Shown here: positions 1-57,109 of the stretch, one piece after another
How positions within the stretch are numbered: position 1 is the first letter of the stretch
Layout of the letters: every line of letters begins with the position of its first letter
Assembly (NCBI GenBank): GCA_021414205.1
Contig: JAIOOW010000002.1
Coordinates: forward strand, 281,062 to 338,170
DNA: 57,109 bases
Direction of reading: 5' to 3'
Origin: Candidatus Anderseniibacteriota bacterium
GTDB taxonomy: Bacteria; Patescibacteriota; Andersenbacteria; UBA10190
Notes under the pieces: model-generated
What the model was told of the DNA's origin: nothing
Database searches by the model: none
The model's input: only the letters and a program-made list of their open reading frames with translations
Program-made: the position numbers and the translations under genes

Positions 1-435
1 TTCGACGCTCTACCAGACAAAACATTCACCGGGACAGTTTCTAATGTGAATGCAATCGGAACAACTACGCAAGGAGTAACTACGTACTCTATCGAAATCA
101 CGCTCGACTCCATAACCCCAGACTTAAAACCAGGCATGACAGCAAATGCATCTATCGTTACGAACAAAAAAGAAAATGTCATACTAATACCAAGTACTGC
201 GATACAAACAGTCAACGGTCAAAGTGTTGTGCAAGTTATGAAAAACAACACCGCACAATCAGTTAACGTTACGGTAGGCGATAGCAACGATAGCGAAACA
301 GAAATCGTATCCGGCATTACATCGGGCGACATGGTCGTAACAAATCCTACAACAACTGCAACCACATCTTCCAGTAGCGGGGGCGGGTTTAATTTGTTTG
401 GCGGAAATGCACGAGGGGCACGAATTGGCGGATAA
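1..435 (+). CDS. Efflux periplasmic adaptor (MacA/HlyD-like), C-terminal part; 5' truncated by the window
   Basis: Frame open from base 1 (FDALPDKTFTGTV...). Motifs LKPGMTANASI, LIPSTAI and VTVGDSNDSETEIVSG are typical of membrane fusion proteins; directly upstream of an ABC ATPase and permease. Confidence 0.85.
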   Translation, partial: FDALPDKTFTGTVSNVNAIGTTTQGVTTYSIEITLDSITPDLKPGMTANASIVTNKKENVILIPSTAIQTVNGQSVVQVMKNNTAQSVNVTVGDSNDSETEIVSGITSGDMVVTNPTTTATTSSSSGGGFNLFGGNARGARIGG

Positions 436-1130
436 TGATTACGCTTACCGACATTACGAAGAGCTACAAGATGGGGCCGAATACGTTTCAAGCGTTAAAG
501 GGCATCACGCTCACTATAGAAGAAGGAGAATTTGTAGCTATTATGGGTCCGTCCGGATCAGGCAAGTCTACACTCATGCATATTATCGGCGCGCTAGATA
601 TTCCAACAACCGGGAAATATGTTCTCGATGGGGAGCCTGTAGAAAAATTAACTGACGATGAATTAGCAGATATTAGAAATCGCAAAATCGGATTCGTATT
701 TCAATCGTTCAATCTATTGCCACGCATGAGCATATTAAAAAATGTTGCACTCCCACTTGCATATGCAGATGATCCTGATCGAATAGAAAAAGCGAAAAAA
801 GTACTTGAGCAGGTAGGCTTAGGTTCAAAGCTTCAAAACAAATCGAATGAGATTTCCGGAGGCCAGGTGCAACGAGTTGCAGTTGCGCGAGCCCTGGTTA
901 CAAATCCGAGACTGCTGCTTGCAGACGAACCGACGGGAAATTTGGATACAAAAACAGGAGATGAAATTATGCATTTTTTTGCGGAGCTAAATAACAAAGG
1001 GAATACAATCATCATGGTTACCCATGAGCCAGAAATCGCAGCTCATGCCAAGCGTGTTATCACGCTTCGCGACGGATTAATTCATAGCGACGTTCGCCAA
1101 AAACCTCATCACGAACCCTATGGACAATAA
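435..1130 (+). CDS. ABC transporter ATP-binding protein (MacB/LolD family)
   Basis: Walker A GPSGSGKS, signature [15 protein letters not shown], Walker [14 protein letters not shown]-loop MVTHE. Confidence 0.95.
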
Positions 1131-2343
1131 AGAGACCCTCATGACTGCATTCGAAGCTCTGCTCGGAAATAAACTCCGCACAGGGCTTGCAATTCTTGGT
1201 ATCGTCATCGGTATCGGCGCCGTTGTTGCGCTTATTACACTCGGCCAAGGGGCAACACAATCCGTACAAAATAGCATCAGCACACTGGGCGCCAATCTCC
1301 TCACCGTGTCACCGGGCGCTGCGTCACAGGGAGGGGGCATTCGAGGATCCGCAGGGTCAGGCACAAGCCTTACGCTTGCAGATGCGCAAGCGATCACGTC
1401 ATCACCGACCGTAACGACCGTAAAAGCAGTAAGCGCAGAAGCATCGCGTAATTATCAAGTCACATATAAAAAAGAAAACACTAACTCAAGCGTCACTGGG
1501 GCGTTTGCCACTTACCTTTCCGTACACGATGACACCCTCGCCCAAGGAACATTTTTTACCGAAAAAGACATGAATAGTCTTGCGAAAAAAGCTGTTCTGG
1601 GAGCAACTGTCGCAACAGACCTCTTTGGTACCGCAAACCCTATCGGACAAACAGTTCAAATTAATCATATTCCTTTTAAAGTTGTGGGCGTACTTACGTC
1701 AAAAGGTGGTACCGGATTTTTCAGCCAAGACGACATAATCCTCGCCCCTCTTTTAACAGTACAAAAATTACTACTAGGCTCTTCAAATATACAAAGTATT
1801 TCCGTGCAAGCTACGAGCTCGGATGTTATGACGACGGCGTCCGAACAAATCACCACGCTCCTGCTTAATCGCCACCACATTAAAGACCCTGCAAAAGCAG
1901 ATTTCAACATTCGATCACAAGCAGACATCTTAAGTACTGCAACATCTGCCACAAGCACACTTACCGGCTTATTAGCTGGCATCGCAGCTATATCCCTATT
2001 AGTTGGAGGTATTGGGATTATGAATATCATGTTGGTTACCATCACTGAAAGAACTCGTGAAATTGGAATCCGTAAAGCAATCGGCGCAAAGAAAAAAGAT
2101 ATCCTTACCCAGTTTTTATTTGAATCTATCGTACTTACTCTTACGGGCGGCATACTAGGAATTTTGTTTGGATTCGCACTTTCGTTTCTTGGAAGCAAAC
2201 TCTTGAGTATTCCATTCACCATTACATTCTTTGCCCCATTTATCGCATTTACCGTATCTTCCGCGATCGGCATCATCTTCGGATACTATCCTGCGCGTAA
2301 AGCTGCAACTATGCAGCCGATTCAAGCATTGCGCTATGAATAA
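1120..2343 (+). CDS. ABC transporter permease (MacB/FtsX family)
   Basis: [46 protein letters not shown] and C-terminal PIQALRYE. Confidence 0.95.
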
Positions 2344-2373
2344 TACATTTCACCGAGAGGAGGTGTACAAACT

Positions 2374-2811
2374 ATGAACACAAAAGCCACTATTATAATT
2401 GCCGTAGTTTTAGCACTTATCGTTGGATTCGGAGGTGGATATTATGTCCGCGGAGCCATGCGCCCACAAGGAGTATCGCGTAATGCAATATTTACTCCAG
2501 GCCAAGGCGGGGCAACAGGAACCCGATTTGGAGGGGCAAACGCTCAAGGGCGACCAGTAGAAGGAACTATTGATTCCATCACATCCGACCATATGACAGT
2601 GAAATCTCCAGATGGGTCTACCCACGCCGTACTCATCGACAATACTACGCAGTACAAGAAAACAACTGATGCAACCCAAGCAGATTTTACGCAAGGAACA
2701 TCTGTTATGGTGATCGGAAAACAAAATCCCGATGGCAGCATCACTGCAAGCAGCATTCAAACAGCTCCGCAGCGTCCCGCATCCCAATCCCCAGCACCAG
2801 CAGCACAGTAA
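2374..2811 (+). CDS. Membrane-anchored protein with DUF5666-like OB-fold domain
   Basis: N-terminal TM helix; pattern VEGTIDSI...GTSVMVIGKQNPDGSITASSIQ; SD AGGAGG upstream; last gene of the ABC operon. Confidence 0.65.
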   Translation: MNTKATIIIAVVLALIVGFGGGYYVRGAMRPQGVSRNAIFTPGQGGATGTRFGGANAQGRPVEGTIDSITSDHMTVKSPDGSTHAVLIDNTTQYKKTTDATQADFTQGTSVMVIGKQNPDGSITASSIQTAPQRPASQSPAPAAQ

Positions 2812-2823
2812 ACAAACACACGC

Positions 2824-2855
2824 ATAATAAATCCTCCACACGGAGGATTTATTAT
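2824..2855. terminator. Bidirectional intrinsic terminator
   Basis: Perfect 14-bp inverted repeat ATAATAAATCCTCC-acac-GGAGGATTTATTAT between convergent genes. Confidence 0.8.
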
Positions 2856-2899
2856 TTATTCATGAACGAAATGCCAGCACATTGCACCTTAGATGTAAT

Positions 2900-3391
2900 T
2901 TACCTATTATAGATAGTCCATTGCCAAATCCTCCAAATAATAGGAAAAATATGAAGATACTTTTTGTACATTTTCCCAGTACCATCAATGGCCCACAAAT
3001 AATAAACATTCTTCAACATATCGATATCCTGCCTAACAATAAAGTTAGTACTAGGATTTTCTTCTGTTAAAACAATATTCCGATCATTTGTAAAACTTGC
3101 AGCAAAAATAACATGCTTCCCATCTTTATTGCCCAAAACCCGATATCCACCTTTCTCAATTCTCAAAGATCTTCTGCCACGATTCGTTACTGTAACAGAA
3201 AGATACTTTTGATTCGGATCGTAAGATGGATGATTAATTACATTCATGTTTTCTTGATAGCTAATCGTAACCTTCGGACGATCTCGGAATATATTATATG
3301 CATTCGTTGCAAATGCTATAGAGGCAATAATGGCTCCATACCAAGCCACAGCGTCAGCGGTAATAGTTACTGAAAAGGGACTTCCTAGCAT
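2900..3391 (-). CDS. Hypothetical membrane protein
   Basis: 163-aa ORF with an N-terminal TM helix, tightly packed with its neighbours on the same strand. Confidence 0.65.
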   Translation of the reverse strand: MLGSPFSVTITADAVAWYGAIIASIAFATNAYNIFRDRPKVTISYQENMNVINHPSYDPNQKYLSVTVTNRGRRSLRIEKGGYRVLGNKDGKHVIFAASFTNDRNIVLTEENPSTNFIVRQDIDMLKNVYYLWAIDGTGKMYKKYLHIFPIIWRIWQWTIYNR

Positions 3392-3396
3392 ATCAA

Positions 3397-3873
3397 TTAT
3401 TTCACATCTTCATACAACTCATCTAATCCATAAAAATAGTCGCTATCGTCTATTCTAATTTTTCGAAGGTAATCTTGAATTTCCGGATTTTCGTGAGCAA
3501 GAATTATGCCATACGAGAATTCGCCATATAATAAATCTGGAGATATAAGATCACGATCGTATATTTCACTTAATCGATTATAAACTGCAAGGAATATATC
3601 GAAATCATCCTCAGTAAAACTTCCTCCATTTTTTTTCAGGAGCGGATTCTTTCTCTCAATCGCAACAGCAATTTGAAAGTTAGTACCCGTTCTAAGTTCT
3701 TGATCGATGTTTTGAATATACTTAAAGCCTATATCCGCTTGATTATTATGAAAGTCCTCAACTTGAAGATGAATAATAAAAAAGCTAATTATAACCGCGA
3801 TGGTTTGTAGTATAAGTAAAAAATCTCTTAAGATTCCTCTTTCCTTCCAAGCAACTTTTAGAAAGTTTCTCAC
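3397..3873 (-). CDS. Hypothetical membrane protein (DUF4760-like helical)
   Basis: N-terminal TM helix followed by a helical domain ending in ...YLRKIR...YFYGLDELY. Confidence 0.55.
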   Translation of the reverse strand: MRNFLKVAWKERGILRDFLLILQTIAVIISFFIIHLQVEDFHNNQADIGFKYIQNIDQELRTGTNFQIAVAIERKNPLLKKNGGSFTEDDFDIFLAVYNRLSEIYDRDLISPDLLYGEFSYGIILAHENPEIQDYLRKIRIDDSDYFYGLDELYEDVK

Positions 3874-3879
3874 AAGATT

Positions 3880-4305
3880 TTATAGCCACTCTGCCACACC
3901 CCCATGATGAGAGCAGGTCCCGTTTCGATGCGCACTAAAACTATAAGACCCATCGCGACATTGCGCGGAAGCACCAACGGGCACAGTTTCACTGTAAGCT
4001 GGCGAATGAACTTCGTTACCAGAACTATTTACATAATAATTACTGTTGCTTAATGGCGCATGAGTAGTTGGTTTCGGCGTTACTGGAACAGGAGTTACCG
4101 TCGCACGTACAATAGCAGTAGGCGAAGCAGTCGGACTAATACTTACTTCGGGACTAGCAATCTGATGCGCAAATGATTGAGTAGCCTGTATCGTTGGCAC
4201 GGCAACGGTTTGGACATTTTTAGTATTTGCGCTTTGATGCGACAAAATACCAATACCCAAAACTATGCCGGTAATCCCAAGTAAAATCTTACGAATACTC
4301 TTCAT
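3880..4305 (-). CDS. DUF3761-domain secreted protein
   Basis: Signal/TM, Pro/Thr-rich linker, C-terminal GASAQCRDGSYSFSAHRNGTCSHHGGVAEW. Confidence 0.85.
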   Translation of the reverse strand: MKSIRKILLGITGIVLGIGILSHQSANTKNVQTVAVPTIQATQSFAHQIASPEVSISPTASPTAIVRATVTPVPVTPKPTTHAPLSNSNYYVNSSGNEVHSPAYSETVPVGASAQCRDGSYSFSAHRNGTCSHHGGVAEWL

Positions 4306-4546
4306 AAGAAAAGTATGGCACCAACGCTTTAATAGTACAAAACCAGAACGTCAAAATATTGTGGCAAAATCTCCATAAAAATTATAAACGATTCCTCATC
4401 ACCAACCTCGCTATTATAACGCAGTCCAAATAGAACAAGTCCTAATCTCGGGAATTTTGCAATTCCAAATGTCCTTTTACCATTTTCAGAAACTATTCGA
4501 CCAACTACCCCCAATATTCCTCACTAGTTACAAATACATAAAATTA

Positions 4547-4723
4547 TTAAGTATAAAATACTGCGGAAGTATAAGTGCTAGCCATAGAATATATAAAAAA
4601 TCTATCTTCTTTCTGATAAATTCCGGGCTTAGAAAGATGCTTCAAGGATTCTTCGACGACAATTTCATTATTCTTTTGAAACACAGAATCGATAAAAATC
4701 TCTGGAATTGCATCTATGGCCAT
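4547..4723 (-). CDS. Small ORF (58 aa, MAIDAIPEIF...), possibly a fragment of a degraded gene continuing in 4329..4514
   Basis: Read manually. The ATG overlaps the end of 4714..5007; it is followed in another frame by a 61-codon ORF. Confidence 0.3.
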   Translation of the reverse strand: MAIDAIPEIFIDSVFQKNNEIVVEESLKHLSKPGIYQKEDRFFIYSMASTYTSAVFYT

Positions 4724-5007
4724 AAGATTTCTATATCAAAACCTCTCTTATTTAATCGCGCCACATGCTCCTTAATTGCATCTATTATATCCTTTTCCTG
4801 CCTTTGAATTACAACCGTGAACCCATTCTTAGTATCGAGAATATTAACAAGTGCACCGACTGCATCGCATGCGACTAATTCTGGTTCATACGGAATAGGA
4901 CAAACAACATCAAGCCGATACCTCCCTTTATCGATAATGGTGACTGAAGAATCATACAAACCTATTTTTATTGGAATAGTTGCTTCCATCTTATTTCTTC
5001 GTACCAT
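4714..5007 (-). CDS. Hypothetical protein
   Basis: 97-aa ORF overlapping the stop region of the upstream gene; globular composition. Confidence 0.55.
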   Translation of the reverse strand: MVRRNKMEATIPIKIGLYDSSVTIIDKGRYRLDVVCPIPYEPELVACDAVGALVNILDTKNGFTVVIQRQEKDIIDAIKEHVARLNKRGFDIEILWP

Positions 5008-5614
5008 ATTGCTTTACCATCGCACCAGCAACACGCGCTCGCGTTAAAAGAGTAGTATCTTTTTCTATTTTATTCTGCCAGAATTTGCGAATATCGTTCG
5101 TTATTGACTTTCCTGTTATGCAACGATATACGTCATCAATATGCATCTTGAGACTCACTTTTGACTCTACCGGGCTCGGTAACTGACATAGATGAATATC
5201 TTTACCGTTATAGATATGAAGAAGGCCCCCAGAAACCATAACTACCCCTTTACCGCGACCATCCGTTTTTACCGTCGGCCATAAATTGATCTTTTTAATC
5301 GGTTTCGGCTTCACGGTCGGGATTGGCGTAGGGGTAGCAAACAAACTTGCATAATCAAAGAGATAACTCGATGAGCTACTCGGACTAAGCTTTGTGCCTT
5401 CCTTTCCTGTATAGGGATTAACATTCCCATAGGTAGAGTAGTTATTAGAGAAAATACCATCAGGATTGCTACGATAATGTGGCGCTACATAAGTACCATT
5501 ACTTCGAAAATACCCCCTTACATGCACAGCCGCATTAGTTGGTAATGCTTGAGCAAATAAAAGAATCCCACTGAACAACAAGCTTATTAAGATCTTTTTA
5601 AAATTTATATACAT
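4991..5614 (-). CDS. Secreted hypothetical protein with VRGYxRxNGTYVxPHYRS motif
   Basis: Signal peptide followed by the widespread motif VHVRGYFRSNGTYVAPHYRS...GNVNPYTGKEGT. Confidence 0.75.
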   Translation of the reverse strand: MYINFKKILISLLFSGILLFAQALPTNAAVHVRGYFRSNGTYVAPHYRSNPDGIFSNNYSTYGNVNPYTGKEGTKLSPSSSSSYLFDYASLFATPTPIPTVKPKPIKKINLWPTVKTDGRGKGVVMVSGGLLHIYNGKDIHLCQLPSPVESKVSLKMHIDDVYRCITGKSITNDIRKFWQNKIEKDTTLLTRARVAGAMVKQYGTKK

Positions 5615-5654
5615 ATAATCAATCTAGCACACGGACAAGGAAGCGCCAGAATCG

Positions 5655-5683
5655 TTGACAACCCCACCCCACAGGCCTACGCT
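5655..5683 (+). promoter_or_regulatory. Sigma70-type promoter
   Basis: TTGACA-N17-TACGCT upstream of 5747. Confidence 0.6.
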
Positions 5684-5746
5684 TGCAGTGCGAGCTAGTA
5701 CAGACTATCTGAAACACGTTCCTGTCCTTTTCCAAAGGAGAACATA

Positions 5747-6427
5747 ATGTACAACGCTATTGGTATCGATGCCGACATTGGCTGCAATTGCGGAACGGGC
5801 ATGCCCATTATCGCAGAAAAGGACACTGGTAAATGGTGCTGGTGGCACGGAGAAAGAAAGACGCAAACATGGTTCCTGAAATCTCAGCTGAGCCATGAGG
5901 CCACGAAACACAACCTTCACTTCTTGCAAGAGCCTATCCCTTTCGAGCTGCAAGCATCAAAAAGAGCGCTATTTGCATCTACAGACTTCCTCGATTTTAA
6001 CCATGCCGTCCTCCCCGTATTTTTTAACGGATCGCGATGTAAGTGGGGGTGCCTCGCATCTCAACAACCTCCGATAATCGTGACATACGCTTCATGGAAA
6101 GCTGCAACCCGATGGCTTGATGACTTGGCACGCATGACCGTGCATACCATCGATCGTCGCCTCCAACATCCCTGGGGCGTCGCTCATGAAAACGACACGC
6201 TTCGGAACATGGCAGACATCGCCCTACGAATCGCAGAAGATACGAGCATTAAGCTGAACCTTCACGTTCGTATCTGCGCAGGCATGATGGAAAATACAGA
6301 AATCAATCAATATTTTTGCGACCATGTTGAAGGGGCATTCTGGAATATTGATTCCTGGGAATTCGAGAAGATGATGTATGCCTACATACAAAATATTCAG
6401 AACCAAGCACATTTCTTCCAACAATAG
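5747..6427 (+). CDS. Orphan hypothetical protein (226 aa)
   Basis: SD AAAGGAG; own promoter and terminator; no family recognised. Confidence 0.75.
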   Translation: MYNAIGIDADIGCNCGTGMPIIAEKDTGKWCWWHGERKTQTWFLKSQLSHEATKHNLHFLQEPIPFELQASKRALFASTDFLDFNHAVLPVFFNGSRCKWGCLASQQPPIIVTYASWKAATRWLDDLARMTVHTIDRRLQHPWGVAHENDTLRNMADIALRIAEDTSIKLNLHVRICAGMMENTEINQYFCDHVEGAFWNIDSWEFEKMMYAYIQNIQNQAHFFQQ

Positions 6428-6445
6428 CGGCTAAAAACCCCGCCA

Positions 6446-6472
6446 CCCCGCGCACATGCTCGGGGCTTTTTT
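6446..6472 (+). terminator. Intrinsic terminator, copy 1 of a 27-bp repeat
   Basis: CCCCGCGCACATGCTCGGGGCTTTTTT, a hairpin plus U-tract. Confidence 0.8.
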
Positions 6473-6473
6473 G

Positions 6474-6502
6474 TTGACAAAAAGCGATTAAAAGCCTAAC
6501 GT
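6474..6502 (+). promoter_or_regulatory. Sigma70-type promoter
   Basis: TTGACA-N17-TAACGT immediately after the terminator U-tract. Confidence 0.6.
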
Positions 6503-6547
6503 AGATATGCGTTTGATCGTTTCATCCCCCATTGAGGAGGCAGGAAG

Positions 6548-6910
6548 ATGCTGTACATCGTCCGGATTACCCAACCAATCAGCATGGAAATTCACGGGGC
6601 TCTTATGGTCGCCACGTACAGAATGTTGTCGAACATGGATCGGCGTCGAAGAATTTACTCTTCAACGTGCGAAGGCTGGGTTCAAACGAACCGCCGCGAA
6701 ATCGCCATCAGCAGCCTTCGAGGCGTTGCGTGCGAAGCAAAATTCGACTGCGACCTATACGAAGAACCGGTTACTGCAAAATTCATGATGCCATACGCCG
6801 GAATCGCCCAGCTCGAGCAAGCAAAATCTCTCGGACGGATCAGTTCGATCTTCGGCGTGCAGGAAGGAATCCCGAATCCGATCCGCGACTTGCTTCGCCG
6901 AGCTGCATAA
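6548..6910 (+). CDS. Orphan hypothetical protein (120 aa)
   Basis: SD-like GAGGAGG/AGGA upstream; flanked by a promoter and a terminator. Confidence 0.65.
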   Translation: MLYIVRITQPISMEIHGALMVATYRMLSNMDRRRRIYSSTCEGWVQTNRREIAISSLRGVACEAKFDCDLYEEPVTAKFMMPYAGIAQLEQAKSLGRISSIFGVQEGIPNPIRDLLRRAA

Positions 6911-6943
6911 ACACCTCACGATCCTCCGCCCCTTGTCCTTTAC

Positions 6944-6970
6944 CCCCGCGCACATGCTCGGGGCTTTTTT
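6944..6970 (+). terminator. Intrinsic terminator, copy 2 of the 27-bp repeat
   Basis: Identical to 6446..6472 and followed by ATTTCAAAAT. Confidence 0.8.
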
Positions 6971-6988
6971 ATTTCAAAATATTTTGGC

Positions 6989-7025
6989 AAAAAAAATCCT
7001 GCCTGGCATACCGCACAAGCAGGAA
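6989..7025 (-). terminator. Intrinsic terminator (minus strand)
   Basis: Minus strand reads TCCTGC...GCAGGA followed by a T-run, just downstream of 7056..7490. Confidence 0.6.
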
Positions 7026-7055
7026 AATAGATTTTCAGAAAAGTTGCAAGCTTGT

Positions 7056-7490
7056 TCAAAATACTTGCCCCTCCGCAATCATCTGATGCTCAGGAGGGTT
7101 CCCCACTCGATGCAGATTAATCACGCCATCCTGAGAACGAACCACTTTAAGTCCTTCGAGCAATACACTCAGCCGAAGCAACGTACCATCGTCTTGCAGA
7201 ATCACCACTCGCAAAAGCGGACTTGCTTCGAGACGCGAAACATCAAGTTCCACTGTCTCAATTCTTCCCGCAGGCAAAAATCGAAACATCACCGCAAGCC
7301 CTTGCACTTGCTCGACGTTCACAACCGAATCCGGCGCATCTTGAAGCAGTATTTTTGGAACATGGCGCTGCGATACCGCTTGCTGAATTCGAAGATGCCG
7401 CTTCCACTGATACTCAACACAGAACAAGAAAATAACGGTACTTATCACCAATACCTGCCTCGGCGAGATAGACCAAAAAATCCTTCTCAT
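7056..7490 (-). CDS. Orphan membrane-anchored hypothetical protein (144 aa)
   Basis: N-terminal hydrophobic segment; SD GGGGAG; upstream TTGCAA-N18-TACTGT and boxA-like CGCTCTTTACCA; downstream terminator. Confidence 0.65.
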   Translation of the reverse strand: MRRIFWSISPRQVLVISTVIFLFCVEYQWKRHLRIQQAVSQRHVPKILLQDAPDSVVNVEQVQGLAVMFRFLPAGRIETVELDVSRLEASPLLRVVILQDDGTLLRLSVLLEGLKVVRSQDGVINLHRVGNPPEHQMIAEGQVF

Positions 7491-7600
7491 GGCTCCCCCT
7501 CTCTTGAAAAACTCGCGACTTGGTAAAGAGCGTATAGGCTCCTATGAACAGTATTCTCCTTTTTTGCTTATTTGCAATGCATACCCCCAACTGAAGATTT

Positions 7601-8314
7601 TTAGATCGCCATGAGCACTTCTATCACAAGAAATTCTGTCTGTGTGAGCGCTGTTATAGATACCGCATCCACATCCCACACTCCATATCCGTCACGCGCA
7701 GCAAGCACCTGGTCACCCACTTGGATGCTACCGCTGATCACAAATATATACGCGCCATTTTCCGTTGCATGCAATGCATACGGTGTCGATTGCCCAACAT
7801 CAAAGTTCCCGAGATGCAACCACGCATTCTGATGAATCCATAATCCTTTGCCGTTTTGATCTGGTGAAATAATTTGCTGCAGCTTGTTGTGTCGATCTTC
7901 TACTTGCAATGCTTGTTGATCATATCTTGGTGCAACATTTTCTTGGTTCGGCAGAATCCAAATCTGCAATAGTTTCACTGGCGCATCTGCACTGTTATTA
8001 AACTCGCTATGCTCAACACCCATTCCTGCACTCATCACCTGCACCTCTCCTGCATGAATAACTTCTTTTGTTCCCATGCTGTCCGCATGCGCAAGCTCGC
8101 CCTCTAATGGAATCGTAATAATTTCCATATTGTCGTGAGGATGAGTTCCAAACCCTTTACCGCCCGCAATCGTATCGTCGTTTAATACGCGAAGCGCCCC
8201 AAACCCCATTCTTCGCTGGTCAAAATAGTTCGCAAAACTAAAAGAATGAAATGTAGAAAGCCATCCGTGCTCTGCATAACCCCTGGTATCTGCTTTGTGA
8301 AGTGTTGTTTGCAT
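7601..8314 (-). CDS. Pirin family protein (YhhW-like)
   Basis: HGWLSTFHSFSFA, GFGTHPHDNMEIIT, QVMSAGMGVEHSEFN, LLQIWILP. Confidence 0.95.
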   Translation of the reverse strand: MQTTLHKADTRGYAEHGWLSTFHSFSFANYFDQRRMGFGALRVLNDDTIAGGKGFGTHPHDNMEIITIPLEGELAHADSMGTKEVIHAGEVQVMSAGMGVEHSEFNNSADAPVKLLQIWILPNQENVAPRYDQQALQVEDRHNKLQQIISPDQNGKGLWIHQNAWLHLGNFDVGQSTPYALHATENGAYIFVISGSIQVGDQVLAARDGYGVWDVDAVSITALTQTEFLVIEVLMAI

Positions 8315-8323
8315 GTCGTACAA

Positions 8324-8743
8324 TTACATTCCTTTCGGTTGCAGGAGCGACACACGATTCCCTTCCGTATCTATAATAGATGCGAATAATCCAACACCGA
8401 GGATTTCATCCGGCTCGCCATTTTTCAAATGCCCGCCAATCACCTGTCCGCCTGCGGCCGCAACCTTCTTCATTGCATCCCGAATATCGTCTACAGACAC
8501 AACAATAGATGGGTGAAAAGATAACGGATCGTCGTTCTTTTTATAAAATCCTCCGTTAATAGCACCTGGATTTTTCGGCAACCCCATCGGGTCGTTCGGA
8601 TCTTTTTCTGCCGTTGTAACGGTTACATAGTCTCCCATTTCTTCACCAAGCTGATTCGTCTGCCAACCGAATGCTGTTTCATAAAACGTACGCATGCGCG
8701 CAATATCTTCTGCTGGCATTTCAAAATGGACTACTGGATTCAT
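8324..8743 (-). CDS. VOC/glyoxalase family protein
   Basis: MNPVVHFEMPA, FYETAFGW, PGAINGG, DTEGNRVSLLQ. Confidence 0.9.
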   Translation of the reverse strand: MNPVVHFEMPAEDIARMRTFYETAFGWQTNQLGEEMGDYVTVTTAEKDPNDPMGLPKNPGAINGGFYKKNDDPLSFHPSIVVSVDDIRDAMKKVAAAGGQVIGGHLKNGEPDEILGVGLFASIIDTEGNRVSLLQPKGM

Positions 8744-8957
8744 AGGTAAATAGTTTTAAAAAGTATAGCTCTAGTATTCAATTATTACAGCATTCTCGCA
8801 AGGATCATTCCTGAAAGGTGCATAAGTCTCGTAGTAATTCCTTGCCTCGGGGGTATCCTAGAAATAGCGATGCGTTCTTTAACAATCGCATACTAGCCAT
8901 ACATTTCCCTGGGCCATTCCGGCCCGCTTTCCCCCGTCCCTAGAAAGGACCTCCGCC

Positions 8958-9860
8958 ATGAATGCAGTGTTAGGTTCACCAAGCACAGCTGCCCCGAGCG
9001 TGGCACCTCGACGCTCACGAGTACGTCGATCACAAACAGCTATCGAGCAATTCGAGCAAAGACTTGATTATCGGTATCCGCTGTTTGGAACAATCGCACG
9101 CCGTCGACGCATCATTTCCGCACGACATATCGGCAACGTCGCCACCTGGATTACAAGCACGGTAAAAAGCAAAGTGACATCCGCCAACATGCGACACGTA
9201 ATCGACGTGTGTGCATCACAGCATCCAACGTGGTTCGACAACTTGCTATTCGTGCGAATGGAACAACGACTGCATGGTCTTGAGCCAGGAATCCGCCTGT
9301 TCGTGGAAACACGAAACTTTGACCAGATCCCCGACCCGATGATTCCACGAAATGAACGCAACAAATTCACCGCGGCAATCATGAACGAACCCAATCGGTC
9401 GTTTGCATATCTCGAGCCGCTGTGGATCACAGTCGATGGCAAACAAGTGGGTGCAACAGTCGAAGATTTCATCATGTTCTCCCGCGGCCAAATGATGCTG
9501 CTCAGAAACGCAATCGGAGCATCCAACCGGCAACTGCTGTTCAGCAAAGTTGACGCAGCAATTGAAATGGTTGCAACCCTTGCGGCGCTCAGCGTGATTG
9601 TCCCTACCAAATTTGCGTTCGACGCTGTCGTACGCATGGGCAGAACCGCATCTCACATGTACACGGAAGGGCTGGAACTCGGGCGAGATCTCTTGAGATC
9701 ATCCACCGAATATCTCCATCCACTCAACTTGCGCACCATCGATCCAGGAACATACACGATGCTGTTTGCATCCGATCCGTTCATCGTGTTCGGAACTCCT
9801 GAGATGAGCGAGCTGTTCGGCGACGAACTCCCGCTGGCACTTGTAGCTGATTGGGAATAG
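8958..9860 (+). CDS. Orphan hypothetical protein (300 aa)
   Basis: Long ORF, SD GAAAGGA, boxA-like CGTTCTTTAACA in the leader, terminator downstream. Confidence 0.8.
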   Translation: MNAVLGSPSTAAPSVAPRRSRVRRSQTAIEQFEQRLDYRYPLFGTIARRRRIISARHIGNVATWITSTVKSKVTSANMRHVIDVCASQHPTWFDNLLFVRMEQRLHGLEPGIRLFVETRNFDQIPDPMIPRNERNKFTAAIMNEPNRSFAYLEPLWITVDGKQVGATVEDFIMFSRGQMMLLRNAIGASNRQLLFSKVDAAIEMVATLAALSVIVPTKFAFDAVVRMGRTASHMYTEGLELGRDLLRSSTEYLHPLNLRTIDPGTYTMLFASDPFIVFGTPEMSELFGDELPLALVADWE

Positions 9861-9896
9861 CCCATTCAACGAATCAAAACAACACAATCCAACCTC

Positions 9897-9944
9897 AGCC
9901 CGAAGCACACCGCTCCGGGCTTTTTTATTTCAACATCCCTGCAA
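9897..9944 (+). terminator. Intrinsic terminator plus conserved 24-bp tail
   Basis: AGCCCGAAGC-acacc-GCTCCGGGCT hairpin followed by TTTTTTATTTCAACATCCCTGCAA. Confidence 0.75.
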
Positions 9945-10050
9945 ACGCTTTAGAATATGTATCACTTGACATCATTAAAAATAATAATCATTATACAGCC
10001 AAGGTAACACAAACGCTCATTTCAACCTTCCATCAACTAAAGGGCAAAAC

Positions 10051-10467
10051 ATGCCAACACTCGAAATCGTCGAACAAACGTACGATGCGTACGAGCTCAT
10101 GGTTCTCCAAGCCCATGTCGACTTTTACCGCCTTATACCTGAAGCACGTTCCCTGACGGGATTCAGTATGCGCCACCAGCTTCTCTGCGCAAACGCTTGC
10201 GAGCGACTGGCCAAACGAGGAATGCTAACGATACAAACAATCCTTAGCGAGATCGTTTGGAAAACAATCGATATTGATCCCAGCGATGAGCTGTATCAGC
10301 TTGCACTGACTCACGGACAATTCGAACGAGTAGATCTCACCAATCCCCCGCTAATTCGATTCATAACGGAAACAAAATTCCCTGGTTTCCAAGCTCGGCT
10401 TACCGAGGAATCCGTTCCCGAAGTTGTCAGGTTATTCAAAGCTGGAATTATCAAAAAGAACGACTGA
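10051..10467 (+). CDS. Orphan hypothetical protein (138 aa)
   Basis: TTGACA at 9966, boxA-like CGCTCATTTCAA at 10014, AAAGGG upstream of the ATG, terminator downstream. Confidence 0.75.
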   Translation: MPTLEIVEQTYDAYELMVLQAHVDFYRLIPEARSLTGFSMRHQLLCANACERLAKRGMLTIQTILSEIVWKTIDIDPSDELYQLALTHGQFERVDLTNPPLIRFITETKFPGFQARLTEESVPEVVRLFKAGIIKKND

Positions 10468-10492
10468 CAAACAAGCATCGCCACCCCTTACC

Positions 10493-10530
10493 GCTCCGCG
10501 CATTTGCACGGAGCTTTTTATTTCAACATC
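10493..10530 (+). terminator. Intrinsic terminator plus conserved tail
   Basis: GCTCCGCGCATTTGCACGGAGC followed by TTTTTATTTCAACATC. Confidence 0.75.
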
Positions 10531-10540
10531 TCTACCAATA

Positions 10541-10569
10541 TTGACATCATAATGAAGGAAAGGTATAAC
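10541..10569 (+). promoter_or_regulatory. Sigma70-type promoter
   Basis: TTGACA-N17-TATAAC, followed by boxA-like CGCTCCTTTCCAAT (10577..10590). Confidence 0.6.
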
Positions 10570-10622
10570 CATAAGTCGCTCCTTTCCAATCCACATCACT
10601 TCGCTAGTAGAGGAAATATCCC

Positions 10623-11159
10623 ATGTCGGCAATCCGTATCCGTCCTGCACGCGTCAGCGATCTCCCCGTCCTATTTACGATGATTCGAGAAATGGCCCAA
10701 TTCCTGAACCATGACCACGTCTTCATAGTCACCCAGCAACAGTTAAAAAAACATCTTTTCGATAAGCCCATCATCCAATGCATGATTGCGGAATTAACGG
10801 AAAGCGATGCGCCTGTCGGCTACATGGCATACTACAACACCTTTTCAACATTCCGAGGCACTCCAGGGATTCATCTGGAAGATATCTTCGTACGAGATGG
10901 CTTTCGCGAAAAAAAGGTCGGAAGATCCCTCATTCACGCAATCTGCCAAATCGCGAAGAAGCAAGGCTGTTCACGTATTCAATGGGAGGCGCCTGCAGAC
11001 AACGATAGAGCAAATCGTTTTTACAACAGCTTAGATGTTCCTACTGTCGGCGGCTGGATCGTATATCGGATCACGAACGCCTTGAACGATTTTGCTGACT
11101 CACGAGCAATTTACGAATTCGAAGAACCGCAGACACCGGCTTCGCAAAAGAAGAAGTAG
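10623..11159 (+). CDS. GNAT N-acetyltransferase (spermidine/diamine acetyltransferase-like)
   Basis: IRPARVSD, YYNTFSTFRGTPGIHLEDIFVRDGFREKKVGRSLI, ANRFYNSL. Confidence 0.85.
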   Translation: MSAIRIRPARVSDLPVLFTMIREMAQFLNHDHVFIVTQQQLKKHLFDKPIIQCMIAELTESDAPVGYMAYYNTFSTFRGTPGIHLEDIFVRDGFREKKVGRSLIHAICQIAKKQGCSRIQWEAPADNDRANRFYNSLDVPTVGGWIVYRITNALNDFADSRAIYEFEEPQTPASQKKK

Positions 11160-11173
11160 TAATAATGACGCCG

Positions 11174-11222
11174 TCTCTCAGAACACAGTTCTGGGAGATT
11201 TTTTATTTCAACATCCCTGCAA
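11174..11222 (+). terminator. Intrinsic terminator plus conserved 24-bp tail
   Basis: TCTCTCAGAAC-aca-GTTCTGGGAGA followed by TTTTTTATTTCAACATCCCTGCAA, identical to 9921..9944. Confidence 0.75.
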
Positions 11223-11264
11223 GCGTCTTTGCCGGCCTGCGATAATGCGTTGCAAAACGCCTCA

Positions 11265-11486
11265 TTATTTGCGAATCTCCAGCAGCTTTTTGGTACTTGT
11301 TCGCCCGGTTACAAGCCGTATATTCGTCGTCGGTACGCCATAATACTGCGCGACCAGCTTTATAATCGCCCAATTCGCCCGCCCCTTTTCGGGCGCCTCC
11401 TTCACATGCACAACCAAATTCTCCTCGTCGATTTTCTCAACCCGACTCTCCCGCGCATGAACCTTCGCCTTAATCGTGATGTACAT
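11265..11486 (-). CDS. DUF167 (YggU-like) protein
   Basis: VHVKEAPEKGRANWAIIKLVAQYYGV...GRTSTKKLLEI. Confidence 0.9.
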   Translation of the reverse strand: MYITIKAKVHARESRVEKIDEENLVVHVKEAPEKGRANWAIIKLVAQYYGVPTTNIRLVTGRTSTKKLLEIRK

Positions 11487-11572
11487 AATTATATCTTACT
11501 GCAGTTTCTAATCGCCTGCCCCACAAGAACATCCCTCAAAAAATAGATTTTTCGACTAGCGCACAATCATAC

Positions 11573-11606
11573 AAATAAAAACGCGTGGGCCAATGGCACC
11601 ACGCGC
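11573..11606 (-). terminator. Intrinsic terminator (minus strand)
   Basis: Minus strand GCGCGTGGTGCCATTGGCCCACGCGT followed by TTTTATTT. Confidence 0.75.
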
Positions 11607-11623
11607 ATACGCACACAGACTAC

Positions 11624-11941
11624 CTACAATCGAACCCCAAAGCGCTTCGCCTTGCCGTTTGTAAGTCGCCTGCTGCGAGTTGATTTCTGCTTATCCCTGG
11701 ATAGCAACCTGGCCAAATCATCGCGCCTTTGAGCAAGAATCCTCATACTGTTCACAAACTTACTCCTGAGCACATCAGCTTCCGGTGCATTTAAGAATTC
11801 TGTCACAGTACGAACGAGAGTATCGGCAGGCCCACGAATATTCCCGATCGTTTTTTGGGTTGCATGTTCCAATTTATGGATTACATCATCGCAAGAGAAT
11901 GTGAGCTCGGAAATCTGTGAGTAATCAACCTGAGTCTTCAC
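11624..11941 (-). CDS. Orphan hypothetical protein (about 105 aa, basic C-terminus)
   Basis: GTG start at 11941 with SD TAGGAG; upstream TTGACA-N18-TACAGT and GGTTCTTTATA. Confidence 0.65.
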   Translation of the reverse strand: MKTQVDYSQISELTFSCDDVIHKLEHATQKTIGNIRGPADTLVRTVTEFLNAPEADVLRSKFVNSMRILAQRRDDLARLLSRDKQKSTRSRRLTNGKAKRFGVRL

Positions 11942-12028
11942 GTGATCTCTCCTATAAAGAACCTTCGAAAACTTTCCGACCAAAGATACTGTATGCCTCC
12001 ATTCGCATACATGTCAATATCAGTATGC

Positions 12029-12068
12029 GATGTGCAAATAAAAAACACGGCATCGTTTGATACCGTGC
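12029..12068 (-). terminator. Intrinsic terminator plus variant conserved tail
   Basis: Minus strand GCACGGTATC-aaac-GATGCCGTG followed by TTTTTTATTTGCACATC. Confidence 0.75.
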
Positions 12069-12078
12069 GACTGCATCC

Positions 12079-12894
12079 TCACTCGAACGCAGGATTGGTT
12101 GCGGCTTCCAGTTTCACATATTCGCGAAACTGCTTACCTGACATTTGGAGCACTTGCCCGCGAAGCGCCAGAGAAGCAATCATGCGCGTCGTCATGATTT
12201 GCTGCCGCATAAGGAGAGGAACTTGATCCTGCCTCATGCACATCTCCAACTTCTGCTGAAGCTGTTGCGACATAACCTGTCTCATATGCATTCCCGCAGG
12301 CTCGCGCGCAATCCGCTGCATCGTTGCATCGTACTCCCTGCGATCGGCTTCATCCGTAAGCTGTGGGCGGCAATCCTCTCTGCAAAGATTGTACCCCCAC
12401 ACCATATCGAAGAATTCACCGATAGCCTCCACGTTCGCATCCGCCATCGGACCGACCGTATTCACGAGCGTTCGAGAACGTTCGATATCGCGACCGTCCA
12501 CTCGAAAACGCTGGCGAGTGGTTGTTTTAAGTAACGGCTGCCCGCGGAAATCAATCTGCTTGCCACGAAGCGCGAATTGAGATCGCGTTTCATTGAACGT
12601 AGATTCCACTTTTGGGAAGTCGAGCATCGTAATCTCGATCGCCAGACGGCCATCCCGGCCGTTGTGATCCGGAATGATCTCGACGTACTTCAGATCTGGG
12701 TCAACGGGAAAATGATCGCGGCGGCATACGTATACATGTGGTGAAATGCGCGCGAACATAGCATCGCTTGCCACAACGGCAGACGCAACATCTGACCACA
12801 TCGGAATATCGATCGTAAAATTGCCATCCACAAACGCGAAGCAATTTTCGATCATCGCCTTCCACGGCCGGCTTTCATACATTGGACGACTCAT
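12079..12894 (-). CDS. Orphan protein (271 aa) with C-terminal sigma54 Region-I-like segment
   Basis: SD GGAG and upstream TTGACA; C-terminus QQIMTTRMIASL...VLQMSGKQFREYVKLEAATNPAFE. Confidence 0.75.
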   Translation of the reverse strand: MSRPMYESRPWKAMIENCFAFVDGNFTIDIPMWSDVASAVVASDAMFARISPHVYVCRRDHFPVDPDLKYVEIIPDHNGRDGRLAIEITMLDFPKVESTFNETRSQFALRGKQIDFRGQPLLKTTTRQRFRVDGRDIERSRTLVNTVGPMADANVEAIGEFFDMVWGYNLCREDCRPQLTDEADRREYDATMQRIAREPAGMHMRQVMSQQLQQKLEMCMRQDQVPLLMRQQIMTTRMIASLALRGQVLQMSGKQFREYVKLEAATNPAFE

Positions 12895-12982
12895 GAAAAT
12901 GCTCCGCTTACTAGAGGGATATTGTAAAGGGTGCTCGTTCTTATGTACTTTTATTTATAGTATTTGTCAAGATATACGGCAC

Positions 12983-13576
12983 TTACCGATTCTTCGCAGT
13001 CCACAAATTATCCCACCAAGCGGATGGAGCCGTGGTGTAAATAGCTTTGCCGATTTCTTTGGATTTTTTATGCGTTAATTTTTGCAATTGCGCATTGCCT
13101 TTTTGTTTTCCTTTTCCATTCAGCCAGATGCTTGCCTCTTTATTGCCTTGCCACTCGTATTCGCGAAGGAGCAGCACTTGATCGAGCAAATCTGCATCTT
13201 TGGCAATGGTGGATTCTTTTGATTCCCGGATTTCGTATTCATCGATCAACTCTTTCAAATCCGGAAACGGCAATGTGCCTAATTGATCTGCGTGCACTTC
13301 ATCTTCAAATAATTTCGCATAGCGCTTGTGCACCCAATTGTGATCGCCCGTGCGCGCCTCGGCCATATCATGAATAAGCGCCATCAGCGTTGTTTTGTAC
13401 GGATCGGCACCTTCTTCTTTTGCCAGAATCCACGCAATGATTGCCACTCGATAGGAGTGCGAGGCAATGGTATCCGAATCGTCATCCGTTAACAGCATCT
13501 GCCGATGCATGCGGGGCAATTTACGCATCGTGCCGATTTCAAATAAGAAGTTCGCTATTCGTTTGTATTTATTCAT
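12983..13576 (-). CDS. HD-domain phosphohydrolase (YfbR/HDDC2-like)
   Basis: TIASHSYRV, ALIHDMAEARTGD, KDADLLD; start reassigned to MNKYKR. Confidence 0.9.
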   Translation of the reverse strand: MNKYKRIANFLFEIGTMRKLPRMHRQMLLTDDDSDTIASHSYRVAIIAWILAKEEGADPYKTTLMALIHDMAEARTGDHNWVHKRYAKLFEDEVHADQLGTLPFPDLKELIDEYEIRESKESTIAKDADLLDQVLLLREYEWQGNKEASIWLNGKGKQKGNAQLQKLTHKKSKEIGKAIYTTAPSAWWDNLWTAKNR

Positions 13577-13626
13577 ATCCAAACTATATCCCTGGCAATA
13601 CGCTTTATACAAGGTATAGTAGATGT

Positions 13627-14094
13627 ATGTTACAAGAAGGCACCAAGGCTCCGGATTTTTCCGCCCAAGACCAATTTGAAAAAACGCATACGCTTGCAGA
13701 CTACGCGGGCAAGTGGCTGATACTGTATTTTTACCCGAAAGACGACACCCCAGGATGCACCAAAGAGGCATGCGCCATCCGCGATGCATGGACGGATTTT
13801 TCCGATGCAAAAATCAGCGTACTTGGCGTAAGCAAAGATTCTGTTGCAAGTCATATGAAATTTGCGGAAAAATACTCCCTGCCATTTCCACTCCTTGCAG
13901 ATGAAGACAGAAAGATATTACAAGCATACGAAGCGGAGGGCGAGAAAAACTTATACGGAAAGATGCACTTCGGCACGCTCAGGATTACATACTTAATCAA
14001 CCCGGATGGCGTGATTGCAAAAGCATACCCGAACGTAAAACCGGATAAGCACGCCAAGCAGATTTTAGAAGACTTTACGAGTTTGAAGTCTTAA
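13627..14094 (+). CDS. bcp: Thioredoxin-dependent peroxiredoxin (BCP/PrxQ)
   Basis: LYFYPKDDTPGCTKEAC motif; start reassigned to MLQEG. Confidence 0.95.
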   Translation: MLQEGTKAPDFSAQDQFEKTHTLADYAGKWLILYFYPKDDTPGCTKEACAIRDAWTDFSDAKISVLGVSKDSVASHMKFAEKYSLPFPLLADEDRKILQAYEAEGEKNLYGKMHFGTLRITYLINPDGVIAKAYPNVKPDKHAKQILEDFTSLKS

Positions 14095-14614
14095 GCAATT
14101 CCGAAAACTTTGCCTGAAGCTTTTCCAGCTTTGGACTGATAGTCGCCTCGCAATACGGATTATCTTTGTTTTTTTCGTAATACTTTTGGTGATAATCCTC
14201 TGCGAAATAAAATTCGGTAAATGGCGTTACTTCCGTCACAACCTTTTTGCCATCTTGGTTTAACTTGTCTATAAAGTTTTTAGCTTCAACTTCCTGCTGC
14301 GGCGTCGTGAAGAAAATAGCAGATCGGTACTGCGTACCCACATCTGCGCCCTGACGATTGAGCGTTGTCGGATCGTGCGTTGCAAAAAAGACGATCAGCA
14401 AATCATTATAGGTAATTTTTGACGGATCAAATACGATCTTCGTCGCTTCCGCATGCCCCGTATTTCCGGAACAGACTTGTTCATATGTCGGATTTGGGAC
14501 CGTACCGCCAGCATATCCTGGTTTTACATCCTCAACACCCTTTAAACTGGAAAAGACTGCTTCTGTGCACCAGAAGCATCCTCCGCCAAATACTGCTGTT
14601 TCTATATTGTTCAT
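14075..14614 (-). CDS. msrA: Peptide methionine sulfoxide reductase A
   Basis: GGGCFWCTE, TGHAE, HDPTTLNRQGADVGTQYRS, AEDYHQKY. Confidence 0.97.
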   Translation of the reverse strand: MNNIETAVFGGGCFWCTEAVFSSLKGVEDVKPGYAGGTVPNPTYEQVCSGNTGHAEATKIVFDPSKITYNDLLIVFFATHDPTTLNRQGADVGTQYRSAIFFTTPQQEVEAKNFIDKLNQDGKKVVTEVTPFTEFYFAEDYHQKYYEKNKDNPYCEATISPKLEKLQAKFSELLKTSNS

Positions 14615-14633
14615 AAATAAATAGGTAAAAATA

Positions 14634-15746
14634 TTATCCGAATGTAAACGTATACGCCTGCAAGCCCGGGTTTTGAATGATGAGTTTAAGCGTATGTGAT
14701 CCTGCATCTTTTTCATCTACAAGATCGTAGAGCTGATTTGCCTGTACAGAAATTGTTTTTACCAGCACACCATCGCGATACACCTGCACGGAATTCGGCT
14801 GCATCGATCCTGAAACAAAGTACACATGCTGCGCTCGATACTTGTACGAGATAGATGCGCCTGCGGAAATAGTTTGCGCGTATTCCTGCTGAATATCCCA
14901 CGAACCATCCAAGTAGAATGTATTGTCTTTTAGAATTGCCGGTACCTGGAATTGCCCCATGCCCGTCTTGCCGATCGTTCCGTTCCCAAAATATTGATTG
15001 CGCGCCGATCCGAAATATGTTTCTGGACTCCCTACCTGCGCAGTGTCTACGGAAATTGCATTCGTCGGATTAGCCATATCTGTTTTAATATCTTCTTTTT
15101 GACCTAACACTTGCGCGCGTTCTTTAAGCGCATCCTGAATCGCCTTTTCCGTCACATCGTAATCGCCCTCGCCCGCATGATCATGCACGATAAAGCCATC
15201 GATATCTATGAGATACTCCCGCGGCCAATATTGATTTTGAAATGCATTCCATGTGCCGTAATCGTTATCGAGCACCACAGGATACTTCACTCCGTATTTT
15301 TGAGTGGCAGCCTTTACGTTATTGATATCGTGCTCGAATTGAAATTCAGGAGTATGCACGCCAATGATTTCTAACCCTTGGTCTTTATATTTGTCGTACC
15401 ACGCTGTTACATAAGGAAGAGTTCGCTGACAATTAATACAACTGTACGTCCAGAAGTCTATTAAGATAACTTTTTTACCGATCAAATCTTGAATTTTAAA
15501 CGGATCCGTATTTACAAACCCGCTCGGATTCACAAAGTCTACTGCGCGAGGATATTGCTTCGCCTTTTGAGCGATAATTGCAGAGCGATCAGCAGAGCCT
15601 GCCATGCTTGCAATCGGAATAGCAGCACCTGGGCCAGTTGCGCTATGGTGCGACGAAATAGACTCTAAATACCATACTGCACCGGCAATAAGAATTAACA
15701 CTATTCCTAAAATACTATTTCTATGGCGAGGTGATAATTGTTTCAT
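14634..15746 (-). CDS. Membrane-anchored thioredoxin-like protein (DipZ C-terminal type)
   Basis: DFWTYSCINCQRTLPYV, GVHTPEFQFE, SPETYFG, C-terminal AYTFTFG. Confidence 0.9.
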   Translation of the reverse strand: MKQLSPRHRNSILGIVLILIAGAVWYLESISSHHSATGPGAAIPIASMAGSADRSAIIAQKAKQYPRAVDFVNPSGFVNTDPFKIQDLIGKKVILIDFWTYSCINCQRTLPYVTAWYDKYKDQGLEIIGVHTPEFQFEHDINNVKAATQKYGVKYPVVLDNDYGTWNAFQNQYWPREYLIDIDGFIVHDHAGEGDYDVTEKAIQDALKERAQVLGQKEDIKTDMANPTNAISVDTAQVGSPETYFGSARNQYFGNGTIGKTGMGQFQVPAILKDNTFYLDGSWDIQQEYAQTISAGASISYKYRAQHVYFVSGSMQPNSVQVYRDGVLVKTISVQANQLYDLVDEKDAGSHTLKLIIQNPGLQAYTFTFG

Positions 15747-16450
15747 GATTGCAACAATATGCTATTTAATACTCCCCAATTCGCAATAAGGCTCAAGCTT
15801 TGAGTAAACACTAAAATACCAAGCAAAATTAATATCGCTCCAAAGATAATAGATAAAATTTCGAATTTAGATGCGTATTTGTTAATAAACACCTGCGCTT
15901 GTGCGGCGAAGAATCCGACAACGATAAATGGAATGCCAAGCCCGAGCGAATATGCGAGTAGGAGCGCAAATGATTGACCAGGCTGCGTAACTGCAAGCGA
16001 TAATATTGCTCCGAGCGCAGCACCTACGCATGGCGTCCACCCAGCTGCAAAAGCCGCGCCGAATAACATCGATGTTACGTATCGAGAAGAAAATGTGTGA
16101 ACGGAAAATTTATGATCGCGTTCCAGGAATGGAACTTTTATAAGCCTAACTAAATACAGGCCGAAGAAAATAATAAACAGTCCGCCAATGCGAGCAAGCC
16201 ACGATTGAACCGTTGGAGCAACGTGAAGCAGCACCGTATTAAGAAGCACACCAAGTAATGCAAATAGAATTGAGAAGCCCAGCACGAAGAAAATACTATT
16301 GATCACCATTTCTTTCCTGCTTGGCGTCTTAGTGCCAGCACCTGCTAAATACGCTAAAAATCCTGGAATAATTGGCAATACGCACGGCGCAAAAAAAGAT
16401 ACCACCCCGCCGATAAACGCTACGTATATAGATACGGATGACATAAGCAC
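15743..16450 (-). CDS. ccdA: CcdA/DsbD-family disulfide transporter
   Basis: SFFAPCVLPIIPGFL and AAGWTPCVGAALGAIL in a multi-TM protein. Confidence 0.9.
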   Translation of the reverse strand: MLMSSVSIYVAFIGGVVSFFAPCVLPIIPGFLAYLAGAGTKTPSRKEMVINSIFFVLGFSILFALLGVLLNTVLLHVAPTVQSWLARIGGLFIIFFGLYLVRLIKVPFLERDHKFSVHTFSSRYVTSMLFGAAFAAGWTPCVGAALGAILSLAVTQPGQSFALLLAYSLGLGIPFIVVGFFAAQAQVFINKYASKFEILSIIFGAILILLGILVFTQSLSLIANWGVLNSILLQS

Positions 16451-16462
16451 ACTATACCAAGA

Positions 16463-17200
16463 TTAACAGGGCGGCACACCATTATTCCACGCCGTATTTG
16501 CAATCGGCTTGCCGTCTAATAACCACGTCTGGCATGTAATAGGGTCTGTACTGGAATAGGTCATCGTAGCCTGCACTTGCACAGAAGACCCCGTGAGCAC
16601 AGAAGATCCTGGGGCAGGAGCTGTAAATACGATGCTAGGCGTCGCAGCAGTACTGGGAGCAGGAGTGACGGTTAAGGTCGCTGTTGGATTTGGAGTAGGG
16701 TCGCTTCCTCCCCCATCATTACTTCCACCCCCGCCGCCTCCACCACCAGAATTATCAGAAGGTTGTTGAACAGCAATCACTGTTTTACCGGGAACAACTT
16801 TTACCGGACTTCGAGAAGACAGCATCCATAATAACTTTTTAGATGCATCTCGCGCAGTAAGCCTGATATATCCTGTTTTGGATTTGAGCTGAGGAATTTC
16901 TACAACTGCCTTCCCCGTATTTGGAGCAACTGCGCTTAACTGAACACATCCGATACTCGTTTTTCCTGGACAAAATTCTATTTTTTCGTACGGATATGCC
17001 CTTGAACCCTGAGTGCTCACGTCCCAGGTTATAGTCATACGTTCTCCTGTTTTTAACACCGATGGTCCTAAAATCTTAAACGAAAGTCCGGGGGCAACCC
17101 GTGTTCCAATATAGGGAGAAAATAATATAGCGAGAACAATCACTACAATTGCCCCTAACGCTACTGCAAACCCGATAAAAATGGCGCGTATATCTAGCAT
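16463..17200 (-). CDS. Membrane-anchored surface protein: Ig-like domain, Gly/Pro-Thr linker, partial Ig-like domain
   Basis: N-terminal TM; GERMTITW...APNTGKAVVEIP; poly-Gly; ends PSIVFTAPAPGSSV...WLLDGKPI...PPC. Confidence 0.7.
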   Translation of the reverse strand: MLDIRAIFIGFAVALGAIVVIVLAILFSPYIGTRVAPGLSFKILGPSVLKTGERMTITWDVSTQGSRAYPYEKIEFCPGKTSIGCVQLSAVAPNTGKAVVEIPQLKSKTGYIRLTARDASKKLLWMLSSRSPVKVVPGKTVIAVQQPSDNSGGGGGGGGSNDGGGSDPTPNPTATLTVTPAPSTAATPSIVFTAPAPGSSVLTGSSVQVQATMTYSSTDPITCQTWLLDGKPIANTAWNNGVPPC

Positions 17201-17202
17201 AA

Positions 17203-18921
17203 TTACTTCGAATAGGGATTAGTGAATGTAGTGATACCAAACGGCTTTATATATTTCGGTTGAAGATAATTATCTTGCTGAACTTTGGTACCAGAGCCAT
17301 ACGTTACGGTAAACGCTTTTTTAACAGAATCGCTCAATGTTGTCTCGAATATATTAAGAGCAGACGTAGTAACAGCTGCGAGATTCACCACTACGCTGTT
17401 TTGGTCATTGTATGCGCTTGCGGGGATTATAATGTGATTATTTTTAAACGATACGGTGCCTGCGGAAATCTCAACAACCGGGAATCTAAACGGGGTAGTA
17501 GCTACGCTCGTTATCGTATTATCATGAATATCAACAGTTGGCGTTGCTGCATCTATAGCTATAGCGGTCTTGGCGGTCACAAACGTATTATTAGCAATAA
17601 CTCCATTTTTACCATCCAATGCAATTGCTGCTCGCGAGCCTGAGTTGAGGTTATTAAACGTGGAGTTTTGAACGGTAATATTCTCAGTTCCTAGATTGCC
17701 AGCAGAAACAAGTTGAGCCCCCAAATTATCTGAAAATGTACAATTGGTAAATGTAATATCCCCCGTATTAGCTGAAAGCCCTTGAGCCTTACGATTCATC
17801 GAATCTGGGCAGTCACTCACGCAATAAATTGGCTCAATATCTACCCCAGCCCTAGGAGAATGCCCTCCATATGCACCAACCCCCGTACTCAAAAATTGCA
17901 CATTCGTAAATGTTCCGCCCCGCATTTGCTGAATCGATAACCCTTGCCTTCCATTTCCTTTTAAAATTACATTTCTCACTGTTGCATTAATATCTGGCTT
18001 ATATTCAAAACCGACTCCAAGGAACATTCCATCAGTAGAAAATCCATGAATATTCAAATTTTCTAACACATAATTCTGGCCACCACTCGTACTGAGTCCT
18101 CGCCCACCATCCTCGACGATATCTACACTATTATCTTTCGACATTTTATCTAGATTTCCATATATCTCAAATCCAGAAACCAAAAACCCTGACCCGAAAC
18201 GGATATCAAATGGGCTAACCTGTGCAAGATCACCTCTCCATAAATTTCCAGAAATAAACGCTCTCTTATTCTTTTTAAAATCACCCTTCACATCAATAAT
18301 CGCACCGCATCCGATCAGCTTAATATTCTGAGGATTAACATATCGAATATTAAAGAAATCTGCCTGCGTATTATCGGGGTACGCCTTTCTATCAATCACT
18401 TTATCTACCTTATATGTTCCAGGAGGATAGTAGAGCGTCTTGCCCGCATTCTCAGGCTGAGAAATAAACGCGGCTGCGCCACGCATAGCAGCATAATCAT
18501 CTGTTATGCCATCCCCCTTCGCACCGAATTGCTTAATATCAAACACATTCGCGGCATCTCCTAATGACCTGCATGCGCCGGCCACTTCACTATCCTGCGC
18601 CGCGGTTCGAGGCGTTGGATAAATTATTAGCGCCTTGTACGGATCACTATTTGCATTCACTGTAAAATTCGTTGACGCCTGAACCGTTTTTCCGCTTGCC
18701 GTTCTCGCTTGAACAGTAAGCGTGTGATTGCCTATTGGAATACTGGACCCCCCTTTAAGCGTGCCTGAAATATTTTTTTGTTGTTGAGAAGAAGTTGGTG
18801 CGCTCGTTTTAACCAAAGAATCATACTGCACTGCAAGCAATACTCCAGCCACGATAAGACAACTTACTATGCTCGCAGTTAACCAATATCCTTTCCCCAA
18901 CATACTGGTCATGGGGATCAA
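17203..18921 (-). CDS. Membrane-anchored right-handed beta-helix (pectate lyase 3-like) protein
   Basis: FDIKQFGAKGDGITDDYAAM, LYYPPGTYKV, GNGRQGLSI, AGVDIEP, and Asn-ladder repeats. Confidence 0.85.
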   Translation of the reverse strand: MIPMTSMLGKGYWLTASIVSCLIVAGVLLAVQYDSLVKTSAPTSSQQQKNISGTLKGGSSIPIGNHTLTVQARTASGKTVQASTNFTVNANSDPYKALIIYPTPRTAAQDSEVAGACRSLGDAANVFDIKQFGAKGDGITDDYAAMRGAAAFISQPENAGKTLYYPPGTYKVDKVIDRKAYPDNTQADFFNIRYVNPQNIKLIGCGAIIDVKGDFKKNKRAFISGNLWRGDLAQVSPFDIRFGSGFLVSGFEIYGNLDKMSKDNSVDIVEDGGRGLSTSGGQNYVLENLNIHGFSTDGMFLGVGFEYKPDINATVRNVILKGNGRQGLSIQQMRGGTFTNVQFLSTGVGAYGGHSPRAGVDIEPIYCVSDCPDSMNRKAQGLSANTGDITFTNCTFSDNLGAQLVSAGNLGTENITVQNSTFNNLNSGSRAAIALDGKNGVIANNTFVTAKTAIAIDAATPTVDIHDNTITSVATTPFRFPVVEISAGTVSFKNNHIIIPASAYNDQNSVVVNLAAVTTSALNIFETTLSDSVKKAFTVTYGSGTKVQQDNYLQPKYIKPFGITTFTNPYSK

Positions 18922-19458
18922 CTACTTCCTAGATTTCATCCGCAACATTCCTAAGTATCCAATACAAGACAATATAACAAGAGCGCCCCAAGCACTGCCA
19001 GCTATTCTAAATACGCTGTCTTCTCTTTTCTCCACTTCTCTAAGTGAGCGTCCAACCGCAACGTATCCGTCTTTATATGGGACAACCACAAGCGCGATGC
19101 GCACACCCTTTCTTGGCTGCCACGTAACGCGATCCTGGCCCATCTTCTTTGCGCTGTCGAATACACCCAACGGGATTGCAGGATCTTTGCCATCGAGCTG
19201 ACCCGTCGTTTCAAGCACGGCCCCCTTGGAATCCGTCACTATCAAAAACGGCGCCAAACTTGCTGCCATATCGATACGGCTCGTGCTCGCCAAATCAGAT
19301 GGCTTCGCCGTTCCATCGAGCAAGCGGGCGATATCTTCCGCCAACTGAATCTGTGGATCGTTCGCACTCTGCCGCAATACCTGTTGCCCGACGGCGTATA
19401 TCGTGCCAAATACGACAATGCTGACAAATAAACAGATTGCAAAATTGCGTAGCTTCAT
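18922..19458 (-). CDS. Conserved hypothetical membrane protein with extracytoplasmic domain
   Basis: Two TM helices flanking QQVLRQSANDPQIQLAED...VTWQPRKGVRIA...GRSLREVE. Confidence 0.75.
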   Translation of the reverse strand: MKLRNFAICLFVSIVVFGTIYAVGQQVLRQSANDPQIQLAEDIARLLDGTAKPSDLASTSRIDMAASLAPFLIVTDSKGAVLETTGQLDGKDPAIPLGVFDSAKKMGQDRVTWQPRKGVRIALVVVPYKDGYVAVGRSLREVEKREDSVFRIAGSAWGALVILSCIGYLGMLRMKSRK

Positions 19459-19523
19459 ATGGTTATATAATACACTCTCAACGCAGACGTGCAATAAAAA
19501 ACCTCTCAAGGTAGTCTAAAAGA

Positions 19524-20366
19524 ATGAAACAAGAGTTTCAAAAACATACCATAACCATTCGACAATCAGATGTAGCGTATTGGACGTATGGCGATCCATC
19601 CAAACCAACTGTCCTGCTCATCCATGGATTCAGGGGGGACCATTTTGGATTCACATCCATAGCAGAGCATCTTGATTCGTACTATGTTGTTATCCCCGAC
19701 CTGCCTGGGTACGGAGAATCCCAATCGTGGCAGACTACACCGCACGCCATTGAAGCATATGCCGACTGGCTACATGAATTTTGCATTGCAATACACATGA
19801 TACGCCCCATCGTTGTCGGGCATTCATTCGGAGCAACAATTGCACTTGTGTTCGCTCATACATACGGCAACGAAATCAGTCAACTTATTCTCATGAGCCC
19901 AGTAGTGTCCGAGAACTCCGTACGAGCTGCCATCGGGGCGATCTACTACTCTTCTGCCAAGTATGTTCCATCACCGCTTCGCCGCAGCTATCTTATTAAT
20001 CCGGTTTCCGATATGTGCGCCAATCTCATGCTCTTCAAAACCGGATCGATAAGGAATCGCTTACGCATTTTGTCCGAAGGGTTGCACAATACAAAAAAAT
20101 TCCACGAGAACGTTATTTTTGAAAACTTTGCGAGCCTCCAGCGAATAGATCCATTTTCATACGCACCAAGCCTGACTATGCCCGTGTGCATTATTGCAGG
20201 AACAGACGACGTGTTCTGCAAACCAAGCGACATACAACGCCTATGCGGCGATATTACCAATATAACGTGCACCTACTTGGATGACGAAGGGCACTTGCTC
20301 CCCCTCGAGCAGCCACAGCGAGCAGCTTCTGCGCTGTGCGCCTTCATCTCATCTTCACCAGCGTAA
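19524..20366 (+). CDS. Alpha/beta hydrolase
   Basis: LLIHGFRGDH, PDLPGYGES, nucleophile elbow GHSFG, GHLLPLEQP. Confidence 0.9.
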   Translation: MKQEFQKHTITIRQSDVAYWTYGDPSKPTVLLIHGFRGDHFGFTSIAEHLDSYYVVIPDLPGYGESQSWQTTPHAIEAYADWLHEFCIAIHMIRPIVVGHSFGATIALVFAHTYGNEISQLILMSPVVSENSVRAAIGAIYYSSAKYVPSPLRRSYLINPVSDMCANLMLFKTGSIRNRLRILSEGLHNTKKFHENVIFENFASLQRIDPFSYAPSLTMPVCIIAGTDDVFCKPSDIQRLCGDITNITCTYLDDEGHLLPLEQPQRAASALCAFISSSPA

Positions 20367-20380
20367 GGTATTATAGAATC

Positions 20381-21043
20381 ATGCGAATATTAGTAGTTGA
20401 AGACGAACCAAAGCTCAATAAAGGCTTGGTAAAAGGCCTGCAAAACAAAGGGTATGCAGTGGATTTTGCATTCGACGGACTTGCCGGAGAAACACTGGCG
20501 CGAAAACAAGCATACGATTTGATTATTTTGGATATTATGATGCCCCGCCGAGACGGCATCACCGTTTGCAACAATCTACGAACATCCGGGATTGAAACCC
20601 CAATCTTATTCTTAACAGCCAAAGATGAAATTGCGGACAAGGTAGAGGGGCTAAATATCGGTGCAGATGATTACTTAGTAAAGCCCTTTGCATTCGAAGA
20701 ATTATTCGCTCGAATCAAAAGCATTCTTCGCAGACCAAAGCAAGTTGTCCCAGATATTTTAAAACTTGAAAAATTGACACTCAACACAAAGGCGCAACAA
20801 CTGACTATTAATAATAAAATAATTCCCCTTACGCTTCGCGAATACAGCTTGCTTGAATACCTGCTGCGCAACGAGGGGGCGGTCATTACCCGAGAAGATC
20901 TCCTCGACCACGTGTGGGATATATTCTATGATTCGCAAAGCAACGTCGTTGACGTGCACGTAAAAAATATTAGAAAAAAATTGCCAACAGCTTATGCAAA
21001 ACGTATTGAAACAATTCGAGGAAAAGGGTACCGCATTGCTTAG
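20381..21043 (+). CDS. OmpR-family response regulator
   Basis: MRILVVEDE, DLIILDIMMP, GADDYLVKPF, winged helix ETIRGKGY. Confidence 0.95.
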   Translation: MRILVVEDEPKLNKGLVKGLQNKGYAVDFAFDGLAGETLARKQAYDLIILDIMMPRRDGITVCNNLRTSGIETPILFLTAKDEIADKVEGLNIGADDYLVKPFAFEELFARIKSILRRPKQVVPDILKLEKLTLNTKAQQLTINNKIIPLTLREYSLLEYLLRNEGAVITREDLLDHVWDIFYDSQSNVVDVHVKNIRKKLPTAYAKRIETIRGKGYRIA

Positions 21044-22055
21044 CGGACAATTTTCGCGCGCTCGAATCGAGCTCACGCTTATTTATGCAATTATCTTGCT
21101 GTTTGTGTTGATGGTTTCGAGCGTCATTACATACTCCAGATTTTCTACACGAATCGACCTCCGTTGGGCTGCTCATCGCATCATTACTCAACAGCCAATC
21201 CCATTGCCCCCACCCCCATTTGATCCCGAGCAAAACTTCCCGGATGAAGCTCGCACTGAACTAGCCTTATCCTTATTCCTCGTAAACGGCGTCCTCATCG
21301 TCGGCGGAATCGGATTAAGCTATATACTCGCAGGAATCACCCTGCAGCCGATCCAGCAAGCATACGAAAAACAGCGTCGATTTTTAAGCGATGCATCGCA
21401 TGAGTTGCGCACTCCGCTTGCAATTATGCAAACAGATTTGGAAAACGAGCTCGCAGATAAAAAAATAAGTGCGAACGCAAAAGAACAAGCACAAAGCCAT
21501 TTGGAAGAAGTGGGCCGCATGAGCGCAATCGTAAAAGATTTATTATTAATATCTCGACTTGATAGGGAAAACAATAAAGACGTATTAAGTCAGCTTGTCG
21601 ATTTTAGTGCGATTGCAACTGGCGTCATCACTCGACTTGCACCATATGCAGAAAAACATTCGGTAACGCTTATTTCGAAGTTACCTGAATTACCAGTCAT
21701 AATACTGGCGCATCCGGAACATCTTTCTCAAGCAGTGATGAACCTTGTAAAAAACGCTATTGATTACAATAAAAAAGAAGGCTCCGTAACCGTATCTCTT
21801 GCGATAGAAAAAAATATAGTAACGCTTATTGTTCAAGACACGGGCGTCGGTATTCCTAAAAAAGATCTGGGAAAAATATTCGACCGGTTCTATCGAGCAG
21901 ATGAGAGCAGAACGCGAGCAACAGGAGGAAGCGGACTCGGCCTTTCCATTGTTCAATCAATCGCAAAAACATACAACGGAAATATCTCTATACAAAGCGA
22001 CGAAAAAACAGGGACGCAAGCACGTCTTTCCTTTCCGCTCAAAAATACCCCATAA
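21036..22055 (+). CDS. Sensor histidine kinase
   Basis: Two TM helices; H-box DASHELRTPL; N-box NLVKNAIDY; G-boxes DTGVGI and GSGLGL; TTG start overlapping the regulator stop. Confidence 0.93.
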   Translation: MLSGQFSRARIELTLIYAIILLFVLMVSSVITYSRFSTRIDLRWAAHRIITQQPIPLPPPPFDPEQNFPDEARTELALSLFLVNGVLIVGGIGLSYILAGITLQPIQQAYEKQRRFLSDASHELRTPLAIMQTDLENELADKKISANAKEQAQSHLEEVGRMSAIVKDLLLISRLDRENNKDVLSQLVDFSAIATGVITRLAPYAEKHSVTLISKLPELPVIILAHPEHLSQAVMNLVKNAIDYNKKEGSVTVSLAIEKNIVTLIVQDTGVGIPKKDLGKIFDRFYRADESRTRATGGSGLGLSIVQSIAKTYNGNISIQSDEKTGTQARLSFPLKNTP

Positions 22056-22064
22056 TACCAGGTT

Positions 22065-24197
22065 ATGCCTATTCCCTGGCCAACTATGCGCCAAAACGCC
22101 CAAAATACCGGATTGGGCGTTTTACGTATTCCCCAAGGCGAATCCCCGTCTGCAAGCGCCTTTCCTACAAACGGTCTCATCTTTTCTACTCCTGTCATCG
22201 ATGAAAACGAAATAGTGTATGCGGGCAGCGCAGATCACTATCTGTACGCATATGATCCAAAACAGAAAAAAGTACTCTGGAAATTTGAAACGGGTGAAAT
22301 CATCGATTCTGCAGCGGCACTACATCCGAATGGAACCATCATCGTTCCCTCAGGAGATGGGCATATATACTGCGTAGATAAGAACGGAAAAAAGATTTGG
22401 TCATTTGACGTAACAAGTGCTAGAACACCAGATCAATTCACGCTGGCAACAAGCTATTGGTGGGAAGGCAATGTGGCAATAGGGCCCGATGGGAACATCT
22501 ACGCGGGCAATGACGATTTTTTCTTATACTCGCTTACTCCCGAAGGAGCGTTGCGCTGGAAATTCAGAACAGGATTATTCATTTGGTCAGCTGCAACATT
22601 TGATAACAGTGGCATCGTATACGCCGCATCGTTCGACGGATATATGTACGCGCTGCAGTGCGAAGACGGATCGCTGCTCTGGAAAACCGATTTGAAAAAT
22701 CCGATGATTTCATCCCCCGTTATATACGATGATTATCTGATCGAATGCACGCTGAACGGAACCATGATCATTATGAATCGACATACAGGTAACGTTCTGT
22801 GGACTACCTCAATTCCGACACACGCATACGCAACTCCGCTCGTAACTCCAGACGGACGCATTATCACGGCATCCAGTTCCGGAGAAATTATCATGCACGA
22901 TATTACAACGAGAACTTCTTTGTGGATGCATAAAGAAAAATCAGTCATGCGCGCATCGTTAGTTGCAGGTATTGATCCGGAACAAAAAGAGGAATACCTC
23001 ATTTATGGCGGAAATGCAGAAGGGCACGTGTTCGCATTAACCCCTTCAGGACAGCAGCGATATCGGTTACATACCGCACCCGCAGAAGAAAATCCGAACA
23101 AATTTGTCATTAACGCATCGCTTGCATTAGGCAATCACGGCATTGCACTGGCCGCAGGAAAATATATCTACTACCTCCCATACAAGCACTACCTTGATAC
23201 GAACACCGATCATGCAATACAGCCCGAGATTCAAGAACAACTCTCTCATGCAGATCTCACGCAGGCAAATGCATATATTTTCGATACTATCCATATCACC
23301 TCTCCAACAATCATCCCTACGCTTGATCAAATTGGCCTGCAAAGCTTGCGCGTGTACATCGGAGTTATCGCGCGCGATAAATCAAGTAATACATTCCTTG
23401 CCCACGGCATGCTCATGTTTGGAAGAAATGAAGAAGGAGAATTACTTGGAGTACCCCACGCACAAACGTATTCATTCGCCTTTCGTGGGGACATGCATTC
23501 CGATCGCATAGAATTTACGACAGAGAATATTTATTTCGAAACATCTGGGTTCCCATTCCCATTAGACAGCCTCACTATCGCAACCATTAAAGCTCCGGCG
23601 GATTCAAATGCCACAATTCATGCCCACGTCCATAAGAAGGGGCCACTGCGAACGTTCTTTGCCGCCATGCGCGCATACAACGCAACAAACCCCGCGCGAA
23701 ACGTATTTCAAAATATCAAAACTATTCATGAAATTCCTCACATGGTTACTGCATGGCTACTCCTTGCGAGCACGGGAGTAAAATTCATAACAAGAAAATA
23801 CTGGGACGGCTTTGATTTATTCGATAAAGATGGAAGCATCGATTGCGTCGGCATGGCATCACTGAGACCGCTTCCCTATGCGCCCCAATCCAAGTGGATC
23901 ATATCATCGAGTTCGTACAGCCAGTTTTTCAGGAGAATTACCGTAGACCTCAACGCCCCAGATCAGCATGCGCTGTGCGACGAAGTGTCGATCATTCTTG
24001 CAGACAGTACTACACTCATCCCGCTTCCAATTAATTACAGTAAATTAGTGCGCCACACAAAAATTTCAGAAACAACAGCACGCGTTTCCCTCTCTATTCC
24101 CGATGGCTACGCAACATCCAACCTCACGGCGTACGTTGTCGACAAAACTGTTCTACTAGAATCTTTTACCCTCTACCCAGCAAACCCAGGGAAGTAA
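22065..24197 (+). CDS. PQQ-like beta-propeller repeat protein with C-terminal extension
   Basis: WPTMRQNAQNTG, repeated YAGSxD...LYA...G...WKF units. Confidence 0.85.
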   Translation: MPIPWPTMRQNAQNTGLGVLRIPQGESPSASAFPTNGLIFSTPVIDENEIVYAGSADHYLYAYDPKQKKVLWKFETGEIIDSAAALHPNGTIIVPSGDGHIYCVDKNGKKIWSFDVTSARTPDQFTLATSYWWEGNVAIGPDGNIYAGNDDFFLYSLTPEGALRWKFRTGLFIWSAATFDNSGIVYAASFDGYMYALQCEDGSLLWKTDLKNPMISSPVIYDDYLIECTLNGTMIIMNRHTGNVLWTTSIPTHAYATPLVTPDGRIITASSSGEIIMHDITTRTSLWMHKEKSVMRASLVAGIDPEQKEEYLIYGGNAEGHVFALTPSGQQRYRLHTAPAEENPNKFVINASLALGNHGIALAAGKYIYYLPYKHYLDTNTDHAIQPEIQEQLSHADLTQANAYIFDTIHITSPTIIPTLDQIGLQSLRVYIGVIARDKSSNTFLAHGMLMFGRNEEGELLGVPHAQTYSFAFRGDMHSDRIEFTTENIYFETSGFPFPLDSLTIATIKAPADSNATIHAHVHKKGPLRTFFAAMRAYNATNPARNVFQNIKTIHEIPHMVTAWLLLASTGVKFITRKYWDGFDLFDKDGSIDCVGMASLRPLPYAPQSKWIISSSSYSQFFRRITVDLNAPDQHALCDEVSIILADSTTLIPLPINYSKLVRHTKISETTARVSLSIPDGYATSNLTAYVVDKTVLLESFTLYPANPGK

Positions 24198-25702
24198 TCC
24201 GTAATGATTTTCTTCTTCGGGATGCTCATGTCTCGAATAGTCTTTTCCAAAGCCTGAACCATTAATTGTGGACCTGATATATAAAACATTCTTTCTGCAT
24301 AATCCGGAATTTCTTTTTGAATTATTGCAGCATCTATCATTCCGACATTCCATTCCCAATCGTTCGGAACAGCATCTTTGCTTGTAATCGTATACACCGT
24401 ATTCACGCCATGTGCTCGCGCTTTTTCCAACACATCCACGAACACAGCATCGTTTATGGATTTCAAAGAGTACAACATCGTGATATTGCATGTTTTATTC
24501 TCGGAAACAATATGCTCGATCATGCTAATATACGGCGTAATACCGATACCTCCCGCAATAAATACTAATTTCTTTTTTTCAATATTTCTCGGAAGCGTGA
24601 AATCGCCACCGAGTTGCGATGCAATAATTTCTTCGCCGATCTCCAGATCCTTGAGTTTTGTTTTGTAACTGCTCGAATTGTCATAAAACTTTACGGCGAT
24701 TGCAATCTCATCCGACTTAGGCGCGGAGACTAAACTAAAATATCTTCTATTGCCTCGAGAATCCGTTTTATGGTGCGGTAGCGTCCACTCCATGTATTGT
24801 CCGGATTTGAATGCAAGGGGCTCTGCAAGCTTGAATATGTAATGGAATGTATCCGCAGTAAGCTGGACTTTGTTTTGCAATGCAAGCACAAGGCGATGCC
24901 GAGGTGTCATCATGTACGCAGCTATATTGCCAATAACGAGAGCTTCTTCCGGAGTAAAGCTTATCGGAGAAAAGCGCATTTGTTCTGTTGCCACAAGAAG
25001 GCCTACCAAGCCTGCATACACAAGCTGAGGACGCTTGCGACCGGGGGCAGTCAACGGTTCAGTAAGCATGACCAAGCCCAAAAACCATACCGGGGAGTGA
25101 AACAGCAACACTTGAGATATCGTTAAAAACGAAGAAAAAAATGTTCCTTGAATACTGAACGCAACAATAGAAGCAACTAAATACACAGCAAAAAATACGT
25201 ATACCATCGCCTCTCTCCTAATTCTGCGAAGCAATAATAATCCGCCAATAAGAACAAACGGCATCATAATTGGCGTCCCCATCCACCACGTGGCAACATG
25301 CTCAGGAGATAAAAGAGAAATGCCAAGCACACCGACCGCAGCAGGATTAAACACATGTTGCTTTTCAATCGTCATCAAATACTTTGACCCCATCGCGAAT
25401 ATACACGCCGCGGCCAAGAATAATGCATTGTGCGGAAATGCAACTGGAACCAAGCACACAATAATAAGCGCGGTGATAAATACTGATTCCGTATTGGTAG
25501 TTGCATGAACAACTTTCGCAAATCCGTAATTGGCAATCCAAGAAACTATAACTGCAAGAAACGCATCTATTGCGATGTCTAGTGGGTTATACGGGAGCAA
25601 TCCAATAGCACTAAACCCTGCCGCAAGCACAAGCAGGGCTATAAGATAATACAGCGTCAGCCGATACATCGTAATGCTATTGAGAAGTTTATCGATGAAC
25701 AT
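24173..25702 (-). CDS. RnfD/NqrB-like membrane domain fused to FNR-type FAD/NAD(P)-binding oxidoreductase
   Basis: KQHVFNPAA and MLTEPLTAP (RnfD-like); RRYFSLVS, FIAGGIGITPY, FYISGPQLMV and C-terminal DYFPGF (FNR family). Confidence 0.88.
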   Translation of the reverse strand: MFIDKLLNSITMYRLTLYYLIALLVLAAGFSAIGLLPYNPLDIAIDAFLAVIVSWIANYGFAKVVHATTNTESVFITALIIVCLVPVAFPHNALFLAAACIFAMGSKYLMTIEKQHVFNPAAVGVLGISLLSPEHVATWWMGTPIMMPFVLIGGLLLLRRIRREAMVYVFFAVYLVASIVAFSIQGTFFSSFLTISQVLLFHSPVWFLGLVMLTEPLTAPGRKRPQLVYAGLVGLLVATEQMRFSPISFTPEEALVIGNIAAYMMTPRHRLVLALQNKVQLTADTFHYIFKLAEPLAFKSGQYMEWTLPHHKTDSRGNRRYFSLVSAPKSDEIAIAVKFYDNSSSYKTKLKDLEIGEEIIASQLGGDFTLPRNIEKKKLVFIAGGIGITPYISMIEHIVSENKTCNITMLYSLKSINDAVFVDVLEKARAHGVNTVYTITSKDAVPNDWEWNVGMIDAAIIQKEIPDYAERMFYISGPQLMVQALEKTIRDMSIPKKKIITDYFPGFAG

Positions 25703-25709
25703 AGAAAAG

Positions 25710-26258
25710 TTATGCGCGAGCTTGCTGCAATGCACTGGCAAGTGATTGCTCGAATGCTTGGCTCGTAGCAGACGCCCCTGAAACTCCGCTCACTTTTTCA
25801 CTTTGCGCAGCGATTGCCTCAGACTGCAATATCGGCATTGCCTGCTGATTGATAAACTGACTTGTTCTCTGATCGTTCGGATATTGCAAAAAATTCACCT
25901 GAGAAATCTTTCCGCCAGTTACTACCACCTGAATTTGCACATTCCCATAAAATGCATCCGCAACTGTTCCGGTGAATGTCCCGTCTTTATATTGAGATGC
26001 TCGCGGAGTTGGTGTCGGCGCAAGAGTTGATTTCGGAGTGGCAACTGGATTATTTGTAGATATAGGAATAGGAGTCGGGAACGGGGTGGAAGTTGCAACG
26101 GGCTGAGAAATACTCGTAGGAAGCGACGCTATGACGGTCGGGTTCGGAGCGATGGCAGTACCCGCCTTTTGATCGCCACCGAATATATTTTTAATAAAAA
26201 CAAGCGCAAAAAACGCAGTAAGCACAGTAGTGATTTGGATATATTTTCTGAACTTCAT
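25710..26258 (-). CDS. Extracytoplasmic FMN-binding protein
   Basis: N-terminal TM, Pro/Thr linker, YKDGTFTG...GNVQIQVVV, flavinylation motif VSGASATS. Confidence 0.9.
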   Translation of the reverse strand: MKFRKYIQITTVLTAFFALVFIKNIFGGDQKAGTAIAPNPTVIASLPTSISQPVATSTPFPTPIPISTNNPVATPKSTLAPTPTPRASQYKDGTFTGTVADAFYGNVQIQVVVTGGKISQVNFLQYPNDQRTSQFINQQAMPILQSEAIAAQSEKVSGVSGASATSQAFEQSLASALQQARA

Positions 26259-26344
26259 GAATGCAGTATAGCAATAATTCATGACACGAAGATGAAGATT
26301 GAAATTTTCTTAAAACCTTAAAAATACGTATAATCAGGCATACT

Positions 26345-27454
26345 ATGCGCCGATCTCTCATCATCCTCATTTCAGTTGTCGTATTGATCACCTTTGCATC
26401 TCCGATTGTAATCATATCCGCAAATCCGCAACTCGCGTCGGATATTGCCGATAACATCGTGCGTCCGCTCATCGGAGATACGGCGGTAATTTATTTTGAG
26501 AAAATATTTTTTAACACATCGGATACCATCAAGAGAATTACCTATCATGGAACACTTCCTATTTCCGCAATATCCCAAAGAGATGTAAGCGATATAAACA
26601 ATACAAACACGCGCCTCAATCTTACCCCCCTCCCAACTCCGGCCAACATGCCAACTTTGGAAGGCGAGGGAATTTGGAAAAAAGTCATTCTCAACCAGTT
26701 TCCAAATGAGGAACCTGTCGCCACGACTTTTATTCGCCCAGATTCTGACAGGCCATATGCGCTCGTCACAATTATTCAAATGGACATGCAGCAACTATCG
26801 CTTGGCATTGTTGCAGGCATAAAAGAACCAGGCGGATCATTCGGACATCCGGGAACCGGCAGAATCCCTCAAAATACCATTCAAAGCGACAACGTAATCG
26901 GCGCATTTGATGGCGGATTTTTATATAACGACGGACAATATGGAATGATCGCAGACGGAATCACGTATGCACCGCTCAAACAAAATACGGCAACACTCAT
27001 CGCGCGAACTACAGGAGAATTAGATATCATCAATTACACAGGGCAAGATTTGGGTCAAAACATTTCATTTGTCAGGCAAAATTGTCCGATTTTAATTGAA
27101 AATGGGAACCTTGCAGTTACCGATCCAAAGAATAAAGCGCAATGGGGGCGAACACTTACTTCACAAACATATACATGGCGTTCCGGCATTGGCATTACAA
27201 GCACGGGCAATCTCCTCTATACAGGAGGAAATAACCTCACCCCCGCAACGCTGGCATACGCCCTCAAAACCGCAGGCGCAGTAAATGCTATGCAGCTAGA
27301 CATCAACCCTGCCTGGGTATCATTTAACTTTTTCACTAAGGACCCTACAACAAGAACCCTCACGTCCATCCCATTTATGAAAGATGCTCATGACAGATCA
27401 AAACAGTACATACATGGCCATAGTAAGGATTTTTTCTACTTATATAAAAAATAG
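26345..27454 (+). CDS. Phosphodiester glycosidase (NAGPA-like) family protein
   Basis: GEGIW, AFDGGF, TWRSGIGIT, AMQLDINPAW. Confidence 0.75.
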   Translation: MRRSLIILISVVVLITFASPIVIISANPQLASDIADNIVRPLIGDTAVIYFEKIFFNTSDTIKRITYHGTLPISAISQRDVSDINNTNTRLNLTPLPTPANMPTLEGEGIWKKVILNQFPNEEPVATTFIRPDSDRPYALVTIIQMDMQQLSLGIVAGIKEPGGSFGHPGTGRIPQNTIQSDNVIGAFDGGFLYNDGQYGMIADGITYAPLKQNTATLIARTTGELDIINYTGQDLGQNISFVRQNCPILIENGNLAVTDPKNKAQWGRTLTSQTYTWRSGIGITSTGNLLYTGGNNLTPATLAYALKTAGAVNAMQLDINPAWVSFNFFTKDPTTRTLTSIPFMKDAHDRSKQYIHGHSKDFFYLYKK

Positions 27455-27466
27455 TGTCATATTTTT

Positions 27467-27494
27467 TTGACATATATTAGTACGGATCTATACT
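27467..27494 (+). promoter_or_regulatory. Sigma70-type promoter of the antiporter gene
   Basis: TTGACA-N16-TATACT. Confidence 0.7.
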
Positions 27495-27500
27495 GAAGAA

Positions 27501-27544
27501 CGTTGACCCCCGCCTGCCGATACCGACGACGAAGGCCACAGCAC
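27501..27544 (+). ncRNA. Candidate cis-regulatory RNA (possible monovalent-cation riboswitch)
   Basis: GC-rich 44-nt island CGTTGACCCCCGCCTGCCGATACCGACGACGAAGGCCACAGCAC between the promoter and the ATG, in AT-rich surroundings. Confidence 0.4.
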
Positions 27545-27566
27545 TTACATCTAATAATAATTTTCT

Positions 27567-28847
27567 ATGATCGAGTTAGTTGCTGCAATTCTTTTTATTG
27601 CAGGGTATGCAATGATAACCATGGAGCAAAAACTATTCGTCAGCAAGGCTGCGACCGCAACACTTCTCGCAGTATTCCTTTGGATTCTTGCAGCCGTAAC
27701 GATTCCCATGCAGTCATTTAATCAGCAAATAACACAAACAGGGTCCGACCTGTTTGGCTTGCTCGTATTTTTACTTGCCGCAATGACGCTAGTAGAAATC
27801 CTTATCCACTACCATGCATTCGACTTGCTCGAATCTTGGCTGCGTTCTATTAACTTTTCCATGCGAAATCTTGCATGGGTGCTCCTTGGAATTACCTACT
27901 TCGCTTCCATGTTTATTGCCAATCTTACCATCACGATCATCATGATTCAGATTGCGAGAAGATTATTCCCGAAAGAACTTCTTATTCTCGTTTCCATTGC
28001 GATTGTAATTGCTTCAAACACAGGCGGATCCACATCCCCTATCGGGGACCTAAATACGATCATGTTATGGTTTGCGCATAAATTTACTGCAGTCCAGATT
28101 CTATCTCTCGGCTTTCTTCCGAGCCTTGCCACTACCTGCGTAGCTGGAGCATTACTGTTCAGAAAAATATCCACTAAAGACCTTGTTACGACCAATAGCG
28201 AAGCACCGACACTACGAATTTCACGATCAGACACTGCAATTATTATCGCTTCGCTCCTTGCGTTCCTCATGCCCCTAGCAGCATCTTTATTCAACATCCC
28301 TGCATACATGGGAATCATCTTCGGCCTTGGGATTGTATGGGTCATGATTGATTTTGCAAAACGCGTACGCCCACAGACAACCCATCTGCAAGCAAAGATT
28401 CAAAATTTCATGCAGCGCACTGACATTGAGAGTATCCAATTCTTTATCGGAATATTGCTGTCAGTAGGAGCGTTGACGGCACTTGGAGTTCTCCAAACGA
28501 TTACAAATACTGTCTTAGGACAATTCCCGGACGCCATAAGAGTCATTGAAGCGTTTATCGGCCTTGGCTTCGCATCCGCAATCGTGGACAACATCCCTCT
28601 TACTGCCGCGGCTATCAATGCCCTTCCAAACGTATCCCCCAGCTTATGGGTACTCCTTGCACTATGTGTAACTTCGGGAGGATCCCTCCTTATCGTAGGA
28701 TCCGCATCGGGCGTAGTCGCGATGGGTATGATCAAGGAACTTTCGTTTGGAAAATATTTCAAAATAGGAACAGTTCCAGCGCTTCTTGGATTCGCTGCGG
28801 GTATACTCGTATGGATGGTGGAACAATACGCGAGCGGACTATTCTAA
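27567..28847 (+). CDS. nhaD: Na+/H+ antiporter, NhaD-like (ion transporter superfamily)
   Basis: Multi-TM; FLLAAMTLVEIL, ASNTGGSTSPIGD...MLW, SAIVDNIPL, GGSLLIVGSASGVVAMG. Confidence 0.85.
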   Translation: MIELVAAILFIAGYAMITMEQKLFVSKAATATLLAVFLWILAAVTIPMQSFNQQITQTGSDLFGLLVFLLAAMTLVEILIHYHAFDLLESWLRSINFSMRNLAWVLLGITYFASMFIANLTITIIMIQIARRLFPKELLILVSIAIVIASNTGGSTSPIGDLNTIMLWFAHKFTAVQILSLGFLPSLATTCVAGALLFRKISTKDLVTTNSEAPTLRISRSDTAIIIASLLAFLMPLAASLFNIPAYMGIIFGLGIVWVMIDFAKRVRPQTTHLQAKIQNFMQRTDIESIQFFIGILLSVGALTALGVLQTITNTVLGQFPDAIRVIEAFIGLGFASAIVDNIPLTAAAINALPNVSPSLWVLLALCVTSGGSLLIVGSASGVVAMGMIKELSFGKYFKIGTVPALLGFAAGILVWMVEQYASGLF

Positions 28848-28848
28848 G

Positions 28849-29370
28849 CTACGCACGATTATAATCATCCTGCACGCGATGATTATCTGCCTCATTCGAC
28901 GGATGTTCCGGATCCACATGCTGCCAAATTTCCGCAACAACGCCCCAGTCACCTAATCCAACTAAGCGGTGCCGCGTTCCCTTGGGGATTTGTATGAGAT
29001 CGCCTTGCTGATATACAACTGCCTCTGGCTGATCATCCGTTTCGGACAATGGGTACCCAACCGGCCCCTCTACAACCTTATGCCATTCCTGTCGCCTATC
29101 ATGGTACTGCCACGAAAGTCGATGTCCCGCTTCAACCACCAAAATCTTCGGGCTTAATTTTTGCTCTTGGCTTGTAAATAGCTCGGCATGCTCCAAAAAG
29201 AATGTCTTGATAAATTTCTGAGTATCCTCGTCCGCAATAACAAAGTATCCGCCCCAGGGCTTTTCAAAATCCCTCCCTGCGATAGTAAGCCCCTTATCTG
29301 CTAACATGCCCTCGACACGTCTCTCTATAGCACCTTTCTCCGATTCTTGTTTTGGAAGTTTTTCGTTCAT
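28849..29370 (-). CDS. Cupin protein (mannose-6-phosphate isomerase type II C-terminal-like)
   Basis: KPWGGYF, RLSWQYHDRRQEWH, GTRHRLVG, RVQDDYNR. Confidence 0.85.
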   Translation of the reverse strand: MNEKLPKQESEKGAIERRVEGMLADKGLTIAGRDFEKPWGGYFVIADEDTQKFIKTFFLEHAELFTSQEQKLSPKILVVEAGHRLSWQYHDRRQEWHKVVEGPVGYPLSETDDQPEAVVYQQGDLIQIPKGTRHRLVGLGDWGVVAEIWQHVDPEHPSNEADNHRVQDDYNRA

Positions 29371-29383
29371 ACAAAATACTATA

Positions 29384-31147
29384 TCAGGGTTTTTTCGTAT
29401 CACCATGCATCAGCATTTCTACCGCATGCTGCATGGAGCCCGCAAGCGTCACCGCGCCTCCGCCCACAAAGAAAATCTCGTCCGCATCTTCTATCGTATT
29501 TAACCGATGCGCGATAATGACTTTTGTAGTTTCTTGCGGAAGTTTGCGCAAGATATTCTCAAGAAGCTGTTCAGTAACGGTATCAATATTTGCAGTTGCT
29601 TCATCCAAAATCAAAAGCTTTGGATGCCTAAGCACTGCGCGCATAAATGCAATAAGCTGTTTCTGGCCCAAAGAAATAGATTCTCCGCTCGACATCACTT
29701 TCGTTGCAAGACCATCCTCAAACCGAGCTAGTAATTCCGACAGCCCTTCTTGTTCTAACAATACTTGTAGCTGATCGTTTGTATATTCAAAGTAGGTATC
29801 GTTTCCATATACGATATTATCTCGAACCGTGCCCGTGAATAGGAATGGATCTTGCAGGATAAACCCGATCATGGCTGCACGCTTAGCATCTTCATACGAA
29901 CGAATATCCATGCCATCGAGAAACACTTCTCCTTTCGTAGGGTCATACAACCGCGCCATAAGCGATGCCGTAGTCGTTTTCCCTCCGCCCGTCGGACCAA
30001 CAAGGGCATATGTCTTCCCTTTTTCAAGAATAAGCGAAATGTCTTTCAAGACTTCCTTCCCTTCCGGATACATAAACGAAACATTCTTGAATTCCAAAAG
30101 ATTTCCGGACTCATCTTTTCCTTTGCTGGGCAAAGTTTTCATATCAGACTCCATTCCGAGAACTTCAGAAATGCGATCAAGCCCTGCGAGCGCCAGTTGC
30201 CACGAAGACCAGATTTGTGCCAGTTGGCGAAGCGGGAAATAAAAATTTTGAACGTAGAGCAAGAACGCTACGAGAAGTCCGATAGAAAGCGACCCTTGCA
30301 TTATAAAATATACTCCGGCAAGAAGTACGAGCAGCTGTGCGATTTGGCTTGCAAACCCATAAATAGGAGTTGCGATATTACTTGCAACGCCGGCCTTCAC
30401 GGACGCTGCATAATTTTCCTCGTTTACCAGTTCAAACTTTTCCTGAAAATAATCCTGTCGATTAAATGCTGCGATAATTCTAAAATTCGTAATACTTTCT
30501 TGTATCTCAGCACTAAGCGTACCGAGAGTTTGCAAACTCCGCACTGTAGAGCGGCTTACATATCCGCTTATCATGCGTGTAATAATCGCAATACCTATTG
30601 CAGGCACCAGCGCAACTAGGCCCAGTTTAATATTGAGCGATAGCAAAAATATGCCCGCTCCAACAATCAGGAATAAATTCCCCAAAAACTGCACGAGCGC
30701 CTGGGCGAAAAAGTTATTCAGCTTTTCCGTATCGCTGTTAATACGAGAAATAATGTCTCCTGCCGTATTTTGGTTGAAAAATGCCACAGGCAATGACTGC
30801 AACTTGCTGAACAGCGTGTTTCGCAACTGAAACAGCACCCTACGCCCCACCTTACCCATGGTAACAATCTGCGTATAGTTTGCGCCCAGCGCCACGATAT
30901 ACACGACACCCAACAGCGCTGTTCGCATAATAAGCCCCATCATGTCGTGTTGCTTGATTGCCCCGTCGATTGTTTTTGCAATAATGATCGGCCCTGCCAG
31001 GGTCGCTGTGGAGTTGATAAACATCATAGTAAGAGCAATGTAGACGTTGCGCTTTTCTGGAGCCATCAATGGCACAAGCCGCCGAATAGCCAGCATAAGA
31101 GGATTCTTTTTTTCGTACTGATCAGTAGTTTTAAGCTTGTAGTTCAT
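29384..31147 (-). CDS. ABC exporter, fused permease and ATPase (heterodimer subunit)
   Basis: TM domain, GPTGGGKT, ISLGQKQL, LILDEATANID, IAHRL. Confidence 0.93.
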   Translation of the reverse strand: MNYKLKTTDQYEKKNPLMLAIRRLVPLMAPEKRNVYIALTMMFINSTATLAGPIIIAKTIDGAIKQHDMMGLIMRTALLGVVYIVALGANYTQIVTMGKVGRRVLFQLRNTLFSKLQSLPVAFFNQNTAGDIISRINSDTEKLNNFFAQALVQFLGNLFLIVGAGIFLLSLNIKLGLVALVPAIGIAIITRMISGYVSRSTVRSLQTLGTLSAEIQESITNFRIIAAFNRQDYFQEKFELVNEENYAASVKAGVASNIATPIYGFASQIAQLLVLLAGVYFIMQGSLSIGLLVAFLLYVQNFYFPLRQLAQIWSSWQLALAGLDRISEVLGMESDMKTLPSKGKDESGNLLEFKNVSFMYPEGKEVLKDISLILEKGKTYALVGPTGGGKTTTASLMARLYDPTKGEVFLDGMDIRSYEDAKRAAMIGFILQDPFLFTGTVRDNIVYGNDTYFEYTNDQLQVLLEQEGLSELLARFEDGLATKVMSSGESISLGQKQLIAFMRAVLRHPKLLILDEATANIDTVTEQLLENILRKLPQETTKVIIAHRLNTIEDADEIFFVGGGAVTLAGSMQHAVEMLMHGDTKKP

Positions 31148-32858
31148 AGGCGTTGATTGATTGTTGAGAATCATAAATCTGAACGTATTCTGGAGACGAT
31201 TTCATAAGCTCCTGGTGAGTTCCCTTCGCTAGCAGCTCCCCTTCCATTAATAAAACAACCTGATCGTAACTCTCGATTGGGGCAATTTTTTGGCTAATAG
31301 AAAGCAAGGTAATATTCGGATAATTTTTTTCTATATTTCGCACGATACGCTGCTCCGTGTCGATATCGACTCGAGCAGTAAAGTCATCAAGCACTAGAAT
31401 ACTAGGATTTTGCGCTAATGCTCGCGCAAGCATGACGCGCTGCTTCTGACCGCCCGACAAGCTAGTTCCTCGCTCAGACACGATAGTATTAAGCCCATCG
31501 GGGAGCGTAGTAATAAAGTCCGCAATCTCAGCTGTTTGCATCGCACGATTCAAATCATCATCTTTAACATCGTCCGTAAATGCGATATTTTCTTTCAGGC
31601 TCAAATTAAACAAGATACTATCTTGAAACACAAAACCGATCTGACGACGAAGTGCATGCTGATCGTAATCTGCAGCAGGTACTCCATCAAATGTAATAAC
31701 GCCCGCTTCAGGCTGCAGCAGTCCCGTAATCACATACAGCAACTGCGTTTTACCAGCGGCAGTAGGCCCTACAATCGCAGTCTTTTTGCCGGCACGAACA
31801 TCAAACGAAATATCATCTAAAACGAGCTTGCCGTTATGCTTAACAGTAACGTTCTGCACTGCAATATCGCCCTGTATTTTTTTAGACACTGTGCCCGAAG
31901 CTTTTCGAGTAGGCGCATCCAACACTTCGGCAATGCGCTGGTACGACGCAGACGACATGGCAATCATGTTCGAGGTGAAGCCTAATATGATAATCGGAAA
32001 TACGAGAATAGCTAAGTACCCGTTAAACGCGGTAAAGTCTCCGAGCGACATGCTCCCCGCGATTACAAACCGGCCTCCGAGTCCCAAAATAATGATAGTT
32101 GCCAAATTCGTCGCAAACGTAATAACCGGGATTAATGTTGCGAACATTTTCAAAATATTTAAACTGATATTTTTTGCATTATCGGCGGCATCGAAAAACT
32201 TCTTGCTCTCGACGTGCTGAGCATTCAATAACCGAACGAGCGATGCGGCAAAGATGCTTTCCTGAATCACCTTATTGAGCCAATCGAGCGCCTCTTGCCC
32301 GATTTTAAACAGGTGACGAACGCGACGAAGGACAAAGTAAAATGTCACCACGATAATGGGAATAATCACCATGACTGCCGAAGCCAATCGCCAGTTCGTT
32401 ATAAATAGCAATGCGCTGGCACCAATAATCAAAAAGATAGAAGAAATGATCGATGGAATTGCCTGTGATACAAACATTTTCACCGCGTCAACATCGCTCG
32501 TTACGTTTGTGAGAAGTTTTGCAGATGTCACGCCCTGGATATACATGTAATCATGCTTGGCAATCGTTTCGACCAACTGCTTTCGCAAATCGCGCGCAAC
32601 ACGTTCCGACGCAATAACCTGCACATATATCTGCAAAAAAGTAAATACAAAAATACCGAGCGCCACTGCGCAAAATACCCAAAAGACAAACGAGGTGTTG
32701 AATGTCCCATGGGAAAATTGATCAATGCCGTATGCAACGATTTTCGGTATAGCCAAGTTAAGCGCATTCGCGCCAACGGTCATTGCAACAAGCCCTGCGA
32801 CGAGCCCTTTATAAGGGCCCAATAGGCTCATGAGATTTCTCTTTGGATTATCGGGCAT
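31131..32858 (-). CDS. ABC exporter, fused permease and ATPase (degenerate-site subunit)
   Basis: GPTAAGKT, LSGGQKQR, LDDFT (Asp in place of catalytic Glu), ISQK (Gln in place of His), as in heterodimeric exporters. Confidence 0.93.
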   Translation of the reverse strand: MPDNPKRNLMSLLGPYKGLVAGLVAMTVGANALNLAIPKIVAYGIDQFSHGTFNTSFVFWVFCAVALGIFVFTFLQIYVQVIASERVARDLRKQLVETIAKHDYMYIQGVTSAKLLTNVTSDVDAVKMFVSQAIPSIISSIFLIIGASALLFITNWRLASAVMVIIPIIVVTFYFVLRRVRHLFKIGQEALDWLNKVIQESIFAASLVRLLNAQHVESKKFFDAADNAKNISLNILKMFATLIPVITFATNLATIIILGLGGRFVIAGSMSLGDFTAFNGYLAILVFPIIILGFTSNMIAMSSASYQRIAEVLDAPTRKASGTVSKKIQGDIAVQNVTVKHNGKLVLDDISFDVRAGKKTAIVGPTAAGKTQLLYVITGLLQPEAGVITFDGVPAADYDQHALRRQIGFVFQDSILFNLSLKENIAFTDDVKDDDLNRAMQTAEIADFITTLPDGLNTIVSERGTSLSGGQKQRVMLARALAQNPSILVLDDFTARVDIDTEQRIVRNIEKNYPNITLLSISQKIAPIESYDQVVLLMEGELLAKGTHQELMKSSPEYVQIYDSQQSINAYELQA

Positions 32859-32908
32859 ATGCAGCCTCCAGTATGCCAGATTTTAGTATGTTGTGTACAC
32901 TTATTTGC

Positions 32909-34327
32909 ATGAAATCCCCTTGGATTATTATCATCCTTTCCGTCGCTCTCTATAGTGCAATCGACTGGACCGAATATGCAAATCTGCGAAACGGTATCGA
33001 CTTGGGGACCTATACGCAAATTTTGTACAATATTTCGTCATTTCACGCATTTCCGCCGTTTAATTCCATATTAGGAGAAAGCGCATGGGGCGATCATGCG
33101 CACTTTATCATGATTGCCTTAGCCCCATTATTCGCGCTGTATCCGCACGACATAACGCCGCTCATCCTGCAAATCATCGCTATCACGACATCCGCATGGG
33201 CGCTGTGTGACATTGCATACCGAAGATTCAAAAACATATTTTTTGCATACGCGATAACAATCTCATACCTTCTCTTTTTTGGTATTCAATACGCCCTCTC
33301 TTTCGATGTTCATGCAAACGTATTCACGTGTGCGCTTCTCGCATGGCTCTTTTGGGCATATGAAACAGATAAGAAAAAACTGTATTGGCTCATATTCGCA
33401 CTCACGATTATCACGCGCGAAGACGCAGCGTTATTCACTGGAGCATTTGGATTTTATGTAGCGGCCGCGTCGCTACTGCCTTCTTCTTATGGTCAAAATC
33501 GCCGCCTCGGGATCATTACACTACTCATCTCTATCGTCTATTTTTTCACCACAACGTATTATATTATGCCGGCACTCCAAGAAAATCACACTGCGTTGGC
33601 ATATTTCGATATCGATAAGCGAATATTTTTCCACCCAATTAAACTTTGGCAAAACATGTTCGACAATTCAAGAAAAGTACGAACATTCAATAACTCCTTT
33701 GCGTCGTTCAGCTATCTCCCATTCTTTTCCCCATTCTCATACCTCGCCACAGCACCAAACTTCATCGCTCGCTTTTTATCTGGGGAACAACAGCGCTGGG
33801 GCATGAAATTGCACTATAGCGCCAGCCTGGCATCGGTCCTTGCGTACGGAAGTATATTGGGAATAGCTATGATTATACGAATTGCTCGGCGCATACCCAT
33901 CATCGCCACAAAAGAAGCCTATATCCTCATCATCGCGAGCATCGCACTCATGTACAGCACATATGCTATATCACTTCGTGATATAGATTTACCCATTCAT
34001 CAATATTTCTCACATATTAATACTGATATTAATCCCGATGCCGTAGCGATGCGCAGTCACTTACAAACCATCCAAAAACAAATTCCACAATCAGACAGTG
34101 TCGCAACAATCAGTTCATTTGTCCCAGTATTCGCAACAAGGGAAAAGGTAAATTACATCGACAGCGCTACGAATTTTTCAGCAGATTGGATTATTATTTC
34201 TAACCAATACACTTCGTGGCCACTATCTCGAAAAGAAATTAATACGGCAATCTATAATCTCAAGCAAAATCCAAATTATGTTTTGCTAGAGAATACGAAT
34301 AGCTTATTTGTGTTTAAAAAGATTTAG
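32909..34327 (+). CDS. DUF2079-family membrane protein (GT-C-like)
   Basis: DLGTYTQIL, WGDHAHF, FDVHANVF, TREDAAL, HYSASL; multi-TM. Confidence 0.8.
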   Translation: MKSPWIIIILSVALYSAIDWTEYANLRNGIDLGTYTQILYNISSFHAFPPFNSILGESAWGDHAHFIMIALAPLFALYPHDITPLILQIIAITTSAWALCDIAYRRFKNIFFAYAITISYLLFFGIQYALSFDVHANVFTCALLAWLFWAYETDKKKLYWLIFALTIITREDAALFTGAFGFYVAAASLLPSSYGQNRRLGIITLLISIVYFFTTTYYIMPALQENHTALAYFDIDKRIFFHPIKLWQNMFDNSRKVRTFNNSFASFSYLPFFSPFSYLATAPNFIARFLSGEQQRWGMKLHYSASLASVLAYGSILGIAMIIRIARRIPIIATKEAYILIIASIALMYSTYAISLRDIDLPIHQYFSHINTDINPDAVAMRSHLQTIQKQIPQSDSVATISSFVPVFATREKVNYIDSATNFSADWIIISNQYTSWPLSRKEINTAIYNLKQNPNYVLLENTNSLFVFKKI

Positions 34328-35331
34328 ACAACCGGCTCGAGGTTTTTCTTTTTCTTAAACAACTTCGCCCCGAGCGTATATTGGTCGTACCCATGCAAGA
34401 AGATGGCGATGTTTACCCCGAATAAAATAAGATGAGGCCATACAGATTCACCAAAATAGATAATAGACATCGTAAGAAATACCAAGAAAAATACTGCAAA
34501 GAATCGAACAAATATGCCCAGTATAAACGCTATGCCAATCATGCTTTCAACCAAGAACGCGCCGAGGACTAAAAACAACGGTGTAAAATGGAAAAATTGC
34601 GTTAAATGATAATCGTTAACGGTATCTAACGCTAAATCGCTATGCAAAAACTTTGCATACATAGATGCATATATAAGCGAGATTCCAAACAATACACGAA
34701 GAATAAAGAAGCCGTATTTTTCGAACACGATGTGCATTGGTTTAAAAAACTTCTGCAAAAATTGTAATTTGCTCCAATGGTGATCAAGCGACCACATTCC
34801 TCCGCCCAATATCAATATAATCAGCATCTCACCTAAGTAATTCACATACGTAAGCATGTAGGTGTGATAGGTAAGTACGGCCCCGGCGAACAATAGCAAA
34901 CTAATAATCGCGGCAACGCGAGTAAAAAACCCTATCACTATACAAACCCCTAATACTATAAACAGCCACGACATTGGAATGGCTAAGTGATGATATTCTG
35001 CAGACAATGTAAGCTCCGGCCCGAAGATATCTTGAAAATACCCAGAAAAAATCAAGCTGCCTCCGAGCGTCAGGCGGGCAACAAGTGGAGCAAATTTCTT
35101 GATATACAATATGGGTTTTGCAAAAAGCTTCTGTAATGGGGTATTCGCGGAAAGAAACGCGAGCAATGCCAACACTACTACAACTATCCCAAACCACTCC
35201 ATAAATTCGCCAGCATGTCCAGTAATTGCCGTAAACGGATTTGGAGAAGATACTGCAACATCGCTCGCAATCCTGCCAGGCTGAAGAACATACACTTCAT
35301 GCGCCGATGCTACTGGAACAAGCCAACTCAT
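34324..35331 (-). CDS. DoxX-family membrane protein (tandem domains)
   Basis: AHEVYV N-terminus, IFGPEL, GGGMWSLD, ESVWPHLILFG. Confidence 0.75.
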   Translation of the reverse strand: MSWLVPVASAHEVYVLQPGRIASDVAVSSPNPFTAITGHAGEFMEWFGIVVVVLALLAFLSANTPLQKLFAKPILYIKKFAPLVARLTLGGSLIFSGYFQDIFGPELTLSAEYHHLAIPMSWLFIVLGVCIVIGFFTRVAAIISLLLFAGAVLTYHTYMLTYVNYLGEMLIILILGGGMWSLDHHWSKLQFLQKFFKPMHIVFEKYGFFILRVLFGISLIYASMYAKFLHSDLALDTVNDYHLTQFFHFTPLFLVLGAFLVESMIGIAFILGIFVRFFAVFFLVFLTMSIIYFGESVWPHLILFGVNIAIFLHGYDQYTLGAKLFKKKKNLEPVV

Positions 35332-35399
35332 ATGCTCGTAATCATACACCGCAAAGACAATTTTACAGAAGCACCTATACACAGTATGCTGATTAGCTT

Positions 35400-37388
35400 A
35401 TGCAAAAACGTTCATCTAACGCTTTTTTTATTTTTGTTCTCGTGCTCTTCGGGCTCGAGATGTTCGGCATTGCATACACCATCAAGCAATATAGAAGCTA
35501 CATTATACCGGATGAAAATACGTTATTACACACAAGAGATTCTGGCCTGACTATCGAGGATCGCGAAGGCAATCCATTCTTCACATTTGAATCCCCTGCC
35601 CGGAAAACATTCGTACCAATCTCCCAAGTCCCGGACTATGTTCAGGAGGCAGTCTTAGCATCAGAAGACCGAAGTTTTTACCAGCATGGGGCGCTGTCGT
35701 TTCCAGGAATTATTCGTGCAGTCATAGACGATATTAAGCTGAAAAAATTAGCATACGGCGGCTCTACTCTCACACAGCAAGTAGTCAAGAACACTATGCT
35801 ATCGCCAGAAAAAAGCTTTGCGCGCAAATACAAAGAAATGCTTTTGGCATTCAAGCTAGAAAAGCAGCTTACGAAGCAGCAAATCCTAGAACTGTACATA
35901 AACACTGCCTACTTCGGACAAAACGCATTCGGCATCGAAGCAGCTGCCCAAACATACTATGGCAAGCACGCATCGGATCTCACTGTTGGAGAAGCAACTA
36001 CCCTTGCTGCCCTTCTGCCAGCGCCATCAGACCTTACTCCAGCACACGGAATTTCCGAAATATTAACGAATCGAAAAGCCAGCATCTTAGATTACTTGGT
36101 CACACAGAAAAAGATTTCTCAAAATGATACTGAGAAATATCTACACGATTACGGAACGCTTATTCCGAGAAAAGACCAGAATATCGGTGCTCCCTATTTT
36201 GCAACGATGGTACGAGACCAGCTTATTGCCCATTTTGGCGAACAAACCGTGTATGGCGAGGGATTGCACGTGCGAACGACTCTCGACCCAATACTCCAAA
36301 CTCAAGTGGAAAATATACTGCTCAATCAAAAAAACAGGCTCCTTGCATATAACGCACATAACGCATCGGCAATAGTTATTGATACGGCAAGCAGACAAGT
36401 ACTCGCCCTTGTTGGAAATATTTCCTGGAACGAGGGCAAAAACGGTCAAATTAATATGGCCCTCTCGCCGCGCCAGCCCGGTTCGTCATTCAAGCCTATC
36501 GTGTACGCGACTGCGCTTGAACAAGGAAATATTACTCCGGCAACGCCCCTCCACGATATTCCTACTACGTACCAAATCAGCAAAACAAAAACATATACAC
36601 CCCAAAATTATACCCGATCTTTTTTTGGAATCGTATCCGCAGGATTCGCCCTGGCAAATTCCCTCAACGTTCCCGCTGTTGAAGTGCTCCATTTGGCCGG
36701 TGGCACCAACGTGGTGGCAAAAGCAATGGGTATGGGAATTTCTAACTTGCCAGAATCCGCAAAGACAAACCTGTCATTTGCACTCGGCGCATACGAAGTA
36801 TCACTGTACGACATGACGAATGCCTATGCGACATTTTCAGACAATGGACTATATAAAGAACCGCAAACAATTATAGAGATCCAAGATAAATTCGGAACTG
36901 CAGTGCAGCCGCCAATCTTACAAGAACACCAGGCAGTATCTTCCGGAGTAGCATCGCTTATCACATCCATGCTTTCCGACGAGCAAATGACCACGTCAAT
37001 ATTCGGATCTCTTTTGCACTTCAATCAACCACTTGCATTAAAAACGGGTACCAGCTCGGATTACCGCGACGAATGGACACTCGGATACTCTGCACACACT
37101 ACCATCGGAGTGTGGGTGGGCAACAGCGATAACGCGCCAATGACAAGCCAGCCAAGCGTCGTCACCGCAACGCCAATCTGGAAACAAATTATGGACACCG
37201 TAGCACAAACCAACCCGCCGATTCCGTTCGAACCATCAGACGAAACAACTACCGCCTATCTGTGCGTCACACCCTCTGCGAAAGGACAGAAACAATCACA
37301 ACTATTTCTCAAGAATGCTATCGACCCGAATTACTGCCTTCCGAACACTGAACCGATTAGTAGAATTCCGACCCTTCCGTTGCCGTAA
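35400..37388 (+). CDS. Class A penicillin-binding protein (transglycosylase/transpeptidase)
   Basis: [34 protein letters not shown]; [20 protein letters not shown]. Confidence 0.95.
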
Positions 37389-38394
37389 TAATACTGGTCA
37401 TCATCTTTACCGTTCGAACTGGATACTTTCCCATCGCAGATTCTCCGGAGAGCATCACTGCATCGGTATGATCAAGTACTGCGTTTGCAACGTCAGATAC
37501 TTCTGCGCGAGTAGGTCGAGGGTTGTATTGCATTGATCCCATCATCTCTGTTGCCGTAATTACGAATTTCTTCGCTTCTCGACATTTCTTAATCATGCGC
37601 TTCTGCCAAATTGGCACTTCATGCATCGGAGACTCTAATCCAAGATCACCTCGAGCAACCATAATTCCATCAACTTCTGCAAGAATTCCATCAAAATTTT
37701 CGAGTGCCTGTGGCATTTCAATCTTTGCAATCACAAGCGGCATGTTCGCGCCTTGTGGTAAATATTCAACCATCTTCGCTCGAAGAATTTTAATATCTTC
37801 TGCGGATCGTACGAACGAAAGCGCAACGTAGTCCATATCGTGCTGCAACCCAAACTGCAAATCATCCAAATCTTTCGCCGTCATTGCTTCATCAACTAAT
37901 GAAACGTTCGGGACGTTAATACCCTTCTTTGAAAGAAGCTGGCCGCCAAGCAATACTTTTGCAGTTACGAACAGTCCCTGAACATCAAGAACCTCTAATT
38001 CAAACGTACCGTCCGCAAGCAAGATGAGTCCGCCCTTCTTTACTTGAGTAGCCAAGCTTTCATATGGAACAGGAATAATCCCAGCATCTGCCGTCTGCAC
38101 TCCTGCCTGCATCGTAACAGTCTCCCCTTCCGTAAGCGTCATTCCTTCTTCAGGAAGAATTCCGATACGAAGCTTCGGACCCTGTAAATCAAGGAGCGCT
38201 TGTACGGCAACTCCTGCCTTACTTGCCGCCTCTCGAACGGTATTCAGCAATGCAACGTTGCTTTCGTGAGTACCATGAGAAAAATTAAATCGAGCAATAT
38301 TCATGCCCGCCTCTGCCATCCCTGTCAGCACGTCTACTGATGAGCTCGCAGGGCCAATCGTACATACAATTTTTGTTGTTTTATTCGGTGTCAT
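37357..38394 (-). CDS. pyk: Pyruvate kinase lacking the C-terminal domain
   Basis: [64 protein letters not shown]; ends at 345 aa. Confidence 0.95.
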
Positions 38395-38453
38395 GAAAGG
38401 ATTGTATGGGAAACTTGCCTATCCGTCAAAAGAAAGGGTTAAAGATAAAGATG

Positions 38454-38515
38454 AAAAATCGACACTTGACTTTTATGCAGATACCTGCTATATAGAGGAA
38501 GGTTCTTTATACAAT
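38454..38515 (+). promoter_or_regulatory. Sigma70 promoter plus boxA-like motif
   Basis: AAAAATCGAC-ac-TTGACT-N17-TATATA, then GGTTCTTTATACAAT. Confidence 0.55.
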
Positions 38516-38561
38516 CTATTCACTTGACTGTTACTGTAAAGTACAGCTACAATCGCTTGGT

Positions 38562-39479
38562 ATGAAAACCATCAAACCAAAGCAAAAAAAAGGTTCAGCG
38601 TCTAAGAAATCTTCTAAGTCCTCACCAGCAAAGAAAAAGAAGGGAGTACGAAAGCCTATGTCATCACCCGTATTACTTGTGCCAGGAGCTTCGGCAACCG
38701 GCCGAGACTTTCTCCTCGAGAAACTGATCGAACACGGCCAAATCGTCGGGGAACGCGTTGGGAGAAAAAAGGCAGTCAACATTGCAGTTGCGGCCAAAAC
38801 GACTGACCGCGAACAGCGAGGGGCAGCAGATCGCACAAAGATCTGTATTCCTGCAGAGGAATTCACTAAACTCCTTGATAATGGAGACGTGATCGCAGAC
38901 TATGTTCTGGAAAGCAACGGAAGACGCTACGGCTACGGGAAAGACGCATTTGACGCTGACCCGGAAGCAGACGTCACCGTTTCAGATGCGTCCGTGTACC
39001 AGATCCCAGCTTTGAAAAAGCAACTTGGGGATCGCGTACATACAGCGGCAATGGTTGCAACCCGCGACTACCGCTACAGAAACCTTACTGCTCGAGGATC
39101 AGAAAGCCACGAAGAAGTGCTCGATCGCCTCAATTTGGGAGATGCGCATGTGGCGCTCCTGATCATGATGGGAGGAAACCCGACCGTTCAATACTCGGAG
39201 TACATCGACCCAGCAATCGCAGCATTAATTGGTGGAATTGCGATGGCGGCACGAGAAGGCGAAGAACGTCCAGACCTTGAAAAAGCGTTGAAAGCAATCT
39301 GTGGATCCGACACCGTCATCAGAATGGTGAAGGAACTCGCAGTGGATCATCGCCAATATGTTGACTCCCTGGTTATCCTCGGAGAAAGACATCGAGTAGA
39401 GGATCCTACGACGCCGATCACGGAAACCCAGTTCTTCGAAACTGGCGTGGAAATGATTAAGAAGGCACTCGCCCTGTAA
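38562..39479 (+). CDS. Divergent guanylate kinase-like P-loop protein with helical insert; alternative start at 38658
   Basis: VLLVPGASATGRDFL, KTTDREQR, IPAEEF, NGRRYG, LTARGSESHEEVLDRL. Confidence 0.7.
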   Translation: MKTIKPKQKKGSASKKSSKSSPAKKKKGVRKPMSSPVLLVPGASATGRDFLLEKLIEHGQIVGERVGRKKAVNIAVAAKTTDREQRGAADRTKICIPAEEFTKLLDNGDVIADYVLESNGRRYGYGKDAFDADPEADVTVSDASVYQIPALKKQLGDRVHTAAMVATRDYRYRNLTARGSESHEEVLDRLNLGDAHVALLIMMGGNPTVQYSEYIDPAIAALIGGIAMAAREGEERPDLEKALKAICGSDTVIRMVKELAVDHRQYVDSLVILGERHRVEDPTTPITETQFFETGVEMIKKALAL

Positions 39480-39495
39480 CCAAGTGAATCGATTG

Positions 39496-39561
39496 AACAC
39501 GCAGTCACCTGATTGCGTGTTTTTTCTTGTATAAAAAAGCCTCGTCGAGAATTCGACGAGG
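39496..39561. terminator. Back-to-back intrinsic terminators
   Basis: Plus strand AACACGCAGTCA-cc-TGATTGCGTGTT plus T-run; minus strand CCTCGTCGA...TCGACGAGG plus T-run. Confidence 0.8.
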
Positions 39562-39579
39562 TCGTTATTGACTATTATT

Positions 39580-40389
39580 TTACGTCAGCTGGTATGCGTC
39601 GCCATCACGAGCAATGATGACTTGAAGCCTGCCGGCCGTCGTAGCACCTCTTGCAAAATCTTTAGCAGCTTCGAAACACTGCTCCGGAACATGATTAAGG
39701 ATGAGTCGTCGCACACCCACTCCTCCGACTACTCCGATCCACGAGATGGCGGTATCAAAATCAATGTGTCCGCCTGCGGTTTTCGTTGCTCCTGCCGAAA
39801 GCAAGATCGTATTGCAATCCAGCGCTTCCTGAAACAGCTTTGGCTGCCCATCCAATGGAGCGCAAGCATCGCCGGCGTACAAGAAGGATCGGCCGTCAAG
39901 CACCACTTCGTACGCAACCGATTCATGACCAGGGATGTGCCGAACAGGGATCATGCGCATATTCGCACTGCATCCACTGATGGCAAATGGCATGCTGTCT
40001 TGAATTTCCTCCACCACCATTCCTGGATCTCGAACGGCATCAGCACAATATACGGAGAACAGCGTACCAATACGCTGCTCAAGACCGCTTGGCCCGCGAA
40101 GCGTCAACTTGTTCGGCGTACCATCGAAGTCCTTCGCTTCAAGCGTCCGATGTACCAGAAACGGAATCAGATCGCTCATGTGATCCGGATGGAAATGCGT
40201 GATCCACACTTCATCGATCTCAAGCGGCGAAATGCCGTAGTGCGCCATCTGATGCATCGCGCCGAATCCGCAATCGAGCAGCATATTTTTTGTACCCACC
40301 GTCAGCACAAAGCATGCCGGATGCCGCTCACGCGTCGTCTTCCAATCTCCCGCTCCCAACACTTTTAACTTGAATGTACTATCAGACAT
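39580..40389 (-). CDS. Metallo-beta-lactamase-fold hydrolase (RNase Z-like)
   Basis: LKVLGAG, LLDCGFG, THFHPDH, YAGD, LILNH; SD AAGGAGG and upstream TTGACA-N17-TATGGT. Confidence 0.85.
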   Translation of the reverse strand: MSDSTFKLKVLGAGDWKTTRERHPACFVLTVGTKNMLLDCGFGAMHQMAHYGISPLEIDEVWITHFHPDHMSDLIPFLVHRTLEAKDFDGTPNKLTLRGPSGLEQRIGTLFSVYCADAVRDPGMVVEEIQDSMPFAISGCSANMRMIPVRHIPGHESVAYEVVLDGRSFLYAGDACAPLDGQPKLFQEALDCNTILLSAGATKTAGGHIDFDTAISWIGVVGGVGVRRLILNHVPEQCFEAAKDFARGATTAGRLQVIIARDGDAYQLT

Positions 40390-40500
40390 GAAAACCTCCT
40401 TCAGTGCCTATCAAAACAACCGCACAAACCCGAATGCACCATAATGCATGATTCCGTTTTTGTCAATGTTCTCCTTGCCATTTTTTTTATAGCCTCATAG

Positions 40501-42325
<1,825 letters not shown>

Positions 42326-42329
<4 letters not shown>

Positions 42330-42499
42330 AGAGAAAACGCCATAATACCTAAGCACATAATACACACAACGTAATACCAAAGACGGATCATAATTGTCGT
42401 CTTCTTTTCAAAATCATCATTGCGCCAATGATACTCGAACAAGGCGCTCATGATCACAAAAAATATAAATTCCGCCAGAAGAATGATAACTGTTGCCAT
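42326..42499 (-). CDS. Small two-TM membrane protein (57 aa; not in ORF track)
   Basis: Manual translation [25 protein letters not shown]...GIMAFSL; ATGA overlap with the PH-domain gene. Confidence 0.6.
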
Positions 42500-42628
42500 A
42501 ACAATACCGTTTTAGTATATCATGCAGCAGATATTGACAAAATAAAAAATATGCATAACTATATGCAAACGGTTGGCATGTTGCCAACTTGTTTGTTGTT
42601 TTTACCCGAATACGAGGAGATTCGACCA

Positions 42629-43630
42629 ATGGGCAGACCCGTAACACTGTTTACTGGACAATGGGGAGACCTGGAGTTGGAGGAACTGTGTAAGAAAGCC
42701 AAGGACTGGGGCTACGACGGCCTGGAACTGGCTTGCTGGGGGAAGGTTCCCCACTTCGACGTTCAGCGAGCATTGAGCGAGCCTGATTACTGCATGAAAA
42801 TCCATGCGCTGCTCGGACGATACGGCCTGAAGGTATTTGCGATCTCTGCACACCTGGTTGGGCAAGCCACACTGGATCACATCGACGCACGGCATAAAGA
42901 AATCTTGCCCGATCACGTATGGGGCAATGGCGATCCGGCAGGCGTCAACGAACGAGCGTGCCAGGAAATGAAAGACACGGCCCGCGCCGCACAGAAATTG
43001 GGCGTCAAGGTTGTGAACGGCTTCACCGGATCGAGCATCTGGCACATGGTTTACGACTTTCCGCCAACGCCCAAATCGATGTACGATGCCGGCTTTGAAC
43101 TGCTGGCGGAACGATGGAACCCAATCCTAGACGTGTTCCAGAGATGCGGTGTGAAGTTCGCGCTCGAAGTTCACCCGACCGAAATTGCGTTCGACATCTA
43201 CACCGCGGAACGAGCACTGGCTGCGCTGAATGATCGCGAAGAATTCGGATTCAATTTCGATCCGAGTCATCTCATTCATCAGGGAATCGACCCTGCCGAA
43301 TTCATCCGCTACTTCCCGAATCGCATCTATCACGTCCACATGAAGGACGCGAAGGTGACACTCAACGGACGATCCGGAATCTTGGCAAGCCACCTGTCGT
43401 TCGGTGATCCGCGCCGCGGCTGGGACTTCCGCAGCATGGGCCGCGGAGGAGTCAACTTCGAAGAAATCATCCGCGCCCTCAACGCCGCCAAGTACTCAGG
43501 ACCCTTGTCAGTTGAATGGGAAGATTCCGGCATGGATCGCGAGCACGGCGCCCGCGAATCGTGCAAGGTCGTCAAGGAACTCGACTTCCCATCTTCAGAT
43601 CGAGCATTCGACGCCGCATTTGCGGAATAG
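42629..43630 (+). CDS. Sugar phosphate isomerase/epimerase (xylose isomerase-like TIM barrel)
   Basis: [48 protein letters not shown]; SD GAGGAG. Confidence 0.92.
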
Positions 43631-43661
43631 AATCTTCAATACAACAACGCCGCTCTTTACC

Positions 43662-43704
43662 TCCGCAGGAATCCACTTCATTGTGAATCCTGCGGATTTT
43701 TTAT
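43662..43704 (+). terminator. Intrinsic terminator
   Basis: TCCGCAGGA...TCCTGCGGA followed by TTTTTTATT. Confidence 0.75.
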
Positions 43705-45116
43705 TCCCGCTTTCTACCCTCTATTTCTAATAACGCTACTACCCCGATCGGCGCAGCATACGCCATATATTGCGCAAACCATACAGAATGGAAATTTAAA
43801 AACACGAGAAATGCCAATAATGACGCCGTAAAAAATCCAACATATTTTCGCGCATACACAACATATACAAGCCCGAGCAATACCAGCAACTCCACTTTCG
43901 AAGATGGGCCTACGAGGCCAAGAAATGCATCAACAGAAGGCACAGAGAAGTGGGTGACCGGTCCGCGCGTAAACGAGAACGCCATGCTCTTCAGAAAAGA
44001 TGTAATATTCGCAACCATAAACGGTATAGAAACAGCAAGTGGAATCAAAATAAGACTGAGTGCTCCAAGAAAAGTTTTTTTAATCCGATCTTTCGAGGAA
44101 GTTGCCTGCCATAATGCGATCACATACAACGGCAATAAGATTGCAGAAATATGTCGAAACGAAAGCGATAATCCGAAAAGAAACAAACTCAAGTACGGAC
44201 GCTTTTTAAGAAGCAGCAAAGATAGAACGAGAAAAAATATGGGAATAAAATCAAACAACCCAACCGTTGCAATATAGAGCGACCAACGATTCAATAAGAA
44301 AAATAAAGCTCCAAAAAACGCGAGAACATACCATCCTCTTTTCCAAAAAACAGAAAACAGCAGCCCCGCAGTAGCTAATGCGAATAATAAGAATACCGGC
44401 CGCCAAAATGCTATCCAACTTGAGTACGTATCCAGCCCTGCCCATTGCGACAACGCAGATACTAGATAAAACGAGGGTAAGTATGTTGCGTAACTGCTAT
44501 TATCCTGCAAATTGCCTGATAAAATCCTATCGTACGGATTCTTACCATGAATGATGTCACTTCCCGCGTCATATGTAAGCGCGATATCCGTCCCCACTGT
44601 ATTTATATGCAGTATCTGCTCAATAAAAGAAATGATCTGCGGTCGAGGAGCAAGAACACGATACGACAGTTCGTGTGTATCATTAAAATATCGGATAAAC
44701 AGCGGATGCTTTTCTAACAGCGATGATGCTGTAAGAGTAATGGCGGCGGGTTGGGCAGGATCGAGCGAAATTGACGCAAATCGAAATCGTAATTTATCGC
44801 TCGATAACACATCCCCTAGCTTTGAATCTATAATACGAATAACGCTTCCATCTTCTCGAGAAATCACAAGAGTGAGCATTGTCGTATTCGGCAGCTGATT
44901 CGCATTTTCTACCTGGATATCTATCCCGTCTACAATTCGAATAGATATAGGAAGTACTTGCGATACAGGATGCTCTGCATATACGGACACCGACGTATTA
45001 TCTTTAACTTGTTCGTACACCGGCGTCGGAATCAGCCACAGGCACCATACGAGCACGGCAAGAAACCCTCCTGCTTTTACCAACACCTCTCGAATACGCC
45101 AAGCAGATTCTTCCAT
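43701..45116 (-). CDS. GT-C-fold membrane glycosyltransferase (GT87-like)
   Basis: GTDIALTY...IIHGKNPY...ATYLPSFYL followed by many TM helices. Confidence 0.7.
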   Translation of the reverse strand: MEESAWRIREVLVKAGGFLAVLVWCLWLIPTPVYEQVKDNTSVSVYAEHPVSQVLPISIRIVDGIDIQVENANQLPNTTMLTLVISREDGSVIRIIDSKLGDVLSSDKLRFRFASISLDPAQPAAITLTASSLLEKHPLFIRYFNDTHELSYRVLAPRPQIISFIEQILHINTVGTDIALTYDAGSDIIHGKNPYDRILSGNLQDNSSYATYLPSFYLVSALSQWAGLDTYSSWIAFWRPVFLLFALATAGLLFSVFWKRGWYVLAFFGALFFLLNRWSLYIATVGLFDFIPIFFLVLSLLLLKKRPYLSLFLFGLSLSFRHISAILLPLYVIALWQATSSKDRIKKTFLGALSLILIPLAVSIPFMVANITSFLKSMAFSFTRGPVTHFSVPSVDAFLGLVGPSSKVELLVLLGLVYVVYARKYVGFFTASLLAFLVFLNFHSVWFAQYMAYAAPIGVVALLEIEGRKRE

Positions 45117-45138
45117 GCCCTTACTCTAGCACGAGTAG

Positions 45139-45966
45139 TTAGAATGTCACCGTCTGCGCAATTTGGTCTAGTACCGTATCTGGGGTGAATACATCGCGCT
45201 CCGCCTGGCATTCTTGCTGCTTCGGCTGATCATAATTTGCACACTGCACCAATCGAAGAGAAAACGTCAGGATAACCGTTGTATCCCCCTTGTACCATGC
45301 ATACGCATATTGATTATACATACTCCCCGCAGCCCCTTCTGAGCTTGTCGTAAGGCAATACGTGGTGCCGTTTATTGTCTTCTGCTCCGTCTTTCCTCCT
45401 CTTGCTATTTCAGAACCTGCCTGCGTGCATGCAAACGGTTCGTGCGTCACTTGTATCTTTGGCGGCCAATCTACTAGGCTAATATACTTGGTTGGAATAG
45501 TGGGTGGATATTGAAACGAAGTATGCTGCGCAGTATCGGTAATAGTCTTCCATGTTGTACGATCAACTGTTCCGGGAAGAGCGCAATTTGCAAATGTCGT
45601 TGCATCTCCTTCTGTAATAAATGCGGTATCTCCTTTATTCCAGAACACAATACTTTCATCTGCATTCGCATATCGAGCACCACTTGCGGACATCGCATGA
45701 GGAAGCGACATAGCTCTGCCATCGCTCAACTTTAAGTCAACACGAGTATCGTTATCGAGATAAAACGTAGCTTGCACAGTCTTGCCGGCATCGCATGCAA
45801 ACGTAACAGTTTTAGCCGTGCCCGCAGGGGTCGGGGAACTAGAAGCTATGGGCGTTGCAGTAGGCACTACAGCGGGCTTCGTGTAATTTGCGCCATACCA
45901 CACGGCAAGCGCAATACCTGCAATGATGATCAATGCCGCCGCCGCATACGTAAGAGAGTTTTTCAT
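45139..45966 (-). CDS. MliC/PliC-domain membrane-anchored protein
   Basis: FACDAGK...LPHAMSASGARYAN...VFWNKGDTAF. Confidence 0.85.
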   Translation of the reverse strand: MKNSLTYAAAALIIIAGIALAVWYGANYTKPAVVPTATPIASSSPTPAGTAKTVTFACDAGKTVQATFYLDNDTRVDLKLSDGRAMSLPHAMSASGARYANADESIVFWNKGDTAFITEGDATTFANCALPGTVDRTTWKTITDTAQHTSFQYPPTIPTKYISLVDWPPKIQVTHEPFACTQAGSEIARGGKTEQKTINGTTYCLTTSSEGAAGSMYNQYAYAWYKGDTTVILTFSLRLVQCANYDQPKQQECQAERDVFTPDTVLDQIAQTVTF

Positions 45967-46214
45967 GCCCTGCGTTCAACGACAATCGTGCACTTGGTAA
46001 CAAGCGCTGCCAGAGCGCCTACGGCAGCAAGCACTGGAGCCAGTACAGTTCCAATTATTGCAACCGTAAGAGGAATGACTATCAACACCACTCCGTTCTC
46101 GTCCTTAATAGTAATTCTTCGAACATTTCCTTCTTTAATGAGTCGCTTGATCGTTTCAACGATTCTATCGCCATCCATCTTAAATTCTTCTTTGGTTGTT
46201 TTTTCTTCATCCAT
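45963..46214 (-). CDS. DUF4342 protein
   Basis: IKRLIKEGNVRRITIK...IPLT...LAAVGALAALVTKCTIVVER. Confidence 0.9.
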   Translation of the reverse strand: MDEEKTTKEEFKMDGDRIVETIKRLIKEGNVRRITIKDENGVVLIVIPLTVAIIGTVLAPVLAAVGALAALVTKCTIVVERRA

Positions 46215-46279
46215 ATATATACCGTACGCTCCCTAATTCCTATTGCAAGGTATTTCAGCTACCATATGCATATACCTGT

Positions 46280-46756
46280 ATGAACATGCTTCTCAAAGTA
46301 CTTACTATCACGCTCCTAGCTGCCGCAATAGTTATAAGTATACTCACCCTCAATTGGCGCACGCAGGTCGCACAAGCACCAACTCCTCTGCCTGCATCTC
46401 CTCAACCAAGCATCAGTAACAACCCGGAGAAATCAGACACTATTCGAGTTACAACCCCACAACCAAACGAAATAACCGCCGGCACAATTAGTGTTGCCGG
46501 AGAAGCTCGAGGAACATGGTTTTTTGAAGCATCGTTCCCAATTCAGCTTGAAGATGCCTCAGGAAAAATAATTTCATCAACTACAGCCCAAGCCCAAAGC
46601 GACTGGATGACGACTGACTTTGTTCCGTTCAAAGCAACCCTTGCTGCTCCTCGAGAATTTACTGGCTCCGCAACCCTTGTACTAAAAAAAGACAATCCAT
46701 CCGGATTACCGCAAAACGACGAAACATTTAAAATTCCAATCACCGTAAAAAAGTAA
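46280..46756 (+). CDS. Gmad2-type immunoglobulin-like domain protein
   Basis: N-terminal TM; GEARGTWFFEASFPI, DWMTTDFVPF, LKKDNPSGLP. Confidence 0.85.
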   Translation: MNMLLKVLTITLLAAAIVISILTLNWRTQVAQAPTPLPASPQPSISNNPEKSDTIRVTTPQPNEITAGTISVAGEARGTWFFEASFPIQLEDASGKIISSTTAQAQSDWMTTDFVPFKATLAAPREFTGSATLVLKKDNPSGLPQNDETFKIPITVKK

Positions 46757-46893
46757 TAAAAACGCGAACTTAGCGGCATTGCCCAAGATAGTCTTTACAA
46801 AATAGATAAAATAATCTATAGTATAAACGATAGCCTATTACGGTCATTTACGACTGTTTTCGCAAGAATTTTTAAGAATAGGCAATTAACACT

Positions 46894-47910
46894 ATGGTAT
46901 CAGCACAAGAGCTAGAAAATATACGCGTGCCTACATTTTCGATTTCCACATCGCTTATCATCAATGCTGCACGCGAAAAAGGACTCAAGTTCGAACCGCT
47001 CCCCGAGCGAGCATTCCGCATATCCAAAGGCGTAACCTCCCATTACTTCAAAGGGACGAGCTTCCCATGCAATAACATGGTCGCATCTCAACTTTCGAAT
47101 AATAAATATTTTCTGCGAAAAGTGTTAAAAAAACACAACATTCCCGCACCCAAGACAATTCGGCTTCAGTATGCATCCCAATGGGAAAAAGCAATCGCCG
47201 GATCGCTAAAATTTCCACTGGTCGTAAAACCGACATCAGCCTCGCATGCACACGGATCGTCCATGAATATTATTTCTGCCGACGAATTGCGCCGAGCAGT
47301 ACGCCGAGCATTTGATTATATGAAAAAGAATAATGCTGGAACACGAGTGCTCGTAGAAGAATTTTTTGAGGGTAACGATCTTCGCTTCTTTGTTATTGGA
47401 AATAAAGTTGTATCCGTAGTACAACGGGAACCTGCGTATGTCATCGGCGATGGCGTAAACAAGATTCGAAAACTTATCACAGACTTCAATCAAGAATGGC
47501 GCTCGCCTATTAAGTACGACTTACCTCTATGCCCAATCCCCATAGATACCGAAACTGCTCGACGCCTGCATAGGCAAAAAAAGACGCTTAATTCTATTCC
47601 GAAAAAAGGAGAAAAAGTTACGCTGCGATGGAACGCAAACGTGAGTACCGGCGGGCGCGCCATTGATGTAACAGATATCGTGCATCCAAGCCTCAAAAAA
47701 ATTGCTATTCAAATAGCGCATATCGCAAAGCTTGAAATTACTGGGGTAGATATTCTATGTAAAGATATTACTTCAAAAGACACTTCCGCAAAAAATATTT
47801 GCGTACTGGAAACAAACGACTCTCCCGGTATCGACATCCATCACTTTCCGTTTGAAGGCAAGGGCAAAAATATATCCTCAATGATCTTAGATTATATATT
47901 TGACATTTAG
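46894..47910 (+). CDS. Stand-alone ATP-grasp ligase (cyanophycin synthetase/GshAB ATP-grasp-like)
   Basis: FPLVVKP, VLVEEFFEGNDLR, REPAYVIGDG, ANVSTGG, GVDIL, ETNDSPG; promoter TTTACA-N17-TATAGT at 46794..46822. Confidence 0.85.
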   Translation: MVSAQELENIRVPTFSISTSLIINAAREKGLKFEPLPERAFRISKGVTSHYFKGTSFPCNNMVASQLSNNKYFLRKVLKKHNIPAPKTIRLQYASQWEKAIAGSLKFPLVVKPTSASHAHGSSMNIISADELRRAVRRAFDYMKKNNAGTRVLVEEFFEGNDLRFFVIGNKVVSVVQREPAYVIGDGVNKIRKLITDFNQEWRSPIKYDLPLCPIPIDTETARRLHRQKKTLNSIPKKGEKVTLRWNANVSTGGRAIDVTDIVHPSLKKIAIQIAHIAKLEITGVDILCKDITSKDTSAKNICVLETNDSPGIDIHHFPFEGKGKNISSMILDYIFDI

Positions 47911-47986
47911 TATAAATAGTGCTATAATTGAACGTTGCTGAAATTCAGATATTTTCACCTTCCACCTGCCCCTTGAAAGGAAATCC

Positions 47987-48301
47987 GTGAACGAAAACCC
48001 TGCCCTCCAGTCGCTGGTAGTAATGTGCGTAATCATGGCCGGGTTTGGGATCATAATCAAACATGACCCATTCTGGCTCATCCGACCTCTCGGAAGATAC
48101 GCTGGCAAACTTGCAAAACGCTTTATCGGTGCGTGCTACAAATTTTCAAAGAGATCGACTGTGTCGCTTTGGAAAATTATGACAAACCAGCATAAAGCAA
48201 TCATTACGAGAATCGTTTGCGGTATTGCAATGGTTCCGTTAGCCATAACAACCGCACTATTATTCCTCCCTGCTGACCTGATTGGCAGCGGAAAGAAGTA
48301 A
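47987..48301 (+). CDS. Orphan small membrane protein (104 aa)
   Basis: GTG start with SD GAAAGGA, two hydrophobic helices, downstream terminator at 48334..48367. Confidence 0.65.
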   Translation: MNENPALQSLVVMCVIMAGFGIIIKHDPFWLIRPLGRYAGKLAKRFIGACYKFSKRSTVSLWKIMTNQHKAIITRIVCGIAMVPLAITTALLFLPADLIGSGKK

Positions 48302-48333
48302 GAGGGACACTCGCATGTTACCTCTCGCACACA

Positions 48334-48418
48334 TCGCCCGATGTTTACATCTGGGCGATTTTTTATGTAAAAAAAGAACCCGTCCTGTCACTCACGGTGA
48401 GCAACAGGTACGGGTTTA
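48334..48418. terminator. Back-to-back intrinsic terminators
   Basis: Plus strand ATCGCCC...GGGCGAT plus T-run; minus strand long hairpin AACCCGT...ACGGGTT plus CTTTTTTT. Confidence 0.75.
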
Positions 48419-48465
48419 CAAGGATCAAACGAAAATCGCACTTCTTCGCAAATGACGCGGCGAAA

Positions 48466-48864
48466 TTAGGTGCGAACGACCGACAGCACTGGTTGGCGGG
48501 TCACGACGAGGCCGTATTTCGCAGCGGCACAAACCTTGGTAATGGCACACTCGAAGTCTCGAACTCCCGGCGAAGTCGTCGCCGGAGTCTGCTTCGTAAT
48601 GCGCGTCAAGGGGGTTGCCAGGGCGACGTCGGCGATCGTTGTTGCCGGAGTCACGGAATTGTTCACGGTCAGGGCGCCGGCAATGTCGGGCAGGACGACC
48701 GAAGGTTGGACCATTTCGCTTGTCAGCAGATTAACCTGGCCTTCAGCGGCCTTTTGGACGACGGTCGCACCCTTGGCGACGGCGGAACCACACAGCAGCA
48801 AACCGACGGATAGCACGCAGACGCAAAAGGCGATCGGAACAAAATGACCAAGCGTTCTCTTCAT
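48466..48864 (-). CDS. Orphan secreted protein (132 aa)
   Basis: SD AAAGGA; signal peptide MKRTLGHFVPIAFCVCVLSVGLLLCGSAVA; Thr/Ala-rich. Confidence 0.6.
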   Translation of the reverse strand: MKRTLGHFVPIAFCVCVLSVGLLLCGSAVAKGATVVQKAAEGQVNLLTSEMVQPSVVLPDIAGALTVNNSVTPATTIADVALATPLTRITKQTPATTSPGVRDFECAITKVCAAAKYGLVVTRQPVLSVVRT

Positions 48865-48901
48865 GGGAAACTTCCTTTTTTGCGTAACAATCGAACAGTC
48901 G

Positions 48902-49006
48902 TTTTGCCTGAACATGGGAGCATCTGTACTCCAAACGTTTCGTACTACGAAGAAGGGTCCTTATTCCTTCTTAATAACGTATTTGGTTTTCAATGTTCAA
49001 GCAAAA
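48902..49006 (-). ncRNA. Candidate structured 5' leader RNA
   Basis: 14-bp closing stem enclosing several internal hairpins; mismatches become G-U pairs only on the minus strand; downstream of TTGACG-N16-TATACT (49048..49021). Confidence 0.45.
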
Positions 49007-49147
49007 TCGGCACTTCCTGCAGTATATATAGCCTATATTTTTCGTCAAGCATTTTTTTGGGCCACCACGTACCCACCCCCTTCACCGCATATTCATATTC
49101 ATTTTGTATAGTAGGAACGCAACTAACTCGTAACATATCCAACATTT

Positions 49148-49651
49148 ATGAAATCATTTAAAAAACCGCTTATTGCTATCGCAACCGTTGCCGTGCTGGG
49201 CACCGGTACAGCAGTGGGCATACAAACAGCCCATGCGGCTACTCCGCCAGCTCGCACAAGCCTTATCGATGCGCTGGTAGCAAAGTTTCATTTGAACAAA
49301 TCAGACGTGGAGACAGTATTCAAACAAACCCACGAAGAAAACATGGCTAGCCGCCAACAAGCATTTACCGATCGCTTAACCCAAGCCGTAAAAGACGGCA
49401 AACTTACCCAAGCACAAGCTGATGCCATCACTGCTAAACAAGCAGAAGTAAAAGCATTCATGGATTCCCTAAAAGATAAAGCACCCGCTGAACGCAAAAC
49501 GGCCATTAAGCAAGAGCAAAAAGATCTCGCAACATGGGCAAAAGATAACGATATTCCTGCACAATTTACACACATCGCCAGGCCAATGATGGGCCATGGG
49601 ATGGGGTTTGAACGCCCTATGGGGAACGCAATGCACCCGGACGCTCAATAG
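49148..49651 (+). CDS. Secreted helical protein (YckD/DUF2680-like)
   Basis: Signal peptide; RLTQAVKDGKLTQAQADAI motif. Confidence 0.75.
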   Translation: MKSFKKPLIAIATVAVLGTGTAVGIQTAHAATPPARTSLIDALVAKFHLNKSDVETVFKQTHEENMASRQQAFTDRLTQAVKDGKLTQAQADAITAKQAEVKAFMDSLKDKAPAERKTAIKQEQKDLATWAKDNDIPAQFTHIARPMMGHGMGFERPMGNAMHPDAQ

Positions 49652-49729
49652 TCCATACATAATGCATTTGCACAACTAGGTGGTTTTAGTGCTAGAATAT
49701 GGAGATAGATTTTCTAACGTCACCATACT

Positions 49730-49978
49730 ATGGCAAATGCAGCATTTATGAAACCGATGACAATCAGCGCAGACCTTGCGACGGTTGTTGGAACAGGGCC
49801 GATGCCCCGATCAGAAGTAGTTAAGAAATTGTGGGAATACATCAAGAAACACGATCTTCAAGATCCTGCAAACAAGCGAAACATCAATGCAGACGAAAAC
49901 TTAAAGAAAGTATTCGGCGGCAAAGAAGTGGTAAATATGTTTGAAATGACAAAGCTCGTTTCAGCTCACCTTTCATAA
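49730..49978 (+). CDS. Stand-alone SWIB/MDM2-domain protein
   Basis: PRSEVVKKLWEYIKKHDLQDPANKRNINADENLKKVFGG...MFEMTKLVSAHL. Confidence 0.93.
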   Translation: MANAAFMKPMTISADLATVVGTGPMPRSEVVKKLWEYIKKHDLQDPANKRNINADENLKKVFGGKEVVNMFEMTKLVSAHLS

Positions 49979-49994
49979 GAATAAAGAAGCCTTT

Positions 49995-50025
49995 AAAAAA
50001 AACCCGCCTTCCTGGCGGGTTTTTT
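49995..50025. terminator. Bidirectional intrinsic terminator
   Basis: A8-CCCGCC-ttcct-GGCGGG-T6 between convergent genes. Confidence 0.85.
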
Positions 50026-50026
50026 A

Positions 50027-50635
50027 TTACAAATGTTTTTCAATTCGCCTATCTGGAATAAACCACAACACTAAAACGAGTACGATAAACGCATCCGACA
50101 AAATCGGCCAATAAAACCCAGTTACTACCGCAAGAGCATAGCTAACTACCGACACTATTCCCTTTCTGCTACTTCGCAATTCTTGTTCTAATTTTTCTCG
50201 CTTACTCGCATGCTTTACTACCTGAGACTGAAGTAACGCGTATGATACTGCGCAGCACAGCAACACGGCAGCATACACAACAGTCGGCGCATGCTGAGCG
50301 TAATTTCGGCCTAACCAGCCAGTAGTAAACGGTATTAGTGAAAGCCAAAACAAGAGATTAAGATTCGCCCACATGATTCCGGCGCTAATATGCTTCGTTG
50401 CCCGTAAAAGATGGTGGTGATTATTCCAGTACGTCCCTATCGTGTGAAAACTGATTACATATGCAATACCAAGGGGTATAAGTGGCTGTAATGCGGTAAA
50501 CGTATGCGCCTCGGGTATATGAAGCTCCAAAACGGTAATAGTAATAATAATCGCCATAACCGCATCGGAAAACGCCTCCAGTCGGGCTGGGGTGAGCTCA
50601 TTGTGACTCGAAGTATCATCATGCTGCGTATTCAT
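50027..50635 (-). CDS. TMEM175-family potassium channel
   Basis: RLEAFSDAVMAIIITITVLEL, YWNNHHH, LIPFTTGW. Confidence 0.92.
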   Translation of the reverse strand: MNTQHDDTSSHNELTPARLEAFSDAVMAIIITITVLELHIPEAHTFTALQPLIPLGIAYVISFHTIGTYWNNHHHLLRATKHISAGIMWANLNLLFWLSLIPFTTGWLGRNYAQHAPTVVYAAVLLCCAVSYALLQSQVVKHASKREKLEQELRSSRKGIVSVVSYALAVVTGFYWPILSDAFIVLVLVLWFIPDRRIEKHL

Positions 50636-50639
50636 TTTA

Positions 50640-51524
50640 TTATGGTAGCACAGTAAAAAATTCCGCCGGAAACGTAGGTGATTTTTCTAACCTGAAATCA
50701 GTATGAATAATGGCATACTCAAACTGAAAGTCACGCAATAATACTTCCGGAGAGGTAAAAAATAAGCACGTCGCAAGCGCATCCGCAAGGAGCCCGGTGT
50801 CTGCGACAACCCACAAAGCAATAATATGCTCTGGCGACGACAACGTCTTCGGATTCATCACATGATGGAACCTTCCCCATTTGCGCCTATTTGTTGCAGA
50901 GCCGCAAATGCTTTGATTACCAATATCAGCAATCCCGACAACTTTTTTACTATCAGCAGGATCCTCCAACCCTATGCGAACTTTTTTATTGTCAGTATCG
51001 CGATGAACAATATCGCCCCCGGCATTTATTAAAAACGAATCTATGCCATGCGAAACGAGCAAGTCAGCAATAATATCGACCAAGTATCCCTTGCCGCCAG
51101 CACCAACGTCTATAATAGCAGGCTGTTTCATACTGAGTACGGGATATTCATACTGCATGACATCCTCCCATGCAGGAACATTTCTCAACTGCTTTTCCTG
51201 AAATGAATAAGAACTATCATATCCGGCATCAGATAATACATTACCAATCAGTGGCGTAAACAAGCCGTTCGTAATATCGTAGAGCTTCTTATAAAGGCTC
51301 AACAACTTCCGAGCATCATCAGGCAACACATATTCTCCAGCATTTCGAGACATCGCCATCACAACAGAATCGTCCCTGAATCTTGAATATATTTTATCAA
51401 ATTCATCTATTCTGCGCAGTATGCTTGCCTGCAAATCGGCAGAAAAAGACTCATTGGAAATATCAATCTGCCAGTGCGTACCAATTGCTTCAAAAGAGAA
51501 GCTGCGATTTTCATGTTCTGCCAT
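50640..51524 (-). CDS. apbE: FAD:protein FMN transferase
   Basis: FEAIGT, YSRFRDDS, IDVGAGGKGYLVD, INAGGDI, HHVMNPKT, ADALATCL. Confidence 0.92.
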   Translation of the reverse strand: MAEHENRSFSFEAIGTHWQIDISNESFSADLQASILRRIDEFDKIYSRFRDDSVVMAMSRNAGEYVLPDDARKLLSLYKKLYDITNGLFTPLIGNVLSDAGYDSSYSFQEKQLRNVPAWEDVMQYEYPVLSMKQPAIIDVGAGGKGYLVDIIADLLVSHGIDSFLINAGGDIVHRDTDNKKVRIGLEDPADSKKVVGIADIGNQSICGSATNRRKWGRFHHVMNPKTLSSPEHIIALWVVADTGLLADALATCLFFTSPEVLLRDFQFEYAIIHTDFRLEKSPTFPAEFFTVLP

Positions 51525-51546
51525 AGTGCAATGCTACACTGTATAC

Positions 51547-51717
51547 ATGGTTTCAAAAATACTTATCTGGATAGGAGTATTCATCGGATCTTCACTAGGA
51601 GGATTTATTCCAAGCCTGTTCGGAGCGGATTTATTATCATACTGGGGGCTTATTGGAAGCTCCGTAGGCGGCCTGCTCGGGATTTGGGCAGGAGCGAAAC
51701 TAAGCAATTACGTATAA
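51547..51717 (+). CDS. Small Gly-rich membrane protein (56 aa)
   Basis: MVSKILIWIGVFIGSSLGGFIPSLFGA...GGLLGIWAGAKL. Confidence 0.7.
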   Translation: MVSKILIWIGVFIGSSLGGFIPSLFGADLLSYWGLIGSSVGGLLGIWAGAKLSNYV

Positions 51718-51722
51718 ATACC

Positions 51723-51863
51723 CTACGAATTAAACAGATGCACGATGCTGTACGCCAATAGTCCGAATACGATAATAGCGATAACAATCCAAATCAAAAC
51801 CTCTTCAACCCAGTGCCAAAAAGAGAACACGTAATAATCTTTTTTCTTCTCACGCTTTGCCAT
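51723..51863 (-). CDS. Small single-TM protein (46 aa; not in ORF track)
   Basis: Manual translation MAKREKKKDYYVFSFWHWVEEVLIWIVIAIIVFGLLAYSIVHLFNS; overlaps the end of the VOC gene. Confidence 0.5.
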   Translation of the reverse strand: MAKREKKKDYYVFSFWHWVEEVLIWIVIAIIVFGLLAYSIVHLFNS

Positions 51864-52734
51864 AAAAGGCTTCCTTCAATGCCGCTATATCGAACTTTTT
51901 CATTGCAAGAAATGCTTTCGTAACTCGCATCATTTTTTCCTTATCGCCACTTGCCATCATTTCACCCATAACAGTAGGTACGATTTGCCACGATACGCCA
52001 TATTTGTCTTTCAGCCATCCGCACTGCTCAGATTCAGGCACTGCAGATAGTTTTTCCCAATAGTAATCAATCTCCTGCTGATCAGCACAATGCACAATAA
52101 ACGAGAATGCTTCATTGAACGTAAACTGGTGCGGCCCGGAACTGTCCATTGCCATAAAATTCTCGCCATTCAATGTAAATCGAGAATGCTTGATGAAGCC
52201 TTCCTGATCGCCTTCGTCCTTTTCGTATGGCACCAGCATTTCTGTTTTTGAATTCGGGAAAATATTTGTATAAAACTCAATAGCTTCCTTTGTTTTTCCC
52301 GCCTTGTCTTGAGTGAACATCATGAGCGGAGTAATTTTTTGTTCCATTTTATGATTATCGCTCCATGACAACTGCCAGGTAAGCCCGTATGTATCTTGCA
52401 GCCATCCATATTTATGCGCCCACGGATACGTATCGTAATCCATAAGTGCCTTGCCGCCGTCAATGAGCGCATCCCAAGTCGCCTTGATATCTGCTTCATT
52501 ATCAAATACAACGAACAATGATATGGCTGGGTTGAGCTTAAAATAAGGCCCTGCGCTTATAGCCATAAATGGCTGTCCTGCCATAGTAAAATTCACGATA
52601 TCAGAATCCCCCGACGGGGTGCCTGTAATGGTTGTAGCATTCGTAATCTTCGAATCAGGAAACAACGAGATATACAATGCCGCTGCCTCTTTTGCTTCTT
52701 TATCAAACCAAAGATGTGGCGTTATGTTTTGCAT
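51850..52734 (-). CDS. VOC family protein (tandem 3-dmu-9_3-mt/PhnB-like domains)
   Basis: ITPHLWFD, YGWLQDTYGLTWQL, QCGWLKDKYGVSWQIVP, MKKFDIAAL. Confidence 0.92.
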   Translation of the reverse strand: MQNITPHLWFDKEAKEAAALYISLFPDSKITNATTITGTPSGDSDIVNFTMAGQPFMAISAGPYFKLNPAISLFVVFDNEADIKATWDALIDGGKALMDYDTYPWAHKYGWLQDTYGLTWQLSWSDNHKMEQKITPLMMFTQDKAGKTKEAIEFYTNIFPNSKTEMLVPYEKDEGDQEGFIKHSRFTLNGENFMAMDSSGPHQFTFNEAFSFIVHCADQQEIDYYWEKLSAVPESEQCGWLKDKYGVSWQIVPTVMGEMMASGDKEKMMRVTKAFLAMKKFDIAALKEAFYGKA

Positions 52735-52777
52735 ACTGATTTATATATAAAAAGTAATCTTAATGTAATACTACCTG

Positions 52778-52825
52778 AAAATAAAAATTCCTCACATCGG
52801 GCGCAAATTGCAGCCGTGCGAGGAG
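52778..52825 (-). terminator. Intrinsic terminator (minus strand)
   Basis: Minus strand CTCCTCGCACGG...CCGATGTGAGGAA followed by TTTTTATTTT. Confidence 0.65.
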
Positions 52826-52837
52826 TAGGCCTCAGAG

Positions 52838-53530
52838 TTAAAATTTCTGAGGTTCAGGAATGGGGTTGGTTAAGTATTGAGCAAGCTCTTCTTGCAATTG
52901 CTCAATAGTTTTGTCGTTGCTACTTACAATCACGCCATTGTATAGGCCCGACTGACGATAGCGGAGCTGGTTCTGATAAAAGCCCGCAACACGATCCTCC
53001 ACTTCCTCTGATGGGATGTTTGAACGATTGATAATTCGCTGCCGAACTGTCTCTTTGCAATCACACACTACAAGCAGCTTAAGAACGCGTTTATCACGCT
53101 CCTGCATAAACTTTTCCAAGTCCGGCACCTTGTCATGCACGAGGTGCATAATCGACGGAACTTCTTGCAGAATCGCCCGTTCGAGATCCACCCTTCTGGT
53201 TGCATATCGATCGTGGCCTGCGTTTTGTGGTCGCCTCTGACCCTGCACCGACCATAAGAAGTGGCCGTTGAACAGCAACGTATTAAACTCGCGATCCGTA
53301 AGGAATTCATACTCCTCATCCTGTCCCGGTCCTCGTGATTCGCGAGTAGTGCAACTTTTGATCAACGCAGTGCCAGGAGAAAGCCCCTGAAGCGCCTTCA
53401 CCAAAAAATTCTTTCCGGTTCCAGAGTTTCCCGAAACGCTAATGAGATGGATATCAGAATGAATCACCAAGGATTCACTATGCTCCATACAGCCAGTAAG
53501 GCTATGAGAAGGAACCACAGCCGAAATCAT
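52838..53530 (-). CDS. Guanylate kinase-like protein
   Basis: SVSGNSGTGKN, SCTTRESR, EYEFLTDREF, RYAT; SD TAGGAG; boxA-like AGTTCTTTACCCAAC and promoter TTGCTT-N16-TAGAAT upstream. Confidence 0.8.
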   Translation of the reverse strand: MISAVVPSHSLTGCMEHSESLVIHSDIHLISVSGNSGTGKNFLVKALQGLSPGTALIKSCTTRESRGPGQDEEYEFLTDREFNTLLFNGHFLWSVQGQRRPQNAGHDRYATRRVDLERAILQEVPSIMHLVHDKVPDLEKFMQERDKRVLKLLVVCDCKETVRQRIINRSNIPSEEVEDRVAGFYQNQLRYRQSGLYNGVIVSSNDKTIEQLQEELAQYLTNPIPEPQKF

Positions 53531-53630
53531 CGTAACATCTCCTATTTTCCGTTGGGTAAAGAACTCCTGAAACAACCGCCTGAAACATTCTATGCAATGA
53601 CAGAAAAAAAGCAATAGTCGATTTTTACGC

Positions 53631-56600
53631 TTATTTCTGCAAACGCGCCTCTATCTTTATAGCCTGACGATAATACAGAATTGGAATTAATCCGAGCGTC
53701 AAAATTGTCGAAAATACCAAGCCTGTAAGAATAGTTAATGCTAAGTCGCGGAAGAATGCATCCACCCATACAAGCGGAATAATACCCAAACCTGTCGTTG
53801 TAGTCGTAAGCAGGATCGGTCGGAGTCGAGACGCTGCACTATCGCGCACCGCCTCTCGAATAGATTTTCCTTCTTCGCGCGCGCTGTTCATGCGATCTAC
53901 TAATAAAATAGCGTTCTTTACAACGATACCCGTTAAGCTCACGAGCCCAATAAATGCCGCAAAGTTGAGCTCTCCGCGCAAAATAACTAATCCAAACAGC
54001 ACGCCGATAAGCGCAAGCGGAATAGATAAGAACATAATGAACGGCTGACGATACGAATTAAATTCAACAACCATAATCATTAAAATCAGCACCACTGCAA
54101 TGCCCATCGATGCATATAATTGGGTAAACGTTTCTTGCGTCTGCTGCTGTTCTCCACCGAATGTAACAACATATCCATCAGGAATATTCATTTCAGAAAT
54201 TTTTTGCTGAAGCTCTTTAGTAATTTGATTGGCATTGGCTCCGTTTGCCACATCAGCAGTTATAGATACCGTTCGCTTGCCATCCAAATGACGAATAATA
54301 TCAATGGATGTTGCAAGCGTGGGAGATACCACCTGCTGCAGCGTAATCGTAGCGCCGCTAGGGGTCGTAATGGGCAATTGCAACAACTCATCAATACTGT
54401 TTTTTGTATCCTTTTGCGCAGATAATCGAACAGAAATCTTATCTCCGTTACTATCCAAGAAATTAGTAGCTTCAATACCATACACTACCGTCCGCATCGT
54501 TTGCGCAATATCGGTTGCAGTTAGCCCATATGAAGCAAGCGCATCGCGATTAAGCGATAAATTGAATTGCCCAGCACTATTTTTAAGATCACGGTCAACG
54601 TTTGTAGTTCCTGATATTCCAGACAACACTTTCATGATTGCAGTAGATTGCTCATCAAGTACATCCAATTCTGCCCCTTTTAAGTGAACCTCTATCGGAG
54701 CAGATGTAGGCGGACCTGAAGAAATTTCTGCAATCGTAACTTTTCCATCAGAAACACTTTGTAAGCTCTTGCGTAATTCATCAGAAATTTCTGCAGAAGA
54801 ATGCTTTCTATTTTTATACAAGTTCAATGAAAACGACCCAAGCGATTCGCTTGAAGATCCTCCGCCCAAATCAGCGCTCGTAGACGATCCAACGTTGAAT
54901 ACCGCGCTTTCAATTTCATCTTGCTGCAGTACAATATCCTCAACTTCTTGCATCACATGAGCCGTCGCGTCTTTTGTCGAACCAGGAGCAAGCTCCACGT
55001 TACCAATAACGTAATCAGTATCTGCTGCGGGAAACAACCCCGTTTTCAAAAGACCGGTAAACGGCAAGCTCAATCCCACGACCATCAACACAACCAACCC
55101 TACAATAAATTTATTTTGAAATGACCGGTTTTGGAGTGCGCTATCAATCGTGCGCGTATACCATGCGGAAAGAATTAAAAACTTTTTTGTAAACCATCGC
55201 TCTTCTTTCCGTTCTTTTTGCACTGCGAAAAATCGTACTGCAACTGCTGGCAATAAGGCGACTGCCACAAACAAAGATGATAACAGAGTAGCTGTAAGTA
55301 CGATTGGGATTGTTCTCAAAAATTGACCGATAATTCCAGAAACCAACAACATCGGGAAAAATGCAGATACAGTAGTAAGTGTTCCCGCAGTAAGTGGCTT
55401 GAAGAATTCAGATACGATATATCCTGCATGGTCAGCAAGGGGCAAGTCGCTTTTCCGTGAATATATTCCGTCGATAATAACAATAGCGTCATCCACTAAT
55501 AACCCGAGCGCTAAAATGAGCGCGAATAATGAAATGCTATTTAATGTCGTACCGTTCCACCCAAAGAAAATAAAGGATATAAACAAGGTGAATGGCACAG
55601 CAAGCGAAGCTAGAAGCGCTTCTCTCCACCCTAAGTAGAGCCACAATACGCAAAATACAATAGCCAGAGTTTCCAACCCAGCATCCCCAACATCGCGGAG
55701 AGATTTCCGAATTTCGTCCGCATTATCTGCAAATGAAGACACTTTCAAATCAGCTGGAAGAAGCTGCTGTTTTTGCATGTCCGCAATTTTTGCGTGCACC
55801 GCATCTACAATAGCAATAATGTTTCCTCCGGATTTTTTACGGATTGCAATACTGACCGCCTCAGTACTTTTCTGCCCGTTCACGCTAATTCGAGACTCGC
55901 TTGAAATATCCGACAACTCCTGTGCAACTGTTGCAATTTGAGATAATGGCACAACTGCTCCACTCTGAATTTTAATTGGAATATTCGCAACATCAGAGAT
56001 AGATTGGTATTTTCCCACTAAACGCAACTCATAACCGAATGACCCAGTCGTAACTGAGCCAAATGGAGCATTAATATTATTCGCACGGATTGCCTGAGCA
56101 ATTTGCCCGATACTCACCCCATAACTCTTCAGTACTTGAGGCTCTACTTTAATACCAATCTCCTCAGTGCGTTCTCCAATAATATCCGCGTGAGAAACTT
56201 GCGGAATCGTCGCAATCTGGTCCGCAATTTGCTTTGCATACAATGACAGAATTCGCGTATCCGTGATGCCGCTTAATCCCAACGTAAGAATCGACTGATC
56301 ATTAAAATTTAATTCAATAACAGAGGGACGCTCCGATTCAGAAGGCAGCGCCGTAACGGCGTCGACTGCCTCTCGCAATTTCCGTACCGCCTCGGTTTGA
56401 TTTTGATCTGCATTATATTCCACCGTAATACTGGAAAGTCCAAGCTGAGAACTCGATGTAATTTTACTTACTCCATCCAAGTTTTTAATATCATCCTCAA
56501 TAGGGGTCGTGATCAATTCCTCCACATCGCGCGCAGAAGATCCGGGATACGCAGTAACAATAAGCGCAATCGGCACTTTGATTTCCGGACTTGCTTCGCG

Positions 56601-56702
56601 AGGCAGATTAATCGCCGTATAAGTGCCGTAAATGCCCAGCGCAATAATAATAAGAAATGTAACCCGATATGAACGGATAAAATACGAAAGAATCTTGCTC
56701 AT
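53631..56702 (-). CDS. RND efflux permease (AcrB/AcrD/AcrF family)
   Basis: 1023 aa; YPGSSARDVE, LGLLVDDAIVI, GIVVKNAILLVD, RLRPILLT. Confidence 0.95.
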   Translation of the reverse strand: MSKILSYFIRSYRVTFLIIIALGIYGTYTAINLPREASPEIKVPIALIVTAYPGSSARDVEELITTPIEDDIKNLDGVSKITSSSQLGLSSITVEYNADQNQTEAVRKLREAVDAVTALPSESERPSVIELNFNDQSILTLGLSGITDTRILSLYAKQIADQIATIPQVSHADIIGERTEEIGIKVEPQVLKSYGVSIGQIAQAIRANNINAPFGSVTTGSFGYELRLVGKYQSISDVANIPIKIQSGAVVPLSQIATVAQELSDISSESRISVNGQKSTEAVSIAIRKKSGGNIIAIVDAVHAKIADMQKQQLLPADLKVSSFADNADEIRKSLRDVGDAGLETLAIVFCVLWLYLGWREALLASLAVPFTLFISFIFFGWNGTTLNSISLFALILALGLLVDDAIVIIDGIYSRKSDLPLADHAGYIVSEFFKPLTAGTLTTVSAFFPMLLVSGIIGQFLRTIPIVLTATLLSSLFVAVALLPAVAVRFFAVQKERKEERWFTKKFLILSAWYTRTIDSALQNRSFQNKFIVGLVVLMVVGLSLPFTGLLKTGLFPAADTDYVIGNVELAPGSTKDATAHVMQEVEDIVLQQDEIESAVFNVGSSTSADLGGGSSSESLGSFSLNLYKNRKHSSAEISDELRKSLQSVSDGKVTIAEISSGPPTSAPIEVHLKGAELDVLDEQSTAIMKVLSGISGTTNVDRDLKNSAGQFNLSLNRDALASYGLTATDIAQTMRTVVYGIEATNFLDSNGDKISVRLSAQKDTKNSIDELLQLPITTPSGATITLQQVVSPTLATSIDIIRHLDGKRTVSITADVANGANANQITKELQQKISEMNIPDGYVVTFGGEQQQTQETFTQLYASMGIAVVLILMIMVVEFNSYRQPFIMFLSIPLALIGVLFGLVILRGELNFAAFIGLVSLTGIVVKNAILLVDRMNSAREEGKSIREAVRDSAASRLRPILLTTTTTGLGIIPLVWVDAFFRDLALTILTGLVFSTILTLGLIPILYYRQAIKIEARLQK

Positions 56703-56705
56703 AAC

Positions 56706-57109
56706 CTAAGAATTACTCTCAACACTTACATGATCGCCATCACGAAGCGTTCGATTACCTGAAGTTATAACTACGGCCGAGGCAGGAAGATCCACGCTAC
56801 CTTCAACATAATTATTATAATAATGAATAGGCGTGAACGCGCGCTCTCTTACTACTCCGTCTTGCACCGTAAGAACCACAGCTCCGCTTTGGCGAACATT
56901 GACTGCATTCAGAGGAATAAATACCGTGCCAACCTGTTGTACACTCATTGGTAATTTTACCGTTACTGTACTATGCGCTTGAACTGCTCCCACAAGCGTA
57001 ATATTCACTTGCCACAATGCCGTATCGGACCCAGCACTGGATGAAAGTGCCGAGATTGTCCCAACCTGCTTTTCCCCATCAACAATCACATCAAGCAATT
57101 GCCCGACAT
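56706..57109 (-). CDS. RND periplasmic adaptor, C-terminal part; 5' truncated by the window
   Basis: Open to the window end; FIPLNAV...VITSGNRTLRDGDHV; directly upstream of the RND permease. Confidence 0.75.
   Translation of the reverse strand, partial: VGQLLDVIVDGEKQVGTISALSSSAGSDTALWQVNITLVGAVQAHSTVTVKLPMSVQQVGTVFIPLNAVNVRQSGAVVLTVQDGVVRERAFTPIHYYNNYVEGSVDLPASAVVITSGNRTLRDGDHVSVESNS

Follow-up and report, generated by a model that had tools for sequence, protein, structure and literature searches.

Self-contained gene cassettes, probably a resident pool, among native genes with leaderless-type starts in an Anderseniibacteriota genome

The tract at positions 5655-12975 of the window (the whole 57,109-nucleotide stretch of Candidatus Anderseniibacteriota DNA that was analysed) contains eight monocistronic genes with expression signals of their own; the sequence-only reading had observed this layout, and our analysis confirms that it is real. 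The tract is probably a strain-variable stretch in which eight lineage-restricted, GC3-rich and fast-evolving genes, mostly orphans, lie amid a few native genes. The explanation that we favour is that these cassettes belong to a flexible resident gene pool of autonomous, insulated units amid leaderless native genes. Each would comprise a promoter of sigma-70 type whose -35 is a strong TTGACA, a 5' leader of 40-60 nt with a pyrimidine-rich boxA-like motif inside it, a Shine-Dalgarno sequence (SD), an ORF and an intrinsic terminator. The tract cassettes would be members of a genome-wide class that takes up about a tenth of genes, dispersed among core operons, some alone and some in small clusters. 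We found no paper with a published account of this pattern.

The spacers around the eight tract genes measure 88-214 nt, and each gene is followed by its own hairpin and U-tract (Table 1); hairpin energies range between -12.3 and -19.1 kcal/mol, and the tract has the form UUUUU(U)AUUU. A cruder genome-wide finder caught six of these eight terminators (binomial P for at least six of eight, 1.4e-4), with hits at 126/921 genes overall and 3/295 coding controls. The near-consensus promoters claimed for most of these genes are present at six of the eight as an exact TTGACA, a density of 6 per 7.4 kb where 1.58 would be expected from the genome's own frequency (P 0.006), while cassette 3 has a weak promoter and cassette 4 no convincing -35. 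Most of the genes likewise have an SD, cassette 5 having AAAGGG only, and the boxA-like element was found in the leaders as a pyrimidine-rich TGCwCnTTTmC motif. A generic consensus scanner gave no excess over shuffled sequence in the tract, either for promoter-like sites (7, against 10.9 +/- 3.3) or for terminator-like sites (12, against 8.3 +/- 3.2); what marks out the tract is therefore exact hexamers, strong hairpins and where these are placed, and not lenient counts.

Table 1. Features of the tract and genes of the same design elsewhere in the window (positions are those of the window).
Feature	Span	Strand	Promoter	Leader motif	SD	ORF	3' signals
Cassette 1	5655..6472	+	TTGACA 5655-5660; TACGCT 5678-5683	TGTCCTTTTCC 5723-5733	AAAGGAG 5734-5740	5747-6427; 226 aa, no family	Hairpin 6446-6465, U-tract to 6472
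Cassette 2	6474..6970	+	TTGACA 6474-6479; TAACGT 6497-6502	TGATCGTTTC	GAGGAGG 6535-6541	6548-6910; 120 aa, no family	Hairpin 6944-6963, U-tract
Cassette 3	6989..7575	-	Weak, TTGCAA-N16-AATACT	boxA-like GCTCTTTACCAA 7520-7531	GAGGGGGAG	7056-7490; 144 aa, no family	Hairpin 6997-7024, U-tract 6989-6996
Native two-gene unit	7601..8743	-				Glyoxalase-family 8324-8743; pirin-family 7601-8323
Cassette 4	8874..9927	+	No convincing -35	boxA-like GTTCTTTAACAA 8874-8885	AAAGGA 8944-8949	8958-9860; 300 aa, orphan	Hairpin 9897-9921, U-tract
Cassette 5	9966..10519	+	TTGACA 9966-9971; CATTAT 9989-9994	CGCTCATTTC	Weak, AAAGGG 10039-10044	10051-10467; 138 aa, no family	Hairpin 10493-10514, U-tract
Cassette 6	10541..11222	+	TTGACA 10541-10546; TATAAC 10564-10569	GCTCCTTTCCAA 10578-10589	GAGGA 10610-10614	10623-11159; GNAT acetyltransferase	Hairpin 11173-11199, U-tract; 21-nt repeat 11202-11222
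Native DUF167 (YggU) gene	11265..11486	-	Leaderless-type start: TAAGAT, 6 nt, ATG; T at -1
Cassette 7	11575..12017	-	TTGACA 12012-12017; TACAGT 11988-11993	GTTCTTTATAGG, adjoining SD directly 5'	AGGAG 11949-11953	11624-11941; GTG start, 105 aa, no family	Hairpin 11581-11606, U-tract 11575-11580
Cassette 8	12039..12970	-	TTGACA 12965-12970	CCCTTTACAATAT 12919-12931	GGAG 12902-12905	12079-12894; 271 aa	Hairpin 12045-12068, U-tract 12039-12044
Cassette-design gene 40389(-)	39580..40471	-	TTGACA (40466)		AAGGAGGT	39580-40389; MBL-fold hydrolase	Terminator
Cassette-design gene 42629	42534..43700	+	TTGACA (42534)		AGGAG	42629-43630; TIM-barrel (AP_endonuc_2)	Hairpin and U-tract 3' of stop
Cassette-design gene 47987	47900..48371	+	TTGACA-N17-TATAAT (47900, perfect)		AAAGGA	47987-48301; 104 aa, orphan	Hairpin, U-tract
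Partial design 53530(-)	52838..53630	-		boxA-like GTTCTTTACCCA	AGGAG	52838-53530; guanylate-kinase-like

Judged by the position of its -10 element, an alternative TTG start for cassette 7 (11983) would fall at or before the start of the transcript. The glyoxalase/pirin unit within the tract is native in composition, its two genes abut, and it lacks its own terminator; its DNA matches several congeners, and the pirin gene is missing from G002, the nearest relative, in which the DUF167 (YggU) gene is 93% identical. Six recurrences of the design had been proposed elsewhere in the window, and five of them fit: 40389(-), 42629 (GC3 0.65), 47987, 53530(-) and 48864(-). The sixth, 38562, was rejected, as it lacks an SD, carries TTGACT-N18-TACAAT 8 nt 5' of its ATG and has native composition.

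Genome-wide, the proposal of a distinct gene class holds: SD, promoter, terminator and monocistronic layout co-occur with high GC3, a low score for native hexamers, lack of known relatives (orphan status) and a restricted distribution, and the associations have P values of 1e-5 to 1e-23. We defined the atypical (cassette) class by a hexamer score < 0.2 and GC3 >= 0.45, which selects 97 of 921 genes. SD (39% vs 9%), terminator (45% vs 10%), promoter (40% vs 11%) and monocistronic layout (64% vs 10%) are each 4-6 times commoner in this class than in other genes. The class has a GC3 of 0.51 vs 0.41, a comparison that is circular because GC3 is part of the definition; when SD-led genes are defined by their signals, the values are 0.461 vs 0.413. 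Among genes with a spacer of at least 60 nt, an SD precedes 31/69 atypical and 45/248 other genes (OR 3.7, P 1.2e-5), and the control offset was not significant. SDs of at least 5 nt occur at 112/921 genes and at 58/796 internal control codons; they are not exclusive to the cassettes, since 41/105 SD-led genes are conserved and of native composition. The genome as a whole is depleted in TTGACA, with 195 copies where its base composition predicts about 544, but the hexamer stands in the spacer ahead of 29/71 atypical and 26/288 typical genes (OR 7, P 1.6e-9), mostly 74-95 nt 5' of the ATG, which would give a median leader of 49 nt. The genome-wide comparison covered two congeners; the pattern replicates in G002 and in part in G013.

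These associations also bear on whether the class could be an artefact of chance and gene calling, with spurious ORFs in GC-richer intergenic DNA near promoter- or terminator-like strings. Such a reading could draw on the null result of the lenient scanner, on the low confidence of the ESM Atlas models of two orphans, and on our gene calls and starts, which came from a crude finder of our own that mis-called at least three window loci (10623, 11941(-) and 48864(-)). However, the ORFs are 105-300 codons long, have full-length homologs in other genomes and show a dN/dS of 0.13-0.27 with third-position changes dominant; the AlphaFold model of the cassette 8 protein has a confident N-domain; and the associations are strong and replicate in G002. 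The artefact reading is thus largely refuted already, and we consider it highly improbable.

The class stands out because native genes use another start architecture, and the contrast with housekeeping genes goes further than the sequence-only reading had described. An SD is indeed missing from bcp, pyk, eno and the ABC genes, as that reading had noted, but the AT-rich leaders that it gave housekeeping genes are better read as an absent leader. A TAnnnT beginning exactly at -12 was found at 142/823 typical vs 6/97 atypical genes, a start-proximal -10 box at 293/824 vs 10/97 (control offset, 109/824), and a T at -1 at 542/824 vs 24/97 (background 26%). This box and the SD exclude each other: an SD is present at 7/303 genes with the box vs 105/618 without it (OR 0.12, P 1e-12). 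In 26 genes a -35 matching in at least 5/6 positions is spaced 16-18 nt from the box, where control spacings give 4-5, and a TG extension occurs in 26% vs 8%. Twelve native genes have the full TTGACA-N17-TAnnnT-N6-ATG arrangement, with pyk, eno and bcp in the window built likewise. Many native genes thus appear to have leaderless mRNAs, in which a -10 box (often TGnTAnnnT) ends 6 nt 5' of the ATG and transcription would begin at the start codon; most native genes have a T at -1, and few an SD or terminator. The box and the T at -1 show no statistical association (OR 1.0), and -35 support is weak for genes with spacers below 30 nt (33 vs 21-23), so part of the native signature may instead reflect a context for translation without an SD. 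None of the stretch was present in the one RNA run of the sample that is the likely source.

Both kinds of gene could be read by the organism's own machinery. Its 16S rRNA retains the anti-SD (3' end ...GGATCACCTCCTTT, with CCUCC), and this machinery therefore suffices for the cassettes, whose mRNAs would pair with the CCUCC tail through a canonical SD, while leaderless mRNAs would need none. The sequence-only reading had also offered that the genes are formatted for a host, as effectors whose canonical signals are meant for host RNA polymerase and ribosomes. Unlike most native genes, the cassettes do carry canonical bacterial signals; the cassette 8 protein has a sigma-54 region-I-like segment at its C-terminus in a genome itself without sigma-54; and CPR bacteria are generally regarded as symbionts (excerpt of PMC6851277). 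Yet the organism's own anti-SD is in place, its rRNA promoter (TTGACA-N17-TATACT) and leaderless native promoters share the TTGACA and TAnnnT hexamers of the cassettes, the 41 conserved native genes are SD-led as well, no DNA-transfer or mobility genes were found in the tract, and nothing ties the cassette genes to any host. This proposal is unsupported, and very little probability attaches to it.

Distribution also sets the class apart. Homologs in G013 were found for 21/97 atypical vs 601/824 other genes (OR 0.10, P 8e-23), and in G002 for 67/97 vs 708/824. Three cassette families occur in 4/41, 2/41 (cassette 4) and 5/41 genomes of the order, and the cassette 4 protein matches just four protein clusters among 5.8 billion. 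Comparison of strains shows that they differ cassette by cassette. G002 lacks cassettes 4, 5 and 6, and other SD-led genes occupy those slots; G013 also lacks cassettes 4 and 5. Cassette 4 is seen in the strains of runs X2/X5/X6, and in runs X2/X5 a contig joint (10468->11265) skips the GNAT cassette. The cassette 8 family recurs in G039, where the copy sits between zwf and gnd and has a TTGACA promoter, a leader, a GGAGG and a terminator of its own, and in G024 with the same design; the neighbours of both copies differ from those in the window.

In several families the expression signals have outlasted the protein. The promoter and leader of cassette 1 are 97% identical in G002, with the protein just 45.6% identical (dS 1.7), and similarity to G002 and to the strains of runs X2/X5 begins at 5651-5653, immediately 5' of the -35. 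The guanylate-kinase-like protein of 53530(-) is just 41.7% identical in G002 (dS 2.2), its upstream 100 nt 81%. The cassette 2 homolog in G007 keeps the leader motif and terminator tail at 35% protein identity, the cassette 7 leader is about 95% conserved in G002, and the cassette 3 ortholog there is 60% identical. The terminators of cassettes 1 and 2 are 97% identical to each other. Across the class the 100 nt upstream are better conserved than the protein (P 2e-4), and cassette promoters, leaders and terminators often appear better conserved than the proteins that they serve. Median dN/dS is 0.131 in the class vs 0.053 in other genes, both well below 1, indicating that cassette genes evolve faster, yet under purifying selection. 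Purifying selection within the lineage is uninformative about a role in a host.

These patterns could also arise from recent horizontal import, with the class still carrying the signals of higher-GC, SD-using donors and amelioration incomplete. The elevated GC3 and low native hexamer score of the class, the absence of 76/97 class genes from G013, the patchy distribution across the order, the lack of cassettes 4, 5 and 6 in G002 and the dS of cassette 1 and 53530(-) (1.7-2.2 vs a genome median of 0.72, as for alleles from elsewhere) all accord with it, and G013, of the same genus with a GC3 of 0.56, points to higher-GC kin as possible donors. However, dS of the 62 class genes shared with G002 equals that of the core (0.63 vs 0.72, not significant), so these genes have been resident since the split from G002; the GC3 of this older set, 0.49, is essentially no lower than the 0.50 of the unique one. 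All homologs found are metagenome proteins or come from congeners, the only named match, among GNAT homologs of 57-73% identity, being Candidatus Andersenbacteria. The G007 homolog of cassette 2 lies at the same locus, which argues for divergence in place. No integrase family was found among 64 window proteins scanned, Rfam found no tRNA in the window, and the class is scattered on both large contigs rather than gathered in a few islands. Recent import is therefore unlikely. The modular acquired pool of the sequence-only reading fits best of its three proposals, given the patchiness in the order, the strain differences and the recurrence of one gene and design at another context in another genus; but with two thirds of the class shared with G002 at core-like dS, and the homologs found being metagenome proteins or from congeners, the pool is resident and fast-turning-over, and not made of fresh imports. 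In such a resident pool, whole promoter-to-terminator units would be gained or lost between strains and species, the same family would recur in other genera and contexts with identical design, and at several slots the expression frame would be kept while the protein diverges or a distant allele replaces it.

The leaders may, in addition, mark a co-regulated set, in which leaders of uniform length, about 50 nt, that bear a boxA-like motif of the TGCTCTTTAC type close to the SD identify genes that are switched jointly; the cell could, for example, modulate SD-dependent against leaderless initiation. This possibility, which we regard as tentative, as we do the stage-specific regulon proposed by the sequence-only reading, is compatible with the resident pool and would add a layer of control to it. 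A Gibbs search of the leaders returned the TGCwCnTTTmC motif, and TCTTTA is the most strand-asymmetric hexamer in them (23 vs 5). With the E. coli boxA consensus, matches with up to three mismatches occur in 13/69 atypical vs 12/248 typical leaders (OR 4.6, P 5e-4; antisense, 4/69), and with up to two in 4/69 vs 0/248. The motif is kept in the leaders of G007, G039 and G002 homologs despite protein divergence, and NusB is encoded in the genome. Against this, the motif is weak (about 5 bits), and most class leaders have no match to the a-priori consensus; the 16S gene has no boxA with up to three mismatches 5' of it, and the only copy (TCCCTTTAACAC) is in the spacer 3' of it; and leader pairing does not suggest sequestration of the SD (0.56, against 0.55 for shuffled sequence; P 0.56, n=31). 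A U-rich tract 5' of an SD may instead be an S1-type enhancer.

If the motif does act as a boxA, NusB/S10 could bind it and repress or permit translation by analogy with E. coli suhB, where BoxA lies 6 nt from the SD and Nus factors repress translation (bioRxiv 10.1101/091223, in excerpt). The E. coli mechanism finishes with Rho-dependent termination, whereas Rho (Rho_RNA_bind) was not found in this genome, which is rated 100% complete; here the hairpin terminators would block read-through between cassettes and their neighbours.

The genome that carries the window comprises 913,537 bp in four contigs, and its cassette tract holds eight genes of 105–300 codons, separated by spacers of 88–214 nt (see table). 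For six of them, Pfam, NCBIfam and PHROGs gave no family; 10623 was identified as a GNAT acetyltransferase by family search. Just past the stop codon, all eight genes have a G+C-rich hairpin followed by a UUUUU(U)AUUU tract, with energies of −12.3 to −19.1 kcal/mol and z-scores against shuffled sequence of −2.7 or lower in six cases, −2.5 for 6548 and −1.5 for 5747. An exact TTGACA in the correct orientation is present at six of the eight genes, a density of 6 per 7.4 kb where the genome-wide density predicts 1.58 (P = 0.006); genome-wide the hexamer is about 2.8-fold depleted, with 195 copies found and about 544 expected from base composition. The Shine-Dalgarno (SD) sequences are as long as GAGGAGG and AAAGGAG and as short as GGAG, with only AAAGGG at 10051. 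A lenient consensus scan of the tract gave no excess over shuffles of either promoter-like sites (7 vs 10.9 ± 3.3) or terminator-like sites (12 vs 8.3 ± 3.2), so the evidence for the cassettes lies in exact hexamers, in strong hairpins and in where these stand with respect to the open reading frames. The sequence-only reading had listed six recurrences of this design outside the tract; five match it, while the sixth, 38562, is native in composition, with a start of leaderless type. Rfam gave 0 matches over the window, hence no RNA gene and no known RNA family for the leaders, and no contig from RNA run X7 (10 million letters) fell within the stretch.

Positions of the features discussed, in window coordinates
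Feature	Position	Strand	Remark
Variable block	2900-5614	minus	seven tightly packed genes
Cassette tract	5655-12975
Cassette 1, gene 5747	starts 5747	plus
Cassette 2, gene 6548	starts 6548	plus
Cassette 3, gene 7490(-)	starts 7490	minus
Glyoxalase-pirin pair	7601-8743	minus	native, inside tract
Cassette 4, gene 8958	8958-9860	plus	300-aa reading
21-nt repeat, first copy	9924-9944		after terminator hairpin
Cassette 5, gene 10051	starts 10051	plus
21-nt repeat, diverged copy	10517-10537		after terminator hairpin
Cassette 6, gene 10623	starts 10623	plus	GNAT
21-nt repeat, second copy	11202-11222		after terminator hairpin
DUF167 gene	11265-11486	minus	native, inside tract
Cassette 7, gene 11941(-)	starts 11941	minus
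Cassette 8, gene 12894(-)	12079-12894	minus	271 aa
AcrB-family transporter	53631-56702	minus	1023 aa, native composition

Two different terminator hairpins of the tract are followed by an identical 21-nt sequence, TTTATTTCAACATCCCTGCAA, and another hairpin is followed by a third, diverged copy. The sole other match in the genome carries four mismatches and lies within coding sequence at window 28285. A dispersed repeat family was considered and rejected, because these copies and the near-identical terminators at 6446 and 6944 are confined to the tract. The repeat is partly kept next to unrelated genes in G002, the nearest relative (locus L010, 6111–6148), and a minor metagenome contig with a short anchor joins 9924, the start of the repeat, to 11265. 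The repeat may be a recombination or boundary sequence.

Across the genome, 921 genes were called by a simple hexamer-based finder and scored for SD, promoter, terminator, spacing, GC3 and hexamer typicality; the 97 genes with a hexamer score below 0.2 and GC3 of at least 0.45 are referred to as atypical, and the other 824 as typical or native. The anti-SD whose presence the sequence-only reading had left to a check of the 16S 3' end exists, since the 16S rRNA ends in GGATCACCTCCTTT, which contains CCTCC. An SD of at least 5 nt precedes 112 of the 921 genes, against 58 of 796 internal control codons. SD, terminator, promoter and monocistronic layout are associated pairwise (odds ratios 3–8, P = 1e-6 to 1e-19), and over the 921 genes this set accompanies high GC3 and a low hexamer score. 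The distinct gene class proposed from the tract is thus seen genome-wide: an SD is found in 39% of atypical and 9% of other genes, a terminator in 45% and 10%, a promoter in 40% and 11%, and monocistronic layout in 64% and 10%. Where the upstream spacer is at least 60 nt, an SD is present in 31/69 atypical and 45/248 other genes (P = 1.2e-5), with no difference between the two groups at a control offset. Defined by signal alone, the SD-led class (105 genes) has a GC3 of 0.461 against 0.413 (P = 6e-11). Among window genes, a Pfam family was found for 6/16 atypical and 37/48 other genes (P = 0.006). TTGACA stands 74–95 nt upstream of the ATG of cassette genes, which places their leaders at about 40–60 nt (median 49). 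The class genes are spread singly or in small groups across both large contigs, and the pattern recurs in G002 and, more weakly, in a second congener, G013. The median GC3 of G013 is 0.56, against 0.41–0.44 in G002 and the genome under study, a large spread within one genus that overlaps the GC3 of the cassette genes described here.

The native genes carry a different start signal. The motif TAnnnT begins exactly 12 nt upstream of the ATG in 142/823 typical and 6/97 atypical genes, over a background of about 20 per position, and a −10 box was scored at 293/824 genes against 109/824 at a control offset. A −35 match of at least 5/6 positions, 16–18 nt from the box, is present at 26 genes (4–5 at control spacings) and a perfect 6/6 match at the correct spacing at nine (none in controls). 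The TG extension of the box stands at 26% against 8%, and native genes have an excess of G at −14 and of T at −15, consistent with an extended −10. Twelve native genes have the full arrangement TTGACA-N17-TAnnnT-N6-ATG, a design shown by the window genes pyk, eno and bcp. Box and SD are mutually exclusive, with an SD at 7 of 303 genes with a box and 105 of 618 without (odds ratio 0.12). These signals suggest that the native genes are most likely transcribed as leaderless mRNA, with the box acting as the promoter. The housekeeping genes had been read from the sequence as having AT-rich leaders without an SD; they do lack the SD, and the boxes of pyk, eno and bcp indicate that the leader itself is most likely absent altogether. 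A second native feature is T at −1, found in 542 of 824 native genes (66%), 24 of 97 cassette-class genes (25%) and 26% of internal in-frame ATGs. This T is independent of the −10 box, is seen even at overlapping genes, and could be either a transcription start-site element or translation context. Given this independence and the weak −35 support in native genes with spacers below 30 nt (33 vs 21–23), part of the native signal may be translational context.

TCTTTA is the most strand-asymmetric hexamer of the leaders (23 vs 5), and a Gibbs search of the leaders yielded TGCwCnTTTmC. The boxA consensus used for comparison was that of E. coli: at up to 3 mismatches in 12 it matches 13/69 class leaders against 12/248 others (P = 5e-4) and 4/69 in antisense, and at up to 2 mismatches only 4/69 class leaders, so that the match to this consensus is loose. 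A boxA-like copy is absent from the 500 nt upstream of the genome's own 16S gene, one match, TCCCTTTAACAC, lies in the spacer after that gene, and the NusB family is encoded. The leader motif is a candidate Nus-factor site, or may instead be a plain U-rich enhancer. Sequestration of the SD by pairing with the motif was rejected, as the SD pairing probability was 0.56 against 0.55 in shuffles (P = 0.56, n = 31).

Comparison with the congeners G002 (901,852 bp) and G013 (860,739 bp), both rebuilt from pieces, was made genome-wide. Homologs in G002 were found for 67/97 atypical and 708/824 other genes, with median protein identities of 88.8% and 92.9%, and homologs in G013 for 21/97 and 601/824 (odds ratio 0.10, P = 8e-23). 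The median dN/dS against G002 is 0.131 for atypical and 0.053 for other genes (P = 2e-10), and selection on the class genes is relaxed but clearly purifying. Their dS is the same as that of the core (0.63 vs 0.72), and the members common to this genome and G002 are real genes, inherited since that split. High values for 5747 (dS 1.7) and 53530(-) (2.2) make these two look like older alleles behind a conserved promoter and leader. The 100 nt upstream of 5747 are 97% identical in G002, the protein 45.6%; more generally, genes whose upstream region is more alike than their protein are more frequent in the atypical set (n = 43) than in the typical one (n = 230; P = 2e-4). The near-identity of 5747 spans promoter, leader and about the first 20 codons (window 5653–5810; L010 about 2750–2900), beyond which protein identity falls abruptly to about 45%, a mosaic suggestive of an allele exchanged behind an expression frame that stayed in place. 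The homolog of 6548 in G007, another genome of the order, occupies the same locus at 35% protein identity and retains TTGACA, the leader motif TTTGATCGTTTCA and a terminator with a TTTTTTATTTCAAAA tail.

Cassette content, whose comparison among strains the sequence-only reading had proposed, varies between them. Genes 5747, 6548, 7490(-), 11941(-) and 12894(-) are in synteny in G002. Missing there are 8958, 10051, GNAT and the pirin gene, and their slots are taken by other genes, one with a GTTCTTTGAAAGGAGGAG leader, and by an extra 8-kb block. Contigs of related strains from runs X2/X5 (85–95% alike) cover 8958 and join 10468 to 11265, leaving out the GNAT cassette. These strains have 261 other letters in place of 4096–5651, and similarity to them and to G002 starts 2–4 nt upstream of the −35 of cassette 1. 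The seven genes of the block at 2900–5614, which include one DUF3761 protein, have low GC3 (0.26–0.36) and no homolog in G002 or G013; this is a second variable block, of opposite composition, adjoining the cassette tract. The AcrB-family transporter near the other end of the window likewise gave no tblastn match in G002 or G013.

Of the 41 genomes compared from the order, four contain the 12894 family, two that of 8958 and five that of 6548. The 12894 copy of G039 lies between zwf and gnd, that of G024 in a different context again, and each has its own TTGACA promoter, a 45–60 nt leader, a purine-rich ribosome-binding site and a hairpin with U-tract. In a collection of 5.8 billion protein clusters, 8958 has four clusters, 12894(-) five (all about 272 aa) and GNAT eight. 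Donor searches found nothing for GNAT in genome contigs or for the 8958 family in metagenome contigs; for the 12894 family, metagenome contigs gave nothing and genome contigs only the G002 locus. Recent import from outside the lineage would fit the atypical composition and restricted distribution of the cassette genes, which recall the horizontally acquired islands, atypical in base composition and codon usage, that the Lawrence-Ochman amelioration model reportedly describes. Such import explains less, because shared cassette genes and core genes have equal dS, younger and older cassette genes show no trend of amelioration, the homologs found are all from congeners or metagenome proteins (the one named hit, for GNAT, being Candidatus Andersenbacteria) and divergence has occurred in place. 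Unlike islands of that kind, the cassettes showed no mobility genes.

The last ~70 residues of 12894(-) match Sigma54_AID (region I) above the Pfam cut-off, and no sigma-54 DNA-binding domain was found in the genome. PF00158 matched 14/14 control genomes, archaea included, and so is uninformative on sigma-54 activators in this genome. Modelled with AlphaFold2, 12894(-) has a pLDDT of 67.9 with a confident N-domain; the model gave no PDB match at E ≤ 0.001, and weak rows to YbjN, type III chaperones and MotA are not interpretable. The ESM Atlas gave no usable match for either 5747 or 12894(-). The database copy of 8958, at 200 aa, covers 67% of the 300-aa reading, and distant homologs of 287–295 aa cover 92–93%; in public annotations the start of this SD-led gene is probably placed about 100 codons too far downstream.

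Taken together, the best-supported reading is that two expression architectures coexist in one genome, both of which would be served by its own polymerase and ribosome. The core would be leaderless and largely SD-free, and the cassettes would form a flexible, lineage-restricted, self-contained and SD-led set, insulated by predicted intrinsic terminators. Whole units of this pool would be gained, lost or replaced by other alleles, and in several slots the expression frame would stay as the cargo changes. The proposal that these genes are formatted for expression by a host found no support. A regulatory layer common to the cassettes is possible. Much of bacterial diversity belongs to the CPR, whose members are nearly all uncultured and rich in orphan genes. 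It is conceivable, though we think it improbable, that CPR/Patescibacteria generally use two such channels, a leaderless SD-free core and a lineage-wide pool of autonomous SD/boxA slots, from promoter to terminator, that keep their expression frame and have cargo that is swapped or diverges fast, and that SD/boxA would act as a global switch through NusB/S10 or a change of initiation mode, bringing all accessory genes on or off at once, for example on host contact; if true, this would be a phylum-level organising principle and not a local island. A rule separating leaderless native genes from SD-led cassettes would improve gene-start calling and annotation in CPR genomes, and would provide a cheap flag for accessory, probably interaction-related, genes in any CPR bin. 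It would also point to a testable layer of translational control, in SD-dependent versus leaderless initiation and the boxA-like leader, and would show gene turnover as whole expression units without recognisable mobility genes.

Several known systems share part of this design. Phage morons and flexible genomic islets each consist of one accessory gene that sits between conserved genes and brings a promoter and a terminator of its own. The cassettes resemble them in being self-contained, strain-variable, atypical in composition and placed between conserved neighbours; they differ in having no prophage context and in being scattered over the whole chromosome, and many are stably inherited, the expression frame being conserved as the cargo diverges. 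A phage origin was rejected, since PHROGs matches were only to generic acetyltransferase, hydrolase and guanylate-kinase families. A classical island or prophage, expected as a single block with mobility, phage or conjugation genes and often at a tRNA gene, was likewise rejected, given the scatter of class genes over both large contigs and the lack of any RNA gene (Rfam, with no tRNA at the tract) or phage-specific PHROGs match in the window. In an integron array, an integrase lies next to promoterless cassettes that all point the same way, with an attC site at the end of each. The tract shares with it an array of strain-variable genes that are small and mostly orphans, an imperfect inverted repeat after every gene, and a short conserved sequence at cassette boundaries (the 21-nt repeat at 9924 and 11202). 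The comparison fails on the cassettes' own promoters, their presence on both strands and the absence of any integrase or recombinase family among 64 scanned window proteins; the inverted repeats here are, moreover, G+C-rich hairpins with U-tracts, that is, terminators.

For the leader motif, the putative closest working analogue is the BoxA of suhB. In E. coli, a BoxA 6 nt from the SD of suhB represses translation via Nus factors (Baniulyte et al., bioRxiv 10.1101/091223, in the part available). As in suhB, a pyrimidine-rich boxA-like motif lies in the 5' leader, a few to a few tens of nt upstream of the SD, and NusB is encoded. Unlike in suhB, the candidate motif is loosely matched and precedes dozens of unrelated accessory genes, not a Nus-factor gene. 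The Rho RNA-binding domain was not found in this genome, rated 100% complete, so that part of the suhB mechanism which depends on Rho cannot apply here.

In some Parcubacteria the anti-SD motif is less frequently detected (PMC9297842, in the part available), and the accessible portions of the literature on leaderless or Shine-Dalgarno initiation in Patescibacteria/CPR gave no description of a split between leaderless core and SD-led cassettes. The nearest precedent for that split is group C of GeneMarkS-2 (Actinobacteria, Deinococcus-Thermus), with frequent leaderless transcription, recognised by a −10 box just upstream of the start codon, dual gene-start models and separate 'atypical gene' models (Lomsadze et al. 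2018, PMC6028130); the main-text treatment of group C, in the part available, names no CPR genome. The genome described here resembles group C in its Pribnow box 6–8 nt upstream of many start codons, in an SD on the leadered remainder that matches its own 16S tail and in its compositionally atypical gene minority. Unlike in group C, the type of start follows the age and composition of the gene: leaderless or non-SD starts mark the native genes, even those with tiny spacers, and the combination of SD, leader and terminator marks lineage-restricted, GC3-rich genes.
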